Source of the DNA: a virus
DNA length: 38,839 nt
UHGV virus genome: UHGV-1367571
Strand: one strand, 5' to 3'
Shown: positions 1 to 38,839 of the stretch, in pieces
Layout of the letters: each line of letters begins with the position of its first letter
Position numbering within the stretch: position 1 is the first letter of the stretch
Position numbers and translations under genes: made by a program
Notes under the pieces: generated by a model
Told to the model about the DNA's origin: nothing
Seen by the model: the letters and a program-made list of their open reading frames with translations, nothing else
Databases searched by the model: none

Positions 1-163
1 CTACTGTATCTGTGTCTGTCTCATTCTCATGGTACCAACGTAGATCCATATCCAACCGACTAACTGCAATCTTACGAGCCAGATCCTTAGTGGTCTTACC
101 TCCAACACGTCCATAATCAGGATTAGAAATAACTCCCTTTACAATTTCTTCTCTAGTTAACAT
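1..163 (-). CDS. hypothetical small protein, 3-prime end beyond window edge (partial). N-terminus MLTREEIVKGVISNPDYGRVGGKTTKDLARKIAVSRL has an HTH-like stretch.
   Basis: ATG at 163..161 with GAGGT RBS 9 nt upstream. The frame stays open to position 1 with no stop. Reached by TAA-T-ATG coupling from the upstream 31-aa peptide. Confidence 0.45.
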   Translation of the reverse strand, partial: MLTREEIVKGVISNPDYGRVGGKTTKDLARKIAVSRLDMDLRWYHENETDTDTV

Positions 164-164
164 A

Positions 165-260
165 TTATTTTACCTCACTTTTCTTAATCTTTTTTAATTT
201 CCGTTTAATAATAAATAACATAATATAAGCATACACTATATTTTTAAGTTTGTCAAACAT
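165..260 (-). CDS. 31-aa hydrophobic peptide MFDKLKNIVYAYIMLFIIKRKLKKIKKSEVK (one TM helix plus basic tail)
   Basis: Strong RBS AAGGAGGG formed by the last codons of the Prim-Pol gene, 7 nt before the ATG. The stop overlaps the next ATG (TAATATG). Below the ORF-track size cutoff. Confidence 0.4.
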   Translation of the reverse strand: MFDKLKNIVYAYIMLFIIKRKLKKIKKSEVK

Positions 261-262
261 TT

Positions 263-1066
263 TTAACCCTCCTTCTTATATTTTTCGCTACTACTGATCG
301 CCTCAACCATTGGAATTATTTCACTTACATCTAGTGGAGGTTTGATAAAGTTTTGATTAATAATGTTAGCCCATTTATAAACTTCATCGTGAGGCATTCG
401 TTGACCTATTAAGAAACCTACTTGTGCAGCTAACCAGTTGTTCCTGTTTCCTTCATCGGCACCTTTTGACCAGTACACCATTTTAGAGGCGATAAATGTC
501 ATAAGATCCCCATTTTCTTGATAGTCCCGAACTGGTTTTTGATATAGTTCCAATAACCATTGGGGAGCCTCAGGGATCTCACTGAATGGAATATCATTAA
601 TAATTTTATAATGTTTTAGTGATCCATGTTCCGTTTCTAATACGCTATCCTCTGCCACCATAAATTGACCGTGATTTCTAAAGTCAACCCCTTTAATCAT
701 ATCAATATTAGGATAAAACTTACTCTCGAACATGTTTTCGGGTAGTTTGTAATAATAGTGTAAACCATCATTAGGGCTTTTAATAGTTCTAGTTTTAGGT
801 AACGTTAGATCATGATTTACTAAAAACTCTTTTAATTCTATAACGCCATCTATTACCTCCCATTTTTTACTCATATGTCTATCAATATCAACACACACTA
901 AACCGCTAACTTTACCAGTAAGGATACCAATATTTCCCTTCCATTTAATTAGATCAGCTAACGAGTCGCCTTGTTTAAATGATCCTTTATAAGCAGGTTT
1001 TTTATTAGTTAACCGCCTCATAGCGATCCCTAGTTTAGCATATTCTAGGATCTTTCTTTTTTCCAA
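263..1066 (-). CDS. bifunctional DNA primase/polymerase (Prim-Pol N-terminal domain with PriCT_1 C-terminal domain)
   Basis: N-terminal GNIGILTGKVSGLVCVDIDRH matches the Prim-Pol catalytic DxD region. The C-terminal GNRNNWLAAQVGFLIGQ resembles PriCT_1. TTG start with RBS AGAGGAGGA. Recognised from memory of the family; no search run. Confidence 0.8.
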   Translation of the reverse strand: MEKRKILEYAKLGIAMRRLTNKKPAYKGSFKQGDSLADLIKWKGNIGILTGKVSGLVCVDIDRHMSKKWEVIDGVIELKEFLVNHDLTLPKTRTIKSPNDGLHYYYKLPENMFESKFYPNIDMIKGVDFRNHGQFMVAEDSVLETEHGSLKHYKIINDIPFSEIPEAPQWLLELYQKPVRDYQENGDLMTFIASKMVYWSKGADEGNRNNWLAAQVGFLIGQRMPHDEVYKWANIINQNFIKPPLDVSEIIPMVEAISSSEKYKKEG

Positions 1067-1068
1067 TA

Positions 1069-1233
1069 TTACTCCTCCTCTTTAATGTTATGTTTACGAA
1101 CGATAATGAATGCCACTACTGCGATCGCAATAACCAAGATAGGTACAGCAAAAACTTTTACCATTGCAATAATAAACGATACTAAAATGATCAATCCGAT
1201 CACTAAACTTAAACTAAATTTTGCAAATCTCAT
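1069..1233 (-). CDS. small two-TM membrane protein of 54 aa. The ORF track extends it to 1272, but the internal ATG at 1233 has the RBS AAGGGAGA.
   Basis: Hydrophobic segments LSLVIGLIILVSFIIAMV and VPILVIAIAVVAFIIV. A good SD sequence lies 8 nt before the ATG at 1233. No SD lies before the ATG at 1272. Confidence 0.5.
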   Translation of the reverse strand: MRFAKFSLSLVIGLIILVSFIIAMVKVFAVPILVIAIAVVAFIIVRKHNIKEEE

Positions 1234-1234
1234 T

Positions 1235-1321
1235 TTAACAATCTCCCTTCTCAAAATAATTAATAACTCCATATGTTAATCCGAAAGCTGCTACCATAAA
1301 TAATAATGTGAATACTGCCAT
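1235..1321 (-). CDS. 28-aa hydrophobic peptide MAVFTLLFMVAAFGLTYGVINYFEKGDC
   Basis: RBS AGAAGGAA lies 8 nt upstream and directly downstream of promoter 1354..1382. The stop codon is followed after 1 nt by the ATG at 1233. Short, so coding status is uncertain. Confidence 0.35.
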   Translation of the reverse strand: MAVFTLLFMVAAFGLTYGVINYFEKGDC

Positions 1322-1353
1322 TTTAAATTCCTTCTTTCTTTTAGTATATATTA

Positions 1354-1382
1354 ATTATAATCTAAGGGGCTGAGTTTGTCAA
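1354..1382 (-). promoter_or_regulatory. sigma-A type early promoter: -35 TTGACA (1377..1382), 17-bp spacer, -10 TATAAT (1354..1359)
   Basis: Consensus hexamers read on the minus strand. The -35 sits inside a GGGG..CCCC inverted repeat followed on the plus strand by a T-run. Confidence 0.7.
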
Positions 1383-1395
1383 CCCCTTTTTTAAC

Positions 1396-1587
1396 TTATT
1401 TTTCTAATTCTTGTTTTTTGATATAAACCAATCTACTTAGCTCTAAGTATTGCTGAGGTGTTAGGTAGTCTGTTTCTCTGATAAAGTCGATCATGTCGAA
1501 AGTGTCTGCGATCTGTTCTAGGGTAGTTACTTCCTCTAATTTGTTAACGATCATTTTCTTATCTGTTGCGAAATTTTTTTCATTCAT
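1396..1587 (-). CDS. hypothetical early protein (63 aa)
   Basis: ORF with RBS AGAGGGAG upstream of the ATG. Own promoter at 1621..1649. Confidence 0.6.
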   Translation of the reverse strand: MNEKNFATDKKMIVNKLEEVTTLEQIADTFDMIDFIRETDYLTPQQYLELSRLVYIKKQELEK

Positions 1588-1620
1588 GTTTATTACTCCC
1601 TCTCTTTATCTTATGTACTT

Positions 1621-1649
1621 AGTATATCATTGGGGGTCGAACTTGTCAA
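1621..1649 (-). promoter_or_regulatory. early promoter: TTGACA, 17-bp spacer, TGaTATACT (extended -10)
   Basis: The same 29-bp module recurs at 8362..8390 (GGGGTCGAACTTGTCAACCCC). Confidence 0.7.
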
Positions 1650-1656
1650 CCCCTTT

Positions 1657-1908
1657 TTAACTTATTTTAAATCTTTTTTCAAATTCTTCAATAAAGGCAG
1701 TTACTACTTCATTTTTTAAGTTTTCTATATGAGTTTCAATTTCTTTTGCTTGTTCTTCTGAAAGTTCTTCTGTTTCGTCCAACTCACTCATTAGGTCGTA
1801 TGCTTGTTCTAAAAATTCGTTTCTTACTGTGTTTTGAGTAGCAGTTACCATATCCATGTTATCGATTGTTAATTCTTTCAATTCGTTTAGTTGGTTTTTG
1901 AAATTCAT
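1657..1908 (-). CDS. hypothetical early protein (83 aa, acidic, helical)
   Basis: ORF with RBS GGAAGGAAG. Promoter at 1942..1970. Confidence 0.6.
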   Translation of the reverse strand: MNFKNQLNELKELTIDNMDMVTATQNTVRNEFLEQAYDLMSELDETEELSEEQAKEIETHIENLKNEVVTAFIEEFEKRFKIS

Positions 1909-1941
1909 ATTAATTACTTCCTTCCCTTAACTTATGAATTA

Positions 1942-1970
1942 AGTATACCATGGAAAAACCAGTCTGTCAA
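1942..1970 (-). promoter_or_regulatory. early promoter TTGACA-17-TGgTATACT
   Basis: Consensus -35 and extended -10 on the minus strand. Confidence 0.65.
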
Positions 1971-1995
1971 CATTTCTTATACATTAATTTAAAAC

Positions 1996-2025
1996 TTGAC
2001 TTTGTAAGCGCTTTCATGGTATAAT
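1996..2025 (+). promoter_or_regulatory. plus-strand promoter TTGACT-18-TGgTATAAT with GTAAGCGCTTtC in the spacer
   Basis: Same architecture as the late promoters at 21719 and 23305. It points away from all neighbouring genes. Confidence 0.55.
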
Positions 2026-2031
2026 AATTTA

Positions 2032-2137
2032 TAGATAGGGGATCTGTTCCCTATCTCCTTCCTCCATTTTTGTTTATACTTTTTCATTCTTCTTTCATTT
2101 CTTTCTTCTGTAGCCCCTCTCGTCAGGGGCTTTTTTA
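2032..2137 (+). ncRNA. candidate small RNA of about 105 nt, defined by promoter 1996..2025 and intrinsic terminator 2112..2137
   Basis: No ORF. Contains the hairpin GATAGGG..CCCTATC, the pyrimidine tract CTCCTTCCTCC (anti-SD-like) and a terminal 7-bp GC stem AGCCCCT/AGGGGCT followed by TTTTTT. Confidence 0.35.
2112..2137 (+). terminator. rho-independent terminator (AGCCCCT-CTCGTC-AGGGGCT followed by T6)
   Basis: Perfect 7-bp GC-rich stem with a U-tract in plus-strand orientation only. Confidence 0.65.
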
Positions 2138-2376
2138 ATACCCTTTTAATAACATATGTTATTTTATAAACAAATAAATAGACTTAGAACCTGAGTTTGT
2201 CCAATGGGGACAATAAACTTTTCTAAGTCTTAATCTATTATATTATGTGAGTTTTGTTTTCTTCGTCGCTCTCACACTAACGACAAGCCACACTGTAGCT
2301 CTTCTTATACTGCACATCATGTGTACAGTTTATTTCGCCGACTTTAAGGAGTTAACGGCTTTCCTTTTATAATTAT

Positions 2377-2406
2377 ATTATACCATAGTAACGGCTTAAA
2401 AATCAA
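2377..2406 (-). promoter_or_regulatory. minus-strand promoter TTGATT-18-TGgTATAAT overlapping the stop of ORF 2396..2647
   Basis: Extended -10 consensus. It would transcribe the ORF-free structured region 2136..2376. Confidence 0.4.
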
Positions 2407-2647
2407 ATTCAATATACTCTTCTTTTAATTGACCCTCTAACTCATCAATCAACCAAGCAAGATAGGTCTGCGCCTTTTTAAGATCCTCAATTCCGTTCTT
2501 TTGTTTGTAACGTAACATATACTTTAATACATTACCATTTAAAAAGCCTTGAAACTCTTCTTGTGTAAATGTATCTTTCATCACCTTAATAGGTTCATGT
2601 TCGCCATTAATAGTATAATGTTTCTGGTTATCGATTAAATTATTCAT
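2396..2647 (-). CDS. hypothetical early protein (83 aa)
   Basis: ORF coupled by ATGA overlap to the upstream ORF 2644..2826. Confidence 0.55.
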   Translation of the reverse strand: MNNLIDNQKHYTINGEHEPIKVMKDTFTQEEFQGFLNGNVLKYMLRYKQKNGIEDLKKAQTYLAWLIDELEGQLKEEYIEFDF

Positions 2648-2826
2648 CTATACTCTCCTTCATATCCTGCTAACAACCACGCTAGCTCATTATTCTCTTT
2701 TTCAATCAACTCGCAGTACTTCTCTAACTGTTCATAATCATCTAATAACTCTTTATGTTCGCTTAACAAATGATTGTACTTGCTCTGGATTGTGTTTAGA
2801 GGCTTGTTCTGATTGTCCCCAACCAT
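2644..2826 (-). CDS. hypothetical acidic helical protein (60 aa)
   Basis: ORF. Weak SD. Overlaps the alternative-frame peptide 2753..2908. Confidence 0.45.
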   Translation of the reverse strand: MVGDNQNKPLNTIQSKYNHLLSEHKELLDDYEQLEKYCELIEKENNELAWLLAGYEGEYR

Positions 2827-2908
2827 TATTGCACACGTCCTTTAATTCGTTTATTTGTGAAAATAAGATCGCCAGTAATGGTATAATCAAAATAATAGAT
2901 AAATACAT
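2753..2908 (-). CDS. 51-aa peptide with N-terminal TM helix (MYLSIILIIPLLAILF...)
   Basis: Strong RBS AAGGAGGTT 6 nt upstream. Promoter 2947..2976 lies directly upstream. Overlaps ORF 2644..2826 in another frame, so only one of the two may be real. Confidence 0.35.
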   Translation of the reverse strand: MYLSIILIIPLLAILFSQINELKDVCNNGWGQSEQASKHNPEQVQSFVKRT

Positions 2909-2946
2909 TCGTATAACCTCCTTTATATTAAATATCTTATAGGTTA

Positions 2947-2976
2947 ATTATACCACACTGTCTAATATTATTGCAA
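2947..2976 (-). promoter_or_regulatory. early promoter TTGCAA-18-TGgTATAAT
   Basis: Extended -10 consensus on the minus strand. Confidence 0.55.
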
Positions 2977-2991
2977 CTATTGGACGTAGTT

Positions 2992-3303
2992 CTAAAGCCC
3001 TACAAGCGGTTTAAATACACTTACTATAACTTTATTAAAGTCGTCCATAGAATGCCGTTCAAGGTCAATAAAGCCCTCTTTAGCTAATTTGGTGCCGTTG
3101 TTCATCGCTGTAATGATTAAATTGTTGTCGATCCGATTGAAAACTACTTCTTGTTTATTTGATGCACCCTTTACTACGATCTCACGAATATCTCCCTTAT
3201 CAAAATCAGTCGCCATTAACATTTGATTATCCGACTCTGCCACAGTATCCTCTACCCATTTATAAACATCTAACATTCTAATCATTATGCTTGCGCCTCC
3301 CAA
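2992..3303 (-). CDS. hypothetical protein (103 aa)
   Basis: ORF in the early operon. Confidence 0.5.
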   Translation of the reverse strand: MGGASIMIRMLDVYKWVEDTVAESDNQMLMATDFDKGDIREIVVKGASNKQEVVFNRIDNNLIITAMNNGTKLAKEGFIDLERHSMDDFNKVIVSVFKPLVGL

Positions 3304-3500
3304 ACCAATAGATCTAATGTTTCAAATGATTTTCTCATTACTTTAATACTGTCTAAATTGTACCCATGTTTTTCTAATAACTCCTGAACCTCTGTAGCCT
3401 CACCATTTTCCCAACCGTATAAAATACCCTCGTTATCCCAACCACCATATATCTCTTGGATCTGTTCGATTGTGAAATTGTCTTTAAATAGTTGTTTCAT
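3285..3500 (-). CDS. hypothetical protein (71 aa)
   Basis: ORF. Adjacent (1-nt gap) to the upstream ORF. Confidence 0.5.
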   Translation of the reverse strand: MKQLFKDNFTIEQIQEIYGGWDNEGILYGWENGEATEVQELLEKHGYNLDSIKVMRKSFETLDLLVWEAQA

Positions 3501-3501
3501 A

Positions 3502-3816
3502 TTATTCCCACCCCTCTAAAATTTCCTTTACTTTTTCCTCTAATTCTTTCGCCTTCCGGTTATTATCTAAGTTTTTAGTAACTGTTGTAACATCAATACC
3601 GCTCAGCCGTTTATATTCTAAAATGATCTCTTTTTGACGATCGTTTAACCCTGCATACATATTTTTCGTTTTGATAAGCTCTACATTTTGCTTTTTCAAT
3701 TCGTCGTTATGTTCTTTATATTTAACGTTATCCGCTGCTAGTGTGTAAACTAAAGCCACGCTTGCTATAATTCCTACTGTGGTCAAAATAAGATCTCCAA
3801 TTACTCTTTTATTCAT
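3502..3816 (-). CDS. hypothetical membrane-anchored coiled-coil protein (104 aa, N-terminal TM)
   Basis: ORF. Start coupled as ATGAATAA with the stop of 3809..3985. Confidence 0.55.
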   Translation of the reverse strand: MNKRVIGDLILTTVGIIASVALVYTLAADNVKYKEHNDELKKQNVELIKTKNMYAGLNDRQKEIILEYKRLSGIDVTTVTKNLDNNRKAKELEEKVKEILEGWE

Positions 3817-3985
3817 TATCCAATTCCTCCAATTTTATTACTTTAATAGTATTCTGATCGTGATACTCTTCCTCGAACTCTGCTGAAAATTTAACATAGG
3901 CAAAAGTGATATTAATTTCAGTTACTAAAAATAGCTCTAAACAACCAGTGTTATTATTCTTTACTTGGATCTCATACAGATTCAT
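3809..3985 (-). CDS. hypothetical protein (58 aa), missed by the ORF track
   Basis: RBS GGAGGA 5 nt upstream of the ATG at 3985. The stop overlaps the next gene start. Translation checked codon by codon against the sequence. Confidence 0.55.
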   Translation of the reverse strand: MNLYEIQVKNNNTGCLELFLVTEINITFAYVKFSAEFEEEYHDQNTIKVIKLEELDNE

Positions 3986-4220
3986 TATTATCCTCCATCA
4001 TTTCCCAATATTTAAGTTTAATATCGTGTGCAGTGGCGGTCATTTCAGATAACCCTAATGTCCCAAATGCCACAACGTACATCGTTTGTAAACCAGTTAC
4101 AAAATCATAATAATCTCGTTCTAATGTCGTTTTAGGGTGTCCTGAAAAGTAATTATCTACTAACACCTCGCAATAATCAGTTACAATCTTTTTAAAAATG
4201 TCTAATTGGTCTTTATTCAT
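3972..4220 (-). CDS. hypothetical protein (82 aa)
   Basis: ORF. 8-nt overlap with the upstream ORF. Confidence 0.55.
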   Translation of the reverse strand: MNKDQLDIFKKIVTDYCEVLVDNYFSGHPKTTLERDYYDFVTGLQTMYVVAFGTLGLSEMTATAHDIKLKYWEMMEDNNESV

Positions 4221-4404
4221 CTAATTCGCCTCGTTTCATGTTCGTATAATGCTGAATGCTAGATCGTACCCGACTCATGTCGCTAATTGTGTTATCGATT
4301 TCTTGTTGGATCTGAGTGCTTTGGTAACGTAAACCTCTTAATCGTCCCTCTAATTCTGATAACTTTAAATTCTCATGTGCAATAACATTGTCAATTAATT
4401 CCAT
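4213..4404 (-). CDS. hypothetical protein (63 aa)
   Basis: ORF with RBS AGAGAGGAAG. Promoter at 4436..4464. Confidence 0.55.
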   Translation of the reverse strand: MELIDNVIAHENLKLSELEGRLRGLRYQSTQIQQEIDNTISDMSRVRSSIQHYTNMKRGELDE

Positions 4405-4435
4405 TCTATTACTTCCTCTCTTTTAATATATTCAT

Positions 4436-4464
4436 ATAATACTATATGTAACTGAGAAAGTCAA
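4436..4464 (-). promoter_or_regulatory. early promoter TTGACT-17-TATTAT with a tandem second TTGACT box 14 bp upstream
   Basis: Element GAGAAAG-TTGACT-N8-TTGACT-TTCTC on the minus strand. Confidence 0.55.
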
Positions 4465-4493
4465 CCCTTTTTAGTCAACTTTCTCAAAATTAT

Positions 4494-4838
4494 TTATTCG
4501 CCTAAATCATAAATCTCTTTATAGATACTACCTAACACCTTACTTACCGCCTCATCAACGAACTCCTTTAATTCTTCTTTAGTGAAGGTTACTCGATTGG
4601 GCTTAATTAATTCTCCGTATACTTCATTAAGTAATGATCCTACACTACAAAAGTCATTATCATCATCGTAAATACCTAACTTACCATCTTCTCGCTTGAA
4701 AATTCTGTAAGTAACCCCTTCAGTGAACCATGCTGAATGATTGTTTTCAGTTACTTTAAAATAATCCCCTTCTTGAAAATCTTCCTCTCTTAAGAAGTCA
4801 ATCTCATACTCGCTCATTATTTTACACTCCCTTTTCAA
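4494..4838 (-). CDS. hypothetical protein (114 aa)
   Basis: ORF. Confidence 0.55.
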   Translation of the reverse strand: MKRECKIMSEYEIDFLREEDFQEGDYFKVTENNHSAWFTEGVTYRIFKREDGKLGIYDDDNDFCSVGSLLNEVYGELIKPNRVTFTKEELKEFVDEAVSKVLGSIYKEIYDLGE

Positions 4839-5211
4839 ATTCTGGCTGCAGGTGATACGATTTCAATACGTCCATATATAACTTGTGTGTTACATGGTGG
4901 TAGTTACTTATACTTTCAAAAATATCACCGAATGTCATATCTGAGTAAATCATTTCATCAATAGCAGCCTTAATCTTTTCATATGTTTCCTGATCATCAT
5001 CGCTAACTGGATACTCTTCCTCTGTGCTACCCATTAAAATGATCTCTAACACATCAATTTCAAACCCTGATTCTTTTTCCAATTTTTTAATAGCGTGTTC
5101 TTCATTAACTGCCATAACTACTCGTTGATACCGTGCTTGTGCCTCTTTGTCCTTGTTGTCAATAAATACCACGTTATAAATTCCTTGCTTTGCCATTTCC
5201 ATTCTAATCAC
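4822..5211 (-). CDS. hypothetical protein (129 aa)
   Basis: ORF. Promoter at 5234..5262. Confidence 0.55.
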   Translation of the reverse strand: MIRMEMAKQGIYNVVFIDNKDKEAQARYQRVVMAVNEEHAIKKLEKESGFEIDVLEIILMGSTEEEYPVSDDDQETYEKIKAAIDEMIYSDMTFGDIFESISNYHHVTHKLYMDVLKSYHLQPEFEKGV

Positions 5212-5233
5212 TTCTTTCTTTTAGTATATATTA

Positions 5234-5262
5234 ATTATAATCCATTAAATTGAGAAAGTCAA
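5234..5262 (-). promoter_or_regulatory. early promoter TTGACT-17-TATAAT with a tandem TTGACT box
   Basis: Near-identical to the 4436 module. The -10 and 5-prime UTR duplicate the 1343..1361 module. Confidence 0.65.
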
Positions 5263-5309
5263 CCATTTTTAGTCAACTTTCTCAAACTTATTTTAGCTTG
5301 TCAATAGTT

Positions 5310-6620
5310 TTACTCAAATTCTTTTAAAGTTTCCAATGTTTTTTCCAATCGGTTCGCTTTTTGTTCTAATTGGAACCCTTGGTTTTCAACTCGTTCGGCT
5401 TTTTCGTATAGATCAGCTGAGGCAGCTCGCAACTCCTTAATTTTATCCTCGATTTTTTCCCGAGTTGTTTTTTCTGGTTCACAGTGTTCTACTGGTTCTT
5501 TAATGTCTGGTTTAGGCACATATTCAAATTGACGTCTTGCCATTAAATATTGGCTACTATCAGATAGACTAATGTTAACATTTCCATTATCAAAAACTTT
5601 AGTCACTCTATAAATATCACCTACTTTGATACCCTGTAAATGATCATCGTATAATAACTGAGTTACTTTTATATACTTATCTTTATTACTTAATTTTGTG
5701 AAATAGTCGACTTCACTAATATATTTAAACTGTACTTTAGTTAGTAGGTAATTTGTATAATCATCATTAAGGAATACTCTTACATCTCCATCTGAATCTG
5801 TTGAGCTTACTTCAAATACATCGCCGATTGACACTCCTTTTTCGACATCACCATATAATAACTCTGTTACTTCCACATATTCTTTTCTCACTTCTTTTTC
5901 CTCCTCTTTTTTGTCAACTAGTTTAAACTGTGCCATACAGATACCATTCAAATATAAGGCGATCTCGTCAGATTTTCTAATACTGTCAGTGTCGCTTTTA
6001 ATAACTAACTCACCTGTAAAATATCTAGTTACAATGTACTTTTTACCTTTAGTCCAGTGAGTAAAACCACCTGTGTTAGTGCATTCTAGTACCATTCCCT
6101 CTTTAATGTCGAACTTAGTGTACTCATCTTTTACGATCTCCAAACTCACATCATAATTATCGATAGGATTGTTTAAATAATGTAAAATATCATTAATATC
6201 TCTGGTTGTTTTACTATCTGTTGAAAGATAAAGATCGCCCTGCTTATTTTTACATACTACATAAACTTTACCTGTAGTCCAAAAACTAAATTCACCATCA
6301 TCTACACAACGTAATTTCATGCCTTCTTTAATATCGTTTTTAGTGTATTTCACTTCTTTTTCCTCCTCTACAATTTCAAGGTGTGCATTACAAACATTTT
6401 TATTATTTAATCTCATTAGAATACCAGTGATATGAGATCGTTCGTTATCATCGCTAGCAATATATAGCGCCCCTTCATTATCTGATTTAACCTCGTAAAT
6501 TTTTCCCACAGTCCACCAATGATAACCTCTAGTATTAACACACCGTAATTTCATGCCCTCTTTAATGTCTTTTTCAGTATATTCCATTATCTTTTCCCTC
6601 CATCTATTAATGTCAAACAT
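5310..6620 (-). CDS. internal-repeat protein (436 aa): three ~75-aa repeats with DIKEGMKLRCV..W.T.GK.Y.V core, two ~58-aa repeats, and a C-terminal coiled coil
   Basis: The repeats are visible in the translation. RBS GGTGGAG. No family recognised. Confidence 0.65.
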   Translation of the reverse strand: MFDINRWREKIMEYTEKDIKEGMKLRCVNTRGYHWWTVGKIYEVKSDNEGALYIASDDNERSHITGILMRLNNKNVCNAHLEIVEEEKEVKYTKNDIKEGMKLRCVDDGEFSFWTTGKVYVVCKNKQGDLYLSTDSKTTRDINDILHYLNNPIDNYDVSLEIVKDEYTKFDIKEGMVLECTNTGGFTHWTKGKKYIVTRYFTGELVIKSDTDSIRKSDEIALYLNGICMAQFKLVDKKEEEKEVRKEYVEVTELLYGDVEKGVSIGDVFEVSSTDSDGDVRVFLNDDYTNYLLTKVQFKYISEVDYFTKLSNKDKYIKVTQLLYDDHLQGIKVGDIYRVTKVFDNGNVNISLSDSSQYLMARRQFEYVPKPDIKEPVEHCEPEKTTREKIEDKIKELRAASADLYEKAERVENQGFQLEQKANRLEKTLETLKEFE

Positions 6621-6663
6621 ACTCCACCTAGCCCCAGTCCCCAGATAATACCTAATATAAATA

Positions 6664-7014
6664 TCACTTATTAAGATCCTCCTTAATCCTTAATAGTTGC
6701 ATAAACTGATCGTACTCAATGGATACCTCATCTTGATTATTGTAACATGTTCTAACTAGTTCGTCAAGTAAATTTTTTACATGTTCTTTAGGATCTGTAG
6801 TAGCTGTAATGTCAACTAATTCCACCTCGACTAATCCGCTTTCTTCAATATATCTAATTAACTCATCTATAGTTTCAGTACACCCTACTTGGTCGCCATC
6901 ATCATCAATTATATAACGTGAAAATGAAAATCTACCTACCTCGATCGGATAAATTTTATCTTCTGTGAAACACCTACTACCTGATCTAGTTACCTCTAAT
7001 CCATACTTTTTCAT
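6664..7014 (-). CDS. hypothetical acidic protein (116 aa)
   Basis: ORF. ATGA coupling with 7011..7172. Confidence 0.55.
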   Translation of the reverse strand: MKKYGLEVTRSGSRCFTEDKIYPIEVGRFSFSRYIIDDDGDQVGCTETIDELIRYIEESGLVEVELVDITATTDPKEHVKNLLDELVRTCYNNQDEVSIEYDQFMQLLRIKEDLNK

Positions 7015-7172
7015 TCCTGTACCTCCTTAACAAGTCTATTTAAAATAGTGTTTAGTTCTGTATACTCTACGATTGTCAATGCGGCGTAACCAGTTTCTAA
7101 TTGCTCCTCTGCGTTTAAAGTAAATACCATGTTAGTATGGCGGATCATATCTAACTTTCTATCATTATTCAT
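7011..7172 (-). CDS. hypothetical protein (53 aa), missed by the ORF track
   Basis: RBS TAAGGAGGTAGAG. The stop TGA overlaps the ATG of 6664..7014. Translation checked codon by codon. Confidence 0.55.
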   Translation of the reverse strand: MNNDRKLDMIRHTNMVFTLNAEEQLETGYAALTIVEYTELNTILNRLVKEVQE

Positions 7173-7173
7173 A

Positions 7174-7377
7174 TTACTCTACCTCCTTAATTGATATAAT
7201 CATGTTTACATTTTGCATTTTTTGGGCGATCTCCCACGCCTCATCTTGATCACTAGCATAAATGTAACCTGTATCATAACGATCGAACCGATCCATAAAT
7301 ACTAATTTATACTGAGCGATCTCATGAGGTCTACTTGCTATATAATGAAACATCACATCGTTAATTCTATCAGCCAA
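7174..7377 (-). CDS. hypothetical protein (67 aa)
   Basis: ORF. Confidence 0.5.
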   Translation of the reverse strand: MADRINDVMFHYIASRPHEIAQYKLVFMDRFDRYDTGYIYASDQDEAWEIAQKMQNVNMIISIKEVE

Positions 7378-7393
7378 TTACTCACCTTCCTTC

Positions 7394-7615
7394 TTACTCG
7401 TTAATAAATGCTAATTCGTCCAACATATCATCTAAAACAGCATATTCTGCTTGTGAGATAAGTTTTTGATCTGCTGCGCCGTCAACAATTCGATCTAGTG
7501 TGTTAACTGTTCCACCGACATAAGTATTAAGGGTACTCTTTTCTGTACCGTTGTTCATCATTCCCATAATATTTTCCTGAGCTGCAATAACCTGACCTTT
7601 TAATAATTCAAACAT
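7394..7615 (-). CDS. hypothetical protein (73 aa)
   Basis: ORF with RBS AAGAAGGAAGGTGAG. Promoter at 7648..7676. Confidence 0.55.
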   Translation of the reverse strand: MFELLKGQVIAAQENIMGMMNNGTEKSTLNTYVGGTVNTLDRIVDGAADQKLISQAEYAVLDDMLDELAFINE

Positions 7616-7647
7616 TTTAAATTCCTTCTTTCTTTTATTATATATTA

Positions 7648-7676
7648 ATTATAATCCAAAGGGCTGAACTTATCAA
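7648..7676 (-). promoter_or_regulatory. early promoter TTGATA-17-TATAAT with a second TTGACT box upstream
   Basis: Shares the -10 and UTR module with the 1354 and 5234 promoters. Confidence 0.6.
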
Positions 7677-7702
7677 CCCTTTTAGTCAACTTTTTTTTAA
7701 TT

Positions 7703-7858
7703 TTATTTTTTCATTGATTCCCAGTCTTTGCGAGTGATAACTTGACCGTTTACTTTTCTTTTTGCAACTTCTACGGCTTCCATAAATGTTTCACGTTCTG
7801 CATAACCTCGTTTAGTTTCACTATTGATAATAATGTATTGTTTTTTAGTTTTTGTCAT
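7703..7858 (-). CDS. hypothetical basic protein (51 aa), missed by the ORF track
   Basis: RBS GAGGAAG. Promoter 7892..7920 lies upstream. This replaces the spurious plus-strand ORF 7742..7975. Confidence 0.55.
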   Translation of the reverse strand: MTKTKKQYIIINSETKRGYAERETFMEAVEVAKRKVNGQVITRKDWESMKK

Positions 7859-7891
7859 GTTTATTACTTCCTCTCTTTATCTTATGAACTA

Positions 7892-7920
7892 AGTATACCA
7901 TGGTTATTTCAGGTTGTCAA
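7892..7920 (-). promoter_or_regulatory. early promoter TTGACA-17-TGgTATACT with a tandem TTGACA box
   Basis: Consensus on the minus strand. Confidence 0.65.
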
Positions 7921-7949
7921 CTGTTTTTGTCAATTATTTTTAAACTTTT

Positions 7950-8147
7950 TCAATGGCGTTCTAAAAATCGATTAAGTGACTCTTTCATTTTATCAATTTG
8001 TATCTGCCGTTCATCTTTTGAAATATTTTCATTAAATAGCCATGTTTTGAACCAACCTTGTTTTGATACATGAACTAAAATGCTGCCTGTTCGTAATGTT
8101 TCGATCTCAATTGTGAAACCATCTTCCACATGTCTTTTAATTTTCAT
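7950..8147 (-). CDS. hypothetical protein (65 aa)
   Basis: ORF with RBS AAGGAGGGAAA. Confidence 0.55.
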   Translation of the reverse strand: MKIKRHVEDGFTIEIETLRTGSILVHVSKQGWFKTWLFNENISKDERQIQIDKMKESLNRFLERH

Positions 8148-8158
8148 TATTTCCCTCC

Positions 8159-8329
8159 TTAAAAGTTGACAATTGTATAATCGTAAAATCTTGGGTTGTG
8201 TCGATCTGTGCAGCTACCGCTAACAATGTGGATCTCAGGGACTTGTTTTAATAACTCTACTGTTTCATCGCTTAGGTTCAGTTCGTAGTTTCTTTTCTTT
8301 TTGTGGTCGATAATTTTTACTTTATTCAT
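8159..8329 (-). CDS. hypothetical protein (56 aa), missed by the ORF track
   Basis: RBS GAGGAAG. Promoter at 8362..8390. Confidence 0.5.
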   Translation of the reverse strand: MNKVKIIDHKKKRNYELNLSDETVELLKQVPEIHIVSGSCTDRHNPRFYDYTIVNF

Positions 8330-8361
8330 GTAATTTCTTCCTCTCTTTATCTTATGTACTT

Positions 8362-8390
8362 AGTATAACCTTAGGGGTCGAACTTGTCAA
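8362..8390 (-). promoter_or_regulatory. early promoter TTGACA-17-TATACT (exact copy of the 1621 module)
   Basis: Sequence identical to 1621..1655. Confidence 0.7.
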
Positions 8391-8414
8391 CCCCTTTTGC
8401 CAACTTTTTGTAAA

Positions 8415-8624
8415 TTATTTTTGTAAATAAACATTTAATTGAACTGAATTGTTTTCGGTTGGTTCAATAGATACCACTTTTTTATGAAAGTATTCCAGTA
8501 CAAATTGTGTGGGTAGGTAACCACTTCTGTACATGAAACTAAAATCATATGAGCGAAAATCATCGCAGTAAATTCTAACCTCAACGCCGTACTCAATAAC
8601 CTCTAATAATTGTTTAAATGTCAT
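8415..8624 (-). CDS. hypothetical protein (69 aa)
   Basis: ORF with RBS GAGAGGAAG. Promoter at 8657..8685. Confidence 0.55.
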   Translation of the reverse strand: MTFKQLLEVIEYGVEVRIYCDDFRSYDFSFMYRSGYLPTQFVLEYFHKKVVSIEPTENNSVQLNVYLQK

Positions 8625-8656
8625 GTAATTTCTTCCTCTCTCTATTTGATATATTA

Positions 8657-8685
8657 ATAATAATCTATAAAAAGAAAAAAGTCAA
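8657..8685 (-). promoter_or_regulatory. early promoter TTGACT-17-TATTAT with a tandem TTGACT box
   Basis: Minus-strand consensus. Confidence 0.55.
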
Positions 8686-8714
8686 CTGTTTTAGTCAACT
8701 TTTTTCAAATTATT

Positions 8715-10472
8715 TTAAAATGTTATTTCTTCATCGGTTAGCAGGTCACTATTTTCTTTTGAAATACCATAGAATACTCGTTTTTTACCTACGTTGGTCG
8801 TTTTTTCCAGATCGCCATTGTTTAATTTATTCCGAATCATTTTGAGATCCAACTCGTTATAAACCAGTTTTCTAAATGAAGCATGTTTCAAAATTTTAGC
8901 CGAGTTATTTTCTGAAAACCATTCTTTAAAGTCCTCATACAGATCGCCACGGTTCACATAATCCTCTTCATTATTAGTAATAGTATAATCTGACTCTAAT
9001 AAAAACTGCTTTACTGGATTATTTTCAGCTTGCCAATCGCCTTTTAATCTAATAGCTATATCTGATTGATACAATGGATCTTGTGTAAATTGTCCGTTTT
9101 TCTCATCATACCATTTATTTCTAGCTGTTTGGATTGCTAAATAGATTAGTTTTCTAAGGTCTGTATCATCGGATCCCAATAATTTTTCTCGGTAGTCGTA
9201 AATTTCTAGTGATTTTTTTTGGTTTTCGGGATCTCTCATATTGTTCTGAAATACTAGCAAATCTAATCGGCGCTCTGTTGCTCCATCTCGTGAGCTTAAT
9301 TGTGGTAATTGGTTAGCGTTTAGCCAAAAATTCGCCTTATTTTGAAACATCATTCCATCACTATATAAGTTCCGTGCTTTTAATTGTGCTTGTCCTGTGA
9401 TTAATTTTTTAAGTGTTTCAATGTTTTCCAGATAGTTGGTTTTTACATCATCATCAAAATTGACTAGGGCGCCAACTAAAGGCATTAATTTTGTATCTGG
9501 GGTTTGGCTTGTAATATCTGCTAACGATACCTCAGCCCACAATGATTTACCTATTGTTTCAAAGCAACGTTTAACGACTAATTGCACCTCTGATTTTCCG
9601 TTACCGTGATCGCTAATGCCTTGTAAAGTGTTCCCTACCGAAACCAAAGCCGATTGAGAAAGACTTGCCTTATTAAAGAATGATAGTCCTAAGAACTCTA
9701 AAAAGGTTCGTTTACTGTCACCTAATAAGAACTCTAACCATTCCTCAAAGGGTTGTTTTTGTTTAATGTCGTATTCTATTGGTGTGTGTTTCAAACGTCC
9801 TAATACATAATCATCACCTTGGGGGGCTTGAAAGCTATTTGTATGAATATTAAATGTTTTTGTAAACGGAATTAAGTATTCTTTTTTACCAATAAAAGGG
9901 TTTTCCTCAGGTGTCACTTGGTTTACTTGTCGTGTGATTGCAGTAATCAACTCGTTTTGTTGCTTAATTGGAATGGTTACCGTTCTTAATAGTGGGTTTA
10001 CAATCGATCCAGTTACAACTTTCTCGGCGGCATCTTTATCTATTTTCCAGATCTTATTTACCTCGTCAAAAATAACCATCTCTATTTCATTGTTACTCAT
10101 TAAGTGACCTTGTTTGGCTATTAAGGATCCTAATAAAGAAACATCATCTATATAAGGGGTATATTCACCTGTTTTTTTATTCTCTCTATATTGTATTACC
10201 TCTGTTTGTCTTAATTCTTTAAATAATTTTTCAGGATAATCTGGTTCTTTAAATGATAAAATACTTGTTTCAAGATTATTTCTTAATTGTTCTTGTTTTT
10301 CTCTATCTAAGTCACCTAGTTCGATTAGTTGTTCTGGAATAGGTTCGGTATTTGGTGTAATCTCCTTTAGTTTTTCGTTTCTGAGGTTTTCTCTAAACTT
10401 TTCCATTTCCTCGGCGCTCATCACTTGGTTATCCGTTGTTAATTCATCTAGTGGGTTTTCAAATTGTTCCAT
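8715..10472 (-). CDS. SF3 helicase, D5/P4-family primase-helicase C-terminal-like protein (585 aa)
   Basis: Walker A GNGKSEV and Walker-B-like NFDDD within a D5_C-like region, recognised from memory. RBS AGGAGGA. Confidence 0.7.
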   Translation of the reverse strand: MEQFENPLDELTTDNQVMSAEEMEKFRENLRNEKLKEITPNTEPIPEQLIELGDLDREKQEQLRNNLETSILSFKEPDYPEKLFKELRQTEVIQYRENKKTGEYTPYIDDVSLLGSLIAKQGHLMSNNEIEMVIFDEVNKIWKIDKDAAEKVVTGSIVNPLLRTVTIPIKQQNELITAITRQVNQVTPEENPFIGKKEYLIPFTKTFNIHTNSFQAPQGDDYVLGRLKHTPIEYDIKQKQPFEEWLEFLLGDSKRTFLEFLGLSFFNKASLSQSALVSVGNTLQGISDHGNGKSEVQLVVKRCFETIGKSLWAEVSLADITSQTPDTKLMPLVGALVNFDDDVKTNYLENIETLKKLITGQAQLKARNLYSDGMMFQNKANFWLNANQLPQLSSRDGATERRLDLLVFQNNMRDPENQKKSLEIYDYREKLLGSDDTDLRKLIYLAIQTARNKWYDEKNGQFTQDPLYQSDIAIRLKGDWQAENNPVKQFLLESDYTITNNEEDYVNRGDLYEDFKEWFSENNSAKILKHASFRKLVYNELDLKMIRNKLNNGDLEKTTNVGKKRVFYGISKENSDLLTDEEITF

Positions 10473-10486
10473 GTGTTACATTCCTC

Positions 10487-10702
10487 CTATTTATCTAATT
10501 TCATATTAATAACTCTAAAATCTGGTTGTTCATACTCACTTATTTTAAAGCCTTTTGACATTCCTTTTTCCAAGTGTCTGTAAAATGTTCGTTTTGATAC
10601 GTTTAATAATTCGCAAGCTTTTTCAACTGTGACAACTAGATCACCTGTATATTTTTCGCCATCTTGGTTTAGAGGACATTCTTCAATTAAGTAAAATTTC
10701 AT
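10487..10702 (-). CDS. small HTH DNA-binding protein, putative early regulator (71 aa)
   Basis: LLNVSKRTFYRHLEKG helix-turn-helix. First gene after the divergent control region. Confidence 0.6.
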   Translation of the reverse strand: MKFYLIEECPLNQDGEKYTGDLVVTVEKACELLNVSKRTFYRHLEKGMSKGFKISEYEQPDFRVINMKLDK

Positions 10703-10734
10703 TATAAAACTTCCTTTCTTTTCGTTATGATCTA

Positions 10735-10764
10735 ACTATATCACATGTCAAAGTAAAATGTCAA
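10735..10764 (-). promoter_or_regulatory. promoter TTGACA-18-TGaTATAGT. The -35 is one of four tandem TTGACA boxes across 10746..10792.
   Basis: Extended -10. Boxes spaced 13, 15 and 13 bp apart. Confidence 0.55.
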
Positions 10765-10861
10765 GTTTTTTCGTGTCAATTTATTTTGTCAATTATTTTG
10801 GCATTCTATTTTGACATGGAATTATTGAAATTTGGCTAAAAAAGGCATTTTCCCCTATTTT

Positions 10862-11160
10862 TTTTGGGAGATCCCAATTTTATTTCAATTTTTGGGAAGT
10901 ACCAAACCGTTGGGGCTGTAGGCTTAAATACCATTCTCCCAATTTCTCTATTTATTTATATAAATAATAATATATATTAAATAAGCTACTATAGTGGCAT
11001 AGTGTATTGACACAAAACCTATATAAACTATAGAAAAAAATAAAAAAGTTATTTTGGGAGCTATTTTTTGCGCCGAATCGCTCAATCCATTGGTATTAAA
11101 GGGTTTATAGGCTCCCAAAAAGTTGGGAAAACTGGTATTTCTCCCAAAAACTCCCAAAAA
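10862..11160. repeat. array of at least eight TTGGGAG/CTCCCAA 7-9-bp repeats in both orientations, including the palindrome TTGGGA-ga-TCCCAA at 10865..10878, flanking an AT-rich core at 10941..11050
   Basis: Copies at 10862, 10891, 10934, 11051, 11110, 11122, 11141 and 11150. Confidence 0.6.
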
Positions 11161-11179
11161 GCAATCGAATAACCATTTA

Positions 11180-11188
11180 TGTTATAAT
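11180..11188 (+). promoter_or_regulatory. extended -10 promoter TGtTATAAT for the rightward operon
   Basis: Sits 20 bp downstream of the last CTCCCAAAA repeat. Confidence 0.5.
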
Positions 11189-11210
11189 TACTATATAAGG
11201 TGGTGAAAAT

Positions 11211-11558
11211 ATGAAGGAAAATAAATATAGTGAGAAAGTAACCAAGTATCTGAAAGAAACTGGTGCTTTAGTAGACAATAATACGGCAAGTATGTATGCT
11301 AGGGTTGGTAGATCGGATCTAACTGCTCTATATAAAGGTTATTACTTGGCTTTAGAGTTAAAAACTGGATCTTATCAACCAACGGACTTACAGATCAGGT
11401 ATTTACAGAAAGTTAGGGATAATGGTGGCATTGGACTTATTTTAAGAGATAACCTTGACTTAATTAAAAAAGTAGTGTATGCTATAGACAATGGACTACC
11501 TATAGAACAGCCTAAATTACCAAAGTTGAGTAACGATATTGGTTTAATATTCGATTAA
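11211..11558 (+). CDS. VRR-NUC domain nuclease (PD-(D/E)xK fold)
   Basis: GRSDL..ALELK..Q pattern. Typical partner of phage SNF2 helicases. Confidence 0.6.
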   Translation: MKENKYSEKVTKYLKETGALVDNNTASMYARVGRSDLTALYKGYYLALELKTGSYQPTDLQIRYLQKVRDNGGIGLILRDNLDLIKKVVYAIDNGLPIEQPKLPKLSNDIGLIFD

Positions 11559-11657
11559 ATCGATTTTAAGCCACTTTTAAGCTCATTCAGTATTATTCAG
11601 GTCTATTTATATAGGTAAGATATAAAACAGCTTAGAAAGCAAATCAGGAGGGTTTAA

Positions 11658-12962
11658 ATGAGTATTAAATTATTTGATCATCAAATCGAGCAAGTTAAAG
11701 AAGGGATTAAAGGTAAAAACTTTAATCAAAGTGAAGTGGGAACTGGTAAGACATTCGTAGGACTGACATTATTTAAAGAAAGTAAGTATAAAAAACTTTT
11801 AGTATTATGCTTGGCTGCTAAAGTTACCGATTTTGTTTCTGACGGTGAAAAAGTAGGATTAGAAATAACCGCTTTAAATAAAGGAACGACTAAAAATAAA
11901 GTATTATTGGAAGGCAAATCTGCAGTATCGATTAGTTTTGAGAGCAGTTGGCGACTAACTGACCTTAATAAGTGGGTGGATCAGGATACAATGATCTTAA
12001 TTGACGAATCACACAAGGTCAAAAGTACAACATCTAAAGTAGGTATGTTTATTAATAAGTTATCCAGAAAAGCAGGGTATAGTTATCTAATGACGGCAAG
12101 CCCAATTAGTAATGGTCGTTACGAGGATCTTTGGAATCAGTTGTTTATTGCAGGAATCTATACCGAATCATATAAGAAATTTAAAGATCGCTATTGTATT
12201 GAAGAACTTCAAGAAATGAAAGTGAGAGGTCAAACGAAATACTTTAATCAGATTGTTGGTTATAAAAATACCGATGAATTATTAGGACTATTAAAAGATC
12301 ATTCGGTTTATAAAGCTAGAGATATTGAGGATCACTTATTACCAGAAGATATTTTCTACTATACTAAAAAACCAACCATGTATAATAAGTTAGTCAAGAA
12401 TAGGATCCTAGAGTTACCTAATGGCGAGATCGTTGAGTATGATAATCTACCTAAGCTAAGACATGCTCTATTACAATTGTGTAGTGGTGTATTAGGTGAG
12501 ATTGATAAACCTTTACGTAAAGACAAATTAGAACGTACTGCACAGATCCTAGACGAAAACAAAGGCAATCGAGTCGTTATCTTTTATAATTACAATAGTG
12601 AGAAAGCAGCACTCATTAATCTACTAACTGACATCGGTCGGGTTTGGTCTGTCTATAATGGTGAGTCACATAACTTAGAGGAGTTTAAGAACGATCAAGA
12701 AGGAGTAGTGCTAGCACAGTATAAGTCTGCCTCAACTGGAATTAATGATTTTGTAATTGCTCATGTAACTATTTTCTTTGGATCATGTGACAGTAGTACA
12801 ACTTATATTCAAGCCAAAGGAAGAACGAACAGACATGGTCAAACTAAGAAACCTATCTACTATCATCTAATCGCTGAGAAGTCGGTAGAGTATAAAGTAT
12901 TCCATGAGTATGTACAGCAAGGCAAAGACATTACAGATAAGATCATAGAGTCCCTATTATAA
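11658..12962 (+). CDS. SNF2/DEAD-like superfamily-2 helicase
   Basis: Motif I GTGKT, motif II DESH, motif VI QAKGRTNRHGQ. Confidence 0.85.
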   Translation: MSIKLFDHQIEQVKEGIKGKNFNQSEVGTGKTFVGLTLFKESKYKKLLVLCLAAKVTDFVSDGEKVGLEITALNKGTTKNKVLLEGKSAVSISFESSWRLTDLNKWVDQDTMILIDESHKVKSTTSKVGMFINKLSRKAGYSYLMTASPISNGRYEDLWNQLFIAGIYTESYKKFKDRYCIEELQEMKVRGQTKYFNQIVGYKNTDELLGLLKDHSVYKARDIEDHLLPEDIFYYTKKPTMYNKLVKNRILELPNGEIVEYDNLPKLRHALLQLCSGVLGEIDKPLRKDKLERTAQILDENKGNRVVIFYNYNSEKAALINLLTDIGRVWSVYNGESHNLEEFKNDQEGVVLAQYKSASTGINDFVIAHVTIFFGSCDSSTTYIQAKGRTNRHGQTKKPIYYHLIAEKSVEYKVFHEYVQQGKDITDKIIESLL

Positions 12963-13342
12963 TTAGTAGGGTATCATGATCGGGGTATTGCTATACTAAG
13001 TAGGGGTAGTGATATAATAGTAGGGCTATTGAGTGGGGTACCACATATAGAGATAGGGCTATGTAGATAGGGGGTAGGGGAGTAAGGGGTAGGCTATAAT
13101 GGTAAGGTGTTGACAAGTAATAGTTAATATGTTAGTGTGATAGTATCTTAATGATTAGTGTAAATGATTATAGTAACTAATATATAATGAAGGTGATACT
13201 GGTTGTTAAGGTACTACAATACATAAGGATCCAATACAATCAATGCAACTAAAGATAATTAATGCAACCTAAATAAAAGTAAGGGGATCATAATATATTT
13301 TAGTAAGTGGATCGCAACATAAAAGGTAGCAACATTATTCTA

Positions 13343-13388
13343 GGGTAGGGGTATCTGGCAGGGGGTAGGGGTAGGGTGGTAGGGTAGG
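13343..13388 (+). repeat. G-quadruplex-forming tract GGG-TA-GGGG-N9-GGGGG-TA-GGGG-TA-GGG-TGGTA-GGG-TAGG (TAGGG-type repeats)
   Basis: At least six G3+ runs with 2-9-nt loops. Similar tracts at 13046..13093 and 12969..13006. Confidence 0.6.
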
Positions 13389-13767
13389 CAGTAGGTCAAC
13401 CAACTAAACACGAACGATAGTAATATAAATTTAAAAAATTATTCGTAAAAAATAAAAAATTAATTTAAAATAAAAAATAAAAAAATAGGAAAAAAATTTA
13501 ATTAAATAACAAAAAAATTTTTCAGAAGTCCAAAAATAATTTCAGAAATTTTATCCCCGAGTCCCCCCGCTTTCAAAAAAATTCAAGTACCCCCGACTCA
13601 GATTGAACCGCCCCCCATATTATCTTCACACAATTCCTCAAAATCTATTTTGAATTTCAATTTTACTACGACAGGTGGAGTACTTAGAAAATATAGTTTA
13701 TAAATAATCAACGTAACAAAGAGAATAACATAACATAACACGTTAATAATAATCAGGAGGTTTTTAA

Positions 13768-14217
13768 ATGTATATAGCGAACCCGAATGGAAAAATCATT
13801 TTTGAAAAAAGACATATCTTACTAGCAAACCCGAACGAGCTAGAGTTAACTGGTTGTTTAGACAGGATCAACGAGTTAGGAATTGAGTATATGAACTGGT
13901 TAATCTTAAACGATCAAGCAGACTACTTTTATAAATCACCAATCTGGTATAAGACAGTACGACCCGAGATATTGGAACGAGATAAGCATGAGTGCCAACT
14001 ATGCAAGCTACAGGGAAAACTAACAGTAGTCCAAAAAAGAGGATACGTCCACCATATCGCAGAGTTGAAAGAGTTCCCTCACGTGGCACTAAACTATAAC
14101 AATTTAATTACATTGTGTTACCATTGCCATGAGGTTACTCACGAAAGAGTTTTTAATATTAACAATATTCAGACTATTGATACTTTCGATAATTTTGATA
14201 GCTCGGAAACGTGGTAG
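13768..14217 (+). CDS. HNH endonuclease (terminase-associated)
   Basis: CQLC..HHIAE..N..CYHCHEVTH HNH/zinc-finger motif. RBS AGGAGG. Confidence 0.85.
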   Translation: MYIANPNGKIIFEKRHILLANPNELELTGCLDRINELGIEYMNWLILNDQADYFYKSPIWYKTVRPEILERDKHECQLCKLQGKLTVVQKRGYVHHIAELKEFPHVALNYNNLITLCYHCHEVTHERVFNINNIQTIDTFDNFDSSETW

Positions 14218-14278
14218 TTTGTAAACGCCTTCCTAAATGTGATATAATAGAAATAGATATTATAAAGGAGGCGTTTAT

Positions 14279-14620
14279 ATGAGTACACTCAAAGTACTAA
14301 ATGGAGATATTGAAGTTAGTAAAGAAGAGTTTCAAAAAGAAATGGAAAATATTTTAAGATCCAATGATAAACTTAATCCAGTTACGCAAACTATTGTTTA
14401 TAAAATAATTGACTTATACGAAACAGCAAAAGCAGCCAAAGAGGAAGTAAATGCCTTAGGTGTTTTATTAGATCAACCAATGGCGAACGGATTAAATAAA
14501 TTAGTTCCCAATCCTGCGGTACAGATCCAATCTGCAGCAATTGCAGGCATGAGTAAACTGATCGCTCAGGTCGAATTAGATACATTACAAGCGATGGAGG
14601 GCGATGATGATGACATTTAA
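14279..14620 (+). CDS. putative terminase small subunit (P27-like size, 113 aa)
   Basis: Position between the HNH gene and the large terminase. Acidic C-terminus. RBS AAGGAGG. Confidence 0.55.
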   Translation: MSTLKVLNGDIEVSKEEFQKEMENILRSNDKLNPVTQTIVYKIIDLYETAKAAKEEVNALGVLLDQPMANGLNKLVPNPAVQIQSAAIAGMSKLIAQVELDTLQAMEGDDDDI

Positions 14621-14918
14621 TTATCCCGAAACAATGGTTTTAAATGGAACTGAATATAATGTTAATTATTTAATGACGGATCCCGAGGCTCATAGTATGA
14701 CCAAGAACAATTTTATCCAACAAATATATACTAAATATGTGGCTATTCGGATCGCAGTAGGGGGAAATAGATGTGCTAAAATGTCCTTAGAACAGGTAAA
14801 AAATGAGTTAAAAACTGGAAAATATGACTCAGATTTAAGAAATATTCTAAAATTAAGCGAGAAAGATGTGGAAACTGTGCTATATATCGCAGAAAACCAC
14901 ATAAGTATAATTAGATGA
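14604..14918 (+). CDS. hypothetical protein (104 aa)
   Basis: RBS GGAGGG. ATGA overlap with the large terminase start. Confidence 0.45.
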   Translation: MMMTFNYPETMVLNGTEYNVNYLMTDPEAHSMTKNNFIQQIYTKYVAIRIAVGGNRCAKMSLEQVKNELKTGKYDSDLRNILKLSEKDVETVLYIAENHISIIR

Positions 14919-16654
14919 GTATGTATACACATAAAGTACCTTGGTTACCTAAAGAACACACCGTTATCGATGGATATGAGGACATGGCTAATTTTTACAT
15001 GTTTAAAGATTACGCCGATCTAATCGAGAGCGGTCAACAGCACGTAAGCGAGGACATACACAAGCTATTTACCTATTTATACAAGGTAGTATTAACATTA
15101 GATATTTACTTAGATGTAACTGCAACTGAGGCAGCATATCAAACCCCGAAAAAATATTTTCCACATGATCTTTTCCCTTGGGAGCGCTTTCTAATACCGT
15201 TCATTTTCGGGTTGCGTTTCAAGTCGGACGACACACTGGTATTTAATGAGTACTTTTTATATATGGCACGTGGTGCAGGAAAAAACTACTTTATGAGTTG
15301 GATCATTTTTGCATTAATTACAAATATCAACGGAATCAAAAAATATAATGTAGCTATTTCTAGCGCTAGTGAGCGACAAGCTAAAACATCATATATTGAT
15401 ATTCGAGAAGTAATTAAAGGGAACCCAAAACTTAAAAAGAACTTTCCAACGAGTACTCAGAAAGAAATGAAGTCGGCTAGTACTAACTCAGACTTTAGAT
15501 ACTTATCATCTAACGGTAACACAATGGACGGACAACGGTTAGGGGCTGCTTATCTTGATGAAATTCATGCCATTGTAGATTATGCCAGTTTGCAGGTTAT
15601 GAGGTCAAGTCTAGGTAAGATCCCAGATAAAAGATTATTCATCACGTCAACCGATGGATATACCAGAGGTAAAGTATTAGATGATTATAAAGACAAGTCG
15701 GACGATGTTCTAAATGGTATCCGAGGCGTTCATTTTGATGTAGCCAACCCTAATCATTCTAGGTTATTGCCGTTTATTCATCGAATCGATAACGAGAACG
15801 AGGCACGAACTGAAATAGGTTGGCAAAAAGCAAACCCTAGTATTTTATATAATGCTAACTTAATGCAGACATACAGGGAAGAAGTTGCCGAGATCGATGT
15901 GAACCCAGAATTAAATATTGAGTTCCATCTCAAACGCTTAAATTTTGTTAAAGAGGATACTCGTTTCAGGATCGCCAAAGTATCACAAATAGCAGCAACA
16001 GCGCAACGAGATATTACTTACTATAGGGATACTTTAGGAATGAGGATAGTTGGGGGAACAGTTGACTACTCAACCAGTCGAGATCTAACTACGGTCGGTA
16101 TTGTTGGTAGGTATGAGAATGAGTTCTATTTATTACAGCATTCGTTTATTACTCACGAACAACGACACCTAGGACAGATCAACGAAACATTACTACAAGA
16201 GGCTGAGGCTAGAAATGAGTTGACCGTTGTCAATGGTGAGGTTATCAGTGAGCAGTATGTAGTAAAATGGTTCTTGGAACAATTGGAACAAGGTTGGATA
16301 ATCGATACTATTTATATTGACCAATACAAATCTGCAGTATTAGGAAAAGCATTAGAGGACTCAGGTTTCATCGTTAAGCGGAACCCTACGAATATGAAAT
16401 ATGAAACTATGGTAAGTCCGTTAATCGATAGAATGTTTGCAAATGGTGAAATTTTCGCAGGAGATAGCCCTCTATTCCGTTGGGCGTGTAATAACGTTTA
16501 TAAAGAGGTGTTAAGTCGTGGGGTTCGTTATGATAAAATCGATCCTATTCGCAGAAAAACAGATCCGTTTTCAAGTTTCTTAGCTTATCTAATTGGAACA
16601 GTTGACGTACAAGAAACTCAATTGAGTACTAACTTTACAGGTATGGTAGTTTAA
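14915..16654 (+). CDS. terL: terminase large subunit
   Basis: 579 aa. Walker-A-like ARGAGKN. Nuclease-domain acidic residues in the C-terminal half. Confidence 0.9.
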   Translation: MSMYTHKVPWLPKEHTVIDGYEDMANFYMFKDYADLIESGQQHVSEDIHKLFTYLYKVVLTLDIYLDVTATEAAYQTPKKYFPHDLFPWERFLIPFIFGLRFKSDDTLVFNEYFLYMARGAGKNYFMSWIIFALITNINGIKKYNVAISSASERQAKTSYIDIREVIKGNPKLKKNFPTSTQKEMKSASTNSDFRYLSSNGNTMDGQRLGAAYLDEIHAIVDYASLQVMRSSLGKIPDKRLFITSTDGYTRGKVLDDYKDKSDDVLNGIRGVHFDVANPNHSRLLPFIHRIDNENEARTEIGWQKANPSILYNANLMQTYREEVAEIDVNPELNIEFHLKRLNFVKEDTRFRIAKVSQIAATAQRDITYYRDTLGMRIVGGTVDYSTSRDLTTVGIVGRYENEFYLLQHSFITHEQRHLGQINETLLQEAEARNELTVVNGEVISEQYVVKWFLEQLEQGWIIDTIYIDQYKSAVLGKALEDSGFIVKRNPTNMKYETMVSPLIDRMFANGEIFAGDSPLFRWACNNVYKEVLSRGVRYDKIDPIRRKTDPFSSFLAYLIGTVDVQETQLSTNFTGMVV

Positions 16655-16716
16655 TATTACCATACTTGTTTTTTGATTAATAGATATGATATAATATAAC
16701 CAAAGGAGGTTTTAAC

Positions 16717-17952
16717 GTGGGATTATTAGATTTTTTTAAAGGTTCTAGGGTAGATCGGGGAGTAACCGACCTAGAGGCAATGTGTCAAGACCTAGAGCAA
16801 TCATTAACCTATCGAAAGCTAGCATTAGAAATTGCAATAGATCTAGTCGGAAATAGTGTAGCTAGTGTCGATTGGAAACAATTCGAGAAAGAACAACTAG
16901 TAACGAAACAAATTTCGTATATGCTAAATGTAGCCCCGAATGAGTTAGAATCGAGTAGCGAATTTTTCAAACACTACGTTAAGCGATTGTTATATGATGG
17001 TGAAGTTCTTATAGTTCCAGATCGTACAACAGGACATTTATACGTAGCTGAATCATTCACTAGCGAAACGGTATCAAGATCCAAACGAGAGTTTTATGAC
17101 ATTTCATATTATGATGTTAGTAAGATGGATACTGAACGATATAACCAAGATGAAGTAATTCATATCGAATATAATAAAGACAATATTACTCGATTTATGA
17201 ACAGCTTTTTAAATGAGTATGAATTACTAGTTAAGTCTGCGGTAAGTTCGTATAGATCCAACAAAACTCGGCGATTCACTCTTTCTAGTAATATGTTCCA
17301 ATCGCAAACAAGCGAAACACAGCAGGAAATGAACGACATGTTCACAAGACAATTGTCTAAATTCGCCTCTAGCGACACAACAGCAAGTGTTTATGCAAAA
17401 GGTACTAACTGGGATATTCAAGATATGAGTGATAAACAGATTGAAAGTGCTAAAGATAGTCGGGATCTTATTAACGATGTTTTCGCAGTCGTAGCACAGA
17501 CTTATCATATTCCAGTACAAATGATTTTAACAGGTATCACTGGAACAGGTGCAGGAATCACAGATAAGGTAGTAGAAAATTACTTACTAAATATCGTGTA
17601 TCCAGTAGTAGCATTATTTCAAGAGGGCTTTAATCAATACAATTACTCTATTGCTCAATATAAAGGCGGAAATAGGATAGTTGCAGATAAGTCAAAAGTA
17701 CGCCTAGCAAACATGCAAACATTAGGTACATTTATCGCCTCAGTTTTCCCTACTGGTGCTTTATCATTAAACGATATTGTTACCGAGTATTTACAACTAC
17801 CACCATTACCAGATGAGATCGGCGATACACGTGTAATAACCAAGAACTATGCAACAATTGAGGACTTTAAAAACGGATTAACCGCAACAGTCCCACCAGT
17901 TCAAAACGGCGAAACAACAGCTGTTACAAATAACGATAAAGGAGATAACTAA
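16717..17952 (+). CDS. portal protein
   Basis: 411 aa. GTG start with RBS AAGGAGG, directly after terL. Confidence 0.75.
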   Translation: MGLLDFFKGSRVDRGVTDLEAMCQDLEQSLTYRKLALEIAIDLVGNSVASVDWKQFEKEQLVTKQISYMLNVAPNELESSSEFFKHYVKRLLYDGEVLIVPDRTTGHLYVAESFTSETVSRSKREFYDISYYDVSKMDTERYNQDEVIHIEYNKDNITRFMNSFLNEYELLVKSAVSSYRSNKTRRFTLSSNMFQSQTSETQQEMNDMFTRQLSKFASSDTTASVYAKGTNWDIQDMSDKQIESAKDSRDLINDVFAVVAQTYHIPVQMILTGITGTGAGITDKVVENYLLNIVYPVVALFQEGFNQYNYSIAQYKGGNRIVADKSKVRLANMQTLGTFIASVFPTGALSLNDIVTEYLQLPPLPDEIGDTRVITKNYATIEDFKNGLTATVPPVQNGETTAVTNNDKGDN

Positions 17953-17954
17953 CT

Positions 17955-18623
17955 ATGGCACATGTATTACATTTAAACGGTTTTGTAGGTCAGATCATGG
18001 ATCTATGGACTGATGAGGTTATGAGCGCCACATATAACGGTATGAAGAAAAACCTAGAGGGACATTCTGGGGAGGATATTGAACTTCATATTAATTCAAA
18101 AGGTGGCGATGTTTTTGAGGGTATGGCAATGCTAGGACTCTTAAAAGAACAGACAGGCGAAAAGGTAGCCCTAGTTCAAGGGATCTGCGCAAGCGCTGCC
18201 ACATTACCACTATTTGCAATGGATAAGATCAAGGCACAAGAAACAAGTATGTTTTTATTCCATAAGTCGGCTACGATGGCTTTCGGACATTCCGAGGACT
18301 TAGAAAAGCAAGCGCAGGAACTCAAAACAATTGATAAAGTGGTACTTGACTTATACAAAAAGAAATTTAAAGGATCGGATGAGGAATTAACAGCGTTATT
18401 AGAGGCTGATAAATTGATTAGTGCTAAAGAGGCATTAGAGTATGGTTTAATTGATGAAATTATTCCAGATCTACCTGATAAAGATCCAGAAAACGAACCA
18501 GATCCAGATGAGGATAACGATCCTAGTGTTGAGGACGTGAGCAACGAAAGCGCAACAATGGCAAGCGAAAATGCGGATCGTGTCTTAATGTGGGCTAACG
18601 TATTGAACGGGTTTAAAGCGTAA
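17955..18623 (+). CDS. ClpP-like (S14) prohead protease with acidic scaffold-like tail
   Basis: INSKGGDVFEG, GICASAA and FHKSAT motifs resembling the ClpP catalytic regions. Confidence 0.75.
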   Translation: MAHVLHLNGFVGQIMDLWTDEVMSATYNGMKKNLEGHSGEDIELHINSKGGDVFEGMAMLGLLKEQTGEKVALVQGICASAATLPLFAMDKIKAQETSMFLFHKSATMAFGHSEDLEKQAQELKTIDKVVLDLYKKKFKGSDEELTALLEADKLISAKEALEYGLIDEIIPDLPDKDPENEPDPDEDNDPSVEDVSNESATMASENADRVLMWANVLNGFKA

Positions 18624-18624
18624 C

Positions 18625-18654
18625 TTGCTTTTTACCTTTTCGATATGCTATAAT
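18625..18654 (+). promoter_or_regulatory. promoter TTGCTT-18-TGcTATAAT
   Basis: Same TAACTTGCTTTT -35 module as at 21715. Confidence 0.5.
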
Positions 18655-18697
18655 TATTTTAGTAATAAAAATAAAACAAAACAAAGGAGTTTATAAT

Positions 18698-19810
18698 ATG
18701 TCAAAATTAGATGAGCAAACTAAGTTACAAGATGTCTTAATGAATAAAGAGGCTACTAATGAACAAATCACTTCTGCTATGGAAGCGTTTACATTATCAG
18801 TACAAGATCGAGTGTTAGCTAAAGCAAAAGAAGTTAGTAACGATCAAGCGGTACAAGCTGCATTAGGCGGTATTCAAATGGACTCCCACGAACGTAAATT
18901 CATTATGGAATTAATCGGAACAGCAGGCGAGGACGTAGGTAAAAACGCAGCGGCAACAGTGCCACCAACTACCATCAACCGTGTAATGGATAACCTAGTT
19001 AAGAACCACGATTTAATTAAAGCAGTTGATGTTATTAACGGTGGTTTGACAACGGAGTTTATTTACTCAATCGGTGTTAATACTGCTTTCTGGGGTGCTT
19101 TATGTGCTGAGGTTAAAGAGTTAGCTGATAAAGGGTTCCGTAAAATGTCAATCGGTCAATTGAAATTAAGTGCATATATTCCAGTATGTAAGGCATTTAT
19201 CGATTTAAATAGTCCAGAGTGGTTATTAAACTATGTCGTTACTATTTTATCTGAATCTATCGCTATTGCATTAGAACAAGCTATCGTAGATGGTACTGGT
19301 AAAGAAATGCCTATCGGAATGCGCCGTTCTTTAGTAAATGCTAGTGCAGGTGAGCAAACTCCATTGGATCCAACTGAGATCGCTGATTTTTCACCTGAGG
19401 AATTAGGTAAGTTAATGGCTATGTTAACTAAACCAACTATTGACACAACGAACAGCATTGTTTTAGATCGTACAGTAAACCCTGCGGACATTATGATCTT
19501 AATGAACCCAACTACTTACTGGACTAAGTTCTATCCTAATTATACAGTGCAAAACGCTTTAGGTCAATACGTATCAGGTTTAGCTTTACCATTCCAAATC
19601 AAACAATCTACGGCAGTTCCAGAAGATGAATTTATCATCGGAAACCCTAAAGATTACTTGTTTGTATTAGGTAAAGGCGCTACCTTAGGTTTCTCTGACG
19701 AACACCGTTATATCCAAGATGAACGTGTTTACATGAGCAAAATGTACGGTAACGGAACACCTAAAGGAGAAAACTTATTCATTCGTGCAACTTTAAAAGC
19801 ACAAGCATAA
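18698..19810 (+). CDS. major capsid protein
   Basis: 370 aa following the protease. RBS AAAGGAG. Confidence 0.75.
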   Translation: MSKLDEQTKLQDVLMNKEATNEQITSAMEAFTLSVQDRVLAKAKEVSNDQAVQAALGGIQMDSHERKFIMELIGTAGEDVGKNAAATVPPTTINRVMDNLVKNHDLIKAVDVINGGLTTEFIYSIGVNTAFWGALCAEVKELADKGFRKMSIGQLKLSAYIPVCKAFIDLNSPEWLLNYVVTILSESIAIALEQAIVDGTGKEMPIGMRRSLVNASAGEQTPLDPTEIADFSPEELGKLMAMLTKPTIDTTNSIVLDRTVNPADIMILMNPTTYWTKFYPNYTVQNALGQYVSGLALPFQIKQSTAVPEDEFIIGNPKDYLFVLGKGATLGFSDEHRYIQDERVYMSKMYGNGTPKGENLFIRATLKAQA

Positions 19811-19816
19811 TAGAAT

Positions 19817-19841
19817 AGGGGGCTAACAAGCTCCCTTTTTT
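19817..19841 (+). terminator. rho-independent terminator after the capsid gene
   Basis: AGGGGGCT/AGCTCCCT stem followed by T6. Confidence 0.6.
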
Positions 19842-19871
19842 ATTTAAATAAATTATAAAGGAGGCAATAAT

Positions 19872-20075
19872 ATGCCACGAGTTAATATGGGAAAATCGTT
19901 TATTGTATCAACCGATGATATTCAAGGTGGCGGTTTAGATACCGCAGCAGTACAAGCTTTAATTGATAAAGCAATTGTTAACTTAGCAACTAAGACAGAG
20001 CTATCTACAAAGGCGAATGCTACCGATGTATATACTAAGACAGAGGCTGACGCAAAATTTCAACCTAAAGCATAA
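19872..20075 (+). CDS. small structural protein (67 aa)
   Basis: RBS AAAGGAGG. Flanked by duplicated terminator-promoter cassettes. Confidence 0.5.
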   Translation: MPRVNMGKSFIVSTDDIQGGGLDTAAVQALIDKAIVNLATKTELSTKANATDVYTKTEADAKFQPKA

Positions 20076-20141
20076 TAGTAAGGGGGCGCTTGTAATGAGT
20101 GTCCCTTTTGTGCTATAATAAATTATAAAGGAGGTAACACT

Positions 20142-20453
20142 ATGAACGATGAAATTATTAAAGCATTGCTAGAGGCTGTTAAAGATGAATCTGGTGTTTT
20201 CTGGAATGAGGACGATCCACGGCTTACTCGTTATATTAAAGGTGCTTATAAATGGGCTATCCATTTTAATGATAATGTAGATATTGAGATCACCGAGGAC
20301 TCTTTAGCGTTTGAGTTAATTACTCAGCGAGCGAGATACCAGTATAATAATGCCTTAGATTTATTCGAGGATAATTATCAACAATTATTAAACAAGTTTA
20401 TCGTAACACTAGCACTTGAAAAGGAGGCGGTAATAAATGCCACTACCTCATGA
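20142..20453 (+). CDS. head-tail connector (gp6-like)
   Basis: Size, position and overall similarity to the family, from memory. Confidence 0.55.
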   Translation: MNDEIIKALLEAVKDESGVFWNEDDPRLTRYIKGAYKWAIHFNDNVDIEITEDSLAFELITQRARYQYNNALDLFEDNYQQLLNKFIVTLALEKEAVINATTS

Positions 20454-20820
20454 AAAACCGAACTTACACCGAGCTAGAGTTAATGGTTATTTACAACTAG
20501 GAAACCAAAAACCAGTTTATAATGAGAATCGTAGGTTAATCGGTAAAAAGTTCGTTCCTAAATATGGCAGGGTACCTTTTTTAGCAGCTTCATTAACTGG
20601 GGCTGATCTATCTTTATTAGGGAACGTAACTATATCTCAGATAAGTAAGAAGGTAGATATTGCATATAGTGCAAAAATTGAAAGCGAGGCAGAAAACACA
20701 TTACTAGTTTTATATAATGGAGTTGTATATGATATTGTTTCAACTGATCGTTATCAAGATCGATTATATTTATACCTAGTAACAACGGACGATAAGGGAG
20801 GAAACATTGATGGCGAATAA
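20437..20820 (+). CDS. head closure or head-tail adaptor protein
   Basis: Gene order and size. Confidence 0.5.
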   Translation: MPLPHEKPNLHRARVNGYLQLGNQKPVYNENRRLIGKKFVPKYGRVPFLAASLTGADLSLLGNVTISQISKKVDIAYSAKIESEAENTLLVLYNGVVYDIVSTDRYQDRLYLYLVTTDDKGGNIDGE

Positions 20821-21268
20821 TTTAATTAGAAATACTGTTAAAATGTCGGCTAAACGCCTAAACGAGGGAACAGTAAAGTTTGCTAGTTTAATTGAGGAAA
20901 ACTTTGAGGGCGTTAACGTATATGTGGATCAAGTACTAGAGGGAGAGGAGTCTAATGATACCCTAATCTCAATGGACGAACAAGGAAACATTATACTAGG
21001 TTCCAGTGACGATTTCATGGTTATCGAATCAGGTGACTTTTTCCCACAGAACACTAATGATAAATGCCACGCCCAAGAACAGACTACAGTTACTTTTGTA
21101 TCCAATAACCGACCTGATATTATAGAGGATAACTTGACACTTATTAAGATCGGGCTAACTTGTAATATGAGATTGGATAGTATTAGTAAAGTGATCCAAC
21201 AATTAGGTAATACTGCACAACAGATCACAATTGTAACGGCAACGTTTAGCAGATTGGCACAGGTTTAG
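20807..21268 (+). CDS. tail-completion or neck protein
   Basis: Gene order. Confidence 0.45.
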   Translation: MMANNLIRNTVKMSAKRLNEGTVKFASLIEENFEGVNVYVDQVLEGEESNDTLISMDEQGNIILGSSDDFMVIESGDFFPQNTNDKCHAQEQTTVTFVSNNRPDIIEDNLTLIKIGLTCNMRLDSISKVIQQLGNTAQQITIVTATFSRLAQV

Positions 21269-21279
21269 GGAGGGATAAA

Positions 21280-21717
21280 ATGGCAATATTCGTTAAGAAC
21301 GTGGATAAGGTTAAGGCTGAGGTTTACGGCTATCCTAAGAAGTTTACTAAAGAAGTTCGGCAAGTAATGAATACAACTGGTTTTGAAACCATTAAAAAAG
21401 AGGTTCAATCAAGGATCCCAGTATCCAAAGGTAACAAGAACAGAAAACCTAGTAAGTCTAATACAAAATCGAAACAACATGCTAGGGAGGCTAAAGTAAT
21501 ACGTAAAGCAGGATTGCAAGGTAAACGTGATTATAGGATAGTTGGTTTTTACCTAACATTTTATAAAAACTTTTGGTATCTAAAATTCCCGAATGAAGGG
21601 ACAGGACAAGCTAGGGGAAATAGACCAGTTAAGTTCTTAGAAAAAGGCGCCCTAGCCGCTAGAAAGCCGATCCAACAACAAGTAAATAGAGCGATAAAAA
21701 ATTCTCGTATTCGTTAA
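21280..21717 (+). CDS. tail terminator-like protein
   Basis: Gene order. Confidence 0.45.
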   Translation: MAIFVKNVDKVKAEVYGYPKKFTKEVRQVMNTTGFETIKKEVQSRIPVSKGNKNRKPSKSNTKSKQHAREAKVIRKAGLQGKRDYRIVGFYLTFYKNFWYLKFPNEGTGQARGNRPVKFLEKGALAARKPIQQQVNRAIKNSRIR

Positions 21718-21718
21718 C

Positions 21719-21748
21719 TTGCTTTTGTAAGCGCTTACATGGTATAAT
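21719..21748 (+). promoter_or_regulatory. late promoter TTGCTT-18-TGgTATAAT with the perfect palindrome GTAAGCGCTTAC (21727..21738) in the spacer
   Basis: Extended -10 and palindrome. Confidence 0.6.
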
Positions 21749-21790
21749 GTTTATAGTAATAAAAAATAAATTATAAAGGAGTTTTTTAAT

Positions 21791-22615
21791 ATGGCAAATG
21801 CACCAATCCAATTCGATAGTGTTGACATCGGCACGATCGGTTTTAAATTTGAAGGCGATGAAACAACCGTGGCAAGTGATTGTAATGGTACTTTATCAGT
21901 TGAAACAGAAGTACAGGAAGTACAGAAAAAATGTGGCGCTACAGTAGTGGCTTCTATTTCTAAACCTACTGAAATGACAATTACAATCGAGGCACATTTA
22001 CCAGTAGAGGTATTCCGCCGTGTACAAGGTATTAAACCGATGGCAGAATTAAAAGAAGGCGTTTACGCTTATGGTGGTAAGTCTGCAGGTGAAAAATTCA
22101 CATTAACAGCTGAGATCTTAGACTTATTCACAGGTGAAAGTAAATTAATTGCATTCCCTAAAGCTGCTATTAACACAGGATTAACTTTCTCAATTGAGGC
22201 AGGAGCTGACGAATTAGCATATGTGGAAATTGAAACCAAAGCCTATCAAGATGAGTTAGGTAACTGGTACTATGAAGCATTCCCAACTGAGGCAACTGAC
22301 GTTAATAAAGTGGAATGGTTAACTAACTTCACTGAGGCGACTGTAAAAAAGTCTGATCCAACCAAAACGACAGATATTACACTAGATAAAAGTACGGTAT
22401 CCGTGGCGGTTGGTGCTGATGTGGTGGTAAATGCTACTTTAGTTCCGTCAACAAGTACAGAACCAGTTACAGCAACATCTAAGGCGGTAGCAACGGCAAC
22501 AGCAAGCGTAGCACAAAAAGCAGTAACTATTCACGGTGTTAAAGCAGGATCCACTACAGTAGACATTACAAGCGGTAAGATCACTAAAACAGTAACCGTT
22601 ACAGTAACAGAATAG
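21791..22615 (+). CDS. major tail protein with C-terminal Big_2 Ig-like domain
   Basis: The C-terminal region (ITLDKSTVSV..VKAGSTTVDITSG..TVTVTVTE) matches Big_2. Confidence 0.75.
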   Translation: MANAPIQFDSVDIGTIGFKFEGDETTVASDCNGTLSVETEVQEVQKKCGATVVASISKPTEMTITIEAHLPVEVFRRVQGIKPMAELKEGVYAYGGKSAGEKFTLTAEILDLFTGESKLIAFPKAAINTGLTFSIEAGADELAYVEIETKAYQDELGNWYYEAFPTEATDVNKVEWLTNFTEATVKKSDPTKTTDITLDKSTVSVAVGADVVVNATLVPSTSTEPVTATSKAVATATASVAQKAVTIHGVKAGSTTVDITSGKITKTVTVTVTE

Positions 22616-22627
22616 TATAAAAACACA

Positions 22628-22657
22628 CTTGACTTTAATTAGTTAGGTGTGTTATAC
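22628..22657 (+). promoter_or_regulatory. promoter TTGACT-18-TGtTATACT flanked by AACACAC/GTGTGTT inverted repeats
   Basis: Near consensus. Confidence 0.6.
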
Positions 22658-22695
22658 TATATTAGTAAATACAAATAAAACAAATAGAAAGAGGT

Positions 22696-23076
22696 ATGGA
22701 TATGAAAAACGTAAGTCAATTAACATTATTAGATGGAGAAGTAGTACCAATTCAATTAGGTTACAACCCTCGTAAATGTATGATGATCGCCCGAGATTTT
22801 CCAGAAGTAAATAAGATCTTTTCTTTTTCAATGAAGGGTAACGATGTGCAAACAATCGAATTTGCAACTTTAGCAGGAGCTGTTTATGTGGCATATCGAC
22901 AAGCAAACATGCAAAATTATTTAACGTTTGACCAATTTTTTGATGAAGAACACGGCTACGATTTCGACATGAAAGAGGCAAGTCAAATTTATACTGCTAT
23001 GTTAGATCAAAAAGCAGCCGACAAATATATTAAAGAAGTTCAAAAATTAGCAGGTAAACCAAAAAAGGGAAAGTAA
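22696..23076 (+). CDS. tail assembly chaperone (G-like)
   Basis: Immediately upstream of the tape measure. Ends just after the slippery site. Confidence 0.7.
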   Translation: MDMKNVSQLTLLDGEVVPIQLGYNPRKCMMIARDFPEVNKIFSFSMKGNDVQTIEFATLAGAVYVAYRQANMQNYLTFDQFFDEEHGYDFDMKEASQIYTAMLDQKAADKYIKEVQKLAGKPKKGK

Positions 23077-23261
23077 ATTTCAGAATGCCTGAGGCTGATA
23101 GCGTATTAGGTTGGATCGCCCAAATGAGAGATTATAATAACGTACCAGATATATGGTTATTAGATGAAGAAATAACAGCAGGGGAGATTATCTATATTGC
23201 TTTAGCTCACGGCGCCTATAAAGGATATGAAAACAAGATCCGAGAAAAACTGAATAAATGA
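22696..23261 (+). CDS. tail assembly chaperone GT-like product made by a -1 frameshift at A_AAA_AAG (23061..23067)
   Basis: The -1 frame is open from 23058 to 23261 and encodes ..MPEADSVLGWIAQMRDYNNVPDIWLLDEEITAGEIIYIALAHGAYKGYENKIREKLNK. Heptamer identical to the E. coli dnaX slippery site. Confidence 0.6.
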
Positions 23262-23267
23262 TTACAG

Positions 23268-23296
23268 CGCTCTTAATTAAGTTTAAGGGCGTTTTT
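23268..23296 (+). terminator. terminator-like hairpin CGCTCTT/AAGGGCG followed by T5
   Basis: Hairpin plus T-run. Confidence 0.45.
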
Positions 23297-23304
23297 GTAT
23301 GGAG

Positions 23305-23334
23305 TTGTGTAAGCGCTTACATTTATGGTATAAT
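23305..23334 (+). promoter_or_regulatory. late promoter TTGTGT-18-TGgTATAAT with GTAAGCGCTTAC (23309..23320) in the spacer
   Basis: Extended -10 and palindrome. Confidence 0.6.
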
Positions 23335-23364
23335 AAATATAGTAATTAATAAGGAGTTGAGAAA

Positions 23365-26300
23365 ATGGCAAATACAACTAGTACAATTGGGATCCGAGTT
23401 GTGACAGACAGTACAGGAGCAATTAAAGGAATTGAGCAAGTCGGGGACAAGCTAGGAAAATTACCAAAGAGCGCAAATGAAGCAAGCGAGAGCATGAGCG
23501 AATTAGATAGAGCCGCTAAAATGGAACGAATGGCAGCCGTTTCTGATATAATGAATGGTGTTTCACAGAAGTTAATTGGTTTCGGTAAAACAGCGATCGA
23601 GGCTAGCGCTAAATGGACTGCTTTAGACTCACAGTGGGAGCAAACTTGGGGAAGTATGGAAGGCGAGGCAAATAAAGCTATCAATTCCATCGGTAAAGAA
23701 ACATCTATTTTACCTAACCGCCTTAAACCCGCTATGACCAGTATTGCAGCCTTTGCTAAAACAGCAGGGTTTGATACTGCAGGATCATTAGACTTAGCGA
23801 GTAGAGCAACAATGGCAGCCGCAGATAGTGCCGCTTTCTACGATAGATCATTAGAGGATACAACTGAATCATTAAAGAGTTATTTAAAAGGTAACTTTGA
23901 AAATGATGCCGCTTTAGGTATTTCATCAACGGAAACCACACGGAATGCAGCAGCGAATAAATTATATGGTAAATCATTTAAAGATCTGGCTGAGGATCAA
24001 AAGCAGTTAACATTATTACAAATGGTAGAGGACGGAAATAAGTTATCTGGTGCATTAGGACAAGCTGCCCGAGAAGGTGACGGACTAGAAAACGTTATGG
24101 GTAACCTACAACAAGCTCAGGAAGATTTTGCGAGAGCAGTTGGGGACGTTATTCAACCCCTTTTCATTGCTTTCTTGAAACAAGCGGCTAACGCAATTAA
24201 ATTTTTAACTGACGGTTTCAATTCATTACCTGAACCAATTAAACAATTTATCGTTTTAACTGGTGCTTTATTGGCAGGAGGAACAGCCTTAGCAGGTGCA
24301 TTCGTTGCTCTTAAAGGGGTATTGTTGGCGTTAGGTGTAGCAGGTATAAGTACCATCGGGGTTTTTGTAGCTATTGCGGCAGGTGTTGCCGCTGTTATTG
24401 TTGCATTTAAGAACTGGGATAAAATAGTAGAAAAATTACCTAAAGGGTTACAAGGATCTGTTAAAGCGATCACTGCATTAGTTAAGGCGTTCGGTTTACT
24501 AGTACAAGGTAAATATGGCGAGGAAGTAGCTAAATTGCATGATCAGTTTGTTAAAATGTTCCCGCAAGAATGGTGGGTTAAAATGACTAGGGTCGCAGGT
24601 CTTTTCACAGACTTTAAAACAGCTATTAAATCGGTAGTAACTATTAGCGCTCAACTTGCTCACGGTATAAATGATGTTAAAAAATATAGTGAGGCTTATC
24701 AAAACTTAGAGGAAATATTCGGGACTGAATTTGCTAGAAAAGTATTAGATGTAGCTAGCGCCTTTGCTGATTTCTTTAGAGGGAATGAAACTAGCGCAAG
24801 TGGTCTATCTAAGTTAGTGGATAAAATAGGGGCTGGAAACATTGCCTTCACTGGACTTAAGTTTGCTATTAGCGCTTTATTTGGTCCAATTGGTCTACTC
24901 GTGAATGCCTTTTTAACACTTGCTAAATTCTTAGGTGAAGGATCTGTTTTAGATGGTATTAAAAAGATCGCTGAGGGTTTCATGAACCTAACAACCTCGG
25001 TAGGTGAAGCAAGTACTAATGTGGGTCAAGGCGTTGGAAATATGTTACTTGGTATCATTACAGCAATTACTGAATTTATACCTTATCTAGCTGAGGGAGC
25101 AGGTAAGATCGTCCTAGGTTTAGTGCAAGGTATCACTGTAGCATTACCATATTTTATTGAAGCTATTAAAGGTCTTTTAAATGCTATCACTACAATTATA
25201 ATTGAGTTAGTACCAGTTATTGCAGAAGATGGAGGTAAGATTTTAACAGCGATCGCTGACGGTTTTATGACATTAATTCCAACATTTATCCAACAAGTAA
25301 CACGTTTAATCATTATGATGTTAGATGAGTTACAGAAAGCATTACCTCAGATTGCAGACAAGGCTACTCAGTTTGTGCAAACAATGTCGGTTACAATCGC
25401 TAACAACCTTCCTAAAATGATTGCTGCAGGAACTAATATTATTGTGGCATTCTTAAAAGGTATCAAGGACAATTTACCTAGAATTGCAAATGCTGCGATC
25501 GATGTAATTGTAACTTGGATCAATACTATTGGTAGTCGAATTAAGGAGATTGTAGATAGTGCTATTAACTTATTTATGAACTTTGTAAATGCTATCCTAA
25601 ACCGAATGGACGAGATTATAGATATTGCTATAGACATCGTTACAACATTGGTAAATGGACTAGCTAGAAATGCAGATAAATTAGTAGGATCGGCTATTAA
25701 CTTATTGGCTGCTTTAATTAATGGGATTGCCAACAACCTTTGGAGATTAGAGGCGCCAGTTAGAAACTTAGTTAGAGCTATTGTTAAGTTTATTGTAAAC
25801 ATGGCTGATAGTCTTTGGGAGGGAGCAGTTGCCTTACTAGAGGGATTAGCTAGAGGGATCCGTAACAACCGAGAACGAGTTAGAGGCGCCTTGTGGGAAG
25901 TAATTAACGAATTAGGACGGTTAGCCTTTGGCGATGTGTTATGGGGAAATGGTATAGCTCTTATCCGTGGTCTTTGGGACGGTATGTTAGCACAATGGCA
26001 ACATGTGAAAGAGTGGGTTGGTGGTATCGCTGACTGGATCGCAGACCATAAAGGACCCGTACCATACGATAAAACGGTATTGATTGAAAACGGTATGGCA
26101 TTAATGTACGGTTTAGATCAAGGTATGAGAAAAGGTTTTGAGAAGGTTCAAGATAGAGTTAGCGGCATGGCTCAACAATTGCAGGAAAACCTTGACGGAT
26201 CTTTAGAAAGCGATTTTAGTGTTACAGGCGCCTTTAACAGTGCAGTAACAAGCGATCTAAGACAAGCCAACGCAACTAGCGCAATTGGTAGCACTATCCA

Positions 26301-26424
26301 ACAAGCCCCTATTATGATCAACATCGAGGGTAATGTAGATAGTCAAGAAAGAATCAATCAAATCGCTCAACAGGTATCAGTAGCACAGTTACAACAATTC
26401 AATGTAAATAACCAATGGCAATAA
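23365..26424 (+). CDS. tape measure protein
   Basis: 1019 aa. Helical and TM-rich. Downstream of the chaperone frameshift. Confidence 0.9.
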   Translation: MANTTSTIGIRVVTDSTGAIKGIEQVGDKLGKLPKSANEASESMSELDRAAKMERMAAVSDIMNGVSQKLIGFGKTAIEASAKWTALDSQWEQTWGSMEGEANKAINSIGKETSILPNRLKPAMTSIAAFAKTAGFDTAGSLDLASRATMAAADSAAFYDRSLEDTTESLKSYLKGNFENDAALGISSTETTRNAAANKLYGKSFKDLAEDQKQLTLLQMVEDGNKLSGALGQAAREGDGLENVMGNLQQAQEDFARAVGDVIQPLFIAFLKQAANAIKFLTDGFNSLPEPIKQFIVLTGALLAGGTALAGAFVALKGVLLALGVAGISTIGVFVAIAAGVAAVIVAFKNWDKIVEKLPKGLQGSVKAITALVKAFGLLVQGKYGEEVAKLHDQFVKMFPQEWWVKMTRVAGLFTDFKTAIKSVVTISAQLAHGINDVKKYSEAYQNLEEIFGTEFARKVLDVASAFADFFRGNETSASGLSKLVDKIGAGNIAFTGLKFAISALFGPIGLLVNAFLTLAKFLGEGSVLDGIKKIAEGFMNLTTSVGEASTNVGQGVGNMLLGIITAITEFIPYLAEGAGKIVLGLVQGITVALPYFIEAIKGLLNAITTIIIELVPVIAEDGGKILTAIADGFMTLIPTFIQQVTRLIIMMLDELQKALPQIADKATQFVQTMSVTIANNLPKMIAAGTNIIVAFLKGIKDNLPRIANAAIDVIVTWINTIGSRIKEIVDSAINLFMNFVNAILNRMDEIIDIAIDIVTTLVNGLARNADKLVGSAINLLAALINGIANNLWRLEAPVRNLVRAIVKFIVNMADSLWEGAVALLEGLARGIRNNRERVRGALWEVINELGRLAFGDVLWGNGIALIRGLWDGMLAQWQHVKEWVGGIADWIADHKGPVPYDKTVLIENGMALMYGLDQGMRKGFEKVQDRVSGMAQQLQENLDGSLESDFSVTGAFNSAVTSDLRQANATSAIGSTIQQAPIMINIEGNVDSQERINQIAQQVSVAQLQQFNVNNQWQ

Positions 26425-26432
26425 GTTAAAAA

Positions 26433-26458
26433 AGGGGGTTGTAATATACTCCCTTTTT
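26433..26458 (+). terminator. terminator AGGGGGT-loop-ACTCCCT followed by T5, with TGcTATAAT directly downstream
   Basis: Hairpin plus T-run. Confidence 0.55.
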
Positions 26459-26496
26459 ATGCTATAATTAAGTTATCAAGAAAAGGAGGTTTTTCA

Positions 26497-27360
26497 ATGT
26501 TCAATTTATTTCAGGACGAACGCCCTAGAGTAATGGTTAACGATGTAGATTTAAGCATGTTCGATCTTTGTGTAATGGATAGGGTAGATATTCCAACCCC
26601 AGAACGTCAAACAGTTTACTCAGAAAATAAGTTCGATTATAGAGGGACTAAACGACATGAAGCAGGTTGGAAAGACATAGATATATCTGTAACACTCAAT
26701 TATTTAAACACTGATCCGAACAACAATACTACTTTCAGAAAAGAGTTTTATACGATCAGGACATTTTTATTAAAAGCAAAATCACTACGGTTCAATGATG
26801 ATTTACCAGTGGTGTATAAGGTGAAAGCTGTTAAAATCAATGAGGCAAAAAGTGAGATCCTAGAGCATGGTGTTTTCACAGCAATATTTACATGTGATCC
26901 TTTTCCTTATAAACGTGATGATAAAATAGAGTTTACTTTAGCGCCATCAAGTACCCCAGTAAGACTTATTAACGATGGGAATCACCGTAGTTTTCCAATT
27001 ATTAGAATGATCCCAGTATTGAAGAACGGTGAAACAACTTATCCAACTAGGGTAGTATGTAATATTCGTCCAGTTCCTAATACAGGTATTCCAACCTCAG
27101 AAAAGCAGTGGACTTTCATTATTACTGATTTTAATCCTACAGTTACTAGTACACCTATTTTTGTTATTGACTCAGAAAAAGGAGTTTATTATAAAACCAA
27201 TAATCTGAATACTATTATCAATCCATTATGGAAGGGTGTAGAGTTCGATGATTTTCCTTCATTAGAGGTTGGTGAGTATACTATTAATATGACAATTACA
27301 GGAATCGCAGCACCTAACTTTGAAATGAAATTCGAGATCGATCGGAGGTTAGTATATTAA
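26497..27360 (+). CDS. distal tail protein (Dit)
   Basis: Position after the tape measure. 287 aa. Confidence 0.65.
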   Translation: MFNLFQDERPRVMVNDVDLSMFDLCVMDRVDIPTPERQTVYSENKFDYRGTKRHEAGWKDIDISVTLNYLNTDPNNNTTFRKEFYTIRTFLLKAKSLRFNDDLPVVYKVKAVKINEAKSEILEHGVFTAIFTCDPFPYKRDDKIEFTLAPSSTPVRLINDGNHRSFPIIRMIPVLKNGETTYPTRVVCNIRPVPNTGIPTSEKQWTFIITDFNPTVTSTPIFVIDSEKGVYYKTNNLNTIINPLWKGVEFDDFPSLEVGEYTINMTITGIAAPNFEMKFEIDRRLVY

Positions 27361-28613
27361 TGGCAATGACAAGAAGATCTATACCAGTTTATGAATATGT
27401 AAACGACTTAGAAACCTCAGGAGAAAATACAAGTAAATATATTAATCGGCAGATTGGACTTATTAACAATATTATAAGCGCTAAAATAGTTCGCCAAAAC
27501 TTTGGGGATCCAGTTCCTACCGTGGTGTGTGAATTAAACGATAATAATATGGAAGTAGTCAAAACTAGCCGCCTAATGTATATGCAATCATTCGAGGGAG
27601 AAGTAGCATGGAAAACTAAATTTACAATTCTAAAAATCGATTATGATACCACTAATAAAACTATGACTATTGTAGGTGAAGTGGTACTTAATAATATGAG
27701 AAATAGAATCTGGTTAGTACCATTACCTGAGGATTACTTAGCAGGAACAACTACCAGTGTACCAAGACCTTACAGAAGTTTCGGACTTAGAAAGCATGAC
27801 GATGATCCGCCTTATTATGTGGTAGGTAATGTAATTGTACCGAATGCAGTCGATAGCGTTGGACGTTCTGTATATCGTTTCTCACCTGCGAATAAAAATG
27901 GATTAACTAGGATCGGTGGGTCTAAAGGGTCTATCTTAGATATTTTCGGGGGAGAGTTTGATAAAACACAATCAGAAAGTAATGTTTATCATTATAAAAA
28001 ATTAGGTCGTTATGATGAAACAAGGGTATTAAATGCTAGTTTGAACGCTAGTGGAATTAAGTACTCTATTGATGTTTCTGAGGTCGTTAATGGTGTAGTA
28101 CATTATATCGAATGGAAACCGACTGGATCAACACCAAGCGCCCCACCTAAACAGATCTTTATTAAGCCATATGAACCAGTGTACGATGTAGGTGAGGAGC
28201 ATTTACTTGTATCAAGGTTAGCAGATAAAGAGTACAGACATGGTCAAATGATCGCCGTTAACTGGGGAGAGCAAACAGACTTAGTAGGTGATCCTAACGA
28301 ATTGGGAGAGGCACAAATTAGAGCTAACATGATTAGACAAGCTAACATTTGGAACTCAGCTAACAAGTACAGATCTTTACCAGTTGAAACATTAACCTTT
28401 GATTTTAACTCAATCCGAAAAACGGAAGATTATGAATTATTTCAGTATCTATTAGAGTTGAGAATTGGGGACACTGTGAAAATAAATATCCCTGAGCTGC
28501 AAAAGGTTTTAGTTGGTCGTATTTCAGGTTATGTATATGACGTGTTAGCAGATACTTACGACAACATTACAATCGGTAGTTCAGTAAAATCAATTATTGA
28601 TAAAATTAATTAG
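27360..28613 (+). CDS. tail-associated protein (Tal/baseplate hub-like)
   Basis: Position. TAATG coupling to the Dit gene. Confidence 0.5.
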   Translation: MAMTRRSIPVYEYVNDLETSGENTSKYINRQIGLINNIISAKIVRQNFGDPVPTVVCELNDNNMEVVKTSRLMYMQSFEGEVAWKTKFTILKIDYDTTNKTMTIVGEVVLNNMRNRIWLVPLPEDYLAGTTTSVPRPYRSFGLRKHDDDPPYYVVGNVIVPNAVDSVGRSVYRFSPANKNGLTRIGGSKGSILDIFGGEFDKTQSESNVYHYKKLGRYDETRVLNASLNASGIKYSIDVSEVVNGVVHYIEWKPTGSTPSAPPKQIFIKPYEPVYDVGEEHLLVSRLADKEYRHGQMIAVNWGEQTDLVGDPNELGEAQIRANMIRQANIWNSANKYRSLPVETLTFDFNSIRKTEDYELFQYLLELRIGDTVKINIPELQKVLVGRISGYVYDVLADTYDNITIGSSVKSIIDKIN

Positions 28614-28624
28614 GGGGCTTATAT

Positions 28625-30184
28625 ATGGGAACAAGAACAATATCATTAGACTTTTTAAAACAAACAACTAGCATGAATGGGGCTGTCACTCGTAGGGGTG
28701 AATGGGGAGAAGAACTTAGAGTTATTCCCTATGAAAATGGTACCAGAATGGCAGTCAATGTTAATAATTCAAGTGCTTATTTAAAAGGGGTAACACCTGA
28801 CGGAAAATATTGTGAAATTAAGGGGCAAGTGACAGGGACATCTACTGATTCAGTTTTCAGATTTTTCCTTACTAAAGATTGGAATAGCGCAGCAGGTAAT
28901 TTTCAAGTTGCTTATGTAGAGTTTAAAAATGAACCTAATATTATCACAAGTACAGTAAACCTTGATTGGTATGTGTTAGATAATGCAACTATTACAGATA
29001 GCGATAGCGCTCACTATATCGATGAGTTACAGGAGTTAATTGATCGGTTACAACAACAAGCAAATGACTTCATGGATCGAATGGCTACGCAATTACAAAG
29101 TACTCAGGATAAATTAGATCAGTTGGATCAAGATACTAATACTAAAATTAATGAGATCAATCAACGATTAAATAATATTAATATCGAGATCGCAAATGCA
29201 CTGGAAGAGTTTCGGAATGGTGATTTTTATACTAAAACTGAGGCAGATAATCGCTTCATGAAAAAAGGTGAGGTACCCGATACGATCCAGAAATTTAAAC
29301 TAACCGCCGATGATGGTCAACCGCTACCTATTCCAAGTGGAGTAACTTCATTCGGTGATCTAGCGAAATACACTGGTTATTTTTATGTTCCACGTGCTAC
29401 AGCTATCACTTATACAGATCATGACTCACTACCAATTAACTTTAGGAACTCAGGACTATTTGTATATATGCCAGTTGGTCAACCTACTAACGCTTATCGC
29501 TATCAAGAAATTAGATTAAATAGCACTACTTTCGCTAGAGGGGCGTTTAGAAATACCAATGGAGTTAGTGCTACACCTTGGGTAGAGATAGCTAATGAAG
29601 CTAGTGTAACTCGGATCAATGATACTGTTTCAGACCAAGGGCGCAGGATCGCAACAAACGCTATGAATATCGGCACTAATACAAATAATATAACGACACT
29701 ACAACAACATGATAAAATTTTTGTATATAAAGAGGCAGGGTTACCTAACTATGGCGCAGGTTGGGACGGTGTAAATGCCCCTGAATGTCGCTTTGACTTT
29801 AAGAGAGTTGGTAACCGAGTAACACTTAATGCCAGAATGAATATAACTGACGTAACTAAGTTTTTACATGGTAGTACTAGAACAATGGATCAGATTTATA
29901 AATTACCAGTTGGGTTCAGACAAGAAGTAGACGCTCCATTTTTCAACACTGCAATCGCAACCCATCAATGGGCTTTTGCTACCAGTTCGGCAAGAAACTA
30001 CCAAGGCGTGGTGGAACAATCGGGGTATATTCGATGGACTACTAACCATACAGGAAACCACTATTTAACAGCAACTTATTTTACTGAGGATCCTTTTCCT
30101 GCAGAAGGGGCTTTAGGTAATGGTAAAGTTAAAATTATGACACAAAATGTAGACGGTTCTATAGAGTTCGGCGGTGATTGGTAA
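28625..30184 (+). CDS. receptor-binding protein or tail fiber with central coiled coil
   Basis: 519 aa. Coiled-coil region ELQELIDRLQQQ... Confidence 0.55.
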   Translation: MGTRTISLDFLKQTTSMNGAVTRRGEWGEELRVIPYENGTRMAVNVNNSSAYLKGVTPDGKYCEIKGQVTGTSTDSVFRFFLTKDWNSAAGNFQVAYVEFKNEPNIITSTVNLDWYVLDNATITDSDSAHYIDELQELIDRLQQQANDFMDRMATQLQSTQDKLDQLDQDTNTKINEINQRLNNINIEIANALEEFRNGDFYTKTEADNRFMKKGEVPDTIQKFKLTADDGQPLPIPSGVTSFGDLAKYTGYFYVPRATAITYTDHDSLPINFRNSGLFVYMPVGQPTNAYRYQEIRLNSTTFARGAFRNTNGVSATPWVEIANEASVTRINDTVSDQGRRIATNAMNIGTNTNNITTLQQHDKIFVYKEAGLPNYGAGWDGVNAPECRFDFKRVGNRVTLNARMNITDVTKFLHGSTRTMDQIYKLPVGFRQEVDAPFFNTAIATHQWAFATSSARNYQGVVEQSGYIRWTTNHTGNHYLTATYFTEDPFPAEGALGNGKVKIMTQNVDGSIEFGGDW

Positions 30185-30202
30185 TATATTAATAAACATC
30201 TA

Positions 30203-30228
30203 AGGGGCTTGTAATGAGTCCCTTTTTT
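30203..30228 (+). terminator. terminator AGGGGC-TTGTAATGA-GTCCCT followed by T6, with TGtGgTATAAT downstream
   Basis: Hairpin plus T-run. Confidence 0.55.
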
Positions 30229-30255
30229 GTGGTATAATATAAGTTATAAAGCGAG

Positions 30256-30609
30256 GTGTTTATTGTGTTAAATGAATTGTTAAACCTAAATTCGATAGTT
30301 AGCGAGTTGTTTGGCTTTACTGTCTTAGGTGGGGTTGTGGTTATATTTAAATATATAATCTCATTTATGAAACGGCTGAAAGAAAGTAACTTGGCAACGA
30401 AAGAGGCTGTTAAAAGTTTGCTGCATAACGCAATATATACGGAATGTAATGCTTATATTGATCGAGGCTATATTTATTCCGATGAGTTCAAAAACCTTCA
30501 CTACCTATATTCTTCTTATATCGCTTTAGGGGGCGGTGGTGCTTTGGTGGACTTATTCAATAAAGTAAAGGATCTCGATTGGAAAGGAGTAGAGAAACAT
30601 GAAAATTAA
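30256..30609 (+). CDS. one-TM holin-like or lysis accessory protein. The true start is probably the GTG at 30265, which has the RBS GCGAGGTG.
   Basis: TM segment FGFTVLGGVVVIF. Located in the lysis cassette. Confidence 0.45.
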   Translation: MFIVLNELLNLNSIVSELFGFTVLGGVVVIFKYIISFMKRLKESNLATKEAVKSLLHNAIYTECNAYIDRGYIYSDEFKNLHYLYSSYIALGGGGALVDLFNKVKDLDWKGVEKHEN

Positions 30610-30859
30610 TTGGAAAGTTAGATTTAAGAACCCTTTATTTATCGCTCAATTAGTTATGTCTGTATTGGTTCCTATCGTAGGTTATGCAGGAATTACTTTA
30701 GCAGACTTGACCAGTTGGGGAGCTTTAGGGACATTATTATTAAATGCTATTTCTAATCCATATGTAATTGGTTTAGTTACAATTAGTGTTTATAATGCTA
30801 TTATCGATCCAACTACCAAGGGTCAAAAAGACAGTACAAAAATTCTAAATAAAAAATAA
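30599..30859 (+). CDS. holin (phage_holin_1/phi LC3-like family)
   Basis: N-terminus MKINWKVRFKNPLF typical of this holin family. Two TM segments. Confidence 0.7.
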   Translation: MKINWKVRFKNPLFIAQLVMSVLVPIVGYAGITLADLTSWGALGTLLLNAISNPYVIGLVTISVYNAIIDPTTKGQKDSTKILNKK

Positions 30860-30864
30860 GAGGT

Positions 30865-31857
30865 GTGAAAATGAAATTTAAAACTTTATTAACTGGATTA
30901 GTGATCGCTGCAGGATCTTTTTTATTTGCTCAAAATGTAAGCGCTTACACTATTAACGATGAATTTAATTTAAGTCCATATGAAGGTAGCGGACAAGTGG
31001 CGTATCCTAACAAGATTATTCTGCATGAAACTGCTAACGATCGAGCAACAGGGCGCAATGAGGCAACATATATGAAACGTAACTGGTTTAATGCTCATAC
31101 AACGGCTATCGTAGGTGATGGCGGTATTGTATATAGAGTAGCGCCAGAAGGCAACGTTTCTTGGGGAGCAGGTTTAGCCAATCCATATAGTCCAGTTCAG
31201 ATCGAATTACAACACACAAACGACCCTGAATTATTCAAAAAGAATTACAAGGCATATATTGACTATACTCGGGACATGGGTAAAAAGTTCGGGATCCCTA
31301 TGAGCTTAGATAGTGGTGTTAGTCTTTGGGAAAAAGGGGTAGTGAGTCACGCTTGGGTATCTGCGAATGTGTGGGGCGATCATAGTGACCCCTACGGCTA
31401 TCTTGCTAAAATGGGTATCAGTCGCAATCAGTTAGCCCACGATCTCGCCAATGGTGTTTCTGGATCCAATGAACAACCTAAGCCAACACCTGAGAAACCT
31501 AAACCAGTGCAGCCTAACAAACCAAGTAACAAGAAACGCTTTAATTATCGTGTGGACGGTTTAGAGTATGTAAATGGTATGTGGCAGATCTACAACGAAC
31601 ACCTAGGAAAAGTAGATTTTAATTGGTCTGATAACGGTATTCCAGTCGAATTTGTAGATAAAGTAAACCCTGCTACTGGTCAACCTACTAAAGATCAAGT
31701 GTTAAAAGTAGGGGATTATTTCAACTTTCAAATTAACAGCGTGGGAGTGGTGAATAGTCAAACTCCTTACATGGGATATACTTTAAGCGCTACTCAATTA
31801 CCAACTGAATTTATCTGGTTGTTTACTGAAAGCAAAGACAAATTATTATATCAATAA
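30865..31857 (+). CDS. endolysin: N-acetylmuramoyl-L-alanine amidase (Amidase_2/PGRP-like) with N-terminal Sec signal peptide and C-terminal binding domain
   Basis: Signal peptide MKMKFKTLLTGLVIAAGSFLFAQNVSA. Amidase_2-like ILHETAN..AHTTAIVGDGGIVYRV..VSHAWVSA. Confidence 0.8.
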   Translation: MKMKFKTLLTGLVIAAGSFLFAQNVSAYTINDEFNLSPYEGSGQVAYPNKIILHETANDRATGRNEATYMKRNWFNAHTTAIVGDGGIVYRVAPEGNVSWGAGLANPYSPVQIELQHTNDPELFKKNYKAYIDYTRDMGKKFGIPMSLDSGVSLWEKGVVSHAWVSANVWGDHSDPYGYLAKMGISRNQLAHDLANGVSGSNEQPKPTPEKPKPVQPNKPSNKKRFNYRVDGLEYVNGMWQIYNEHLGKVDFNWSDNGIPVEFVDKVNPATGQPTKDQVLKVGDYFNFQINSVGVVNSQTPYMGYTLSATQLPTEFIWLFTESKDKLLYQ

Positions 31858-31862
31858 TAAAA

Positions 31863-31894
31863 AAAGAGTTAGAGGATTAATCTCCCCTAGCTCT
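31863..31894. terminator. bidirectional terminator between the convergent endolysin and DNA polymerase genes
   Basis: 13-bp stem with one mismatch, flanked by an A-run upstream and a T-rich stretch downstream. Confidence 0.55.
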
Positions 31895-31920
31895 TATTTA
31901 TTTACAAAACATTATAATCT

Positions 31921-34260
31921 TTACTCATCTTCATCGTTCAATTCCTCTAAACCTTGATACTGTCTAATTGCACGCCATGCCTCACTAATATAATACTCAT
32001 CATCAATATCTGATCTATCAATAGTTAGGGTATCAATACCGTTATTATCTATAATGTATCTTTCAGGTTCATTCGATACACCTTTGACTACAGTACCATA
32101 TTTATATCCAAACTCTAACATACCCTCTTTTTCACCTAGATCCTCCATTAGAGTAATAGCTTCCTCTAGTTTTTCAATATATTCCTGATATTCTTTTCTA
32201 GGTTCGCCATTTTCTTTGTACTTGTCTTTAGGTTCCTTTAATTCTGCTAGTTTGAACTTTTTAATTTTAATAGGGGTACCTACACCCTCTTTAACGGCAA
32301 AGATACGGTTAACTTTTTGGATAGTTTTATAATCAGTGTCGTTTACATATGCTCTAGTTTCTTTAAACGTGTGACCTGTCTTAGTAATGATCTGAAAATC
32401 TCTTAGATCGCTCACCTGAGCAATGTATTCCTCTGGTTCGATACCATTCATAAAGTACTCTTTAATTGCATTCATTACCACGGCTTTAGACCACTTAACA
32501 CCGCCTCCCATAGAAACAGCACCTTTTGTCTTAATCTCGCCATTGTCAAAACGACATACATAATTATTAATATCTCTCTGCGCAATGTCAGTAATTATAT
32601 CAGTGTCTAAAGTATATCCTGATCGTTCACACCATTCCTTTTTGACTCTTTCTACCTCTAACTCGTCCTCAGGTGAAAATGCTTCATAGTTAATAGAATC
32701 GGTATTCATTGCAGATATATAGGCGTATGGTTGGATCTTATCAGCTAAATCGAGCATGGCAAGTTGACCAGTTATATTGATTAACACCGCTTGTCTAGGA
32801 TCATATAGAGCATTAAATTTTGCACGTAAAACCCCATACATGGTATTTAAAACCAATTTCATAGCCTGCTCTTTTGCTTTCTCACCTTTAGCCTTATACT
32901 CCATTCTAGCCTTTAAAATATCGCTATAAAAGTGACGGTACTTGTTAGGTATGTTACGACTAATATAATCATGCAATACCATAGTCCAAGGATATAAAGA
33001 ACCTACGTCAGCCTGCTTAATTTCAGATCCTTCTTCCTTAGCCGACTTAATATAGTTAGATACAGCACCATGTAAACCGCCACTACCAACATCAATAACG
33101 AGATCTCTCAGTTTAATTTCAAATGCTAGGTCAGTGGTTTCATATTTCTCGCCATCTTTAACCTCTTCTTTTCTAGGTAGTTCGTCCTTATCTAAGATCC
33201 ACTCTTTAACTTGCTTTTCAATGTCTGGATCATCGAACCTAATCCAATCGGGCATAGGGTACTTGTCAAACAGATCACCTCTATCCGAATGATGTTCAGC
33301 TTTTAATATTTCCGCAATAATTGAGGCATTCGTTTTACTCAACCAAGTATAATCTAGGTTATAAATTTCACATAACATAGCCTTAGTACTTAATGAGCCG
33401 ATCATTTTCATAAATCTTACTACTGTTCCCTCAACATCATACGTATTATATTCCATGTTTTGACCACGTTCTAAATCGGTTAACGGTCGATCAATATCAA
33501 AATCTATATCACTTTCTTTGATAGTTAATCCATTAAAGCCATTATGTTCTTTTAAACTAAAACCTGCATTATCTTGATATAAATCGATTTCACATAATGA
33601 ATCTATACGACCATTGTACATTTTCCATACTTTACTATTTTTCTTATCACCGTCAATAATTTCCTTACTTATTTTATAGGGATCCTTTTGATCTCGAATG
33701 CCTTTTCTAACATGTTTATCATATCCTATATTATTGTACCCTATAAAAATATCGTTTTCATGAGCTTTTAAAAACTTTTCTAACAACGGCAAGTTATTTT
33801 CTAATTTCATTTCTATACCGCTCAGAACGTCAATAAATACAAAAGACCAGTCGAACCTGAATACTTCAATATCGTAGGCTATAACATGCTTAGCCATCAT
33901 AATGCCCTCAGTTGGCAATGGTTCTTTATCTAACTTCTTAAATGGTGTTACTGTTATAAAACCACCAACGCCACCAACTACCGCCTCGCAGATCGTACCT
34001 ACTTCAATTCCTTTAGTGTTTTTATATGCTTTTTTACCGTTCATCAAGTATACAAAATCATTTGATCCTGTTTCTGGATTATACCATTTTACTTTTAACA
34101 TTGGGTTCCCTGCTTTACTTGTGTACGGTTCTTTACTTAATAGCTGCAGCCTTTGACGTCCGTTAACTAATCCCTTATTGGAACTAGGGCAGCCCTTTAA
34201 AGTGTTTACCTGAGCCATATAATCCCTAACCTGCTGTTTCTGTTCAGCTGTTAATTTCAT
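31921..34260 (-). CDS. family-B DNA polymerase, phi29-like (DNA_pol_B_2) type
   Basis: Exo I YDIEV, Exo II YNNIGYD, Exo III YNTYD, motif A DVGSLYP, motif B KLVLNTMYG, motif C MNTDS. Confidence 0.85.
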   Translation of the reverse strand: MKLTAEQKQQVRDYMAQVNTLKGCPSSNKGLVNGRQRLQLLSKEPYTSKAGNPMLKVKWYNPETGSNDFVYLMNGKKAYKNTKGIEVGTICEAVVGGVGGFITVTPFKKLDKEPLPTEGIMMAKHVIAYDIEVFRFDWSFVFIDVLSGIEMKLENNLPLLEKFLKAHENDIFIGYNNIGYDKHVRKGIRDQKDPYKISKEIIDGDKKNSKVWKMYNGRIDSLCEIDLYQDNAGFSLKEHNGFNGLTIKESDIDFDIDRPLTDLERGQNMEYNTYDVEGTVVRFMKMIGSLSTKAMLCEIYNLDYTWLSKTNASIIAEILKAEHHSDRGDLFDKYPMPDWIRFDDPDIEKQVKEWILDKDELPRKEEVKDGEKYETTDLAFEIKLRDLVIDVGSGGLHGAVSNYIKSAKEEGSEIKQADVGSLYPWTMVLHDYISRNIPNKYRHFYSDILKARMEYKAKGEKAKEQAMKLVLNTMYGVLRAKFNALYDPRQAVLINITGQLAMLDLADKIQPYAYISAMNTDSINYEAFSPEDELEVERVKKEWCERSGYTLDTDIITDIAQRDINNYVCRFDNGEIKTKGAVSMGGGVKWSKAVVMNAIKEYFMNGIEPEEYIAQVSDLRDFQIITKTGHTFKETRAYVNDTDYKTIQKVNRIFAVKEGVGTPIKIKKFKLAELKEPKDKYKENGEPRKEYQEYIEKLEEAITLMEDLGEKEGMLEFGYKYGTVVKGVSNEPERYIIDNNGIDTLTIDRSDIDDEYYISEAWRAIRQYQGLEELNDEDE

Positions 34261-34327
34261 GTAATTCCTTCTTTCTATTTATTGTAGTGTACTCATTTTC
34301 CCTAAGGCTTAACCCTACTACACTTAT

Positions 34328-34356
34328 ATAATATCACATATAAAAAAGAAAGTCAA
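34328..34356 (-). promoter_or_regulatory. promoter TTGACT-17-TGaTATTAT with a tandem TTGACT box, driving the DNA polymerase gene
   Basis: Same GAGAAAG-TTGACT-N-TTGACT module as in the early arm. Confidence 0.6.
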
Positions 34357-34382
34357 CTGAATTAGTCAACTTTCTCTAGTAA

Positions 34383-35015
34383 TTATTTTAATTTTTTAAG
34401 TTCAATATATGGAATTTCTTCACCGCCAAATTTAAAGGACTTGATCTCTACGGTTCCTTTACGTCCGATCACTGGTTCTTTATCGTCCCAATCGTGACCA
34501 GTTAATTTTTTAAATTTCTTTTTCTTGTTAACTAGATCCACTTTAGACACTAGGTATTTATCTAATTTTTTGTTTTTCTTACCAAAGCTAAAGTTAACTG
34601 GTCGGCGTTTGCCTTCATCGGTTTCAAAAATAACCAATCGTTTAGTTTCAAAATCATGGATCTCTACGATGTTACCTGTTTCTAATTCACCGACTTCTTC
34701 AAGTTTAGGTTTGTCTAAGTCCAATGTTTTAGGTTCGTGAATGAATGCTTTACCGTTTTCCTCATCTACATAAACCTCTACTTCACTATCTACAACGCCC
34801 TCTAAGTCGTCCTCAGACATTACACCGAATACATCTTGAATATCTTTATAGAAATTTTCTGTAACCTCATCGTTATCTACCCACTCGCTATTTTCGTATG
34901 TTTTGCGGTAAATATTTAATTCTAATACCTCTGTTTCATCAGCACTCAATAAATCAAATTTTGCCGCCTCTGGACTAACCTCTACTGCTAATACTGTTAA
35001 TTTTTGTTTTTCCAT
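34383..35015 (-). CDS. hypothetical acidic/basic bipartite protein (210 aa)
   Basis: ORF. Promoter at 35057..35086. Confidence 0.55.
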   Translation of the reverse strand: MEKQKLTVLAVEVSPEAAKFDLLSADETEVLELNIYRKTYENSEWVDNDEVTENFYKDIQDVFGVMSEDDLEGVVDSEVEVYVDEENGKAFIHEPKTLDLDKPKLEEVGELETGNIVEIHDFETKRLVIFETDEGKRRPVNFSFGKKNKKLDKYLVSKVDLVNKKKKFKKLTGHDWDDKEPVIGRKGTVEIKSFKFGGEEIPYIELKKLK

Positions 35016-35056
35016 TATAATACCTCTTTCATGTTTTTATTTTTTAATACTATTTA

Positions 35057-35086
35057 AGTATATCATATTATATTAATTTAAGTCAA
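35057..35086 (-). promoter_or_regulatory. promoter TTGACT-18-TGaTATACT
   Basis: Consensus. Confidence 0.6.
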
Positions 35087-35088
35087 GT

Positions 35089-35886
35089 TTAAAGTTGTTT
35101 AAAATGAATATTATTGTCCGTCATAAACTTAATTACACTTGCTAGATCATCACGACCATAAATAACCAGTGTTTTATTAAACGTTTCCTGTTTTTCTAAA
35201 TTAGTCGGTGCTATTGTTGGACGTGGCTTTTTTGAGTCTGCTTTAACCTCTTTTTTAAGTAATGTTAGCTGTTCCTGTTTAACTTTCCAACTATCCAATA
35301 CTTGATTAACATTAAAGCCATTTTTAGTAAACTCATAGACACATGGTACTCTATCATCTTCTGGAACCATTCGCAGGATTAAACGATAATCTTCCACGAT
35401 CTTATTTACTTTATCTTGTAACTCTTGTTTAGCTCGTTTTTCACTAGTTGACTTATTAAGCCATTTCATTTCTAAAACCATTTCAAAAGTGATCCCACTA
35501 ATTAACTCATAATACTCGGATAAGCGATCAAACTCCTCAGCCAATACTGCTTTACGTTGGTCTTTCTCTTCTTGTTCCAATTGTTTGATCTGATCTCGTA
35601 CTACCTTTTCGGCTACATCGATCATCGTATTAATTTCTTTAGTTTGTGACTTAATCTCCGTCAATGGCTTTAATACTTCTTTTTCAATATTTTTACGCTG
35701 AGTGTCTAAGGCGTTCCGTTGTTTATTGATCTCTGCTAACATTTTTTTACTAGCCTGAATATTATCAGCGGTCACCTTAACACTTTGCATTTTTTCCGTC
35801 AACTCCTCAACCTGTTCCTTCAATGTATCAAACCCTGAAATAGTAATGCTAGGGGCTTGATTTAATTCTAATGATACTTCAAACAT
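35089..35886 (-). CDS. coiled-coil protein (265 aa), possibly a DUF1351-like replication-module protein
   Basis: Long heptad-rich sequence. The family assignment is tentative. Confidence 0.5.
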   Translation of the reverse strand: MFEVSLELNQAPSITISGFDTLKEQVEELTEKMQSVKVTADNIQASKKMLAEINKQRNALDTQRKNIEKEVLKPLTEIKSQTKEINTMIDVAEKVVRDQIKQLEQEEKDQRKAVLAEEFDRLSEYYELISGITFEMVLEMKWLNKSTSEKRAKQELQDKVNKIVEDYRLILRMVPEDDRVPCVYEFTKNGFNVNQVLDSWKVKQEQLTLLKKEVKADSKKPRPTIAPTNLEKQETFNKTLVIYGRDDLASVIKFMTDNNIHFKQL

Positions 35887-35904
35887 TATTTATCAATTCC
35901 TTCC

Positions 35905-36072
35905 TTATGATGATATTACAATAATAAACCAAATGAAACATATTAACGCAAATACTCCCCATGTATGAAATACTAGGTAACCAATATCTAGGATACCAAC
36001 CCCTGACAGGATAACCATTAGTACAAAAATAACTAATAATATTTTTGTAATTATTTCCATAAATTTATCCAT
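35905..36072 (-). CDS. two-TM small membrane protein (55 aa), missed by the ORF track
   Basis: RBS AAGGAGGA. Translation checked codon by codon. Confidence 0.5.
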   Translation of the reverse strand: MDKFMEIITKILLVIFVLMVILSGVGILDIGYLVFHTWGVFALICFIWFIIVISS

Positions 36073-36083
36073 TTCTTTCCTCC

Positions 36084-36752
36084 TTAATATAATGAGCTTG
36101 ATTGGTGTAACTCCTCGTGTATTGTGGTACTTTTTGAATAATTACCAATGAACGTATTATACTCCTCGTGGTCTAAGTGTCGGCTTTGGGCTGTTGCTTT
36201 ATCGTATCCGCTACTATGCTCCTCTAACATGTCAATAAGTTTCTGCATGTCGTAGTTATTTTCTAGTAAGCATATATCTAACTTAATGTTACGATTATCT
36301 AAAAACTGCTCATAAAAAGCGACTGTACTTAGGTCTGTAGCGTATAATAATACCTCATCGAACTCGATCATAATAAACCCTTGTGTAGATACACCGTGTA
36401 AATTCTCAATAAAATTAACTTCAAGATCACCTAGGTTAAATGTTAACCCACTCTCGATAATATAATCAGGATAATAATGCGAGTTTTTAGTTTTCAAGAA
36501 CTCCTGTACCTCGCTGTTAGTAATAACCTCCATGTCGGGGTATTGACGGTGTAAACGATTGTAAGTTGGTACTCGTAAATGGTCAGAGTGGCGATGAGTT
36601 ATAATAAGATAATCTACTTTATAATTCTCTAATATGTTAGCCTCCTCGATCCAAGAAAACGGCACACCACAATCTACCATAAAAGTAAACTGATCTGTTT
36701 TAATAATATTACAGTTGCCGCTTGATCCTGTATAACAGATTTCATATTCCAA
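36084..36752 (-). CDS. metallo-beta-lactamase-fold hydrolase. Probable TTG start at 36752, which has the RBS AGGAGGTG.
   Basis: ITHRHSDHL matches the HxHxDH motif. Confidence 0.7.
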   Translation of the reverse strand: MEYEICYTGSSGNCNIIKTDQFTFMVDCGVPFSWIEEANILENYKVDYLIITHRHSDHLRVPTYNRLHRQYPDMEVITNSEVQEFLKTKNSHYYPDYIIESGLTFNLGDLEVNFIENLHGVSTQGFIMIEFDEVLLYATDLSTVAFYEQFLDNRNIKLDICLLENNYDMQKLIDMLEEHSSGYDKATAQSRHLDHEEYNTFIGNYSKSTTIHEELHQSSSLY

Positions 36753-36785
36753 AATATCACCTCCTATCAATATATTATATCATAT

Positions 36786-37232
36786 TTAATCAATAGAAAG
36801 CAATATTTTTTCATATGGTGTTATGTTAATTCTGTTTTCAATTAAATATTTAAAATCACTTAAATTAACTATTTCACCATCGTAGTAGTGAGTTCCTTTT
36901 CTAATTGTTTGTTTAATTACCAAGTTGTCTATTTTTAAATTTGTTTTATCACCATCTTTATAAATAATCTTATATTTAAAACCAATTGAGAAAAATGTAT
37001 TGATCATCAATCTAGCGTTACTAACTACTTTATACTCCTTTTGTTGTCTAATATTTCCTCTATAGGTATCCCTAATTATTTGTGGCGGGTAGTAAATTCG
37101 AGTGGATAGTGTGCCATTCTTTGTAATTTGCGATCTAAGCCGTTTGTTTGAGTTAATGTTATAAATATTCCCTGCTAGGTCTATCTCGTAAGCAGTACGC
37201 TTTATAGGTAGTCTAACATCAATTAGATTCAT
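36786..37232 (-). CDS. HNH_3/NUMOD4-like homing-endonuclease-related protein, possibly inactive
   Basis: YEIDLAGNIYN (NUMOD4-like) and YKDGDKTNLKIDNLVI (HNH_3-like, but lacking the first His). Confidence 0.45.
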   Translation of the reverse strand: MNLIDVRLPIKRTAYEIDLAGNIYNINSNKRLRSQITKNGTLSTRIYYPPQIIRDTYRGNIRQQKEYKVVSNARLMINTFFSIGFKYKIIYKDGDKTNLKIDNLVIKQTIRKGTHYYDGEIVNLSDFKYLIENRINITPYEKILLSID

Positions 37233-37441
37233 TCTTTACCACGGCTTTCGATTCGGCTTTGGCATGCTTCAATAATTTTTTTACTTAGATCAATTAACTC
37301 GCAAGGGTCGAACTCATCAACTAAAATTCCGTAATATTCACCGTAGTCTTGCATATAAATATTAATAGTATTGTCCTTAAACACCTCAATCCCCAACTTG
37401 GTTCCTGTTTCTGAAATAATTTCTGTTCGTTTAAATTCCAT
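37229..37441 (-). CDS. hypothetical protein (70 aa)
   Basis: ORF. ATGA coupling. Confidence 0.5.
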   Translation of the reverse strand: MEFKRTEIISETGTKLGIEVFKDNTINIYMQDYGEYYGILVDEFDPCELIDLSKKIIEACQSRIESRGKE

Positions 37442-37443
37442 TG

Positions 37444-37623
37444 TTATACCTCCTTGATTTCTTCAATACTTACAATATAATCTTTAACAATATACACATT
37501 ATCCCTATTAAATAGAGATACATGTAAAAGACCTCCTGAAATTCGCCACTCTTTAACTCCCCTTATTTCTCTAATGTAAGAAGTGGGTTCATCGTTCATT
37601 TTTACAAGTAATGTTAATCTCAT
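37444..37623 (-). CDS. hypothetical protein (59 aa), missed by the ORF track
   Basis: RBS AAGGAGG. Stop coupled to the next ATG. Confidence 0.5.
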   Translation of the reverse strand: MRLTLLVKMNDEPTSYIREIRGVKEWRISGGLLHVSLFNRDNVYIVKDYIVSIEEIKEV

Positions 37624-37625
37624 GG

Positions 37626-37886
37626 TTAAGCCTCCTTGATATATTCTTTTAACTTATTGACGTTGTGACCGCTCCACTCATCTAATAAAATACCATTCTC
37701 AGCGAATACCTGAACAATTGGGGCGCTTGATAATCCTAAGTTTCTAAACATCTCTAGTTGTGTGTCAGATAACTCCTCTAAGGCTCTTAATTCCACTTCC
37801 CATTGGTGTTTCTCTAATTCTCGTTTAGTAAATCGGCAAGGCATACATACCCCTTTTGTTTTTTCATATACTACAATTTTATACAT
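37626..37886 (-). CDS. NrdH/glutaredoxin-like redoxin
   Basis: N-terminal MYKIVVYEKTKGVCMPCRFTK carries the CxxC thioredoxin-fold motif. Confidence 0.6.
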   Translation of the reverse strand: MYKIVVYEKTKGVCMPCRFTKRELEKHQWEVELRALEELSDTQLEMFRNLGLSSAPIVQVFAENGILLDEWSGHNVNKLKEYIKEA

Positions 37887-38123
37887 TTATAATTGATCCC
37901 CTTCACTTGTTACTCGTTCAAATTCTTCATACCATAAGATCGCCTCAAACTGAGCGTTAACTACGTGGCAAGCTGATAATGTCGGATATTCGCTTTCTGT
38001 GTCAATAGTTTGGTTACCACCGTATACCTCCATTAGATCACCGACTTTAATAGTTCCATTATGCTCTTTATCTAACACTTTCACAATTCGTAACTGTTCC
38101 CCTACTTTATAATGTTCTAACAT
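37887..38123 (-). CDS. hypothetical protein (78 aa)
   Basis: ORF with RBS AAAGGGGA. Confidence 0.5.
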   Translation of the reverse strand: MLEHYKVGEQLRIVKVLDKEHNGTIKVGDLMEVYGGNQTIDTESEYPTLSACHVVNAQFEAILWYEEFERVTSEGDQL

Positions 38124-38151
38124 GTTTATTATCCCCTTTATAATTTATTTT

Positions 38152-38685
38152 TTAATCACTATAACTAAATTTATAACCTATTCCTTTTTGTTTAATTTCA
38201 ATTTTATCCTCGATACAGTCATTAAGATCCTCGAAATGAATACCGTATTTAAACGCAATATCTAAATAAAAGCCATGTTCAATAATTCGATTACCTTTAG
38301 TAACAAAAACAACTGAGTTAACTACTTCATTAAACACCTCGGCAATAGGCTCCACTTTGAAATTTTTTTGGTTTAAAAAGTCTTGTCTTGCTTGTAAAAT
38401 ACCAAGTGATCGCTGTTTAGCATATTCTGCAATAGTAGAAAAGTATTGATAGTTAGCATTACCTAAATAAGTACAACGATATACCGTGGTAGTTAGCTTA
38501 CTTAATTTATTATCTACTTTATAACTATCGTATTTACTTAATTTATTATAATTTCTTCTTACCGCAGGTTCTTCATAACTCTTTAAAATTTTACCATGTA
38601 AGGCAGCCCCTACGAGATCCCCAACATTTAAACACTTTCCAATATTAATCATAATTTCCTTTTGTTTTTCTTTTGTACACTTCAT
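38152..38685 (-). CDS. hypothetical protein (177 aa)
   Basis: ORF. Confidence 0.55.
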   Translation of the reverse strand: MKCTKEKQKEIMINIGKCLNVGDLVGAALHGKILKSYEEPAVRRNYNKLSKYDSYKVDNKLSKLTTTVYRCTYLGNANYQYFSTIAEYAKQRSLGILQARQDFLNQKNFKVEPIAEVFNEVVNSVVFVTKGNRIIEHGFYLDIAFKYGIHFEDLNDCIEDKIEIKQKGIGYKFSYSD

Positions 38686-38839
38686 ACAACTTTAACCGCC
38701 TTTTTATAAGTTAGGCAAGCATTAACTAGATCATTCTCATATTTACCATATAGAACTTGACCAAGTGACTTTTTAAACATGGATAAATTAGTTAGTACTC
38801 TAGTTTGATCCGCCTGTAATAAATGAAAAAAGTATTCTA
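38682..38839 (-). CDS. hypothetical protein, 5-prime end beyond window edge (partial)
   Basis: Open frame from the window edge. The stop TGA overlaps the ATG at 38685. Confidence 0.45.
   Translation of the reverse strand, partial: EYFFHLLQADQTRVLTNLSMFKKSLGQVLYGKYENDLVNACLTYKKAVKVV

Follow-up and report, generated by a model that had tools for sequence, protein, structure and literature searches.

The window, the whole 38,839-nt stretch of UHGV virus genome UHGV-1367571, belongs to an Enterococcus-type phage, and its sequence indicates that the leftward arm is driven by a dozen repeated strong promoter cassettes of host type. We consider it likely that the arm is a chain of self-contained early expression cassettes whose hairpins would act on sense read-through RNA. 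The embedded hairpins most likely stop or dampen read-through on the same strand and not antisense transcription. A cassette arrangement of promoter and hairpin already has precedent in other phages.

The initial annotation had described near-consensus sigma-A promoters recurring along the arm, and our analysis bore this out. Minus-strand TTGACA/TTGACT-17/18-TATAAT-like sites have -35 boxes starting at 10764, 8685, 8390, 7920, 7676, 5262, 4464, 2976, 2406, 1970, 1649 and 1382, and the modules are named after these positions (Table 1). In all 12 minus-arm intergenic gaps of at least 69 nt, a sigma-70/sigma-A site in the sense orientation matched at 10/12 or better; when the gaps were dinucleotide-shuffled (500 shuffles), an average of 0.44 of the 12 had such a match, and never more than 3. 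Matches of at least 11/12 numbered 8 on the arm against 0.36 expected. The predicted leader is constant in 9 modules (25-27 nt) and carries a strong Shine-Dalgarno (SD) sequence. The promoter modules are also kept in many Enterococcus phages, and nucleotide similarity to Efquatrovirus genomes falls mainly in them (21 of 27 and 11 of 14 HSPs). Module 8325-8414 was matched by 174 phage records and module 1316-1400 by 88, the latter including Kayvirus terminal-repeat early regions, and the GenBank record of vB_EfaS_LM99 has promoter annotations at equivalent sites.

The bounds first given for the arm, 263-10765, proved too narrow, as synteny with phage A40 and an ORF spanning the window ends revealed that it runs on past 263, from 38839 down to 31921, with two extra promoter modules at 34–35 kb. 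Between 165 and 10702 the minus strand holds ~28-29 ORFs, three of them large (585, ~425 and 267 aa). The picture of densely packed tiny early genes is supported by the promoter statistics, position, conservation, the LM99 annotation and the experimental mapping of closely similar promoters in Kayvirus, but the arm also carries replication genes, namely a primase, a prim-pol and, in its continuation, a DNA polymerase. Thus, it is an early plus replication arm and not a purely early one.

Table 1. Promoter modules and related elements of the window (hairpin coordinates are given in the direction of the minus strand).
Feature	Position	Strand	Promoter	Hairpin or repeat	Leader and remarks
P10764, first leftward promoter	10703..10792	-	-35 TTGACA 10764..10759; 18-nt spacer; TG-extended -10 TATAGT 10740..10735	no hairpin; four direct TTGAC boxes (10792, 10779, 10764, 10751)	predicted leader ~26 nt to ATG at 10702
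P8685	8625..8714	-	-35 TTGACT 8685..8680; -10 TATTAT 8662..8657	8706..8674; GAAAAAAGTTGACT-AAAAC-AGTTGACTTTTTTC; -13.6 kcal/mol; then TTTTT on sense strand	
P8390	8330..8414	-	upstream TTGGCA box; -35 8390..8385; -10 TATACT 8367..8362	GGGG-type, 8394..8374; GGGGTTGACAAGTTCGACCCC	family-A leader
P7920	7859..7949	-	two TTGACA boxes 13 nt apart; TG-extended -10 TATACT 7897..7892	no hairpin	family-A leader; drives g6 (7703-7858)
P7676	7616..7702	-	upstream TTGACT box; -35 TTGATA 7676..7671; -10 TATAAT 7653..7648	7682..7658; AAAGGGTTGATAAGTTCAGCCCTTT; -14.2 kcal/mol	family-B leader
P5262	5203..5309	-	-35 TTGACT 5262..5257; -10 TATAAT 5239..5234	dyad, 5285..5250; TTGAGAAAGTTGACT...GGTTGACTTTCTCAA; -18.6 kcal/mol; genome's most stable 45-nt window	family-B leader
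P4464	4405..4493	-	-35 TTGACT 4464..4459; -10 TATTAT 4441..4436	dyad, 4487..4452; -17.6 kcal/mol; without U-tract	
P2976	2909..2991	-	TTGCAA-18-TGgTATAAT	no hairpin	~32-nt leader; AAGGAGG SD
P2406	2371..2406	-	TTGATT-18-TGgTATAAT		drives no ORF
P1970	1909..1985	-	TTGACA-17-TGgTATACT	no hairpin	family-A-like leader; kept in A40
P1649	1588..1656	-	-35 1649..1644; TG-extended -10 TATACT 1626..1621	GGGG-type, 1653..1633; GGGGTTGACAAGTTCGACCCC	family-A leader
P1382	1322..1395	-	12/12 consensus match; A6 tract upstream	1388..1364; AAGGGGTTGACAAACTCAGCCCCTT; -15.5 kcal/mol	family-B leader
P35086, continuation of the same arm	35016..35088	-	TTGACT-18-TGaTATACT	no hairpin	
P34356	34261..34382	-	-35 TTGACT 34356..34351	dyad, 34377..34345; AGAGAAAGTTGACT-AATTC-AGTTGACTTTCTTT; runs into sense-strand T-run	upstream of DNA polymerase gene
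Sole strong plus-strand intergenic promoter in arm	1996..2025	+	TTGACT-18-TGgTATAAT		
Plus-strand transcript unit from that promoter	1996..2137	+		canonical terminator 2112-2137	predicted transcript ~105 nt, ending at the terminator
Late-arm composite module, one of four	20078..20119	+	-35-like TTGTAA box at 20090		

A stable hairpin containing the -35 box was found in 7 of the 12 arm modules and in 8 of 14 overall, and all 8 fold better as sense RNA (-12.7 to -18.6 kcal/mol) than as antisense RNA (-8.3 to -12.1 kcal/mol). As minus-strand RNA, 7 of the 8 rank at or below the ~1% quantile of genome windows, with P8685 at 3%, whereas as plus-strand RNA they reach only the 1.4-21% quantile. Most of the top 25 genome windows for minus-strand RNA are these hairpins, and the most stable minus-strand 45-nt windows of the genome comprise the module hairpins and two conventional terminators. 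In an alignment of 18 distinct dyad copies, 94.1% of cells were paired compared with 85.2% after shuffling, a value that 0 of 500 shuffles reached; 7 pairs had changed on both sides, slid registers paired only 36-62%, and U·G and G·U at the centre of the stem were invariant. Covariation extends to the outer stems of the GGGG type (GGGG/CCCC, GGGC/GCCC, AGGG/CCCT, ACCC/GGGT and GCGG/CCGC). Because the stems covary across phages, the comparison of sequences indicates that the module hairpins are real structures and that their pairing is selected.

In most Efquatrovirus copies, a sense-strand run of six to eight T comes after the hairpin, and a sense-strand T-run follows two of the window copies (P8685 and P34356). 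The sense-strand U-tract is absent at P1649, P8390 and P4464 and poor at three more, which leaves only 2 of the 8 as predicted canonical intrinsic terminators. The hairpin of P8685, which lies after the primase gene and has the -35 box as its 3' arm, takes the form of a canonical sense terminator, and a consensus terminator scan reported it as a minus-strand terminator-like site.

Six promoters had been credited with a second TTGACT box in a GAGAAAG-type dyad. Extra TTGAC boxes do occur 12-15 nt upstream at P8685, P7676, P5262, P4464 and P7920, with TTGGCA at P8390, but the full flanked dyad is restricted to three arm modules (with GAGAAAG twice and GAAAAAAG once); a fourth, at 34345-34377, lies outside the region first described. 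Among 115 promoters, 13 had an upstream TTGAC box (7 of these 13 belong to the window), and 10 of the 13 boxes are hairpin arms, which argues against a second promoter element. The duplicated boxes of P7920 and P10764 are not within hairpins. In most cases, the duplicated -35 is better explained as one half of a stem, in which the extra box forms the 5' arm and the functional -35 the 3' arm.

In the mechanism that we propose, each minus-strand cassette opens with an A-rich, UP-like tract directly after the upstream stop codon, followed in 7 of 12 by the hairpin, then by a 17-18 bp spacer, a -10 box that is often TG-extended, a ~26-nt predicted leader of one of two families with a strong SD, and one to six ORFs, mostly tiny. 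Host sigma-A RNA polymerase would start at each cassette, an expectation derived from the promoter sequences and backed, by analogy, by experimental work on other phages whose designs are nearly identical. The hairpins would act on sense-strand RNA reading through from the upstream cassette: those with a U-tract, P8685 and P34356, as intrinsic terminators, and the rest as leaky attenuators and/or protective 3' ends. In either case, the expression of a unit would be set mainly by its own promoter. Where the box is doubled, the 5' arm GTTGAC would pair with the second GTTGAC via U·G and G·U, so that the stem would form well only in sense RNA and the opposite strand would gain no -35 box.

Comparable designs are known. 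In T4-type phages, the promoter-early stem-loop (PeSL) cassettes (Arbiol et al. 2010, PMC2839356; Comeau et al. 2014, PMC4122927) resemble the window modules: both have a strong sigma-70-type early promoter whose -35 is preceded by AT-rich sequence, a stable and often polyG/polyC stem-loop overlapping the promoter, and an SD and start codon at the 3' end. In both, ~100 bp of conserved sequence is repeated many times, mainly flanking small ORFans in variable regions, at the boundaries of insertions, deletions and replacements between related phages. However, there is no sequence homology, and the window comes from an Enterococcus siphophage with a Gram-positive sigma-A host. In addition, the PeSL stem lies mostly between -35 and -10 or over the -10, whereas the window stem usually holds the -35 itself, in the 5' arm in the GGGG type and in the 3' arm in the dyad type. 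For PeSLs, experiments have demonstrated terminator activity, toxic promoter strength and the formation of mini-circles.

Parallels also come from Staphylococcus Kayvirus, whose early promoters (consensus TTGACW-17-TRTGnTATANT) were mapped by RNA-seq in vB_SauM-515A1 (PMC7698491, Tables S2 and S3). Its terminators t194, t204, t69, t165, t174, t198 and t129 lie on the same strand as their paired promoters and contain the -35 of p195, p205, p68, p166, p175, p199 and p130, respectively; t198 has a duplicated TTGACA, and t11 is a GCGG-TTGA...CCGC hairpin without a U-tract (PMC7698491). As in the window, many early promoters stand ahead of small genes, and there are same-strand hairpins containing the -35 of the next promoter; in t165/p166 and t174/p175 the -35 is in the 3' arm, as in the window dyads. 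Modules of the terminal repeat (the 'Tre' early region) of Stab20 match window 1316-1400 at ~85% over 73-79 nt and have the A-tract, GGGG hairpin, -10 and short leader in common with it. Kayvirus phages differ in being Herelleviridae myophages of 140 kb that have long terminal repeats and late promoters specific to the phage; their -35 is often in the loop, while Enterococcus-phage copies are characterised by the U·G/G·U direct-repeat dyad flanked by A/G-rich sequence. SPO1's host-takeover module likewise has small early genes clustered in a number of short operons, whose promoters and ribosome-binding sites are of the kind seen at highly expressed genes, but it is part of a large myophage's terminal redundancy and no homologous genes were detected. 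The early arms of Efquatrovirus (e.g., vB_EfaS_LM99, Ef6.1 and KEN07) carry the same module families along the equivalent arm, GGGG-TTGACAAGTTCAGCCCC and AAAGAAAGTTGACT-N-AGTTGACTTTCTTTTTTT, although the genes between the modules are mostly unrelated. Among the loci compared, the window has the highest density of hairpin modules.

Several modules had been regarded as exact duplicates; the copies are in fact chimeric and 64-92% identical. P1649 and P8390 share 92% identity over 66 nt (longest exact block 28 nt), and P1382, P5262 and P7676 share 64-81% over 99 nt (exact blocks of 20-32 nt). Because the copies are this alike, the cassettes are probably also joints for recombination that would insert, delete or swap ORFan units, the least secure step of our proposal. 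The modules sit at ORFan-unit bounds and homology breakpoints. Compared with A40, ORFans are carried by the module-bounded units P8685, P8390, P7676, P5262, P1970 and P1649; the window has two additional units of ORFan and module, while A40 passes directly from a P1970-like module to the g25 homologue. Synteny with A40 picks up again downstream of P4464. The P7920 unit matches Efquatrovirus phages and podophage Ef6.2 gp01 at 96-98% in protein and 88% in DNA, promoter included. Some gene replacements relative to A40 lie inside operons at a joint without a module (e.g., 3285-3500), so joints other than the modules also exist. Similarity across genera (80-85% over ~75 nt) could partly reflect convergence on the promoter, UP and SD consensus. 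P2406 is followed by ~270 nt of conserved, structured non-coding sequence.

The placement of four -35 boxes inside GGG(G)...CCC(C) inverted repeats with a plus-strand T-run, reported in the initial annotation, was confirmed at P1382, P1649, P8390 and P7676. It had been taken to mean that these sites terminate antisense transcription; as intrinsic terminators they would shield the arm from convergent or spurious transcripts, and in a weaker form of this reading they would be bidirectional. We regard this as unlikely, and as the main function it is not supported: the sense RNA is the more stable in all eight hairpins, and the consensus terminator scan reports none of the four sites on the plus strand. 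The plus strand does read as a hairpin plus T4-T6 in all four, a better U-tract than on the sense strand, and copies from Kayvirus and elsewhere repeat this shape, with the sense-strand A-rich tract abutting the stem on its 5' side; moreover, roughly half of the distinct variants of the GGGG type form perfect palindromes, which fold equally well on both strands. Nevertheless, when read on the plus strand, each of the four window copies contains a C·A mismatch, and the stems there reach only -6.1 to -8.6 kcal/mol compared with -11.3 to -12.0 kcal/mol on the sense strand, and the plus-strand RNAs fall at the 1.4-7% quantile (GGG(G) type) or 8-21% (dyad type), the T-run of the dyad type being on the sense strand. 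Sense-only wobbles in the GGGG subtype (17 vs 4) are no more than the chance 3:1 from the fixed TTGA arm. The longest upstream A-run averages 4.5 nt at hairpin promoters vs 3.3 nt, but the A-rich tract, which gives the plus-strand T-run when read across, is general to these promoters, with an A fraction of 0.51 at those without a hairpin against a background of 0.33-0.39. This tract would fit the E. coli UP-element proximal subsite consensus AAAAAARNR. A strong terminator at 31858-31902 closes the late operon, no strong (at least 11/12) intergenic plus-strand promoter besides that at 1996..2025 feeds into the arm, and transcription from that one has a conventional terminator of its own.

It is improbable that the dyads and/or direct TTGAC repeats are DNA operators at which a phage-encoded regulator, by covering the -35, would switch off the early promoters or set their timing. 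The first gene (10487-10702) encodes a candidate, an HTH-like protein of 71 aa whose weak HTH_17 match (E = 2e-5, 25.2 bits) stays under Pfam's cutoff of 27. P10764 lies in a 21-nt inverted repeat with 86% complementarity (10744-10764 and 10798-10818), where four to six boxes resemble TTGACA and the RNA forms no hairpin, P7920 has its second box without a hairpin, and (A)GTTGAC(T) is the constant part of all dyads. The flanking arms, on the other hand, vary within the genome (GAGAAAG, GAAAAAAG, AGAGAAAG, GGGG and AGGG) yet stay complementary, and they covary across phages, which marks them as parts of a structure and not as the recognition sequence of a single protein; the loop length also ranges from 3 to 8 nt. 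Equally doubtful is the idea that the hairpins have no transcriptional role, being either by-products of cassette spread (recombination or replication-slippage scars, or cruciform-prone sites for a recombinase or endonuclease) or purely stabilisers of mRNA 3' ends or RNase processing sites. The chimeric modules at homology breakpoints, the T4-type PeSL crossover points mapped in or beside the stem-loop and the missing U-tract at several hairpins would all suit it, but covariation shows selected pairing, many copies have canonical sense U-tracts, and drops in RNA-seq coverage coincide with the equivalent Kayvirus hairpins. A stabilising or processing role is compatible with the reading that we prefer, hairpins acting on sense read-through RNA, and is partly within it.

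The late arm offers a further view of the design. Its four composite modules, with -35-like TTGTAA boxes starting at 14219, 20090, 26439 and 30209, place a G-rich hairpin, its loop being TTGTAAT, a short way upstream of a TG-extended TATAAT, and the hairpin is followed by 4-6 T on the plus (sense) strand at 20090, 26439 and 30209 but not at 14219. Thus, the combination of hairpin and promoter occurs there in the sense orientation too.

The minus-strand early arm is densely supplied with promoters. Using a criterion of TTGACA and TATAAT hexamers placed 16-18 bp apart, upstream of genes and in the same orientation as those genes, we found that all 12 of the arm's intergenic gaps of at least 69 nt contained a sense-oriented sigma-70/sigma-A match of at least 10/12 with a 17-18 bp spacer, whereas dinucleotide-shuffled gaps gave a mean of 0.44 matches of 12 and a maximum of 3 in 500 shuffles. 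Eight matches reached at least 11/12, against 0.36 expected, and a consensus scan placed almost all of the high-scoring sigma-70-type sites of the arm on the minus strand. These results support the dense, promoter-driven early arm that the initial annotation had described. Nine modules have a predicted leader of 25-27 nt between start site and start codon, and equivalent sites have already been annotated as promoters in the GenBank record of the Efquatrovirus phage LM99. By analogy with the mapped early promoters of Kayvirus, which show the same consensus, the modules would be sites of initiation by the host RNA polymerase holoenzyme; in the literature searched, no mapping of transcription start or termination sites was found for Efquatrovirus-like Enterococcus phages.

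The arm extends across the window ends and carries two more modules (35086 and 34356) in that extension. A 108-aa minus-strand ORF crosses the junction of the window ends (38686-38839 joined to 1-114), and synteny with the E. cecorum phage vB_CECAV_A40 (A40) is unbroken there; thus, the arm runs from 10702 to 1 and then from 38839 to 31921, and the window looks like a complete, circularly permuted genome representation. The window (38,839 bp, 35% G+C) is related to the Enterococcus siphophages, and its nearest relative in the phage collection is A40, which shares its gene order and shows 76% identity over only 13% of the first 12 kb (megablast). Among the many tiny ORFs of the arm lie genes for a primase, a prim-pol and a DNA polymerase; the structural and lysis genes are found between 11.2 and 31.9 kb on the plus strand. 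When 20 small ORFs were scanned against Pfam, only DUF3310 (2396-2647) and a sub-threshold HTH in the first gene were detected, and nothing meaningful was returned by the tRNA scan or by Rfam (gathering thresholds for the whole window, E-value mode for 1900-2420). In addition, in the region 5310-6588, 6664-7014 and 4494-4817, a protein of about 425 aa possesses three stretches matching phrog_3523 (unknown function), which two smaller neighbouring ORFs also match, giving a small paralogous family in the arm.

The modules, named here by the start position of the -35 hexamer, had been described as including exact duplicates, but they proved to be related rather than exact: P1649 and P8390 show 92% identity over 66 nt, and P1382, P7676 and P5262 are 64-81% identical over 99 nt. 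They form two leader families with exact common blocks of 16-32 nt in visibly chimeric combinations. All of the duplicated TTGAC boxes were recovered, as were the four GGG(G)...CCC(C) repeats and their plus-strand T-runs, and the earlier observation was largely correct and far beyond chance. An upstream second TTGAC box occurred at 13 of 115 promoters (nine loci), where about one was expected, and formed a hairpin arm in 10 of the 13. Tandem promoters were rejected on inspection of the sequence: no -10 lies 16-18 bp from the upstream TTGACT. The UP element, the contact site of alpha-CTD, is A/T-rich and extends from about -38 to -59, and its proximal subsite has the consensus AAAAAARNR in E. 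coli. P1382 and P1649 carry AAAAAAGGG or AAAAAGGGG directly upstream of the -35, a putative tract of this kind, and the A fraction in the 10 nt upstream of the -35 was 0.51-0.60 over the 115 promoters, against a background of 0.33-0.39.

A stem-loop is present in 7 of the 12 arm modules and in 8 of 14 overall, either as a dyad built on two TTGACT boxes (P8685, P5262, P4464 and P34356) or as a GGGG or GGG(G) type (P1382, P1649, P8390 and P7676). All eight fold more stably as minus-strand, that is sense, RNA (-12.7 to -18.6 kcal/mol) than as plus-strand RNA (-8.3 to -12.1 kcal/mol), and at the imperfect stem positions a sense-strand G·U corresponds to C·A on the opposite strand. Together with the terminators at 31.86 kb (convergent) and 2.1 kb, these sites are the most stable minus-strand 45-nt windows of the genome; as plus-strand RNA, the same sites fall at the 1.4-21% quantile of 45-nt windows genome-wide. 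To collect copies of the double-TTGACT dyad, we searched contigs of other phages with patterns that placed no constraint on the outer stem. In the alignment of 18 distinct copies, 94.1% of the cells were paired, compared with 85.2% in column shuffles (none of 500 reached 94.1%), and pairing was 36-62% in every slid register. Seven pairs have changed on both sides, with arms such as GAGAAAG/CTTTCTC, CAGAAAG/CTTTCTG, AAAGAAAG/CTTTCTTT, GAAAAAAG/CTTTTTTC and AAGAAAAG/CTTTTCTT, and the central two pairs, U·G and G·U, are invariant. The GGGG-type stems covary too (GGGG/CCCC, GGGC/GCCC, AGGG/CCCT, ACCC/GGGT and GCGG/CCGC). The covariation, the invariant U·G and G·U pairs and the T-runs on the sense strand therefore indicate that the "second -35" is the 5' arm of a sense-strand terminator-like hairpin, the 3' arm of which is the functional -35. 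Results from the AT-rich family-B patterns, which pulled in many unrelated contigs, were filtered before use. At 702 promoter-like IMG/VR sites, a looser hairpin criterion yielded mostly AT-rich chance stems whose free positions lacked strand bias, and a GC-clamped set took its place.

To define a sense terminator, we required a stable G+C-containing stem-loop with a U-tract immediately after it, located behind a gene. P8685 (8706..8674 followed by TTTTT) and P34356 show all of these features and P7676, P5262 and P1382 some of them, while P1649, P8390 and P4464 have no sense-strand U-tract. Most Efquatrovirus copies of the dyad are followed by a T-run on the sense strand. The evidence favours action of the dyad type on the sense strand, and the strand on which the GGGG type acts is less clear. 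The initial annotation had interpreted these GGGG-type hairpins as terminators of antisense transcription. Their U-tract is indeed better on the plus strand, where it is present at all four GGG(G) sites, and perfect palindromes make up about half of the distinct variants. However, a C·A mismatch breaks the plus-strand stem in all four GGG(G) copies of the window (-6.1 to -8.6 kcal/mol), the plus-strand consensus terminator scan reports none of the four, and the dyad-type sites have no plus-strand U-tract. Moreover, the A-tract that reads as a plus-strand T-run is a general promoter feature, with an A fraction of 0.51 even where there is no hairpin against the same background range. P1996 (1996..2025), the only strong (at least 11/12) intergenic plus-strand promoter in the arm, has a canonical terminator of its own, and the late operon stops at a strong terminator. 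Antisense or bidirectional termination by the GGGG subtype seems unlikely to us. The wobble count of the GGGG type (17 sense-only versus 4 antisense-only) was dropped as strand evidence because the fixed TTGA arm alone predicts a ratio of about 3:1. In annotation, caution is due with hairpins beside promoters when the T-run is on the non-coding strand, as such a pair may be a UP-like A-tract adjoining a sense-strand structure. A strong hairpin at 31858-31902, between the convergent lysis and DNA polymerase genes, is flanked by an A-run and, on its other side, a T-run; folding at -15.7 kcal/mol as plus-strand and -18.5 kcal/mol as minus-strand RNA, it probably terminates transcription in both directions.

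Two independent lines of evidence, from the late-arm modules and from the terminators of Staphylococcus Kayvirus 515A1, support action on the sense strand. In the late arm, a TG-extended TATAAT is closely preceded by a G-rich hairpin with TTGTAAT as its loop, a hairpin-plus-promoter design on the arm's own sense strand, and these modules are possibly middle or late promoter-terminator cassettes. In Kayvirus vB_SauM-515A1, the terminators detected by RNA-seq lie on the same strand as the next early promoter, the -35 of which they contain, as in the pairs t194/p195, t204/p205, t69/p68, t165/p166, t174/p175 and t129/p130; the pair t198/p199 has a duplicated TTGACA, and t11 is a GCGG-TTGA...CCGC hairpin without a U-tract (PMC7698491). 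In addition, a study of a Listeria P100-like phage (CKA15) reported efficient termination at terminal-repeat sites which ARNold does not call as intrinsic terminators; such sites might correspond to hairpins of the GGG(G)-promoter kind.

Possible late-arm promoter modules with an associated hairpin
Module	Coordinates	Strand	Location	Sequence after the hairpin
TTGTAA-18-TGnTATAAT	14219-14248	+	intergenic	no T-run
TTGTAA-18-TGnTATAAT	20090-20119	+	intergenic	run of 4-6 T
TTGTAA-18-TGnTATAAT	26439-26468	+	intergenic	run of 4-6 T
TTGTAA-18-TGnTATAAT	30209-30238	+	intergenic	run of 4-6 T

In comparisons with other genomes, the modules lie at borders of units that vary between relatives. When the arm was aligned with two Efquatrovirus genomes, 21/27 and 11/14 of the nucleotide HSPs joined module to module, many to many. 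The main exception was the unit 7688-7954 (module P7920 and g6), whose gene (7703-7858, 51 aa, no family match) shows 96-98% protein and 85-88% DNA identity in Efquatrovirus siphophages. The same unit is gp01, the first gene, of the podophage vB_EfaP_Ef6.2 (88% DNA, 98% protein identity) and is missing from the closest relative, A40. Homology begins within the P7920 module, at its -35 (7920) in the comparison with Ef6.2 and at the stop codon of the upstream gene (7949-7954) in that with the Efquatrovirus genomes, and it stops at the start of the next hairpin. The units behind P8685, P8390, P7676, P5262, P1970 and P1649 are ORFans relative to A40; in A40, a P1970-like module leads directly to the g25 homologue, while the window has two extra units there, each an ORFan with a module. 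Units that are ORFan or horizontally acquired are module-bounded, but some replacements lie inside operons at a joint without a module, such as 3285-3500. The gene at 3285-3500, in an operon otherwise syntenic with A40, is absent from A40 and has 87% protein identity to a gene of the Efquatrovirus phage Ef6.1.

The modules are also widely distributed among phages. By blastn, module 8325-8414 matched 174 phage records, 119 of them from Enterococcus (siphophages, EF24C/EFLK1-type myophages and Copernicusvirus podophages) and 54 from Listeria P100-like phages, where the annotated ones among the matches listed fall in the repeat region. Module 1316-1400 matched 88 records, of which 54 were from Staphylococcus; the Staphylococcus genomes among the matches listed measure ~132-154 kb, and in the one inspected, Kayvirus Stab20, the match falls in the terminal-repeat "Tre" region. 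The Bacillus (36-48 nt, E about 1e-4) and Klebsiella matches to module 1316-1400 were too short or marginal to be counted as relatives. Most early promoters in the large myophage loci that we examined have no hairpin and the matching copy alone has one, which hints at transfer of the hairpin-bearing cassette, although the similarity of the myophage modules may reflect convergence on the promoter, UP and SD consensus. A single copy of a hairpin-promoter nearly matching that of the window, GGG(G)TTGACAAGTTCA(A/G)CCC(C), was observed in Listeria phage VEfB7 (L007, locus 6008) and another in EF24C-P2 (L009, locus 6018).

The arrangement as a whole is of a known type, combining the multi-promoter early regions of lytic Firmicutes phages with composite promoter-terminator cassettes such as those of Kayvirus and the promoter-early stem-loops (PeSLs) of T4-type phages. 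In PeSLs, a sigma-70 early promoter is combined with an AT-rich tract, a stem-loop of polyG/polyC and an SD, and these cassettes have been demonstrated to attenuate transcription and to recombine (PMC2839356, PMC4122927). Like them, the window's modules place a promoter, an AT-rich tract, a stem-loop and an SD with start codon within about 100 bp, are repeated many times, and are tied to ORFans in variable regions at the boundaries of indels and replacements, though not every replacement is module-bounded. Unlike them, they have no sequence relation to PeSLs: the blastn matches of two modules came from Enterococcus, Listeria, Staphylococcus and Bacillus phages and two Klebsiella jumbo-phage records, with none in T4-type phages. 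The element is therefore an analogue and not a family member, and no description of a PeSL-type element was found for Gram-positive phages in the literature searched. The mechanism of the cassettes is one that we infer: in the light of the Kayvirus RNA-seq data and the chimeric modules, they would terminate or attenuate transcription and recombine as PeSLs do. A detail of moderate interest is that a direct repeat of the -35 hexamer supplies the stem of the putative terminator. Should this model of promoter cassettes with sense-acting hairpins hold, each tiny early gene or mini-operon would be an insulated, portable unit with its own strong promoter, leader and upstream terminator, which would explain how lytic Enterococcus phages swap host-takeover or anti-defence ORFans between very different types of phage while keeping expression correct, and would offer compact, strand-specific promoter-terminator parts for the engineering of Gram-positive hosts.

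A joint reading, which we regard as possible but doubtful, would unite a mobile pool of Firmicutes-phage cassettes, a sense-only terminator fused to the promoter, and active ORFan shuffling. The pool would be a Gram-positive counterpart of PeSLs, exchanged among the sipho-, myo- and podophages of Enterococcus and related to cassettes found in Herelleviridae of Listeria and Staphylococcus; the directly repeated -35 would pair through U·G and G·U in sense RNA only and would thus make a strand-specific terminator fused to the promoter; and the ORFans would be shuffled by homologous recombination.

The hairpin dyads and TTGAC boxes might instead be operators for a regulator. Against this role, the arms vary from site to site in the window (GAGAAAG, GAAAAAAG, AGAGAAAG, GGGG and AGGG, with only the TTGAC core constant) and covary between genomes, and the window does not show the same half-site at all promoters, as would be expected of a palindromic operator for a dimeric repressor. 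At P10764, regulation is plausible, since the first gene has a sub-threshold HTH_17 match (E = 2e-5) and this promoter lies in a 21-nt inverted repeat of TTGACA boxes without an RNA hairpin; overall, we consider an operator role very unlikely. Equally improbable in our judgement is that the hairpins serve purely in recombination or purely in stabilising RNA ends. The product of the first gene (10487-10702, 71 aa) shows 53% identity to A40 gp059 and is possibly an early regulator. The inverted repeat (10744-10818, 86% complementarity, TTGACA-like boxes) flanks the first leftward promoter, and just past it, between the divergent arms, a stretch of 294 bp (10861-11160) holds 8 of the 17 TTGGGAR motifs in the genome (TTTTTGGGAG / CTCCCAAAAA, both orientations). 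The two regions are a candidate for a regulator-binding, origin or packaging region.

Two elements near 2 kb may be non-coding. P2406 (2406..2377, minus strand) has no ORF behind it but is followed by ~270 nt of strongly structured RNA (window 2085-2372; -71.7 kcal/mol, z = -5.35), the core of which is 94.7% identical to A40 over 226 nt, with ~170 nt at 100%, while the flanking genes are at ~70%. The structured region, for which Rfam gave no match, may be a conserved non-coding RNA, a replication origin or an element acquired by recent transfer. On the plus strand (1996-2139), a divergent promoter, TTGACT-18-TGgTATAAT, has its -35 and -10 kept in A40. The predicted P1996 RNA (~105 nt, 2032-2139) comprises a 5' hairpin, an unpaired CU-rich stretch of ~55 nt and a canonical terminator (z = -4.56). 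Its CU-rich part holds the anti-SD-like CUCCUUCCUCC, with CUUCCUCCAUUUU kept in A40, and this RNA could base-pair with the repeated early leaders at their GAGGAAG SDs, or work as an antisense RNA in cis.

Follow-up and report, generated by a model that had tools for sequence, protein, structure and literature searches.

The DNA analyzed here, a stretch of 38,839 nucleotides of the virus genome UHGV-1367571 (hereafter the window), carries a compact plus-strand unit in which a near-consensus promoter and an intrinsic terminator enclose a short sequence without a conserved open reading frame (ORF). The unit most likely represents a new family of phage small RNA (sRNA). Its architecture recurs in three diverged types, its promoter is better conserved than the sequence that it precedes, and its stems are maintained by changes on both sides. 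The predicted RNA would expose a long C/U-rich tract beginning with an anti-Shine-Dalgarno-like motif, and we tentatively propose that it acts in trans on the purine-rich ribosome-binding regions of phage mRNAs, with a bias towards early mRNAs.

The predicted sRNA unit and its position in the phage genome

According to BLAST, the relatives of the window are Enterococcus siphophages related to Efquatrovirus, the nearest record being Enterococcus cecorum phage vB_CECAV_A40 (hereafter A40; 75% identity across 53% of a 22-kb query). The gene calls place an early/replication set on the minus strand (1-10702 and 31921-38839), which includes a polymerase and a helicase whose names were taken from A40, and the genes for packaging, head, tail and lysis on the plus strand (11211-31857). 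The sRNA unit is located inside an ORF-poor island of 487 bp (1909-2395) with minus-strand genes on both sides, one ending at 1908 and the other starting at 2396. The features of the island and the related elements elsewhere are listed in Table 1.

Table 1. Coordinates of the predicted sRNA unit, its surroundings and related elements (window positions, except for the terS-terL gap loci).
Feature	Position	Strand	Remarks
Prim-Pol gene	263-1066	-	early/replication block
Divergent early promoter	1942-1970	-	TTGACA-17-TGgTATACT; serves gene 1908-1657; back to back with the sRNA promoter
sRNA promoter	1996-2025	+	-35 TTGACT 1996-2001, 18-nt spacer, TG 2017-2018, -10 TATAAT 2020-2025
Box GTAAGCGCTTTC	2004-2015		palindromic; in the 18-nt spacer of the sRNA promoter
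Predicted sRNA start site	about 2031-2034	+	
5'-terminal hairpin	2033-2056	+	10 bp, loop UCUG; begins 2-3 nt past the predicted start
Anti-SD-like run CUCCUUCCUCC	2055-2065	+	UUCCUCC 2059-2065, core CCUCC 2061-2065
Unpaired C/U-rich tract	2057-2111	+	about 55 nt, in the fold of 2032-2139
Intrinsic terminator AGCCCCU-cucguc-AGGGGCU plus U-run	2112-2136	+	stem 2112-2118/2125-2131, T-run 2131-2136
Palindrome AATAACATATGTTATT	2148-2163		AATAACA-NN-TGTTATT; between the two convergent terminators
Convergent non-coding unit	2166-2406	-	accompanies the sRNA in every case
Hairpin modules of the convergent unit	within 2166-2406	-	several
Convergent-unit terminator hairpin plus U-rich run	2230-2180	-	U-run interrupted
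Candidate H-type pseudoknot	2284-2245	-	GUCG-uua-GUGUGAG-ag-CGAC-(A-rich)-CUCACAU; stems of 4 and 7 bp
Convergent-unit promoter	2406-2377	-	TTGATT-18-TGGTATAAT
DUF3310 protein gene	2396-2647		neighbour of the island
Candidate early ribosome-binding regions	genes 5202-4822 and 7014-6664		also the AAAGAGAGGAAG leader class
Box GTAAGCGCTTAC	21727-21738		spacer, just before TGGTATAAT; promoter 21740, ahead of the major-tail-protein gene 21791-22615
Box GTAAGCGCTTAC	23309-23320		spacer, just before TGGTATAAT; promoter 23326, ahead of the tape-measure gene 23365-26424
Box GTAAGCGCTTAC	30937-30948		within the endolysin-homologue coding sequence
terS-terL gap loci	L005 1479-1881; L006 629-1008; L025-L030		

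A sequence-only reading of this DNA had described a promoter of the form TTGACT-18-TGgTATAAT, an intrinsic terminator at 2112-2137 and, in the RNA between them, a hairpin and a CCUCC run, and each of these elements was found. The promoter matches the consensus at 11 of 12 positions and has the extended -10 TG in addition, while the terminator consists of a stem of seven pairs (five of them G-C) with a loop of 6 nt, followed by a T-run that reaches 2136. Folding of 2032-2139 yielded -25.1 kcal/mol (z = -4.7), an energy matched by none of 200 shuffled sequences. The UUCCUCC motif, whose CCUCC equals the core of the 16S rRNA anti-Shine-Dalgarno sequence, was unpaired in both the minimum-energy and the centroid folds of all three types of the unit described below. 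No other 55-nt stretch of the window is as rich in pyrimidines as 2054-2108, where they make up 89% against a window mean of 51% (standard deviation 10%).

Promoter and terminator were also searched for as a pair, using strict criteria (promoter with 11/12 matches or more; perfect stem of 6 bp or longer that includes four or more G-C pairs, plus T5). The sRNA unit is the sole such pair spaced 40-200 nt apart on either strand of the 38.8-kb window, and no pair was obtained under these criteria in 100 first-order Markov sequences of window length. The nearest plus-strand gene downstream is about 9 kb away, and the unit is therefore not merely the 5' end of a longer mRNA.

Conservation of signals and architecture in related phages

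The unit was found in 12 distinct sequences from related Enterococcus phages and metagenome contigs and in three full types, namely type W (the window and contig L039), type A (A40, L003 and eight others), which is the commonest, and type C (L046 and L047). Two diverged contigs, L049 and L051, break off within the C/U tract and contain the tract and the terminator. A BLAST search against 50,697 phage records returned the region in A40 only, the tract probably being hidden by the low-complexity filter, and when IMG/VR, JGI metagenomes and GTDB genomes were scanned for exact patterns, one true relative emerged, an IMG/VR contig, all other hits being chance matches in coding DNA. About 20 more loci were collected by searching with the neighbouring DUF3310 protein and then retrieving contigs that encode homologues. 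A covariance model of the sRNA was run on the complete genomes of Efquatrovirus AL3 and of the unrelated E. cecorum phage vB_CECAV_04 and on the collected loci; no further member was detected there, nor a second copy in the window. The sRNA family is therefore single-copy and limited to this small clade.

The stand-alone, non-coding unit of about 105 nt that the sequence-only reading had postulated is borne out by a common design, which recurs in the three diverged types and contains no conserved ORF: a hairpin at +2/+3 (AUAG...), the motif (C/A)UUCCUCC, 45-65 nt of unpaired C/U-rich sequence, a G-C terminator hairpin and a U-run. UUCCUCC is located immediately 3' of the hairpin in every full-length type; its sequence is not clearly better conserved than the remaining tract. 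The -35 element and the TGG are retained in 12/12 variants. The promoter of the diverged contig L046 (type C) matches that of the window at 30/30 bases, while identity between types W and C amounts to 46% in the 5' hairpin, about 51% (ungapped; higher by eye with gaps) in the C/U tract, 68% in the terminator and 73% in the neighbouring DUF3310 gene. The sRNA body is thus approximately 50-70% identical while the promoter is 100% identical, which indicates that the expression signals have been kept and that the body holds structure and composition.

The 5' hairpin occupies the same place in all three types, with differing sequences. A comparison of types W and C shows two hairpin pairs and one terminator pair in which both partners have changed with pairing retained; in the type C terminator, a U-A pair is replaced by C-G on both sides, and one further pair is changed on one side. 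The terminator stem is kept in all types and its loop is variable, with a different loop in L051. Across the alignment, 98% of the stem cells are paired, compared with 19-66% after displacement of the 3' partner by 1-3 columns. Differences in tract length are due to a tandem duplication of 15 nt, seen in the majority of type A copies, and to an insertion of 4 nt in L039. Taken together, the conserved signals and the conserved architecture are good evidence, from effectively only two to three independent lineages, for a functional transcript.

The promoter shares a palindromic box with two tail-gene promoters

The spacer of the sRNA promoter contains a palindromic box of the pattern G(T/A)AAGCGCTT(A/T)C, which is likely to be an operator for a dimeric DNA-binding protein. 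The sequence AAGCGCTT occurs four times in the window, against 0.36 expected occurrences. The box is also found in the promoters ahead of the major-tail-protein and tape-measure genes (Table 1). In A40, the former corresponds to the gene that follows the neck protein and the latter to the tape-measure gene, and the homologous A40 promoters carry the box as well (about 10660 and 12262, with AGCGCT cores at 10664 and 12266). A40 likewise has a coding-region copy (about 19404), which belongs to another gene close to the lysis cassette. In type A (A40 and its relatives), the box of the sRNA unit lies at about +14 to +27, in the 5' hairpin region and not in the spacer.

The sRNA promoter nearly copies the 21740 promoter, to which it corresponds in the 18-nt spacer, the position of the box and the TATAG start, and all three promoters (sRNA, 21740 and 23326) share the 18-nt spacer, TGGTATAAT, the box and an AUAG start. 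Seven other plus-strand promoters of the late region are devoid of the box, and some minus-strand promoters also have 18-nt spacers. The box had been described as a late-type GTAAGCGCTT box from which late expression of the RNA could follow. The element GTAAGCGCTT(A/T)C is real and occurs in two tail-gene promoters, and since it is common to these and the sRNA promoter, the sRNA is probably co-regulated with the two tail genes. The designation as late-type is supported only in part, as the box is missing from seven other late-region promoters and is situated downstream of the start in type A, so that timing is not readable from the sequence. A position in the spacer or just past the start would fit a repressor operator better than an activator site.

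The early minus-strand promoters form a separate class, characterized by TTGACA-17-TGnTATACT and a conserved leader. At least three copies of this cassette are present on the minus strand (1621-1649, 1942-1970 and 7892-7920), with the leader TA(A/G)TTCATAAG(A/T)TAA(A/G)GAGAGG. The first gene of the minus-strand block (10490-10702) encodes a protein of 71 aa with a sub-threshold HTH_17 match (MerR/excisionase-like; 25.2 bits versus a cut-off of 27), which is a possible binder of the box or of the palindrome at 2148-2163 and the sole lead obtained for a regulator of the box. In the late region, promoters are built into terminators at 20080-20120, 26430-26470 and 30200-30240; a -35-like TTGTAA is present in the loop of the G-C hairpin and the U-run forms the spacer, followed by TGnTATAAT. 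Each site of this kind would terminate a transcript and initiate the following one.

Predicted pairing with ribosome-binding regions

Pairing of the 55-nt tract with the regions from -30 to +21 around the start codons of 60 predicted genes was assessed by duplex energies. The tract had been proposed to be complementary to AAGGAGG sites used throughout this phage. The complementarity is present, but AAGGAGG precedes only 12 of the 60 genes; the shorter GGAGG is found upstream of 25/60. Against all 60 ribosome-binding regions, the tract reached a mean of -16.5 kcal/mol, compared with about -11 for internal coding windows. Composition-matched shuffled tracts gave -16.0 +/- 0.7 kcal/mol, 39 of 150 being as good as the real tract. 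Since the shuffles pair equally well, the general affinity for ribosome-binding regions follows from C/U-richness, a property by which an RNA of whatever sequence pairs with such regions when they are purine-rich. Among the targets, gene 5202-4822 ranked first, with a predicted -31.7 kcal/mol, and was only marginal (6/150 shuffles). No A40 orthologues of the four best window targets were found, and a conserved specific mRNA target was rejected for this reason.

A difference was observed between early and late regions. In the window, the mean energies were -18.3 vs -13.6 (p = 5e-5), and the gap exceeded that of 150/150 shuffles, whereas in A40 the corresponding values were -19.1 vs -15.8 (p = 0.003) with a gap that exceeded only 137/150 shuffles and was not significant. 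As the shuffles kept mononucleotide content only and several early leaders are paralogous, these pairing tests overstate significance. The early bias in the window is in favour of the suggestion that early genes are shut off by anti-Shine-Dalgarno pairing; the lack of significance in A40 and an overall pairing at the level of shuffles speak against it. We consider the anti-Shine-Dalgarno idea to be plausible and weakly supported, compatible with the data and mildly favoured by them.

Pairing in trans of a stand-alone non-coding RNA with purine-rich ribosome-binding regions, biased to early mRNAs, is the reading that we tentatively adopt. According to this proposal, the host sigma-A RNA polymerase would synthesize a non-coding RNA of approximately 100-120 nt from its own gene, and the 5' hairpin and the 3' terminator hairpin would shield the RNA from exonucleases. 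The exposed C/U tract, with UUCCUCC at its start, would pair with Shine-Dalgarno sequences and their A/G-rich flanks, thereby blocking ribosome binding and possibly triggering cleavage. Such pairing would be looser and more general than that of an sRNA with one target, and somewhat stronger for the minus-strand early/replication mRNAs than for those of the structural genes.

A convergent non-coding unit and the possibility of cis insulation

The sRNA unit faces a convergent non-coding unit on the minus strand (Table 1). The two promoters are inverted copies of each other over 34 nt (1993-2026 and 2376-2409; 71% complementary), and the promoter of the convergent unit carries a degenerate box, TTAAGCCGTTAC. 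The stems of the candidate pseudoknot are 100% paired in nine variants, with one pair per stem changed on both sides and still pairing. The pseudoknot block is 96-100% identical between types, and over the block 2138-2307 identity to phage A40 reaches 100%, compared with about 75-80% in its flanks. In relatives, at least four unrelated sequences, each consisting of a hairpin plus a U-run, have taken the place of the terminator hairpin of the convergent unit. The convergent unit matched no Rfam family and may be more constrained than the sRNA. Pairing between the two units was not above shuffles in any type, and a pairing of the sRNA with its convergent neighbour was therefore rejected.

The upstream modules of the convergent unit are shared with the non-coding region between terS and terL of about 105 Efquatrovirus genomes. 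This region is a mosaic in which a promoter TGTTATAAT, hairpin modules, a terminator and a promoter TGCTATAAT precede terL, and it is as short as about 90 nt in Sigurd but reaches about 650 nt in KEN14, where the units are in tandem. Another non-coding region of the window, 800 bp in length (12963-13767), precedes the HNH and terminase genes; it has TAGGGG(T/G) clusters at 13035-13095 and 13341-13395, a long A-rich block at 13446-13518 and C-runs at 13555-13615, and probably represents the cos region used for packaging.

All contigs covering this part of the island have the minus-strand terminator (2230-2180) on one side of the sRNA unit and the next minus-strand promoter (1970-1942) on the other. 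Transcription of the sRNA unit could oppose minus-strand read-through from the upstream early genes and the convergent unit into the gene block from 1908 downwards, either through colliding polymerases or through perfect duplexes with the read-through RNA that are cut by RNase III, as occurs when lambda OOP forms a duplex with cII mRNA. Read-through is conceivable, as the U-run of the terminator in the window is interrupted (AUUUAUUUGUUUAU) and the terminator may leak. The signals are moreover better conserved than the RNA body, as if transcription or mere complementarity mattered. Nevertheless, we consider such cis insulation rather unlikely, as the unit overlaps neither a coding sequence nor a ribosome-binding site, the downstream genes have a strong promoter of their own, and the compensated 5' hairpin and the conserved, unstructured C/U-rich body would be left unexplained.

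Two further readings go beyond this, and we regard them as improbable. As a free mimic of the anti-Shine-Dalgarno tail, the sRNA would be produced in large amounts at a defined time of infection and would coat purine-rich ribosome-binding regions globally, shifting translation from early to structural genes. Alternatively, the sRNA and the convergent pseudoknot RNA would form a two-RNA cassette that counters a host defence directed against RNA or the ribosome. Either version, if true, would represent a so far undescribed way in which a phage sRNA exerts temporal or counter-defence control.

Possible alternatives: protein binding or a functionless transcript

Instead of pairing with mRNAs, the tract might titrate an RNA-binding protein, for instance Rho, S1 or a component of host defence or of an RNase. 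The tract is unpaired and contains approximately 29% C and 4% G, and C-rich, G-poor unpaired RNA has the composition of Rho-binding sites. Consistent with a protein decoy, composition and length class are more conserved than the sequence, changes in length by duplication are tolerated, and no conserved specific RNA target was found. On the other hand, the sequence points to no protein partner, such decoys are not an established class in Firmicute phages, and the conserved place of UUCCUCC beside the hairpin would have no obvious role. This makes a decoy distinctly less than probable, and we assign it a low likelihood.

A similarly low likelihood applies to a transcript without function, left over from the duplication of a tail-gene-type promoter and a terminator on a mobile non-coding island. 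Such an origin would agree with the near-identity to the 21740 promoter, with the inverted 71% copy that serves the minus-strand non-coding unit, with the mosaic nature of the island and with the restriction of the family to one small clade; in addition, the RNA body diverges fast and acquires indels independent of frame. However, promoter, hairpin and terminator are intact in 12/12 variants despite 25-50% divergence of the body, the stems are maintained by two-sided changes, and the promoter has remained identical at all 30 positions beside a coding gene at 73% identity.

A possible DNA-level function and the coding potential

The island could also be a DNA-level element, such as a replication origin or a protein-binding site near the Prim-Pol gene, made up of the polypurine/polypyrimidine tract, the AT-rich palindrome and the transcription that flanks them, with the transcript serving only to activate or prime it. 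It is a non-coding island within the replication block, and the Prim-Pol gene is located 0.9-1.4 kb away in the window and in relatives. Between the two convergent terminators, the arms of the palindrome at 2148-2163 are conserved in all types and relatives while its 2-nt center varies, so that it resembles the target site of a dimeric protein, and the AT-rich segment around it is 93% identical between types W and C. However, neither iterons or direct repeats nor a local change in skew were detected at the island. Convergent transcription would add positive supercoiling between the units, which disfavours melting, and the compensated stems at the RNA level would be unexplained. We regard a function at the DNA level as very improbable.

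The coding potential of the stretch is restricted to a 22-codon TTG ORF without a Shine-Dalgarno sequence (2070-2138, plus strand) and a 32-codon antisense ORF, and conservation of either ORF was not found in relatives. A TTG/GTG ORF of 16-26 aa, rich in F, L and S, opens a few nucleotides past CCUCCAUUUU in all three types, with neither a Shine-Dalgarno sequence nor an ATG. Two 4-nt indels make the position and frame of its stop differ among the window, L039, A40 and L046, and peptide lengths and C-termini are not conserved between types. That the RNA encodes a tiny hydrophobic peptide in the manner of a type I toxin or a small membrane protein is extremely unlikely: the ORF shares its initial frame, xTG..(A/G)UA CU(U/C), among the three types and 2/4 indels are in frame, but apart from the hairpins the RNA contains hardly any G, a C/U tract gives codons for F, L, S and P in whichever frame it is read, and a start without Shine-Dalgarno sequence or ATG, together with a frame that varies relative to the stop, led us to reject the reading as a small-peptide mRNA. 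A type I toxin-antitoxin system was rejected on the same features of the hydrophobic ORF and on a complementarity to the convergent unit that is at the level of shuffles. The sRNA is accordingly treated as non-coding throughout this work.

Comparison with known systems

No Rfam family matched the sRNA at the gathering score, the best match at E <= 10 being unrelated to it, and we found no literature on sRNAs of these Enterococcus phages. Regulatory RNAs of virulent Gram-positive phages are almost unexplored, and E. cecorum phages are being collected as candidates against a poultry pathogen. The sRNA is a compact candidate for study, with one copy per genome, clear boundaries, natural variants and a testable motif, and could reveal whether a phage reprogrammes translation through an anti-Shine-Dalgarno-like RNA. 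The shared promoter box and the invariant non-coding neighbour provide ways into the transcription programme of this phage group.

In kind, the sRNA resembles the Firmicute sRNAs that occlude Shine-Dalgarno sequences by a C-rich seed, and in layout it resembles lambda OOP, although the tests that define these classes failed for both. RsaE/RoxS and the loops of S. aureus RNAIII are examples of C-rich-seed sRNAs of Firmicutes, and this host group has no known Hfq requirement. Like RsaE/RoxS, the sRNA is small, ends in an intrinsic terminator and exposes an unpaired C-rich motif complementary to GGAGG-type sites. In contrast to them, it is phage-encoded, shows no homology in sequence or structure, has no conserved target identified, and carries its motif in a linear tract of 45-65 nt and not in hairpin loops.

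Lambda OOP and P22 sar are short phage antisense RNAs that oppose an early operon, and the sRNA unit is likewise short, has its own promoter and terminator and is directed against the flow of early transcription. However, OOP and sar overlap a coding region or a ribosome-binding site with perfect complementarity, whereas the sRNA unit overlaps no gene, and an action like that of OOP would be possible only on read-through RNA. Membership in this cis-antisense class was rejected, as only an unconserved 32-codon ORF lies opposite and the genes on either side stop at 1908 and begin at 2396.

The c4 RNA of P1 and P7 is a phage antisense RNA that masks the icd-ant ribosome-binding site. The action proposed for the sRNA is similar, in that a phage RNA would repress the translation of phage mRNA by pairing in trans at a ribosome-binding region; c4, however, is processed from the same operon and has defined target boxes, while the sRNA has an independent gene and no specific boxes were found. 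A precedent for a host target is provided by lambda PreS, a phage-encoded small RNA that reportedly hijacks the host replication machinery in the lytic cycle (bioRxiv 10.1101/2024.10.31.621285), although it belongs to another phage and host group and has no sequence relation to the sRNA.

Finally, the 3' end of 16S rRNA carries the anti-Shine-Dalgarno sequence ...CCUCCUUUCU, and CUCCUUCCUCC with the U/C-rich run that follows it resembles this sequence and its flank. Unlike the rRNA tail, the sRNA would be a free small RNA, which would compete with ribosomes for mRNA and not recruit it.

Follow-up and report, generated by a model that had tools for sequence, protein, structure and literature searches.

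The gene-free region that precedes the HNH and terminase genes of this phage very probably contains a cos site with a top-strand cut between T13618 and A13619, right after GAACCGCCCCCCAT, the probable cohesive-end sequence. Taken as a whole, the region is probably the cos of a virulent, Efquatrovirus-like siphophage whose genomes are packaged at unit length by an HNH endonuclease, a small terminase (TerS) and a large terminase (TerL). The cos is of an ordinary kind, and its conserved flank of G-rich repeats is unusually long. Positions given here are those of the window, that is, the whole 38,839-nucleotide stretch of DNA that was analysed (Table 1).

Read from the helicase side, the region comprised a first G-motif array, an AT-rich spacer, a second G-motif array, an A-tract block and four C-runs, after which came the genes for HNH, a Terminase_4 TerS and TerL, followed by a portal gene. 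Mechanical ORF calling gave only two ORFs within it, of 41 and 47 aa and both on the minus strand. The alignment with Enterococcus cecorum phage vB_CECAV_A40 (hereafter A40) carried gaps of 4, 5 and 11 nt across these mini-ORFs, which are therefore non-conserved, and this bore out a preliminary description in which the region had been called free of ORFs. The repeat and C-run strings listed in that description were likewise all present where it had placed them, namely TAGGGCTAT twice (13021 and 13054), GGGGGTAGGGGTAGGGTGGTAGGG (13361-13384), CCCCGAGTCCCCCC (13555-13568) and CCCCCGACTCAG (13590-13601). Scans of the region with Rfam (E <= 1) and for tRNAs returned no matches, and the predicted RNA fold from array 2 through the C-runs was not stable beyond its composition (z of -0.5 in the window and -0.3 in A40), so that a long-range hairpin between the G-blocks and C-runs was dropped from consideration. 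A C-run-rich stretch at ~37.3-38.1 kb, considered as a second array, turned out to consist of small minus-strand coding ORFs.

Table 1. Features of the cos region and the adjoining packaging genes, in window coordinates.
Feature	Position	Strand	Description
Gene-free region	12963-13767 (805 bp)		Helicase side to HNH side; flanked by the stop of the SNF2-type helicase (12962) and the start of HNH (13768)
G-motif array 1	12963..13100	+	Nine same-strand (T)AGGG(G)TA(T) copies, ~13-21 bp apart, 33-35 bp super-period
AT-rich spacer	13101..13342	+	Contains a promoter-like site; consensus match only
G-motif array 2	13343..13398	+	Dense GGGGTA units, 5-9 bp apart, ending in GTAGGTCA
A-tract block	13411..13550	+	60% A, ~12% G+C, eight A5-7 tracts
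cos core, left element	13555..13584	+	CCCCGAGTCCCCCCGCTTTCAAAAAAATTC: C-runs 1 and 2, then A7 tract; conserved in A40
cos core, middle element	13590..13604	+	CCCCCGACTCAGATT: C-run 3
cos core, terminal element	13605..13618	+	GAACCGCCCCCCAT; probable top-strand cut between 13618 and 13619
Leader, cut to HNH start	13619..13767	+	Blocks conserved with A40
HNH endonuclease gene, 149 aa	13768..14217	+	Pfam PF01844, E 3.5e-7; phrog_119
Small terminase gene, Terminase_4 / P27 family, 113 aa	14279..14620	+	Pfam PF05119, E 7.8e-7; phrog_5110
Conserved 104-aa ORF, TerS-TerL interval	14604..14918	+	phrog_5942; in every relative examined
Large terminase gene, 579 aa	14915..16654	+	Pfam TerL_ATPase + TerL_nuclease (PF03354+PF20441)

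The cut was located from public assemblies. TerL was 100% identical in at least 45 assembly blocks, and of the ten places shown, six held independent public contigs that started at 13590-13619. Adapters were carried by 2 of the 148 loci scanned, L129 (SRR26349344) and L130 (ERR4682437), and in both the TruSeq adapter ...GCTCTTCCGATCT was fused to ATTATCTTCAC, that is, to base 13619. These two loci came from different studies and libraries, one with the Read-2 and the other with the Read-1 adapter. Additional contigs started at 13618 (L133), 13617 (L132, a 40,630-bp scaffold) and 13608 (L131), while the start at 13590 (L128) is probably the far side of a coverage gap at the A-tract block, which forms an assembly gap in some samples, and not a true end. 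Relatives broke at the corresponding place: a 41,576-bp SPAdes contig from the lineage with 49% TerL identity (L141) started in its own last C-run, through which the contig from its sister sample (L140) read, and the sister-clade IMG/VR contigs L298 and L317 started directly after the equivalent last GC-run. The adapter-fused ends at 13619 in two libraries and the starts at 13617 and 13618 support the cos or packaging site that the preliminary description had suggested upstream of HNH-TerS-TerL, as does the homology in layout between 13555-13618 and the cos sites of TerL relatives, including phi12/phiSLT/SaPIbov5. The cut falls at a C-run that this description had not named.

Within the ~65-bp core (13555-13618), the order was C-run, TTTCAAAAAAATTC, C-run, GAAC-CG, C-run, cut. 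The left element matched CCCCCC-GGTCAAAAAATTTC in the cos regions of Geobacillus PK5.2, IMG/VR prophages and Staphylococcus P630, the middle element sits where the sister-clade cos has its middle G-run, and the terminal element contains a 13-mer that was invariant between the window and A40. No variants occurred at 13585-13635 among the 4-10 variant sequences covering it. The two C-run elements described earlier were both in place, but there are four C-runs in all, and the one best conserved across relatives, GAACCGCCCCCC (13605-13616), had gone unlisted. Similarly, the GAGTC and GACTC cores are present and inverted in the window, but the arrangement is not conserved: in A40, the first element contains GACTC and the second neither core, so the two-fold symmetry proposed for the GC-rich islands is not conserved either. 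Inverted repeats centred on the cut were absent from a repeat scan of 12900-13800, nor can one be seen in GATTGAACCGCCCCCCAT and the ATTATC to its right. Descent of the C-runs from the G motif as inverted copies, with covariation specific to each lineage, was rejected for the window, as within-lineage local alignment scores did not exceed those across lineages or from run-preserving shuffles (window, A40 and L134; p 0.5-0.9); a significant 13-nt inverted repeat was found in L140 only, one of four lineages.

To the right of the cut, the leader contained TCTTCACACAATT (13623-13635), a palindrome, TTGAATTTCAA (13650-13660), and ACACGTTAAT (13738-13747), together with a promoter-like site from the promoter scan (ACGACA-18-TATAGT, 13668-13697). 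The density of TTCAA/TTGAA reached its genome maximum in this leader, and TTCACA-type repeats were expanded to the right of the cut in L140 and L142.

The nearest isolate, A40 (PV173149.1), shares the synteny of the window, with TerL and helicase proteins 76% and 78% identical, respectively, and has the same array-spacer-array-A-tract-C-run region at record positions 1873-2707; the region is unannotated there, the record start is arbitrary and not at the end, and a literature search found no publication on this phage. The array-spacer-array-A-rich-C-run order was kept in four lineages (the window, A40-like loci, L134 and L140), with TerL identities of 49-76%. In contrast, the sister clade (TerL 33-42%) had a compact cos of ~100 bp that sits between the HNH and TerS genes, shares the core layout and has no arrays. 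That layout, comprising a C-run, TCAAAAAA(T)TTC, a run, (G)AAC-xG, a run and the end, was common to the window, PK5.2, the IMG/VR prophages and P630. Scans of IMG/VR and JGI metagenomes with the 14-mer TGAACCGCCCCCCA and the 18-mer CCCCGASTCCCCCCGCYT recovered almost only chance high-GC matches; in the metagenome scan, no relative was among the matches listed. An HNH scan of genome contigs returned distant Clostridia matches only.

The nearest named TerL relatives are HNH-associated cos phages. Among these, phi12/phiSLT/SaPIbov5 of Staphylococcus aureus use the same machine of HNH, small and large terminase, the window TerL being 33% identical to the phiSLT type. Their published cos alignment (Carpena 2016, PMC5052747) gives a C-run, a short A/T tract, '(A)ACCG' and a GC homopolymer-like run by the end, and the general core order is common to the window, the compact sister-clade cos and these elements, a likeness of layout. 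The differences are that the phi12-type cos lies between hnh and terS while that of the window lies upstream of hnh, that the middle and terminal runs on the coding strand are of G in the staphylococcal cos and of C in the window, and that the staphylococcal cos is compact (~100 bp) and has no G-motif arrays, 250-bp spacer or 140-bp A-tract block. The 3'-cos phages of Paenibacillus larvae (Fern, Harrison and Vegas clusters) are also TerL relatives, with 102 records among the tblastn matches; these have a GC-rich 9-nt 3' overhang, CGACTGCCC, located 50 bp upstream of terS and with base 1 directly after it, and no long repeat-bearing flank is described for them (PMC6070908). According to PMC12967558, cos-type packaging machines reportedly include an HNH gene adjoining those for terminase, and the proposal for HNH and TerL is that each of them nicks a single strand (Kala 2014 and Quiles-Puchalt 2014, cited therein). 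The HK97 HNH protein gp74 (Kala 2014, cited through the same source and PMC9611059) is a required terminase partner at a cos with 3' overhangs. The HK97 gene order is HNH, cos, TerS and that of the window cos, HNH, TerS.

The flank to the left of the core consists of the arrays, the spacer and the A-rich block. Its G-runs are indeed in the zone (12963-13410) that had been described as full of TAGGG-type repeats, but this zone is not continuous and resolves into two blocks (12969-13100 and 13343-13398) with ~245 bp of AT-rich DNA between them; 'almost C-free' was an overstatement, with C at 9.2% versus 17.8% genome-wide. Ten of the 66 runs of four or more Gs in the whole window were inside these 805 bp, the genome maximum, and the GGGGTA-type motif did not cluster anywhere else in the genome. 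Array 1 directly followed the helicase stop in the same orientation in A40 (L001), L134 and L140 as well. The spacer kept its length in the four lineages (244-256 bp) and not its sequence. Its promoter-like site in the window, TTGACA (13110-13115), 17 bp and TGt-TAGTGT (13133-13138), had a counterpart at the same place in A40-like loci (TTGCAT-17-TGcTATAAT), and L134 had TTGACA-18-TATAAT immediately before array 2; judged by its consensus match, the spacer site may work as a promoter. GGGGGTAGGGGTAGGGTGGTAGGG was the sole canonical G-quadruplex (G4) motif on both strands of the whole 38.8 kb (four tracts of G3+, loops of 1-7 nt) and was kept in all window-lineage variants, A40-like loci and L134, but was missing from L140.

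An A-rich block was present at the equivalent position in all four lineages. Its description as intrinsically bent DNA with phased A-tracts held for the A-richness and the eight tracts, but the phasing is weak: the AA periodicity peaked at 11.0 bp in the window (p about 0.06-0.09), A40 (p 0.08) and L134 (p 0.02), and at 6.5 bp in L140.

Contigs also broke at other places in the region. In helicase look-ups that included cluster members, no window-lineage left-arm contig ended at the cut; instead, ends lay at 12981 (L143) and 13388 (L269, a 39.4-kb scaffold), and those of A40-like loci in array 2 (L146), in the spacer (L147) and 18 nt left of the equivalent cut (L144, ~13600), none of them a clean left terminus. 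The opposite end is hinted at only by this L144 end and the L131 start at 13608. The intergenic region is thus also a general assembly-break hotspot. These ends, along with the contig start at 13590, would be expected if 13619 were no physical end, with assemblies breaking in G4-prone, 10%-GC, homopolymer DNA and the two adapter junctions arising by coincidence. The Nextera adapter fused at a non-terminal site of the IMG/VR contig L301 points the same way, and because of it an adapter fusion by itself is not proof. Nevertheless, coincidence is highly improbable, given that two libraries from different studies and with different adapter arms joined at the identical base, that two contigs started 1-2 nt away, that the relative with 49% TerL identity broke in its own last C-run and sister-clade contigs directly after the equivalent run, and that the best-conserved element and the cos layout of the relatives both fall at this position. 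It is very unlikely that 13619 is instead the single initiating cut of a pac site, with headful packaging producing terminally redundant, partly permuted genomes. Only a rightward-reading end was mapped, as a pac start would give, and many assemblies circularise. However, TerL falls among those of HNH-associated cos phages (phi12/phiSLT-type, Paenibacillus 3'-cos and Geobacillus PK5.2), an HNH adjoining the terminase is reported in PMC12967558 as a component of cos-type machines, the core resembles an experimentally used cos, the A40-like left-arm contig stops 18 nt before the equivalent cut, and genome-length contigs start at the site. As only one of the two ends is mapped, the preference for cos over pac rests on the family membership of TerL and HNH. 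A direct terminal repeat was not supported, no left-arm contig extending to the right of 13619.

Other readings leave the cut in place and concern the flank. The cos may be confined to the last ~70-100 bp, with the arrays, the spacer promoter and the A-rich block forming a replication origin, which is compatible with the mapped cut but somewhat unlikely. Such an origin might consist of iterons adjoining an easily melted AT-rich stretch, or a transcript from the spacer promoter might enter the G-rich non-template strand and prime synthesis through a G4/R-loop, like ColE1 or mitochondrial CSBII. Same-strand repeats 17-35 bp apart do adjoin a block of 10-13% G+C at the end of the replication genes (endonuclease and helicase), three lineages have a promoter-like site between the arrays, the sole canonical G4 motif is downstream of the spacer site on the non-template strand and is likewise kept in three lineages, and packaging in the sister clade does without arrays. 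Against an origin, Efquatrovirus phages have a homologous endonuclease-helicase-primase module with no such noncoding array after the helicase, from which it follows that the arrays go with the packaging lineage and not with the replication module; moreover, L140 keeps the arrays and the A-rich block without the G4 motif, no initiator-type protein was linked to the motif, and the motif is not clustered elsewhere in the genome. We regard as unlikely a reading in which the left 600 bp are the control region and long leader of the late (HNH-terminase-structural) operon, the arrays binding a regulator that loops out or occludes the spacer promoter. It would account for the promoter-like sites between the arrays in three lineages and for the fixed array distance of 244-256 bp; no terminator-like site was detected from the helicase stop to the region, and the late genes follow on the same strand. 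Yet the promoters are consensus matches only (12 sites versus 7.4 expected) whose position in the spacer varies by lineage, further promoter-like sites lie nearer HNH and TerS (13668-13697 and 14219-14248), no candidate regulator was identified, and the folding and Rfam scans gave neither a stable leader structure nor an RNA family.

Under the preferred reading, that of a cos cut by HNH and terminase, the HNH and TerL nucleases would nick one strand each in a staggered manner, so that the last C-run would remain as a GC-rich 3' overhang of ~10-18 nt; the 3' polarity is inferred by analogy with the Paenibacillus TerL relatives. After injection the ends would re-anneal, and transcripts from the helicase side or the spacer promoter could cross the sealed cos into the HNH, terminase and head genes, much as late transcription crosses the sealed cos of lambda. 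It is quite possible, as a tentative proposal, that the arrays are a scaffold for TerS, for which the preliminary description had suggested binding to the TAGGG repeats. The left 600 bp, with two GGGGTA arrays ~250 bp apart and the A-rich block, would then be an accessory nucleoprotein scaffold that gathers TerS oligomers, or another protein of the phage, and delivers them to the cut site. In lambda and SPP1, the nicking site is flanked by repeated small-terminase sites that a bend brings together, and the putative scaffold might functionally resemble lambda cosB/cosQ with its IHF bend, or SPP1 pacL. The comparison with the lambda cos (cosQ-cosN-cosB, IHF bend) and SPP1 pacL is one of functional analogy only: lambda has 5' overhangs of 12 nt, lacks HNH, and combines a partly symmetric cosN with a cosB on the side of the terminase genes, whereas in the window there is no dyad around the cut, the inversion of GAGTC and GACTC lacks conservation, the arrays are on the opposite, helicase side, and any bend would be intrinsic to the A-tracts. 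Furthermore, the arrays may be dispensable for packaging, since the sister clade packages with a ~100-bp cos that has none.

A further, decidedly unlikely proposal for the GGGGTA arrays, which together with the sole G4 motif all lie on the strand that ends 3' at the right terminus, is a telomere-like end module rather than terminase sites. Such a module could be a G4/R-loop element, fired by the spacer promoter, that primes replication beside cos, or a Chi-like element or G4 cap that halts host exonucleases of the AddAB/RexAB type. If packaging began on the side of the terminase genes, these enzymes would enter from the end ejected first, and the motif orientation would fit reading from there.

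The end at 13619 provides a base-level genome start for a phage with many occurrences in public metagenome assemblies and with an Enterococcus cecorum phage as its nearest isolate, and helps annotation, orientation and the engineering of cos-based vectors or transducing particles in the group. More generally, virion termini can be mapped without access to the reads, from the contig ends of public assemblies and the adapters left untrimmed in them. The sister clade lacks the long flank with its two same-strand arrays ~250 bp apart, G4 motif and A-rich block, and this flank offers a tractable case for asking what extra cos-side DNA does, be it in terminase assembly, termination, replication priming or end protection.

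A fixed DNA end was present at 13618/13619, in a conserved core laid out like known HNH-type cos sites and beside the HNH, small terminase (TerS), and large terminase (TerL) genes. Public assemblies contained at least 45 blocks encoding TerL protein at 100% identity, and ten places among the matches listed were inspected; four of these contigs read through the region, while six started in the C-run zone, specifically at 13590, 13608, 13617, 13618, and, in two contigs, 13619. Both contigs starting at 13619, which came from separate studies (SRR26349344 and ERR4682437), retained an Illumina TruSeq adapter fused to ATTATCTTCACAC, with the Read-2 arm in one and the Read-1 arm in the other. Such a consistent junction requires many inserts ending at the same base, and therefore a physical terminus. 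Once ends have been repaired, the rightward arm begins at the base of the top-strand nick for either overhang direction; the top-strand cut was thus placed between T13618 and A13619, directly 3′ of GAACCGCCCCCCAT. Apart from these two contigs, no TruSeq or Nextera adapter was found among the 148 loci scanned. Adapter fusion by itself is no proof of a terminus, because an unrelated IMG/VR contig (L301) had a Nextera junction at a nonterminal site; the weight of our assignment lies in two libraries agreeing to the base and two further starts 1-2 nt away. These untrimmed adapters (L129:1-29 and L130:1-25, Logan, TruSeq; L301:1-39, IMG/VR, Nextera) were useful here for terminus mapping, yet represent contamination in the public records. 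The cos or packaging site that the preliminary description proposed upstream of HNH-TerS-TerL was borne out, although not at the C-run elements it named, the cut falling instead at one it left unnamed.

None of the left-arm contigs examined, from the window lineage or A40-like phages (relatives of Enterococcus cecorum phage vB_CECAV_A40), had an opposite DNA end matching the cut. In the window lineage, they ended at 12981 (L143) and 13388 (L269, distal end of a 39.4-kb scaffold), and in A40-like phages inside array 2 (L146), in the spacer (L147), and 18 nt before the equivalent cut (L144), so that the region doubles as a general assembly-break hotspot. The A-tract block was missing from some near-full-length assemblies (13388-13590, bounded by a scaffold end and the contig start from another sample), suggesting coverage dropout in DNA of 10% G+C adjoining a G-quadruplex (G4) motif, and the contig starting at 13590 most likely begins where this gap ends.

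Features of the noncoding region (12963-13767), its flanking genes, and its counterparts in related phages
Feature	Coordinates	Strand	Remarks
SNF2-type helicase	11658-12962	+	Ends where noncoding region begins
G-motif array 1	12969-13100	+	
AT-rich spacer	13101-13342		Between arrays
Promoter-like site, window spacer	13110-13138		TTGACA-17-TGt-TAGTGT; consensus match
Promoter-like site, A40-like spacer			TTGCAT-17-TGcTATAAT; consensus match
Promoter-like site, L134 spacer			TTGACA-18-TATAAT; consensus match
G-motif array 2	13343-13398	+	
A-tract block	13411-13550		60% A, about 12% G+C
Four C-runs	Start 13555, 13563, 13590, 13611	+	
HNH gene	13768-14217	+	Begins directly after noncoding region
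TerS (Terminase_4)	14279-14620	+	Downstream of HNH
TerL	14915-16654	+	After conserved 104-aa ORF; portal gene next

The region itself held only two mechanical ORFs, on the minus strand (41 and 47 aa), which are not conserved genes since alignment to A40 introduced gaps of 4, 5, and 11 nt within them, in agreement with the earlier claim that no ORF is present; Rfam and tRNA scans of 12963-13767 returned no match. All strings quoted in the preliminary description were found at their positions, and its order of G-runs, A-tracts, and C-runs was retained with finer structure, comprising two G arrays with a spacer between them and four C-runs. Of the window's 66 runs of at least four G, 10 lay within these 805 bp, the genome maximum. 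The description "almost C-free" was too strong (9.2% C over 12963-13410 versus 17.8% genome-wide). The sole canonical G4 motif in 38.8 kb, with both strands scanned, was at 13361-13384.

In TerL relatives with 33-42% identity (the sister clade, among them Enterococcus phage 4995_1, Geobacillus PK5.2, Staphylococcus phiSLT/P630-type phages, and many IMG/VR prophages), HNH and TerS were separated by a compact noncoding segment of ~100 bp, CCCCCC-GGTCAAAAAATTTC ... GGGGG ... (G)AAACGG(G)AGGGGGC, and two IMG/VR contigs (L298 and L317) began directly after its last G-run. The phiSLT/phi12/SaPIbov5 cos alignment in the supplement of Carpena 2016 (PMC5052747) displays the same general order, with a C-run, the A/T tract taaaatgttttttcg, and then taccggcgggggcc. 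The window core, CCCCCCGCTTTCAAAAAAATTC ... CCCCC ... GAAC-CG-CCCCCC-AT up to the cut, also had this order, with similar spacings. However, its middle and last runs were C on the coding strand, whereas those of sister-clade and phi12-type sites are G, and the whole site was upstream of HNH, unlike that of the sister clade. Paenibacillus larvae phages, which contributed 102 of the TerL tblastn matches, carry a 9-nt 3′ overhang, CGACTGCCC, and their numbering begins with the next base (PMC6070908); by analogy, the last C-run, up to 13618, would form the overhang in the window.

The HNH-TerS gap (14218-14278 in the window), where cos is located in the sister clade, contained a strong promoter-like site (TTGTAA-18-TGaTATAAT, 14219-14248) flanked by the inverted repeat TAAACGCC / GGCGTTTA, the 3′ arm of which overlaps the TerS ribosome-binding site, so that read-through transcripts could mask TerS translation. 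Overlapping both TerS and TerL, the 104-aa ORF (14604-14918, +) was found in all relatives examined; it matched only a family of unknown function, phrog_5942, and may serve as a fourth part of the packaging machinery.

A40, the sole close isolate (TerL 76%, helicase 78% identity), shared the window's synteny and had an 830-bp counterpart region, unannotated in its record (PV173149.1), and the region was also found in contigs with TerL identities of 72% (L134) and 49% (L140). All four lineages had same-strand (T)AGGGG-TA(T) copies directly after the helicase stop, ~17 or 35 bp apart, a gap of 244-256 bp between arrays that was kept in length and not in sequence, and a second motif block ending GGTAGGT, followed by an A-rich block and C-runs. 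In the 49%-TerL lineage, a 41,576-bp SPAdes contig (L141) started in the last C-run, and the contig from the other sample read through. The longest intergenic stretches invariant between window and A40 were in the A-tract block, CCCCGAsTCCCCCCGC, and (T)GAACCGCCCCCCA. Positions 13585-13635 did not vary in the 4-10 within-lineage variant sequences spanning them, which supports the cut element weakly because array 1 has an equally long invariant run. Efquatrovirus phages, with an endonuclease-helicase module 47-50% identical, had no array, genes following the helicase directly, and none of this size was present in the sister-clade loci examined.

With respect to bent A-tract DNA, as previously suggested, A-richness was conserved in the four lineages, and phased bending was weakly supported, AA periodicity peaking at 11.0 bp in three lineages (p 0.06-0.09 for the window, 0.08 for A40, and 0.02 for L134) and at 6.5 bp in L140. 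The proposed GAGTC/GACTC two-fold symmetry was seen as an inversion in the window and was not conserved in the A40 alignment. The G4 motif at array 2 was retained in all window-lineage variants, A40-like loci, and L134, and was absent from L140. For the window, the idea that the C-runs are inverted G motifs was rejected, since three of the four lineages did not pass a shuffle test that preserved runs; in L140, a 13-nt stretch of array 1 (GGGCTTGTGAAAT) recurred as an exact inverted copy in the C-run zone (ATTTCACAAGCCC), ~640 bp away (p<0.002). RNA folding from array 2 through the C-runs was no more stable than shuffles. The density of TTCAA/TTGAA, pentamers picked after viewing the sequence, reached its genome-wide maximum around the cut. 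In more distant lineages, TTCACAAGC repeats occurred in and right of the C-run zone (L140:2400-2760 and L142:100-300, 21 bp apart in L142) alongside a repeated TCATATCAACGTTT motif, and the window retained a single TTCACA copy at 13625. Three lineages had promoter-like spacer sites, identified as consensus matches only.

The window is a circular permutation, 55 nt shorter, of SPAdes contigs NODE_*_length_38894 (ERZ784805, ERZ783974), and its phage was present in many public assemblies, the helicase being DAI62568.1 ("MAG TPA: Caudoviricetes sp.") in NCBI nr. The genome is a mosaic of 263-12962 plus 31921-38685 versus 13768-31857. Its replication genes (Prim-Pol, DUF5906 primase-helicase, endonuclease, SNF2 helicase, metallo-beta-lactamase, and DUF1351) were Efquatrovirus-like (Enterococcus), with identity compared for the helicase alone (47-50%), and the HNH/TerS/TerL module grouped with phi12/phiSLT, Paenibacillus, and Geobacillus cos phages. 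The ORFs scanned included no integrase, and two large ones, at 31921-34260 (-, 779 aa) and 5310-6620 (-, 436 aa), had no credible Pfam family. A second intergenic region (10703-11210, 508 bp), between a divergent 71-aa HTH_17-like ORF (-) and the endonuclease (+), is probably an early/middle promoter switch.

Based on family knowledge, and on Kala 2014 and Quiles-Puchalt 2014 as summarized in PMC12967558, TerS would recognize the site, HNH and the nuclease of TerL would nick one strand each, and unit-length genomes with a GC-rich 3′ overhang would be packaged. From its anatomy, the 600-bp left flank may be an accessory scaffold in which protein sites are repeated, and which an A-rich, possibly bent linker would connect to the core; if lambda's convention applied, it would be at the last-packaged end, in the cosQ position and not that of cosB. 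Because the sister clade manages without it, the flank could alternatively be a replication origin, with iterons and an AT-rich block or with a promoter leading to G4/R-loop priming, or else a late-promoter control region. The site as a whole is a phi12-type cos core shifted upstream of HNH, in which two of the three GC runs have changed strand, and it adjoins a long, conserved flank made up of the G arrays and the A-tract block.

Follow-up and report, generated by a model that had tools for sequence, protein, structure and literature searches.

The G-rich tract that we analyzed lies in a 38,839-nt stretch of virus DNA (the window). It is real and non-random, and most likely it is a protein-recognition or DNA-shaping element rather than a telomere-like quadruplex. 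In the reading that we favor, to which we would give about an even chance, the tract is one block of the conserved, ∼650-bp non-coding cos/packaging region of a cos-type siphophage related to the Enterococcus cecorum phage vB_CECAV_A40 (A40). The non-coding gap that holds the tract would be an unusually elaborate new variant of the phage cos/packaging region; a functional G-quadruplex (G4) is a possible reading of the same sequence, and a less well supported one.

Gene context and layout of the non-coding gap

The window has a GC content of 34.8% and is a siphophage genome or a large portion of one; no terminal repeats were found at its ends. Its closest database relative is A40, with ∼75% nucleotide identity in the structural module and 76% and 78% amino acid identity in the large terminase (TerL) and the helicase, respectively. 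From ∼11.2 to 31.9 kb the genes are on the plus strand, starting with one endonuclease and one SNF2-like helicase and continuing with HNH endonuclease, P27-type small terminase (TerS), one unknown ORF, TerL, portal, protease, capsid, tail and lysis genes. The minus strand carries the replication and early genes, and the phage encodes a D5-type primase-helicase. The G-rich tract sits in an 805-nt non-coding gap (12963–13767), which is bordered by the helicase on the left and by HNH on the right (Table 1). The gap adjoins the gene set of HNH-dependent cos packaging, namely HNH, P27-type TerS, TerL and portal. TerL is 33–40% identical to TerLs from the HNH-terS-terL modules of S. aureus, E. faecium and Streptococcus phages; the TerS sequence gave no match in PDB.

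The clade is rare, comprising one isolate (A40), two IMG/VR contigs and a handful of Logan/ENA contigs. Seven related lineages span the gap (A40, IMG/VR 106111, L155, L158, L213, L214/215 and L222), and their helicases are 58–81% identical to that of the window. A search of IMG/VR with the 14-mer TGAACCGCCCCCCA returned 119 matches, mostly by chance, and one true relative. Scanning of JGI metagenome and GTDB representative genome contigs for TCCCCCCGC-N32–36-GAACCGCCCCC gave chance matches only, in GC-rich genomes; no prophage copy was therefore found in the GTDB representative genomes.

Table 1. Features of the non-coding gap and of the genes around it (positions in the window)
Feature	Position	Strand	Basis
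SNF2-like DNA helicase gene, left border of the gap	11658..12962	+	ORF; Pfam Helicase_C, SNF2-rel_dom; 78% identity to A40 'DNA helicase'
G-run array 1, nine G3-5 runs of the type (t)aGGGGta(t)	12969..13093	+	Sequence; 10.5-nt periodicity peak
Promoter-like site TTGACA-17-TAGTGT, weak	13110..13138	+	Read from sequence; inferred from relatives
G-run cluster 2, tandem GGTAGG/GGGGTA units	13343..13398	+	Sequence, G4 scan, alignment
A-rich tract, 130 nt	13420..13550	.	AA periodicity of 11 nt; conserved block ATAAAATAAAAAATAAAAAAA
C-run block (C4, C6, C5, C6), repeated unit TA(T)CCCCGA(G/C)TC	13552..13616	+	Sequence, alignment
Candidate cos core GAACCGCCCCCC	13605..13616	+	Invariant in window, A40 and L002, also L158; putative
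Conserved block TCTTCACACAATT (TCTTCACA block), candidate small-terminase site	13623..13635	+	Alignment; analogy
HNH endonuclease gene	13768..14217	+	Pfam HNH; PHROG HNH endonuclease; PDB 5H0M HNH endonuclease, E = 2e-4
Small terminase gene, Terminase_4 / P27 family	14279..14620	+	Pfam PF05119; PHROG terminase small subunit
Large terminase gene	14915..16654	+	Pfam TerL_ATPase, TerL_nuclease (PF03354)
Portal gene, after TerL	16717-17952		Pfam Phage_portal (PF04860)

The anatomy of the gap, like its gene context, conservation, phasing and fixed spacings, was observed directly. From left to right, it contains one G-run array, the promoter-like site, one G cluster, the A-rich tract, four C-runs and the TCTTCACA block. 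Array 1 begins 6 nt past the stop codon of the helicase gene, and the start-to-start spacing of its runs is 13, 21, 20, 12, 21, 14, 7 and 9 nt. The promoter-like site of the window failed a consensus scan and is therefore taken from the relatives, whose sites have extended -10 forms, such as TGATATAAT. It is separated by ∼200 nt of AT-rich sequence from cluster 2, which contains the core AGGGGGTAGGG (13360–13370) together with a G4 motif (13361–13384) and ends with GTAGGTCA on the 3′ side; the core is invariant in four of the five aligned lineages. In TRF analysis, the G-rich repeats amounted to only 2–2.5 copies of 6–13-nt units.

The region around the A-rich tract (13400–13560) is 84% A+T and 57% A, and it contains nine A4+ tracts. 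Its AA periodicity power at 11 nt is 7.9 in the window, where 1 is expected, and 6.4 and 9.8 in two relatives; to judge by composition and periodicity, it is likely to be intrinsically curved and easily melted DNA. The four C-runs are located at 13555–58, 13563–68, 13590–94 and 13611–16, and the ribosome-binding site of HNH follows ∼130 nt beyond the TCTTCACACAATT block. The C-runs were also considered as inverted G-run units, which was not supported and speaks against the packaging-region reading: of the 13 minus-strand matches of a weight matrix trained on the G-run units of the relatives, only 1 fell within the gap. GGGGGTAC and GGGGATA resemble the G-run unit despite the weight-matrix result.

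G4 potential, phasing and fixed spacings

The tract GGG-TA-GGGG-N9-GGGGG-TA-GGGG-TA-GGG-N5-GGG, which had been proposed in the sequence-only reading as a telomere-like G4 cluster, is present as written at 13343–13384. Both strands were scanned with the canonical G4 rule (four G3+ tracts, loops of 1–7 nt). The two strands of the window together give a single match, GGGGGTAGGGGTAGGGTGGTAGGG at 13361–13384; with loops of up to 12 nt there are two, 13343–13384 and 13056–13089. In the G4Hunter analysis (scored over 25 nt, usual threshold 1.5), 13360–13384 and 13069–13093 reached 2.32 and 2.28, respectively, the two top values of the window, and the C-runs reached −1.56 and −1.52. We assessed chance with 300 dinucleotide-preserving shuffles. 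A canonical G4 motif of any kind appeared in 15 of the 300; the maximum G4Hunter score was 2.16, as compared to the 2.32 observed, and G4+ runs per 440 nt were 6 at the most, as compared to the 10 observed. The density of G4 motifs had been called unexpected for a phage of ∼35% GC, and both the GC content and the enrichment beyond all 300 shuffles agree with this.

What stands of the cluster as first described is a statistically unusual, conserved and G4-capable sequence; two of its proposed companions fell away. The stretch 12969–13006 had been listed as G4-capable; it is not so by the rule, because it has three G-runs only, 10 and 17 nt apart. The C-runs had been assigned minus-strand G4 potential; their loops are 4, 21 and 16 nt in length, they yield no motif even with loops of up to 12 nt, and no minus-strand G4 motif was detected in the window or in any relative examined. 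The likeness to telomeres is superficial. Like the telomeric G-strand, the window has short G-rich units (GGGGTA and GGGTA), and its G-rich strand would run 5′ to 3′ toward the right genome end if cos is located at the C-runs. Different from telomeres, the units are irregular, with a run spacing of 5–13 nt and no regular tandem repeat; the cluster is internal, at least ∼220 nt from the presumed end, the last 60 nt of this strand are C-rich, and no telomere machinery is present. Owing to the irregular units and the internal position, the telomere comparison fails.

The gap layout is found, in the same order, in all seven related lineages examined (7/7), and the sequences between the blocks are barely alignable. 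Array 1 is present in every relative examined, and across lineages its run spacings group at 10–12 and 20–22 nt. In L214, the spacings are 22, 22, 22 and 20, then 11, 10, 12 and 12 nt; the final spacings in A40 are 11, 11, 12, 10 and 12 nt. The periodicity power of array 1 is 4–8 at 10.5–11.5 nt in four lineages, and the A-rich spacer has an 11-nt AA periodicity, with a power of 6–10, in three. Despite indels, GGGTAGGG in cluster 2 and the first C6 run are 200, 201, 201, 201, 197 and 207 nt apart in the six dense-cluster lineages, and exactly 34 nt separate TCCCCCCGC from GAACCGCCCCC in three aligned lineages. In the L214, L164 and L222 lineages, arrays of TTCACAAG take the position of the TCTTCACA block; those of the L214 lineage are phased at 21 nt. 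The promoter-like site is more mobile: it follows array 1 in the window and A40, precedes cluster 2 in L213 (by only 40 nt), and lies just before HNH in L214.

Within the A40 clade, the G-run columns vary by 14%, as compared to 38% for the spacers between the runs inside array 1. Runs and the two bases preceding them vary by 10–15%, with equal conservation of both; the 220 nt that separate the two G clusters also match the G-runs in conservation. After most runs come T and then A (39/59 and 32/59 units, respectively). A plus-strand canonical G4 motif occurs in the homologous gap of six of the seven related lineages (6/7); outside the gap, no canonical motif was found in the 6–8 kb of sequence scanned per relative, nor elsewhere in the 38.8-kb window. 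The exception is L155, which keeps five GGTAGG-type units and a G4Hunter score of 1.68 and has no canonical motif. Judged by L155, the feature that is kept would be the GGTAGG unit, not the quadruplex rule. In L214, the G4 motif is built from 11-nt-phased runs with loops of 6–7 nt. Taken together, the phasing, the periodicity of the A-tract, the fixed spacings and the constrained flanks are what is expected if a protein recognizes one face of the duplex and wraps or loops the DNA.

The packaging-region reading and its known counterparts

In the packaging-region reading, the G-runs would act in double-stranded DNA, where they would either give the DNA its shape or be the phased contact points of one packaging protein, which could be terminase, HNH or some unknown protein. 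The cohesive ends would be cut at the last C-run or just to its right, at ∼13605–13622, and the small terminase may bind at the adjacent TCTTCACA block. Together with the bend of the A-tract, the G-runs may fold ∼200 bp of DNA into one nucleoprotein complex, which would start and/or end packaging. The quadruplex capacity of 13361–13384 would then be a by-product of the closely packed GGGG-TA units. The position of the cut, the binding partners and the looping are the parts that we infer.

For the position of the cut, the starts of relatives' contigs are suggestive. Ten of these contigs stop short upstream of HNH, and at least four of them (L156, L160, L164 and L166) begin in the last C-run or within ∼12 nt after it; because of these starts, the cut was provisionally placed at or right of GAACCGCCCCCC (13605–13616). 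The L157 contig begins ∼40 nt further on. The L211 contig ends inside cluster 2 and the L161 contig starts inside the A tract, so that part of the contig breakage may reflect extreme composition; the break in L159/L210 is explained by a probable 48-nt palindrome. The A40 database record begins elsewhere than in the gap. The gap gave no convincing alignment to IME-EF4, IME-EFm1 or phiSLT from which a cut site could be placed by homology, and no G-run array is present beside the cos of IME-EFm1, the ends of which are mapped.

The TCTTCACA block is a candidate small-terminase site by analogy, both to HK97 and to the TTCACAAG arrays of the L214, L164 and L222 lineages. The HK97 small terminase binds one single 15-bp site, 15–29 bp downstream of the cos cut (PMC10370121). 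Since an HK97-type small terminase uses a single downstream site, it would not readily be expected to recognize a multi-copy G-run array located 50–650 nt upstream.

The window shares HNH, P27-type TerS, TerL and portal with the Firmicute HNH-dependent, HK97-like cos siphophages (S. aureus phiSLT/phi12/P630, Enterococcus IME-EF4 and E. faecium 4995_1). Like the gap of the window, their cos regions are non-coding intervals by HNH and upstream of terS, with A/T tracts and, around the cut, runs of C5–7 and G4–5. In IME-EF4 and phiSLT, cos lies directly beside HNH, upstream of terS. The annotated cos of phiSLT is CCGGAGAGGC, and on its left one A-tract is followed by GCCCCCCTGCCC, 30 nt from cos. 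In IME-EF4, for which a 9-nt 3′ overhang was mapped (PMC4445525), GGTAGGTC, GGGG, two copies of GGGAGGGAG and CCCC are found within 100 nt of the mapped cos. Runs of C5–7 and G4–5 are also present in the 100–130 nt before terS in P630 and the E. faecium phage 4995_1, and the GC-only 10-nt cohesive end GGCGGGGGCC is reported for the P240 group of S. aureus cos phages (PMC5435737).

The window also differs from these Firmicute phages. GC-rich cohesive ends of 9–10 nt are reported for them, whereas the cohesive ends of the window are putative; the interval is 805 nt in length in the window and 100–600 nt in the Firmicute phages; and the HNH gene is downstream of the presumed cos in the window but upstream in the others. 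Different from theirs, the interval of the window contains ∼16–20 plus-strand G-runs, which form two arrays reaching 650 nt upstream, are phased and keep a fixed spacing of 200 nt. The idea that the G-runs are tied to the helicase gene was rejected: the homologous helicase of IME-EF4 lies elsewhere in the genome, with no G-runs after it, which indicates that the runs track cos, not the helicase.

In function, the gap would be most like the composite packaging signals of lambda, lactococcal 936 and SPP1/SF6 phages. Lambda cos, with its cosQ-cosN-cosB order and IHF bend, combines short direct repeats and bent DNA, as the window does. The cos of 936/sk1 contains the R1–R4 sites and AATCT repeats (PMC6105707), and the pac of SPP1/SF6 contains boxA/B/C repeats and the intrinsically bent pacL, with promoters overlapping the packaging signals (PMC4737164). 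Compared to all three, the unit of the window is GGGG-TA, its copies are many more, its 200-bp geometry is fixed, and the presumed cut separates its repeats from the terminase genes, which places the repeats on the cosQ side.

To our knowledge, the packaging signals of HNH-dependent Gram-positive cos phages are poorly defined, and we know of no marks of the cut site in these phages beyond the single small-terminase site. The present clade offers an unusually large and highly ordered candidate packaging region, with ∼16–20 phased G-runs, one A-tract of fixed length and probable curvature, and one exactly spaced C-run block. These elements are clear and separable, and they are amenable to deletion, footprinting and cos-plasmid transduction. 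If the tract does not act as a structure, it cautions that a G4 motif in an AT-rich phage genome may be no more than the mark of an array of protein-binding sites.

Alternative readings

The cos, G4, origin and transcription readings are not fully exclusive within 805 nt. One alternative, which we consider unlikely, is that cluster 2 folds as a plus-strand G4, either in DNA (upon melting of the A/T tract, packaging or ejection) or in the leader of the late mRNA. By analogy to herpesvirus pac1, the structure itself could be the signal that makes the terminase pause or cut, protects the end or controls late expression. Its top G4Hunter score in the genome, above all shuffles, agrees with this, as do the directly adjoining 130-nt, 84% A+T tract, the stronger conservation of the G-run columns relative to the spacers between them, and the recurrence of a plus-strand motif in the gap of six of the seven lineages despite diverged flanks, never elsewhere in these loci and never on the minus strand. 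However, L155 has lost the canonical motif and retained the units, and the L214 motif, with its phased runs and 6–7-nt loops, is what is expected of a by-product of a phased array. The conserved two upstream bases, and the T and A that follow most runs, are not needed by a G4, and the DNA that serves as the packaging substrate is duplex.

A more specific form of the quadruplex reading, which we regard as quite doubtful, makes the conserved G4-capable cluster a structural packaging signal, in which a quadruplex or a G-rich single strand, extruded beside the easily melted A-tract ∼200 bp from the cos core, would tell the HNH-terminase machine where to stop and cut, as a phage counterpart of pac1, or would protect the last-packaged end. 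By analogy to lambda, entry into the host would begin with this end. If cos is located at the C-runs, the G-rich strand would be the 3′-ended strand at the last-packaged end, and nucleases of the RecBCD/AddAB type read Chi-like signals in that orientation. A functional quadruplex in a phage packaging signal would, if true, be the first one known to us.

Should the cluster act as a structure, the parallel to herpesvirus pac1 would be a direct one. In pac1, G-rich runs on both sides of one T-rich element have a conserved G4 potential (PMC13595911). Like pac1, the window has one A/T-rich element between G and C runs, conserved G4 potential and a terminase of common ancestry. Different from pac1, which is ∼20–30 bp in size, the A-rich element of the window is 130 nt and its runs extend over hundreds of nucleotides; the two share no sequence homology, and the role of the G4 is unproven in both.

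Also improbable, in our estimation, is a replication origin, in which a phage initiator would use the phased G-run repeats as its iterons and the DNA would unwind at the A-rich tract. In a variant, replication would be primed by a persistent R-loop, which would arise from the promoter and the G-rich transcript, like in ColE1, T4 oriF and mitochondrial CSBII. Phased direct repeats beside an A/T-rich tract fit an origin equally well, which counts against the cos reading: the repeats are one or two helical turns apart, as in the iteron origins (lambda ori, P4 ori/crr and plasmid iterons), and lie beside 130 nt of 84% A+T. The gap is next to a helicase gene, the phage has a D5-type primase-helicase, and no second iteron-like array was seen elsewhere in the window. 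For an origin also speak the promoter-like sites upstream of cluster 2 in relatives (only 40 nt in L213) and the location of the G-runs on the non-template strand of rightward transcription. The 21-nt-phased TTCACAAG arrays of L214 recall the iterons of the P4 alpha primase-helicase, which are TGTTCACC.

Different from iteron origins, the units of the window are very short (∼8 informative bases), no initiator gene is adjacent, and the element tracks packaging genes and cos-type runs, not replication genes. Similar G/C runs occupy the 100–130-nt HNH-terS intervals of IME-EF4, phiSLT, P630 and 4995_1, which are cos regions; in IME-EF4, they are found at cos and not after the homologous helicase. 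Cos is also the better explanation for the constant 200 nt to the C-block and for the place directly before the packaging genes. Because an origin and cos could coexist in the 805-nt gap, the two are only partly exclusive.

Control of late transcription seems rather improbable to us. The G-run arrays would then bind a phage or host regulator (activator, repressor or roadblock), or would form a G-rich pause or termination signal between the helicase transcript and the late packaging/structural operon. Array 1 extends from just behind the helicase gene to the promoter-like site, no plus-strand intrinsic terminator was found between helicase and HNH, the A40 clade conserves the 220-nt inter-cluster stretch to the same degree as the G-runs, and packaging signals of SPP1/SF6 overlap promoters (PMC4737164). 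However, the position of the promoter-like site relative to the arrays varies by lineage while the order and spacing of G-array, A-tract and C-block are kept, the site of the window failed the consensus scan, and no regulator was identified.

A structured RNA or tRNA-like element was rejected, having no family match, stable fold or covariation. The gap gave no match to Rfam at E ≤ 1 and no hit in the tRNA scan. The G cluster and the C block paired no more stably than in shuffles (fold z = −0.51), and the covariation term of this pairing was unfavorable (+3.36).

That the tract has no specific function, being a compositional oddity or a decaying repeat in a long spacer, is highly improbable: short G-run motifs do carry little information, the trained matrix matching 25 plus-strand sites outside the gap, but lineages with 58–81% helicase identity share the ordered layout, the phasing and the spacings, the G-runs are less variable than the neighboring bases, and their enrichment exceeds that of all shuffles.

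Gene order at the presumed cos

In the window, the HNH endonuclease gene (13768-14217) is located downstream of the presumed cos, the provisional cut site at the C-run block (13552-13616). Different from HK97, phiSLT, P630, IME-EF4 and IME-EFm1, in which HNH is the last gene before cos, the right genome end here, given the presumed cut, would bear the helicase gene and the plus-strand G arrays, not HNH. Both ends of the window (1-38839) are inside coding sequence, and no terminal direct repeat was found between them. The ribosome-binding site of HNH has one block immediately upstream of it, ACACGTTAAT-A-AATCA (13725-13755), which is preceded by an (ATAAC)x3 repeat in the window; the block is kept in phage A40, the nearest isolate, and in contigs L002, L155-L159 and L162, relatives with 67-81% HNH identity. 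The clade is rare, and its members are one cultured isolate (A40, from poultry), two contigs of IMG/VR and a few of Logan/ENA; among the GTDB representative genomes, no clade copy was matched with the specific cos-block pattern.

A probable palindrome at the same site in one relative

Two contigs of one Logan sample (SRR25288617), L210 and L159, come from a relative whose HNH is 67% identical. The helicase-bearing contig L210 terminates in ...GGTGGAGGTCGCTAGATGGTCA, and L159, which carries HNH and the small terminase gene, opens with the reverse complement of that end, TCTGACCATCTAGCGACCTCCACC. If both contigs abut, their sequences would join into one perfect 48-nt palindrome. The junction would then lie exactly where G-run cluster 2, the A-tract and the C-block are found in the window; the palindrome would be an alternative solution at the same site.

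Repeats and conserved stretches around the G-runs

In lineages whose helicases are 58-60% identical, the G-array/C-block is flanked on both sides by (A/T)TTCACAAG units, arrayed at a spacing of 20-21 nt, part of the copies in L222 being inverted; the window retains TCTTCACA as a single copy at 13623. In the A40 clade, the two G clusters are separated by one 220-nt AT-rich stretch (L001 2040-2270, compared with its counterparts in L002, L158 and L211), in which 15% of the columns are variable, a conservation equal to that of the G-runs themselves; it may contain a promoter and leader, or some other signal. Compared to this stretch, its counterpart in the window (13100-13340) is barely alignable.

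The early minus-strand region of the window contains its own reiterated element, a 13-nt unit, TGTCAA(C/T)T(A/G/T)TTT, in tandem at three sites. Because TGTCAA reads TTGACA on the minus strand, the units look like repeated -35 boxes or operator arrays of early promoters, and one tandem array overlaps an 11/12 consensus promoter (10764-10735).

Coordinates of the repeat arrays
Repeat unit	Sequence	Position
(A/T)TTCACAAG	L214	4803-4950 and 5695-5870
(A/T)TTCACAAG	L164	94-260
(A/T)TTCACAAG	L222	2985-3130 and 3870-4100
13-nt TGTCAA unit	window	7914-7941
13-nt TGTCAA unit	window	8680-8705
13-nt TGTCAA unit	window	10774-10813

Follow-up and report, generated by a model that had tools for sequence, protein, structure and literature searches.

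Candidate cre operators at tail, tape-measure and lysis genes of a probable enterococcal phage

Introduction

There is a precedent for a virulent phage that carries operators for a global regulator of its host. The early promoters of the Bacillus phage phi29 reportedly contain Spo0A boxes, the effect of which is said to have been shown experimentally by the Meijer and Salas laboratory. Short sites can also be repeated across a phage genome and be bound by a protein of the phage itself. The stoperators of the cluster A mycobacteriophages (L5 gp71) are asymmetric 13-mers, which are present in about 20-30 copies, depend on orientation and are bound by the phage repressor. Dyads in promoter spacers are found at MerR promoters, which have spacers of 19-20 bp and need activation. 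The operators of the LacI family share a dyad of 14-16 bp with a central CG.

The cre site is the operator of CcpA, a dimer of the LacI/GalR family that is activated by HPr-Ser46-P at high glycolytic flux (PMC2941500, PMC8359418). A genome-wide study of B. subtilis gave TGAAAGCGCTTTCA as the consensus of the strong cre boxes, which have a GCpGC centre, conserved C13 and A14, and greater symmetry (PMC3463425). Strong repression is obtained from boxes near -27 and -14, boxes past the start site block elongation, and strong boxes draw CcpA off weak ones (PMC3463425). In B. subtilis the acoR and glpF boxes are at -27, the amyE box lies over the start site, and the xynP and treP boxes act as roadblocks; a cre regulon is present in E. 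faecalis as well. Control by CcpA and cre is documented in E. faecalis (PMC2941500, PMC8924694), in which ccpA mutations arise upon challenge with the phages VPE25 and phi47 (PMC8924694).

Here we describe palindromes that match cre in a virus genome of 38,839 nucleotides (UHGV-1367571). The whole of this stretch of DNA is called the window. No description of cre sites in phage late promoters, or of the exact 14-mer described below, was found in the literature searched, which was a single library.

The phage and its probable host

The window has a GC content of about 35%. Replication-type genes are on the minus strand at 1-10.7 kb and 31.9-38.8 kb, and include a Prim-Pol, a DUF5906 primase-like protein and a metallo-hydrolase. 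Genes for packaging, head, tail and lysis occupy the plus-strand block at 11.2-31.9 kb. The phage is probably virulent, given that the scanned ORFs revealed neither an integrase nor a repressor. Neither a phage sigma factor nor a phage RNA polymerase was seen in the window, and no tRNAs were found in it. The sole relative in INPHARED is the Enterococcus cecorum phage vB_CECAV_A40 (A40), which is 75.5% identical to the window over part of the structural genes, and the DNA polymerase of which has its position occupied in the window by a large minus-strand protein. From this relationship the host is probably an Enterococcus, and probably E. cecorum.

An intergenic gap of about 800 bp (12962-13768), between a helicase-like gene and an HNH gene, is filled first with the G-rich repeats GGGGTAGGG and TAGGGCTAT and then with an AT-rich stretch containing inverted repeats. 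This gap may be an origin or a packaging region.

The repeated palindrome

A preliminary description of this DNA had reported a 12-bp palindrome, GTAAGCGCTTAC, in three exact copies, which are indeed present at 21727-21738, 23309-23320 and 30937-30948, and an 11/12 copy, which reads GTAAGCGCTTTC at 2004-2015. It had also held that such a repetition cannot be due to chance. With up to one mismatch allowed, 0.09 matches to GTAAGCGCTTAC are expected, and four were reached in 0 of 100 shuffles. A search of the whole genome and of the related phages finds the motif far above chance in the window and retained in relatives.

Reading of the flanks identifies GTAAGCGCTTAC as the core of a longer unit. 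The three exact copies are extended to a perfect palindrome of 14 bp, TGTAAGCGCTTACA, in which 7 of 7 pairs are palindromic, and the fourth copy is a variant of this palindrome, TGTAAGCGCTTTCA (Table 1).

Other kinds of element were considered and rejected. The dyad is loopless and lies upstream of the start sites, which excludes an RNA hairpin or terminator. The sites of TnrA/GlnR and Crp/Fnr do not fit, as the half-site spacing is 4 nt here and 7 or 6 nt there. A restriction site AGCGCT was dismissed, because this hexamer has 14 occurrences in the window without the extended context and is thus neither avoided nor special.

Table 1. Positions of the palindromes, predicted promoters and associated features in the window
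Feature	Position	Strand	Remarks
Predicted small-RNA promoter	1996-2025	+	TTGACT (1996), 18-nt spacer, TGGTATAAT, TATAAT ending at 2025
cre-like site TGTAAGCGCTTTCA	2003-2016		In the spacer of the small-RNA promoter; variant of the 14-bp palindrome
Predicted small RNA, about 105 nt	2032-2138	+	5' hairpin, single-stranded CU-rich stretch, intrinsic terminator 2112-2131; predicted start
71-aa early protein	10487-10702	-	First gene of the leftward early operon; only candidate phage binder
Predicted late extended -10 promoters (about 10)	TG at 11180, 13010, 14240, 16687, 18646, 20111, 21740, 23326, 26460, 30230		
P_MTP, predicted sigma-A promoter	21719-21748	+	TTGCTT (21719-21724), 18-nt spacer, extended -10 TGGTATAAT, TATAAT 21743-21748
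cre-like palindrome TGTAAGCGCTTACA in P_MTP	21726-21739		Exact; fills the 18-nt spacer and abuts the TG of TGGTATAAT
P_TMP, predicted tape-measure promoter	23305-23334	+	Weak -35 TTGTGT (23305-23310), 18-nt spacer, TGGTATAAT from 23326
cre-like palindrome TGTAAGCGCTTACA at P_TMP	23308-23321		Exact; over the -35 and the upstream spacer, about -34 to -21
Predicted lysis-cassette promoter	30209-30238	+	TTGTAA, 18-nt spacer, TGGTATAAT; -35 in the loop of terminator hairpin 30202-30224
cre-like palindrome TGTAAGCGCTTACA in endolysin ORF	30936-30949		Exact; +66 to +79; candidate transcription roadblock

Match to the cre operator

The consensus forms of cre were taken from PMC2941500 and PMC8359418. 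The form TGWAANCGNTNWCA is matched by all four sites and by nothing else in the window. The 15-mer consensus of E. faecalis, WTGWAARCGYWWWCW (PMC2941500), is also matched by all four, when 0.01 matches are expected by chance. All four sites fit all three of the forms TGWAANCGNTNWCA, WTGNAANCGNWNNCW and WTGWAARCGYWWWCW on at least one strand. When judged by the features set out in PMC3463425, TGTAAGCGCTTACA has the invariant G2, the central C7-G8 and C13, together with G6, C9, A14 and the dyad symmetry of the strong boxes. Among the fully matching sites of the window and its relatives, which read TGTAAGCGCTTACA, TGTAAGCGCTTTCA or TGAAAGCGCTTACA, variation is confined to positions 3 and 12, where the consensus has W. 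The accidental match of a palindromic half-site to TGWAANC has odds of about 1 in 2000 by our own calculation. The placement of the sites is also compatible with cre: three are at about -34 to -17 of predicted promoters, and the fourth lies past the lysis-cassette promoter, within the endolysin ORF.

As the site matches cre position for position, a sensor of the carbon state of the host is a likelier binder than a late-gene factor of the phage. We consider it fairly probable that the four palindromes are cre operators of the host CcpA in complex with HPr-Ser46-P. A caution comes from the assignment of the host, which was made from 75% nucleotide identity to the E. cecorum phage A40.

Similar 14-bp dyads with a central CG are recognised by other host repressors of the LacI family. 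The binder might then be another, sugar-specific host LacI/GalR-family repressor, so that the phage genes would answer to one carbohydrate. The dyad layout is shared in this family, and the sequence alone cannot assign the paralogue, which tempers the identification of CcpA. The GCGC centre with TGWAA/TTWCA arms is, however, the reported optimum of CcpA (PMC3463425), and local repressors normally have operators only in their own operon. Binding by such a paralogue seems improbable to us.

Promoters that carry the palindrome

No terminator precedes P_MTP, which begins 2 nt past the stop codon of the neck gene (21280-21717) and is followed by a major-tail-type gene (21791-22615; PHROG major tail protein). 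The palindrome of P_MTP occupies about -30 to -17 with respect to the predicted start site. P_TMP is preceded by a terminator-like hairpin (23266-23293). The small-RNA promoter has the geometry of P_MTP, and the cores of the two are nearly identical over about 40 bp. They are near-copies, so part of the repetition could stem from duplication, a point against the identification of the sites as CcpA operators.

The palindrome had been described as lying between the -35 and the TG of the extended -10. This is true of P_MTP, where it abuts the TG, and of the small-RNA promoter. At P_TMP a distance of 4 bp separates it from the TG downstream, and it overlaps the weak -35.

The extended -10 element TGNTATAAT occurs 21 times in the window, versus 4.6 expected, and 10 of its copies are in plus-strand intergenic gaps of the late block. 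The palindrome is present in two of the approximately ten predicted late promoters and missing from the other eight. It is consequently not a general late-gene operator, and this distribution counts to some degree against CcpA as the binder as well. A general late-promoter element was rejected, the other late promoters having the form TTGTAA-N18-TGnTATAAT without the dyad. An operator of the MerR type, which would likewise place a dyad between the -35 and -10, was also rejected: the spacers are 18 nt long, the extended -10 TGGTATAAT is of consensus sequence, and the dyad slides by 0-4 bp among the relatives.

The promoters of this phage show other regularities. The layout TTGTAA, 18-nt spacer, TGnTATAAT is common to the late promoters at 20090-20119, 26439-26468 and 30209-30238. 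In each of the three the -35 is in the loop of a GC-rich terminator-like hairpin, the T-run of which leads into the extended -10, and a terminator and the next promoter are in this way fused within about 45 bp. The promoter at 14219-14248 has the -35 and -10 of the TTGTAA promoters, and no hairpin was seen there. On the minus strand, the early region has near-consensus promoters of the form TTGACA-N17-TATAAT/TATACT at 1382, 1649, 1970, 5262, 7676, 7920, 8390 and 10764. These amount to about one promoter for every one to three small genes; the late block relies instead on a weak -35 combined with an extended -10.

The small-RNA locus

The predicted small RNA lies within the early region and folds stably (z = -4.3). 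Its CU-rich stretch, CCUUCCUCC, is complementary to Shine-Dalgarno sequences. The site in its promoter is also about 33 bp upstream of the -35 of a divergent minus-strand promoter (1970-1942). In A40, the -35 and -10 of the small-RNA promoter and the 3' half of the RNA are conserved, and a weaker cre-like sequence with two mismatches, ATAAAGCGCTTTCA, is found just downstream of the -10 and not in the spacer.

The terminator of the small RNA is adjoined by a non-coding block of about 170 bp (2140-2305), which is 100% identical to A40 (~29890-30060 of L001); the genes that flank the block are about 75% identical to A40. A minus-strand promoter (2406-2377, with TGGTATAAT at 2385) has a predicted transcript that folds stably (z = -3.9) and contains a long GACUUAGAA/UUCUAAGUC hairpin. 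The block could be a structured RNA or a replication origin. No match to an Rfam family was obtained for the small RNA or for this block.

The endolysin site and the lysis cassette

The endolysin has Amidase_2 and ZoocinA_TRD domains. The codons of the palindrome encode N-V-S-A-Y-T, at the predicted cleavage site of the signal peptide. The site is about 690 nt downstream of the lysis-cassette promoter, and transcripts from this promoter must cross it. The endolysin begins with a typical Sec signal peptide, MKFKTLLTGLVIAAGSFLFAQNVSA|Y (30871-30945), as do about 25 prophage-type endolysins of IMG/VR, yet the phage has a holin gene (30599-30859) as well.

In the endolysin gene of the window, the palindrome arose from an ancestral AATGTAAACGCTTACGAG-like near-match that encoded N-V-N-A-Y-E and was dictated by the sequence of the signal peptide. 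This origin counts against the reading of the sites as CcpA operators.

In A40, L004 and L030, which are relatives of the window, the gene that precedes the holin carries TGTAAGCGCTTTCA at its 5' end. The codons of this site are the same in all three (AAT GTA AGC GCT TTC), the neighbouring codons have diverged, and the phages are otherwise only about 70% identical in protein. A degenerate copy is found at this place in L034. The window and L031 have N-L-N-S there and the site is absent; the window carries a site in the endolysin gene instead.

Conservation and turnover in relatives

Scans of metagenomes and genomes with the major tail protein gave no relatives, and a genome scan with the endolysin gave none. 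The motif can be followed in A40 and in related loci, given here by their L numbers. In the regions fetched of L037 and L038, which have a tail protein 99% identical, the three exact 14-mers are all retained. L039 and L040 (tail protein 86% identical) have TGTAAGCGCTTTCA at the same place with different flanks, L039 at both promoters and L040 at P_MTP, the only one that it covers. At about 75% nucleotide identity, A40 and the IMG/VR contig 3300045988_106111 have TGAAAGCGCTTACA at P_TMP, as has L004, and CGAAAGCGCTTTCA at P_MTP, 4 bp further upstream and with the 18-nt spacer unchanged. L032-L035 (72% over the N-terminal part) have a half-site, AAAAAGCGCTTTCA, shifted by 3 bp. Neither promoter spacer has a copy in L030 (about 70%), whose 20.8 kb contain a consensus match at +24 of the tail gene and two others elsewhere, and L031 (about 69%) has no copy. 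The absence of the site from the more distant L031, and the presence of degenerate copies only in L032-L035, weaken the case for CcpA. The consensus cre matches of L030 include TGAAAGCGTTGACA at +24 of the tail gene and TGTAAGCGTTTACA two genes upstream (10024-10037 and 9154-9167).

The palindrome of P_MTP has the same position as in the window in L037 and L039, and is shifted by 3-4 bp in A40, L002 and L032. The -35, the spacer length and the -10 of P_MTP are kept in seven relatives. The motif is thus tied to the same transcription units in the relatives while its exact place changes. Such behavior is expected of a protein-binding site that acts by occlusion or as a roadblock, and is unexpected for an RNA element or for simple sequence inheritance.

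The lineage has 13 consensus sites in 156 kb, versus at most 0.45 expected. In other phages there are 0 consensus sites in 512 kb from 26 loci, 25 of which were chosen for sharing the endolysin, and at most 1.44 would be expected. A scan of 2.9 million IMG/VR contigs found cre within 0-4 nt of an extended -10 in this lineage only.

These data bear on the possibility that the palindromes have no dedicated binding function. The repetition would then be due to the copying of a promoter cassette together with a chance match in the endolysin gene, or to a restriction-modification target, AGCGCT. The nearly identical cores of P_MTP and the small-RNA promoter, and the endolysin site with its AATGTAAACGCTTACGAG-like ancestors encoding N-V-N-A-Y-E, speak for such an origin. 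Against it, the motif slides within the promoters and its sequence is retained, the codons of the coding site are the same in phages about 70% identical in protein, the number of sites in the lineage far exceeds that expected, and 14 copies of AGCGCT in the window lack the extended context. An origin without function therefore appears rather improbable.

Candidate binders of the phage and possible titration of CcpA

The preliminary description had interpreted the palindrome as an operator for a dimeric regulator of the late genes. An operator is a reasonable reading of a perfect dyad which lies over promoter cores, is far above chance and is kept in relatives. The assignment to a late-gene regulator is not sustained, as the motif is present in two of about ten late promoters, one copy is at a small RNA of the early region, one is in coding sequence, and the site matches the cre of the host.

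A dimeric regulator encoded by the phage might nevertheless bind the sites and set the tail genes, lysis genes and small RNA on a schedule of the phage's own. The perfect dyad over promoter cores would suit it. The only candidate is the 71-aa early protein (Table 1), which has a weak, sub-threshold match to HTH_17 (25.2 bits, with a cut-off of 27). The protein is known from this lineage only (three homologue clusters, all in syntenic contigs), in parallel with the motif; being confined to the lineage, it has a distribution that cannot separate a host binder from a phage binder. The contigs L159 and L160, which encode homologues, stop short of the small-RNA and tail regions. The existence of a lineage-specific early protein with a helix-turn-helix match, even if weak, has to be set against CcpA as the binder. 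However, HTH_17 proteins are excisionase-like, and we know of none that reads LacI-type dyads. A scan of about 40 phage ORFs revealed no LacI-type protein. The match to cre at every constrained position, with variation at W positions only, would be a coincidence of about 1 in 2000 for an unrelated palindromic operator, and an operator of the phage's own late regulator would be expected in most promoters of the class, not in two of about ten. We regard a binder encoded by the phage as unlikely.

Alternatively, CcpA might bind the sites mainly as decoys. Upon replication, hundreds of perfect cre copies would titrate CcpA and free the catabolic genes of the host, and control of phage genes would be secondary. 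The phage sites have 7 of 7 palindromic pairs and any listed natural B. subtilis box has at most 6, and strong boxes are reported to pull CcpA from weak ones (PMC3463425). Dense arrays of the same palindrome in the unrelated viral contigs L121, L098 and L056 would also agree with titration. Decoys could sit anywhere, yet in every relative the sites remain either over promoter cores or a short way downstream of promoters, and four sites per genome are few. A role mainly in titration is, in our estimate, very improbable.

The arrays deserve a description of their own. L121 (with L101, IMGVR_UViG_3300001336_000161) contains 8 exact palindromes and about 10 cre-like variants in about 1.7 kb. The copies are between three paralogous small minus-strand ORFs, two of which were scanned and gave no Pfam match. 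L098 (IMGVR_UViG_3300025362_000004) has six tandem 24-bp repeats, each with the 14-mer, and L056 (IMGVR_UViG_3300001336_000016) has three copies of the palindrome. The arrays in L121/L101, L056 and L098 may be cre arrays or CcpA sponges of other phages, and hint that the use of CcpA by phages may be more widespread.

A possible mechanism

By combining the positions of the sites with the known properties of CcpA, it is possible to outline how the host regulator might act on the phage. The DNA itself shows that the sites match cre, are enriched, have a defined geometry in predicted promoters and are conserved with turnover; the identity of CcpA as the binder, the sign of the regulation and its physiological consequence are inferred. 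When glycolytic flux is high, host CcpA with HPr-Ser-P would bind all four sites. At P_MTP, P_TMP and the small-RNA promoter, which are strong promoters with an extended -10 and have the site over the -35 to -10 region, bound CcpA would block RNA polymerase. As P_MTP has no terminator upstream, bound CcpA would also stop read-through from the head-gene promoters. The terminator at 23266-23293 would insulate P_TMP, leaving its unit dependent on a promoter that is itself covered by cre. Transcripts from the lysis-cassette promoter would meet an elongation roadblock at the site in the endolysin ORF. A sugar-replete cell would consequently have the lowest expression of the tail tube, tape measure, lysin and small RNA. 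Release would occur when HPr-Ser-P falls, or when replicating phage genomes outnumber CcpA.

We propose tentatively, as a possibility and not as the expected outcome, that a virulent enterococcal phage wires CcpA/HPr-Ser-P into the expression of its tail tube, tape measure and endolysin. Assembly and lysis would then follow glycolytic flux and be released as the infected cell runs down, or when phage DNA outnumbers CcpA; the latter would constitute a copy-number timer, with host catabolism also derepressed. It is not obvious what the phage would gain by keeping its tail and lysis genes repressed while the host is well fed, and this speaks against CcpA.

If CcpA does bind, the phage would read the nutritional state of its host at the tail and lysis genes, and its latent period and burst size would depend on sugar. 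This would matter for phage therapy directed at E. cecorum in poultry, whose gut carbohydrate levels vary. The sites may also bear on the ccpA mutations of E. faecalis under phage pressure (PMC8924694), which is the nearest link found in the literature.

Comparison with known systems

The cre operators themselves are well known, and it is their setting, in the tail, tape-measure and lysis units of a probably virulent phage, that is unusual. The phage sites resemble the cre sites of Firmicutes in being 14-bp pseudo-palindromes of the form TGWAANCGNTNWCA with a central CpG, the GCGC core, C13 and A14, and in lying over a promoter core or, as roadblocks, further downstream (PMC3463425, PMC2941500). 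They differ from them in being on tail, tape-measure, endolysin and small-RNA units and not on catabolic operons of the host. They are also perfectly symmetric, unlike every natural box listed in the B. subtilis tables.

Like the stoperators, the palindrome is a short site that is repeated across a phage genome, both at promoters and inside transcription units, and stoperators block initiation and elongation. In contrast to them, the sites here are four in number, symmetric and matched to an operator of the host. The MerR-type spacer operators are similar in having a dyad between the -35 and -10.

The closest functional parallel known to us would be the Spo0A boxes of phi29. Both cases may be described as a virulent phage with operators of a host global regulator over its own sigma-A promoters, by which its development would track the physiology of the host. 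In phi29 the signal is sporulation, the targets are early promoters and the effect is reportedly experimental, whereas here tail and lysis genes are targeted and carbon status is the presumed signal. If the mechanism proposed above is correct, the window would provide a parallel to phi29 and Spo0A that acts on late and lysis functions.
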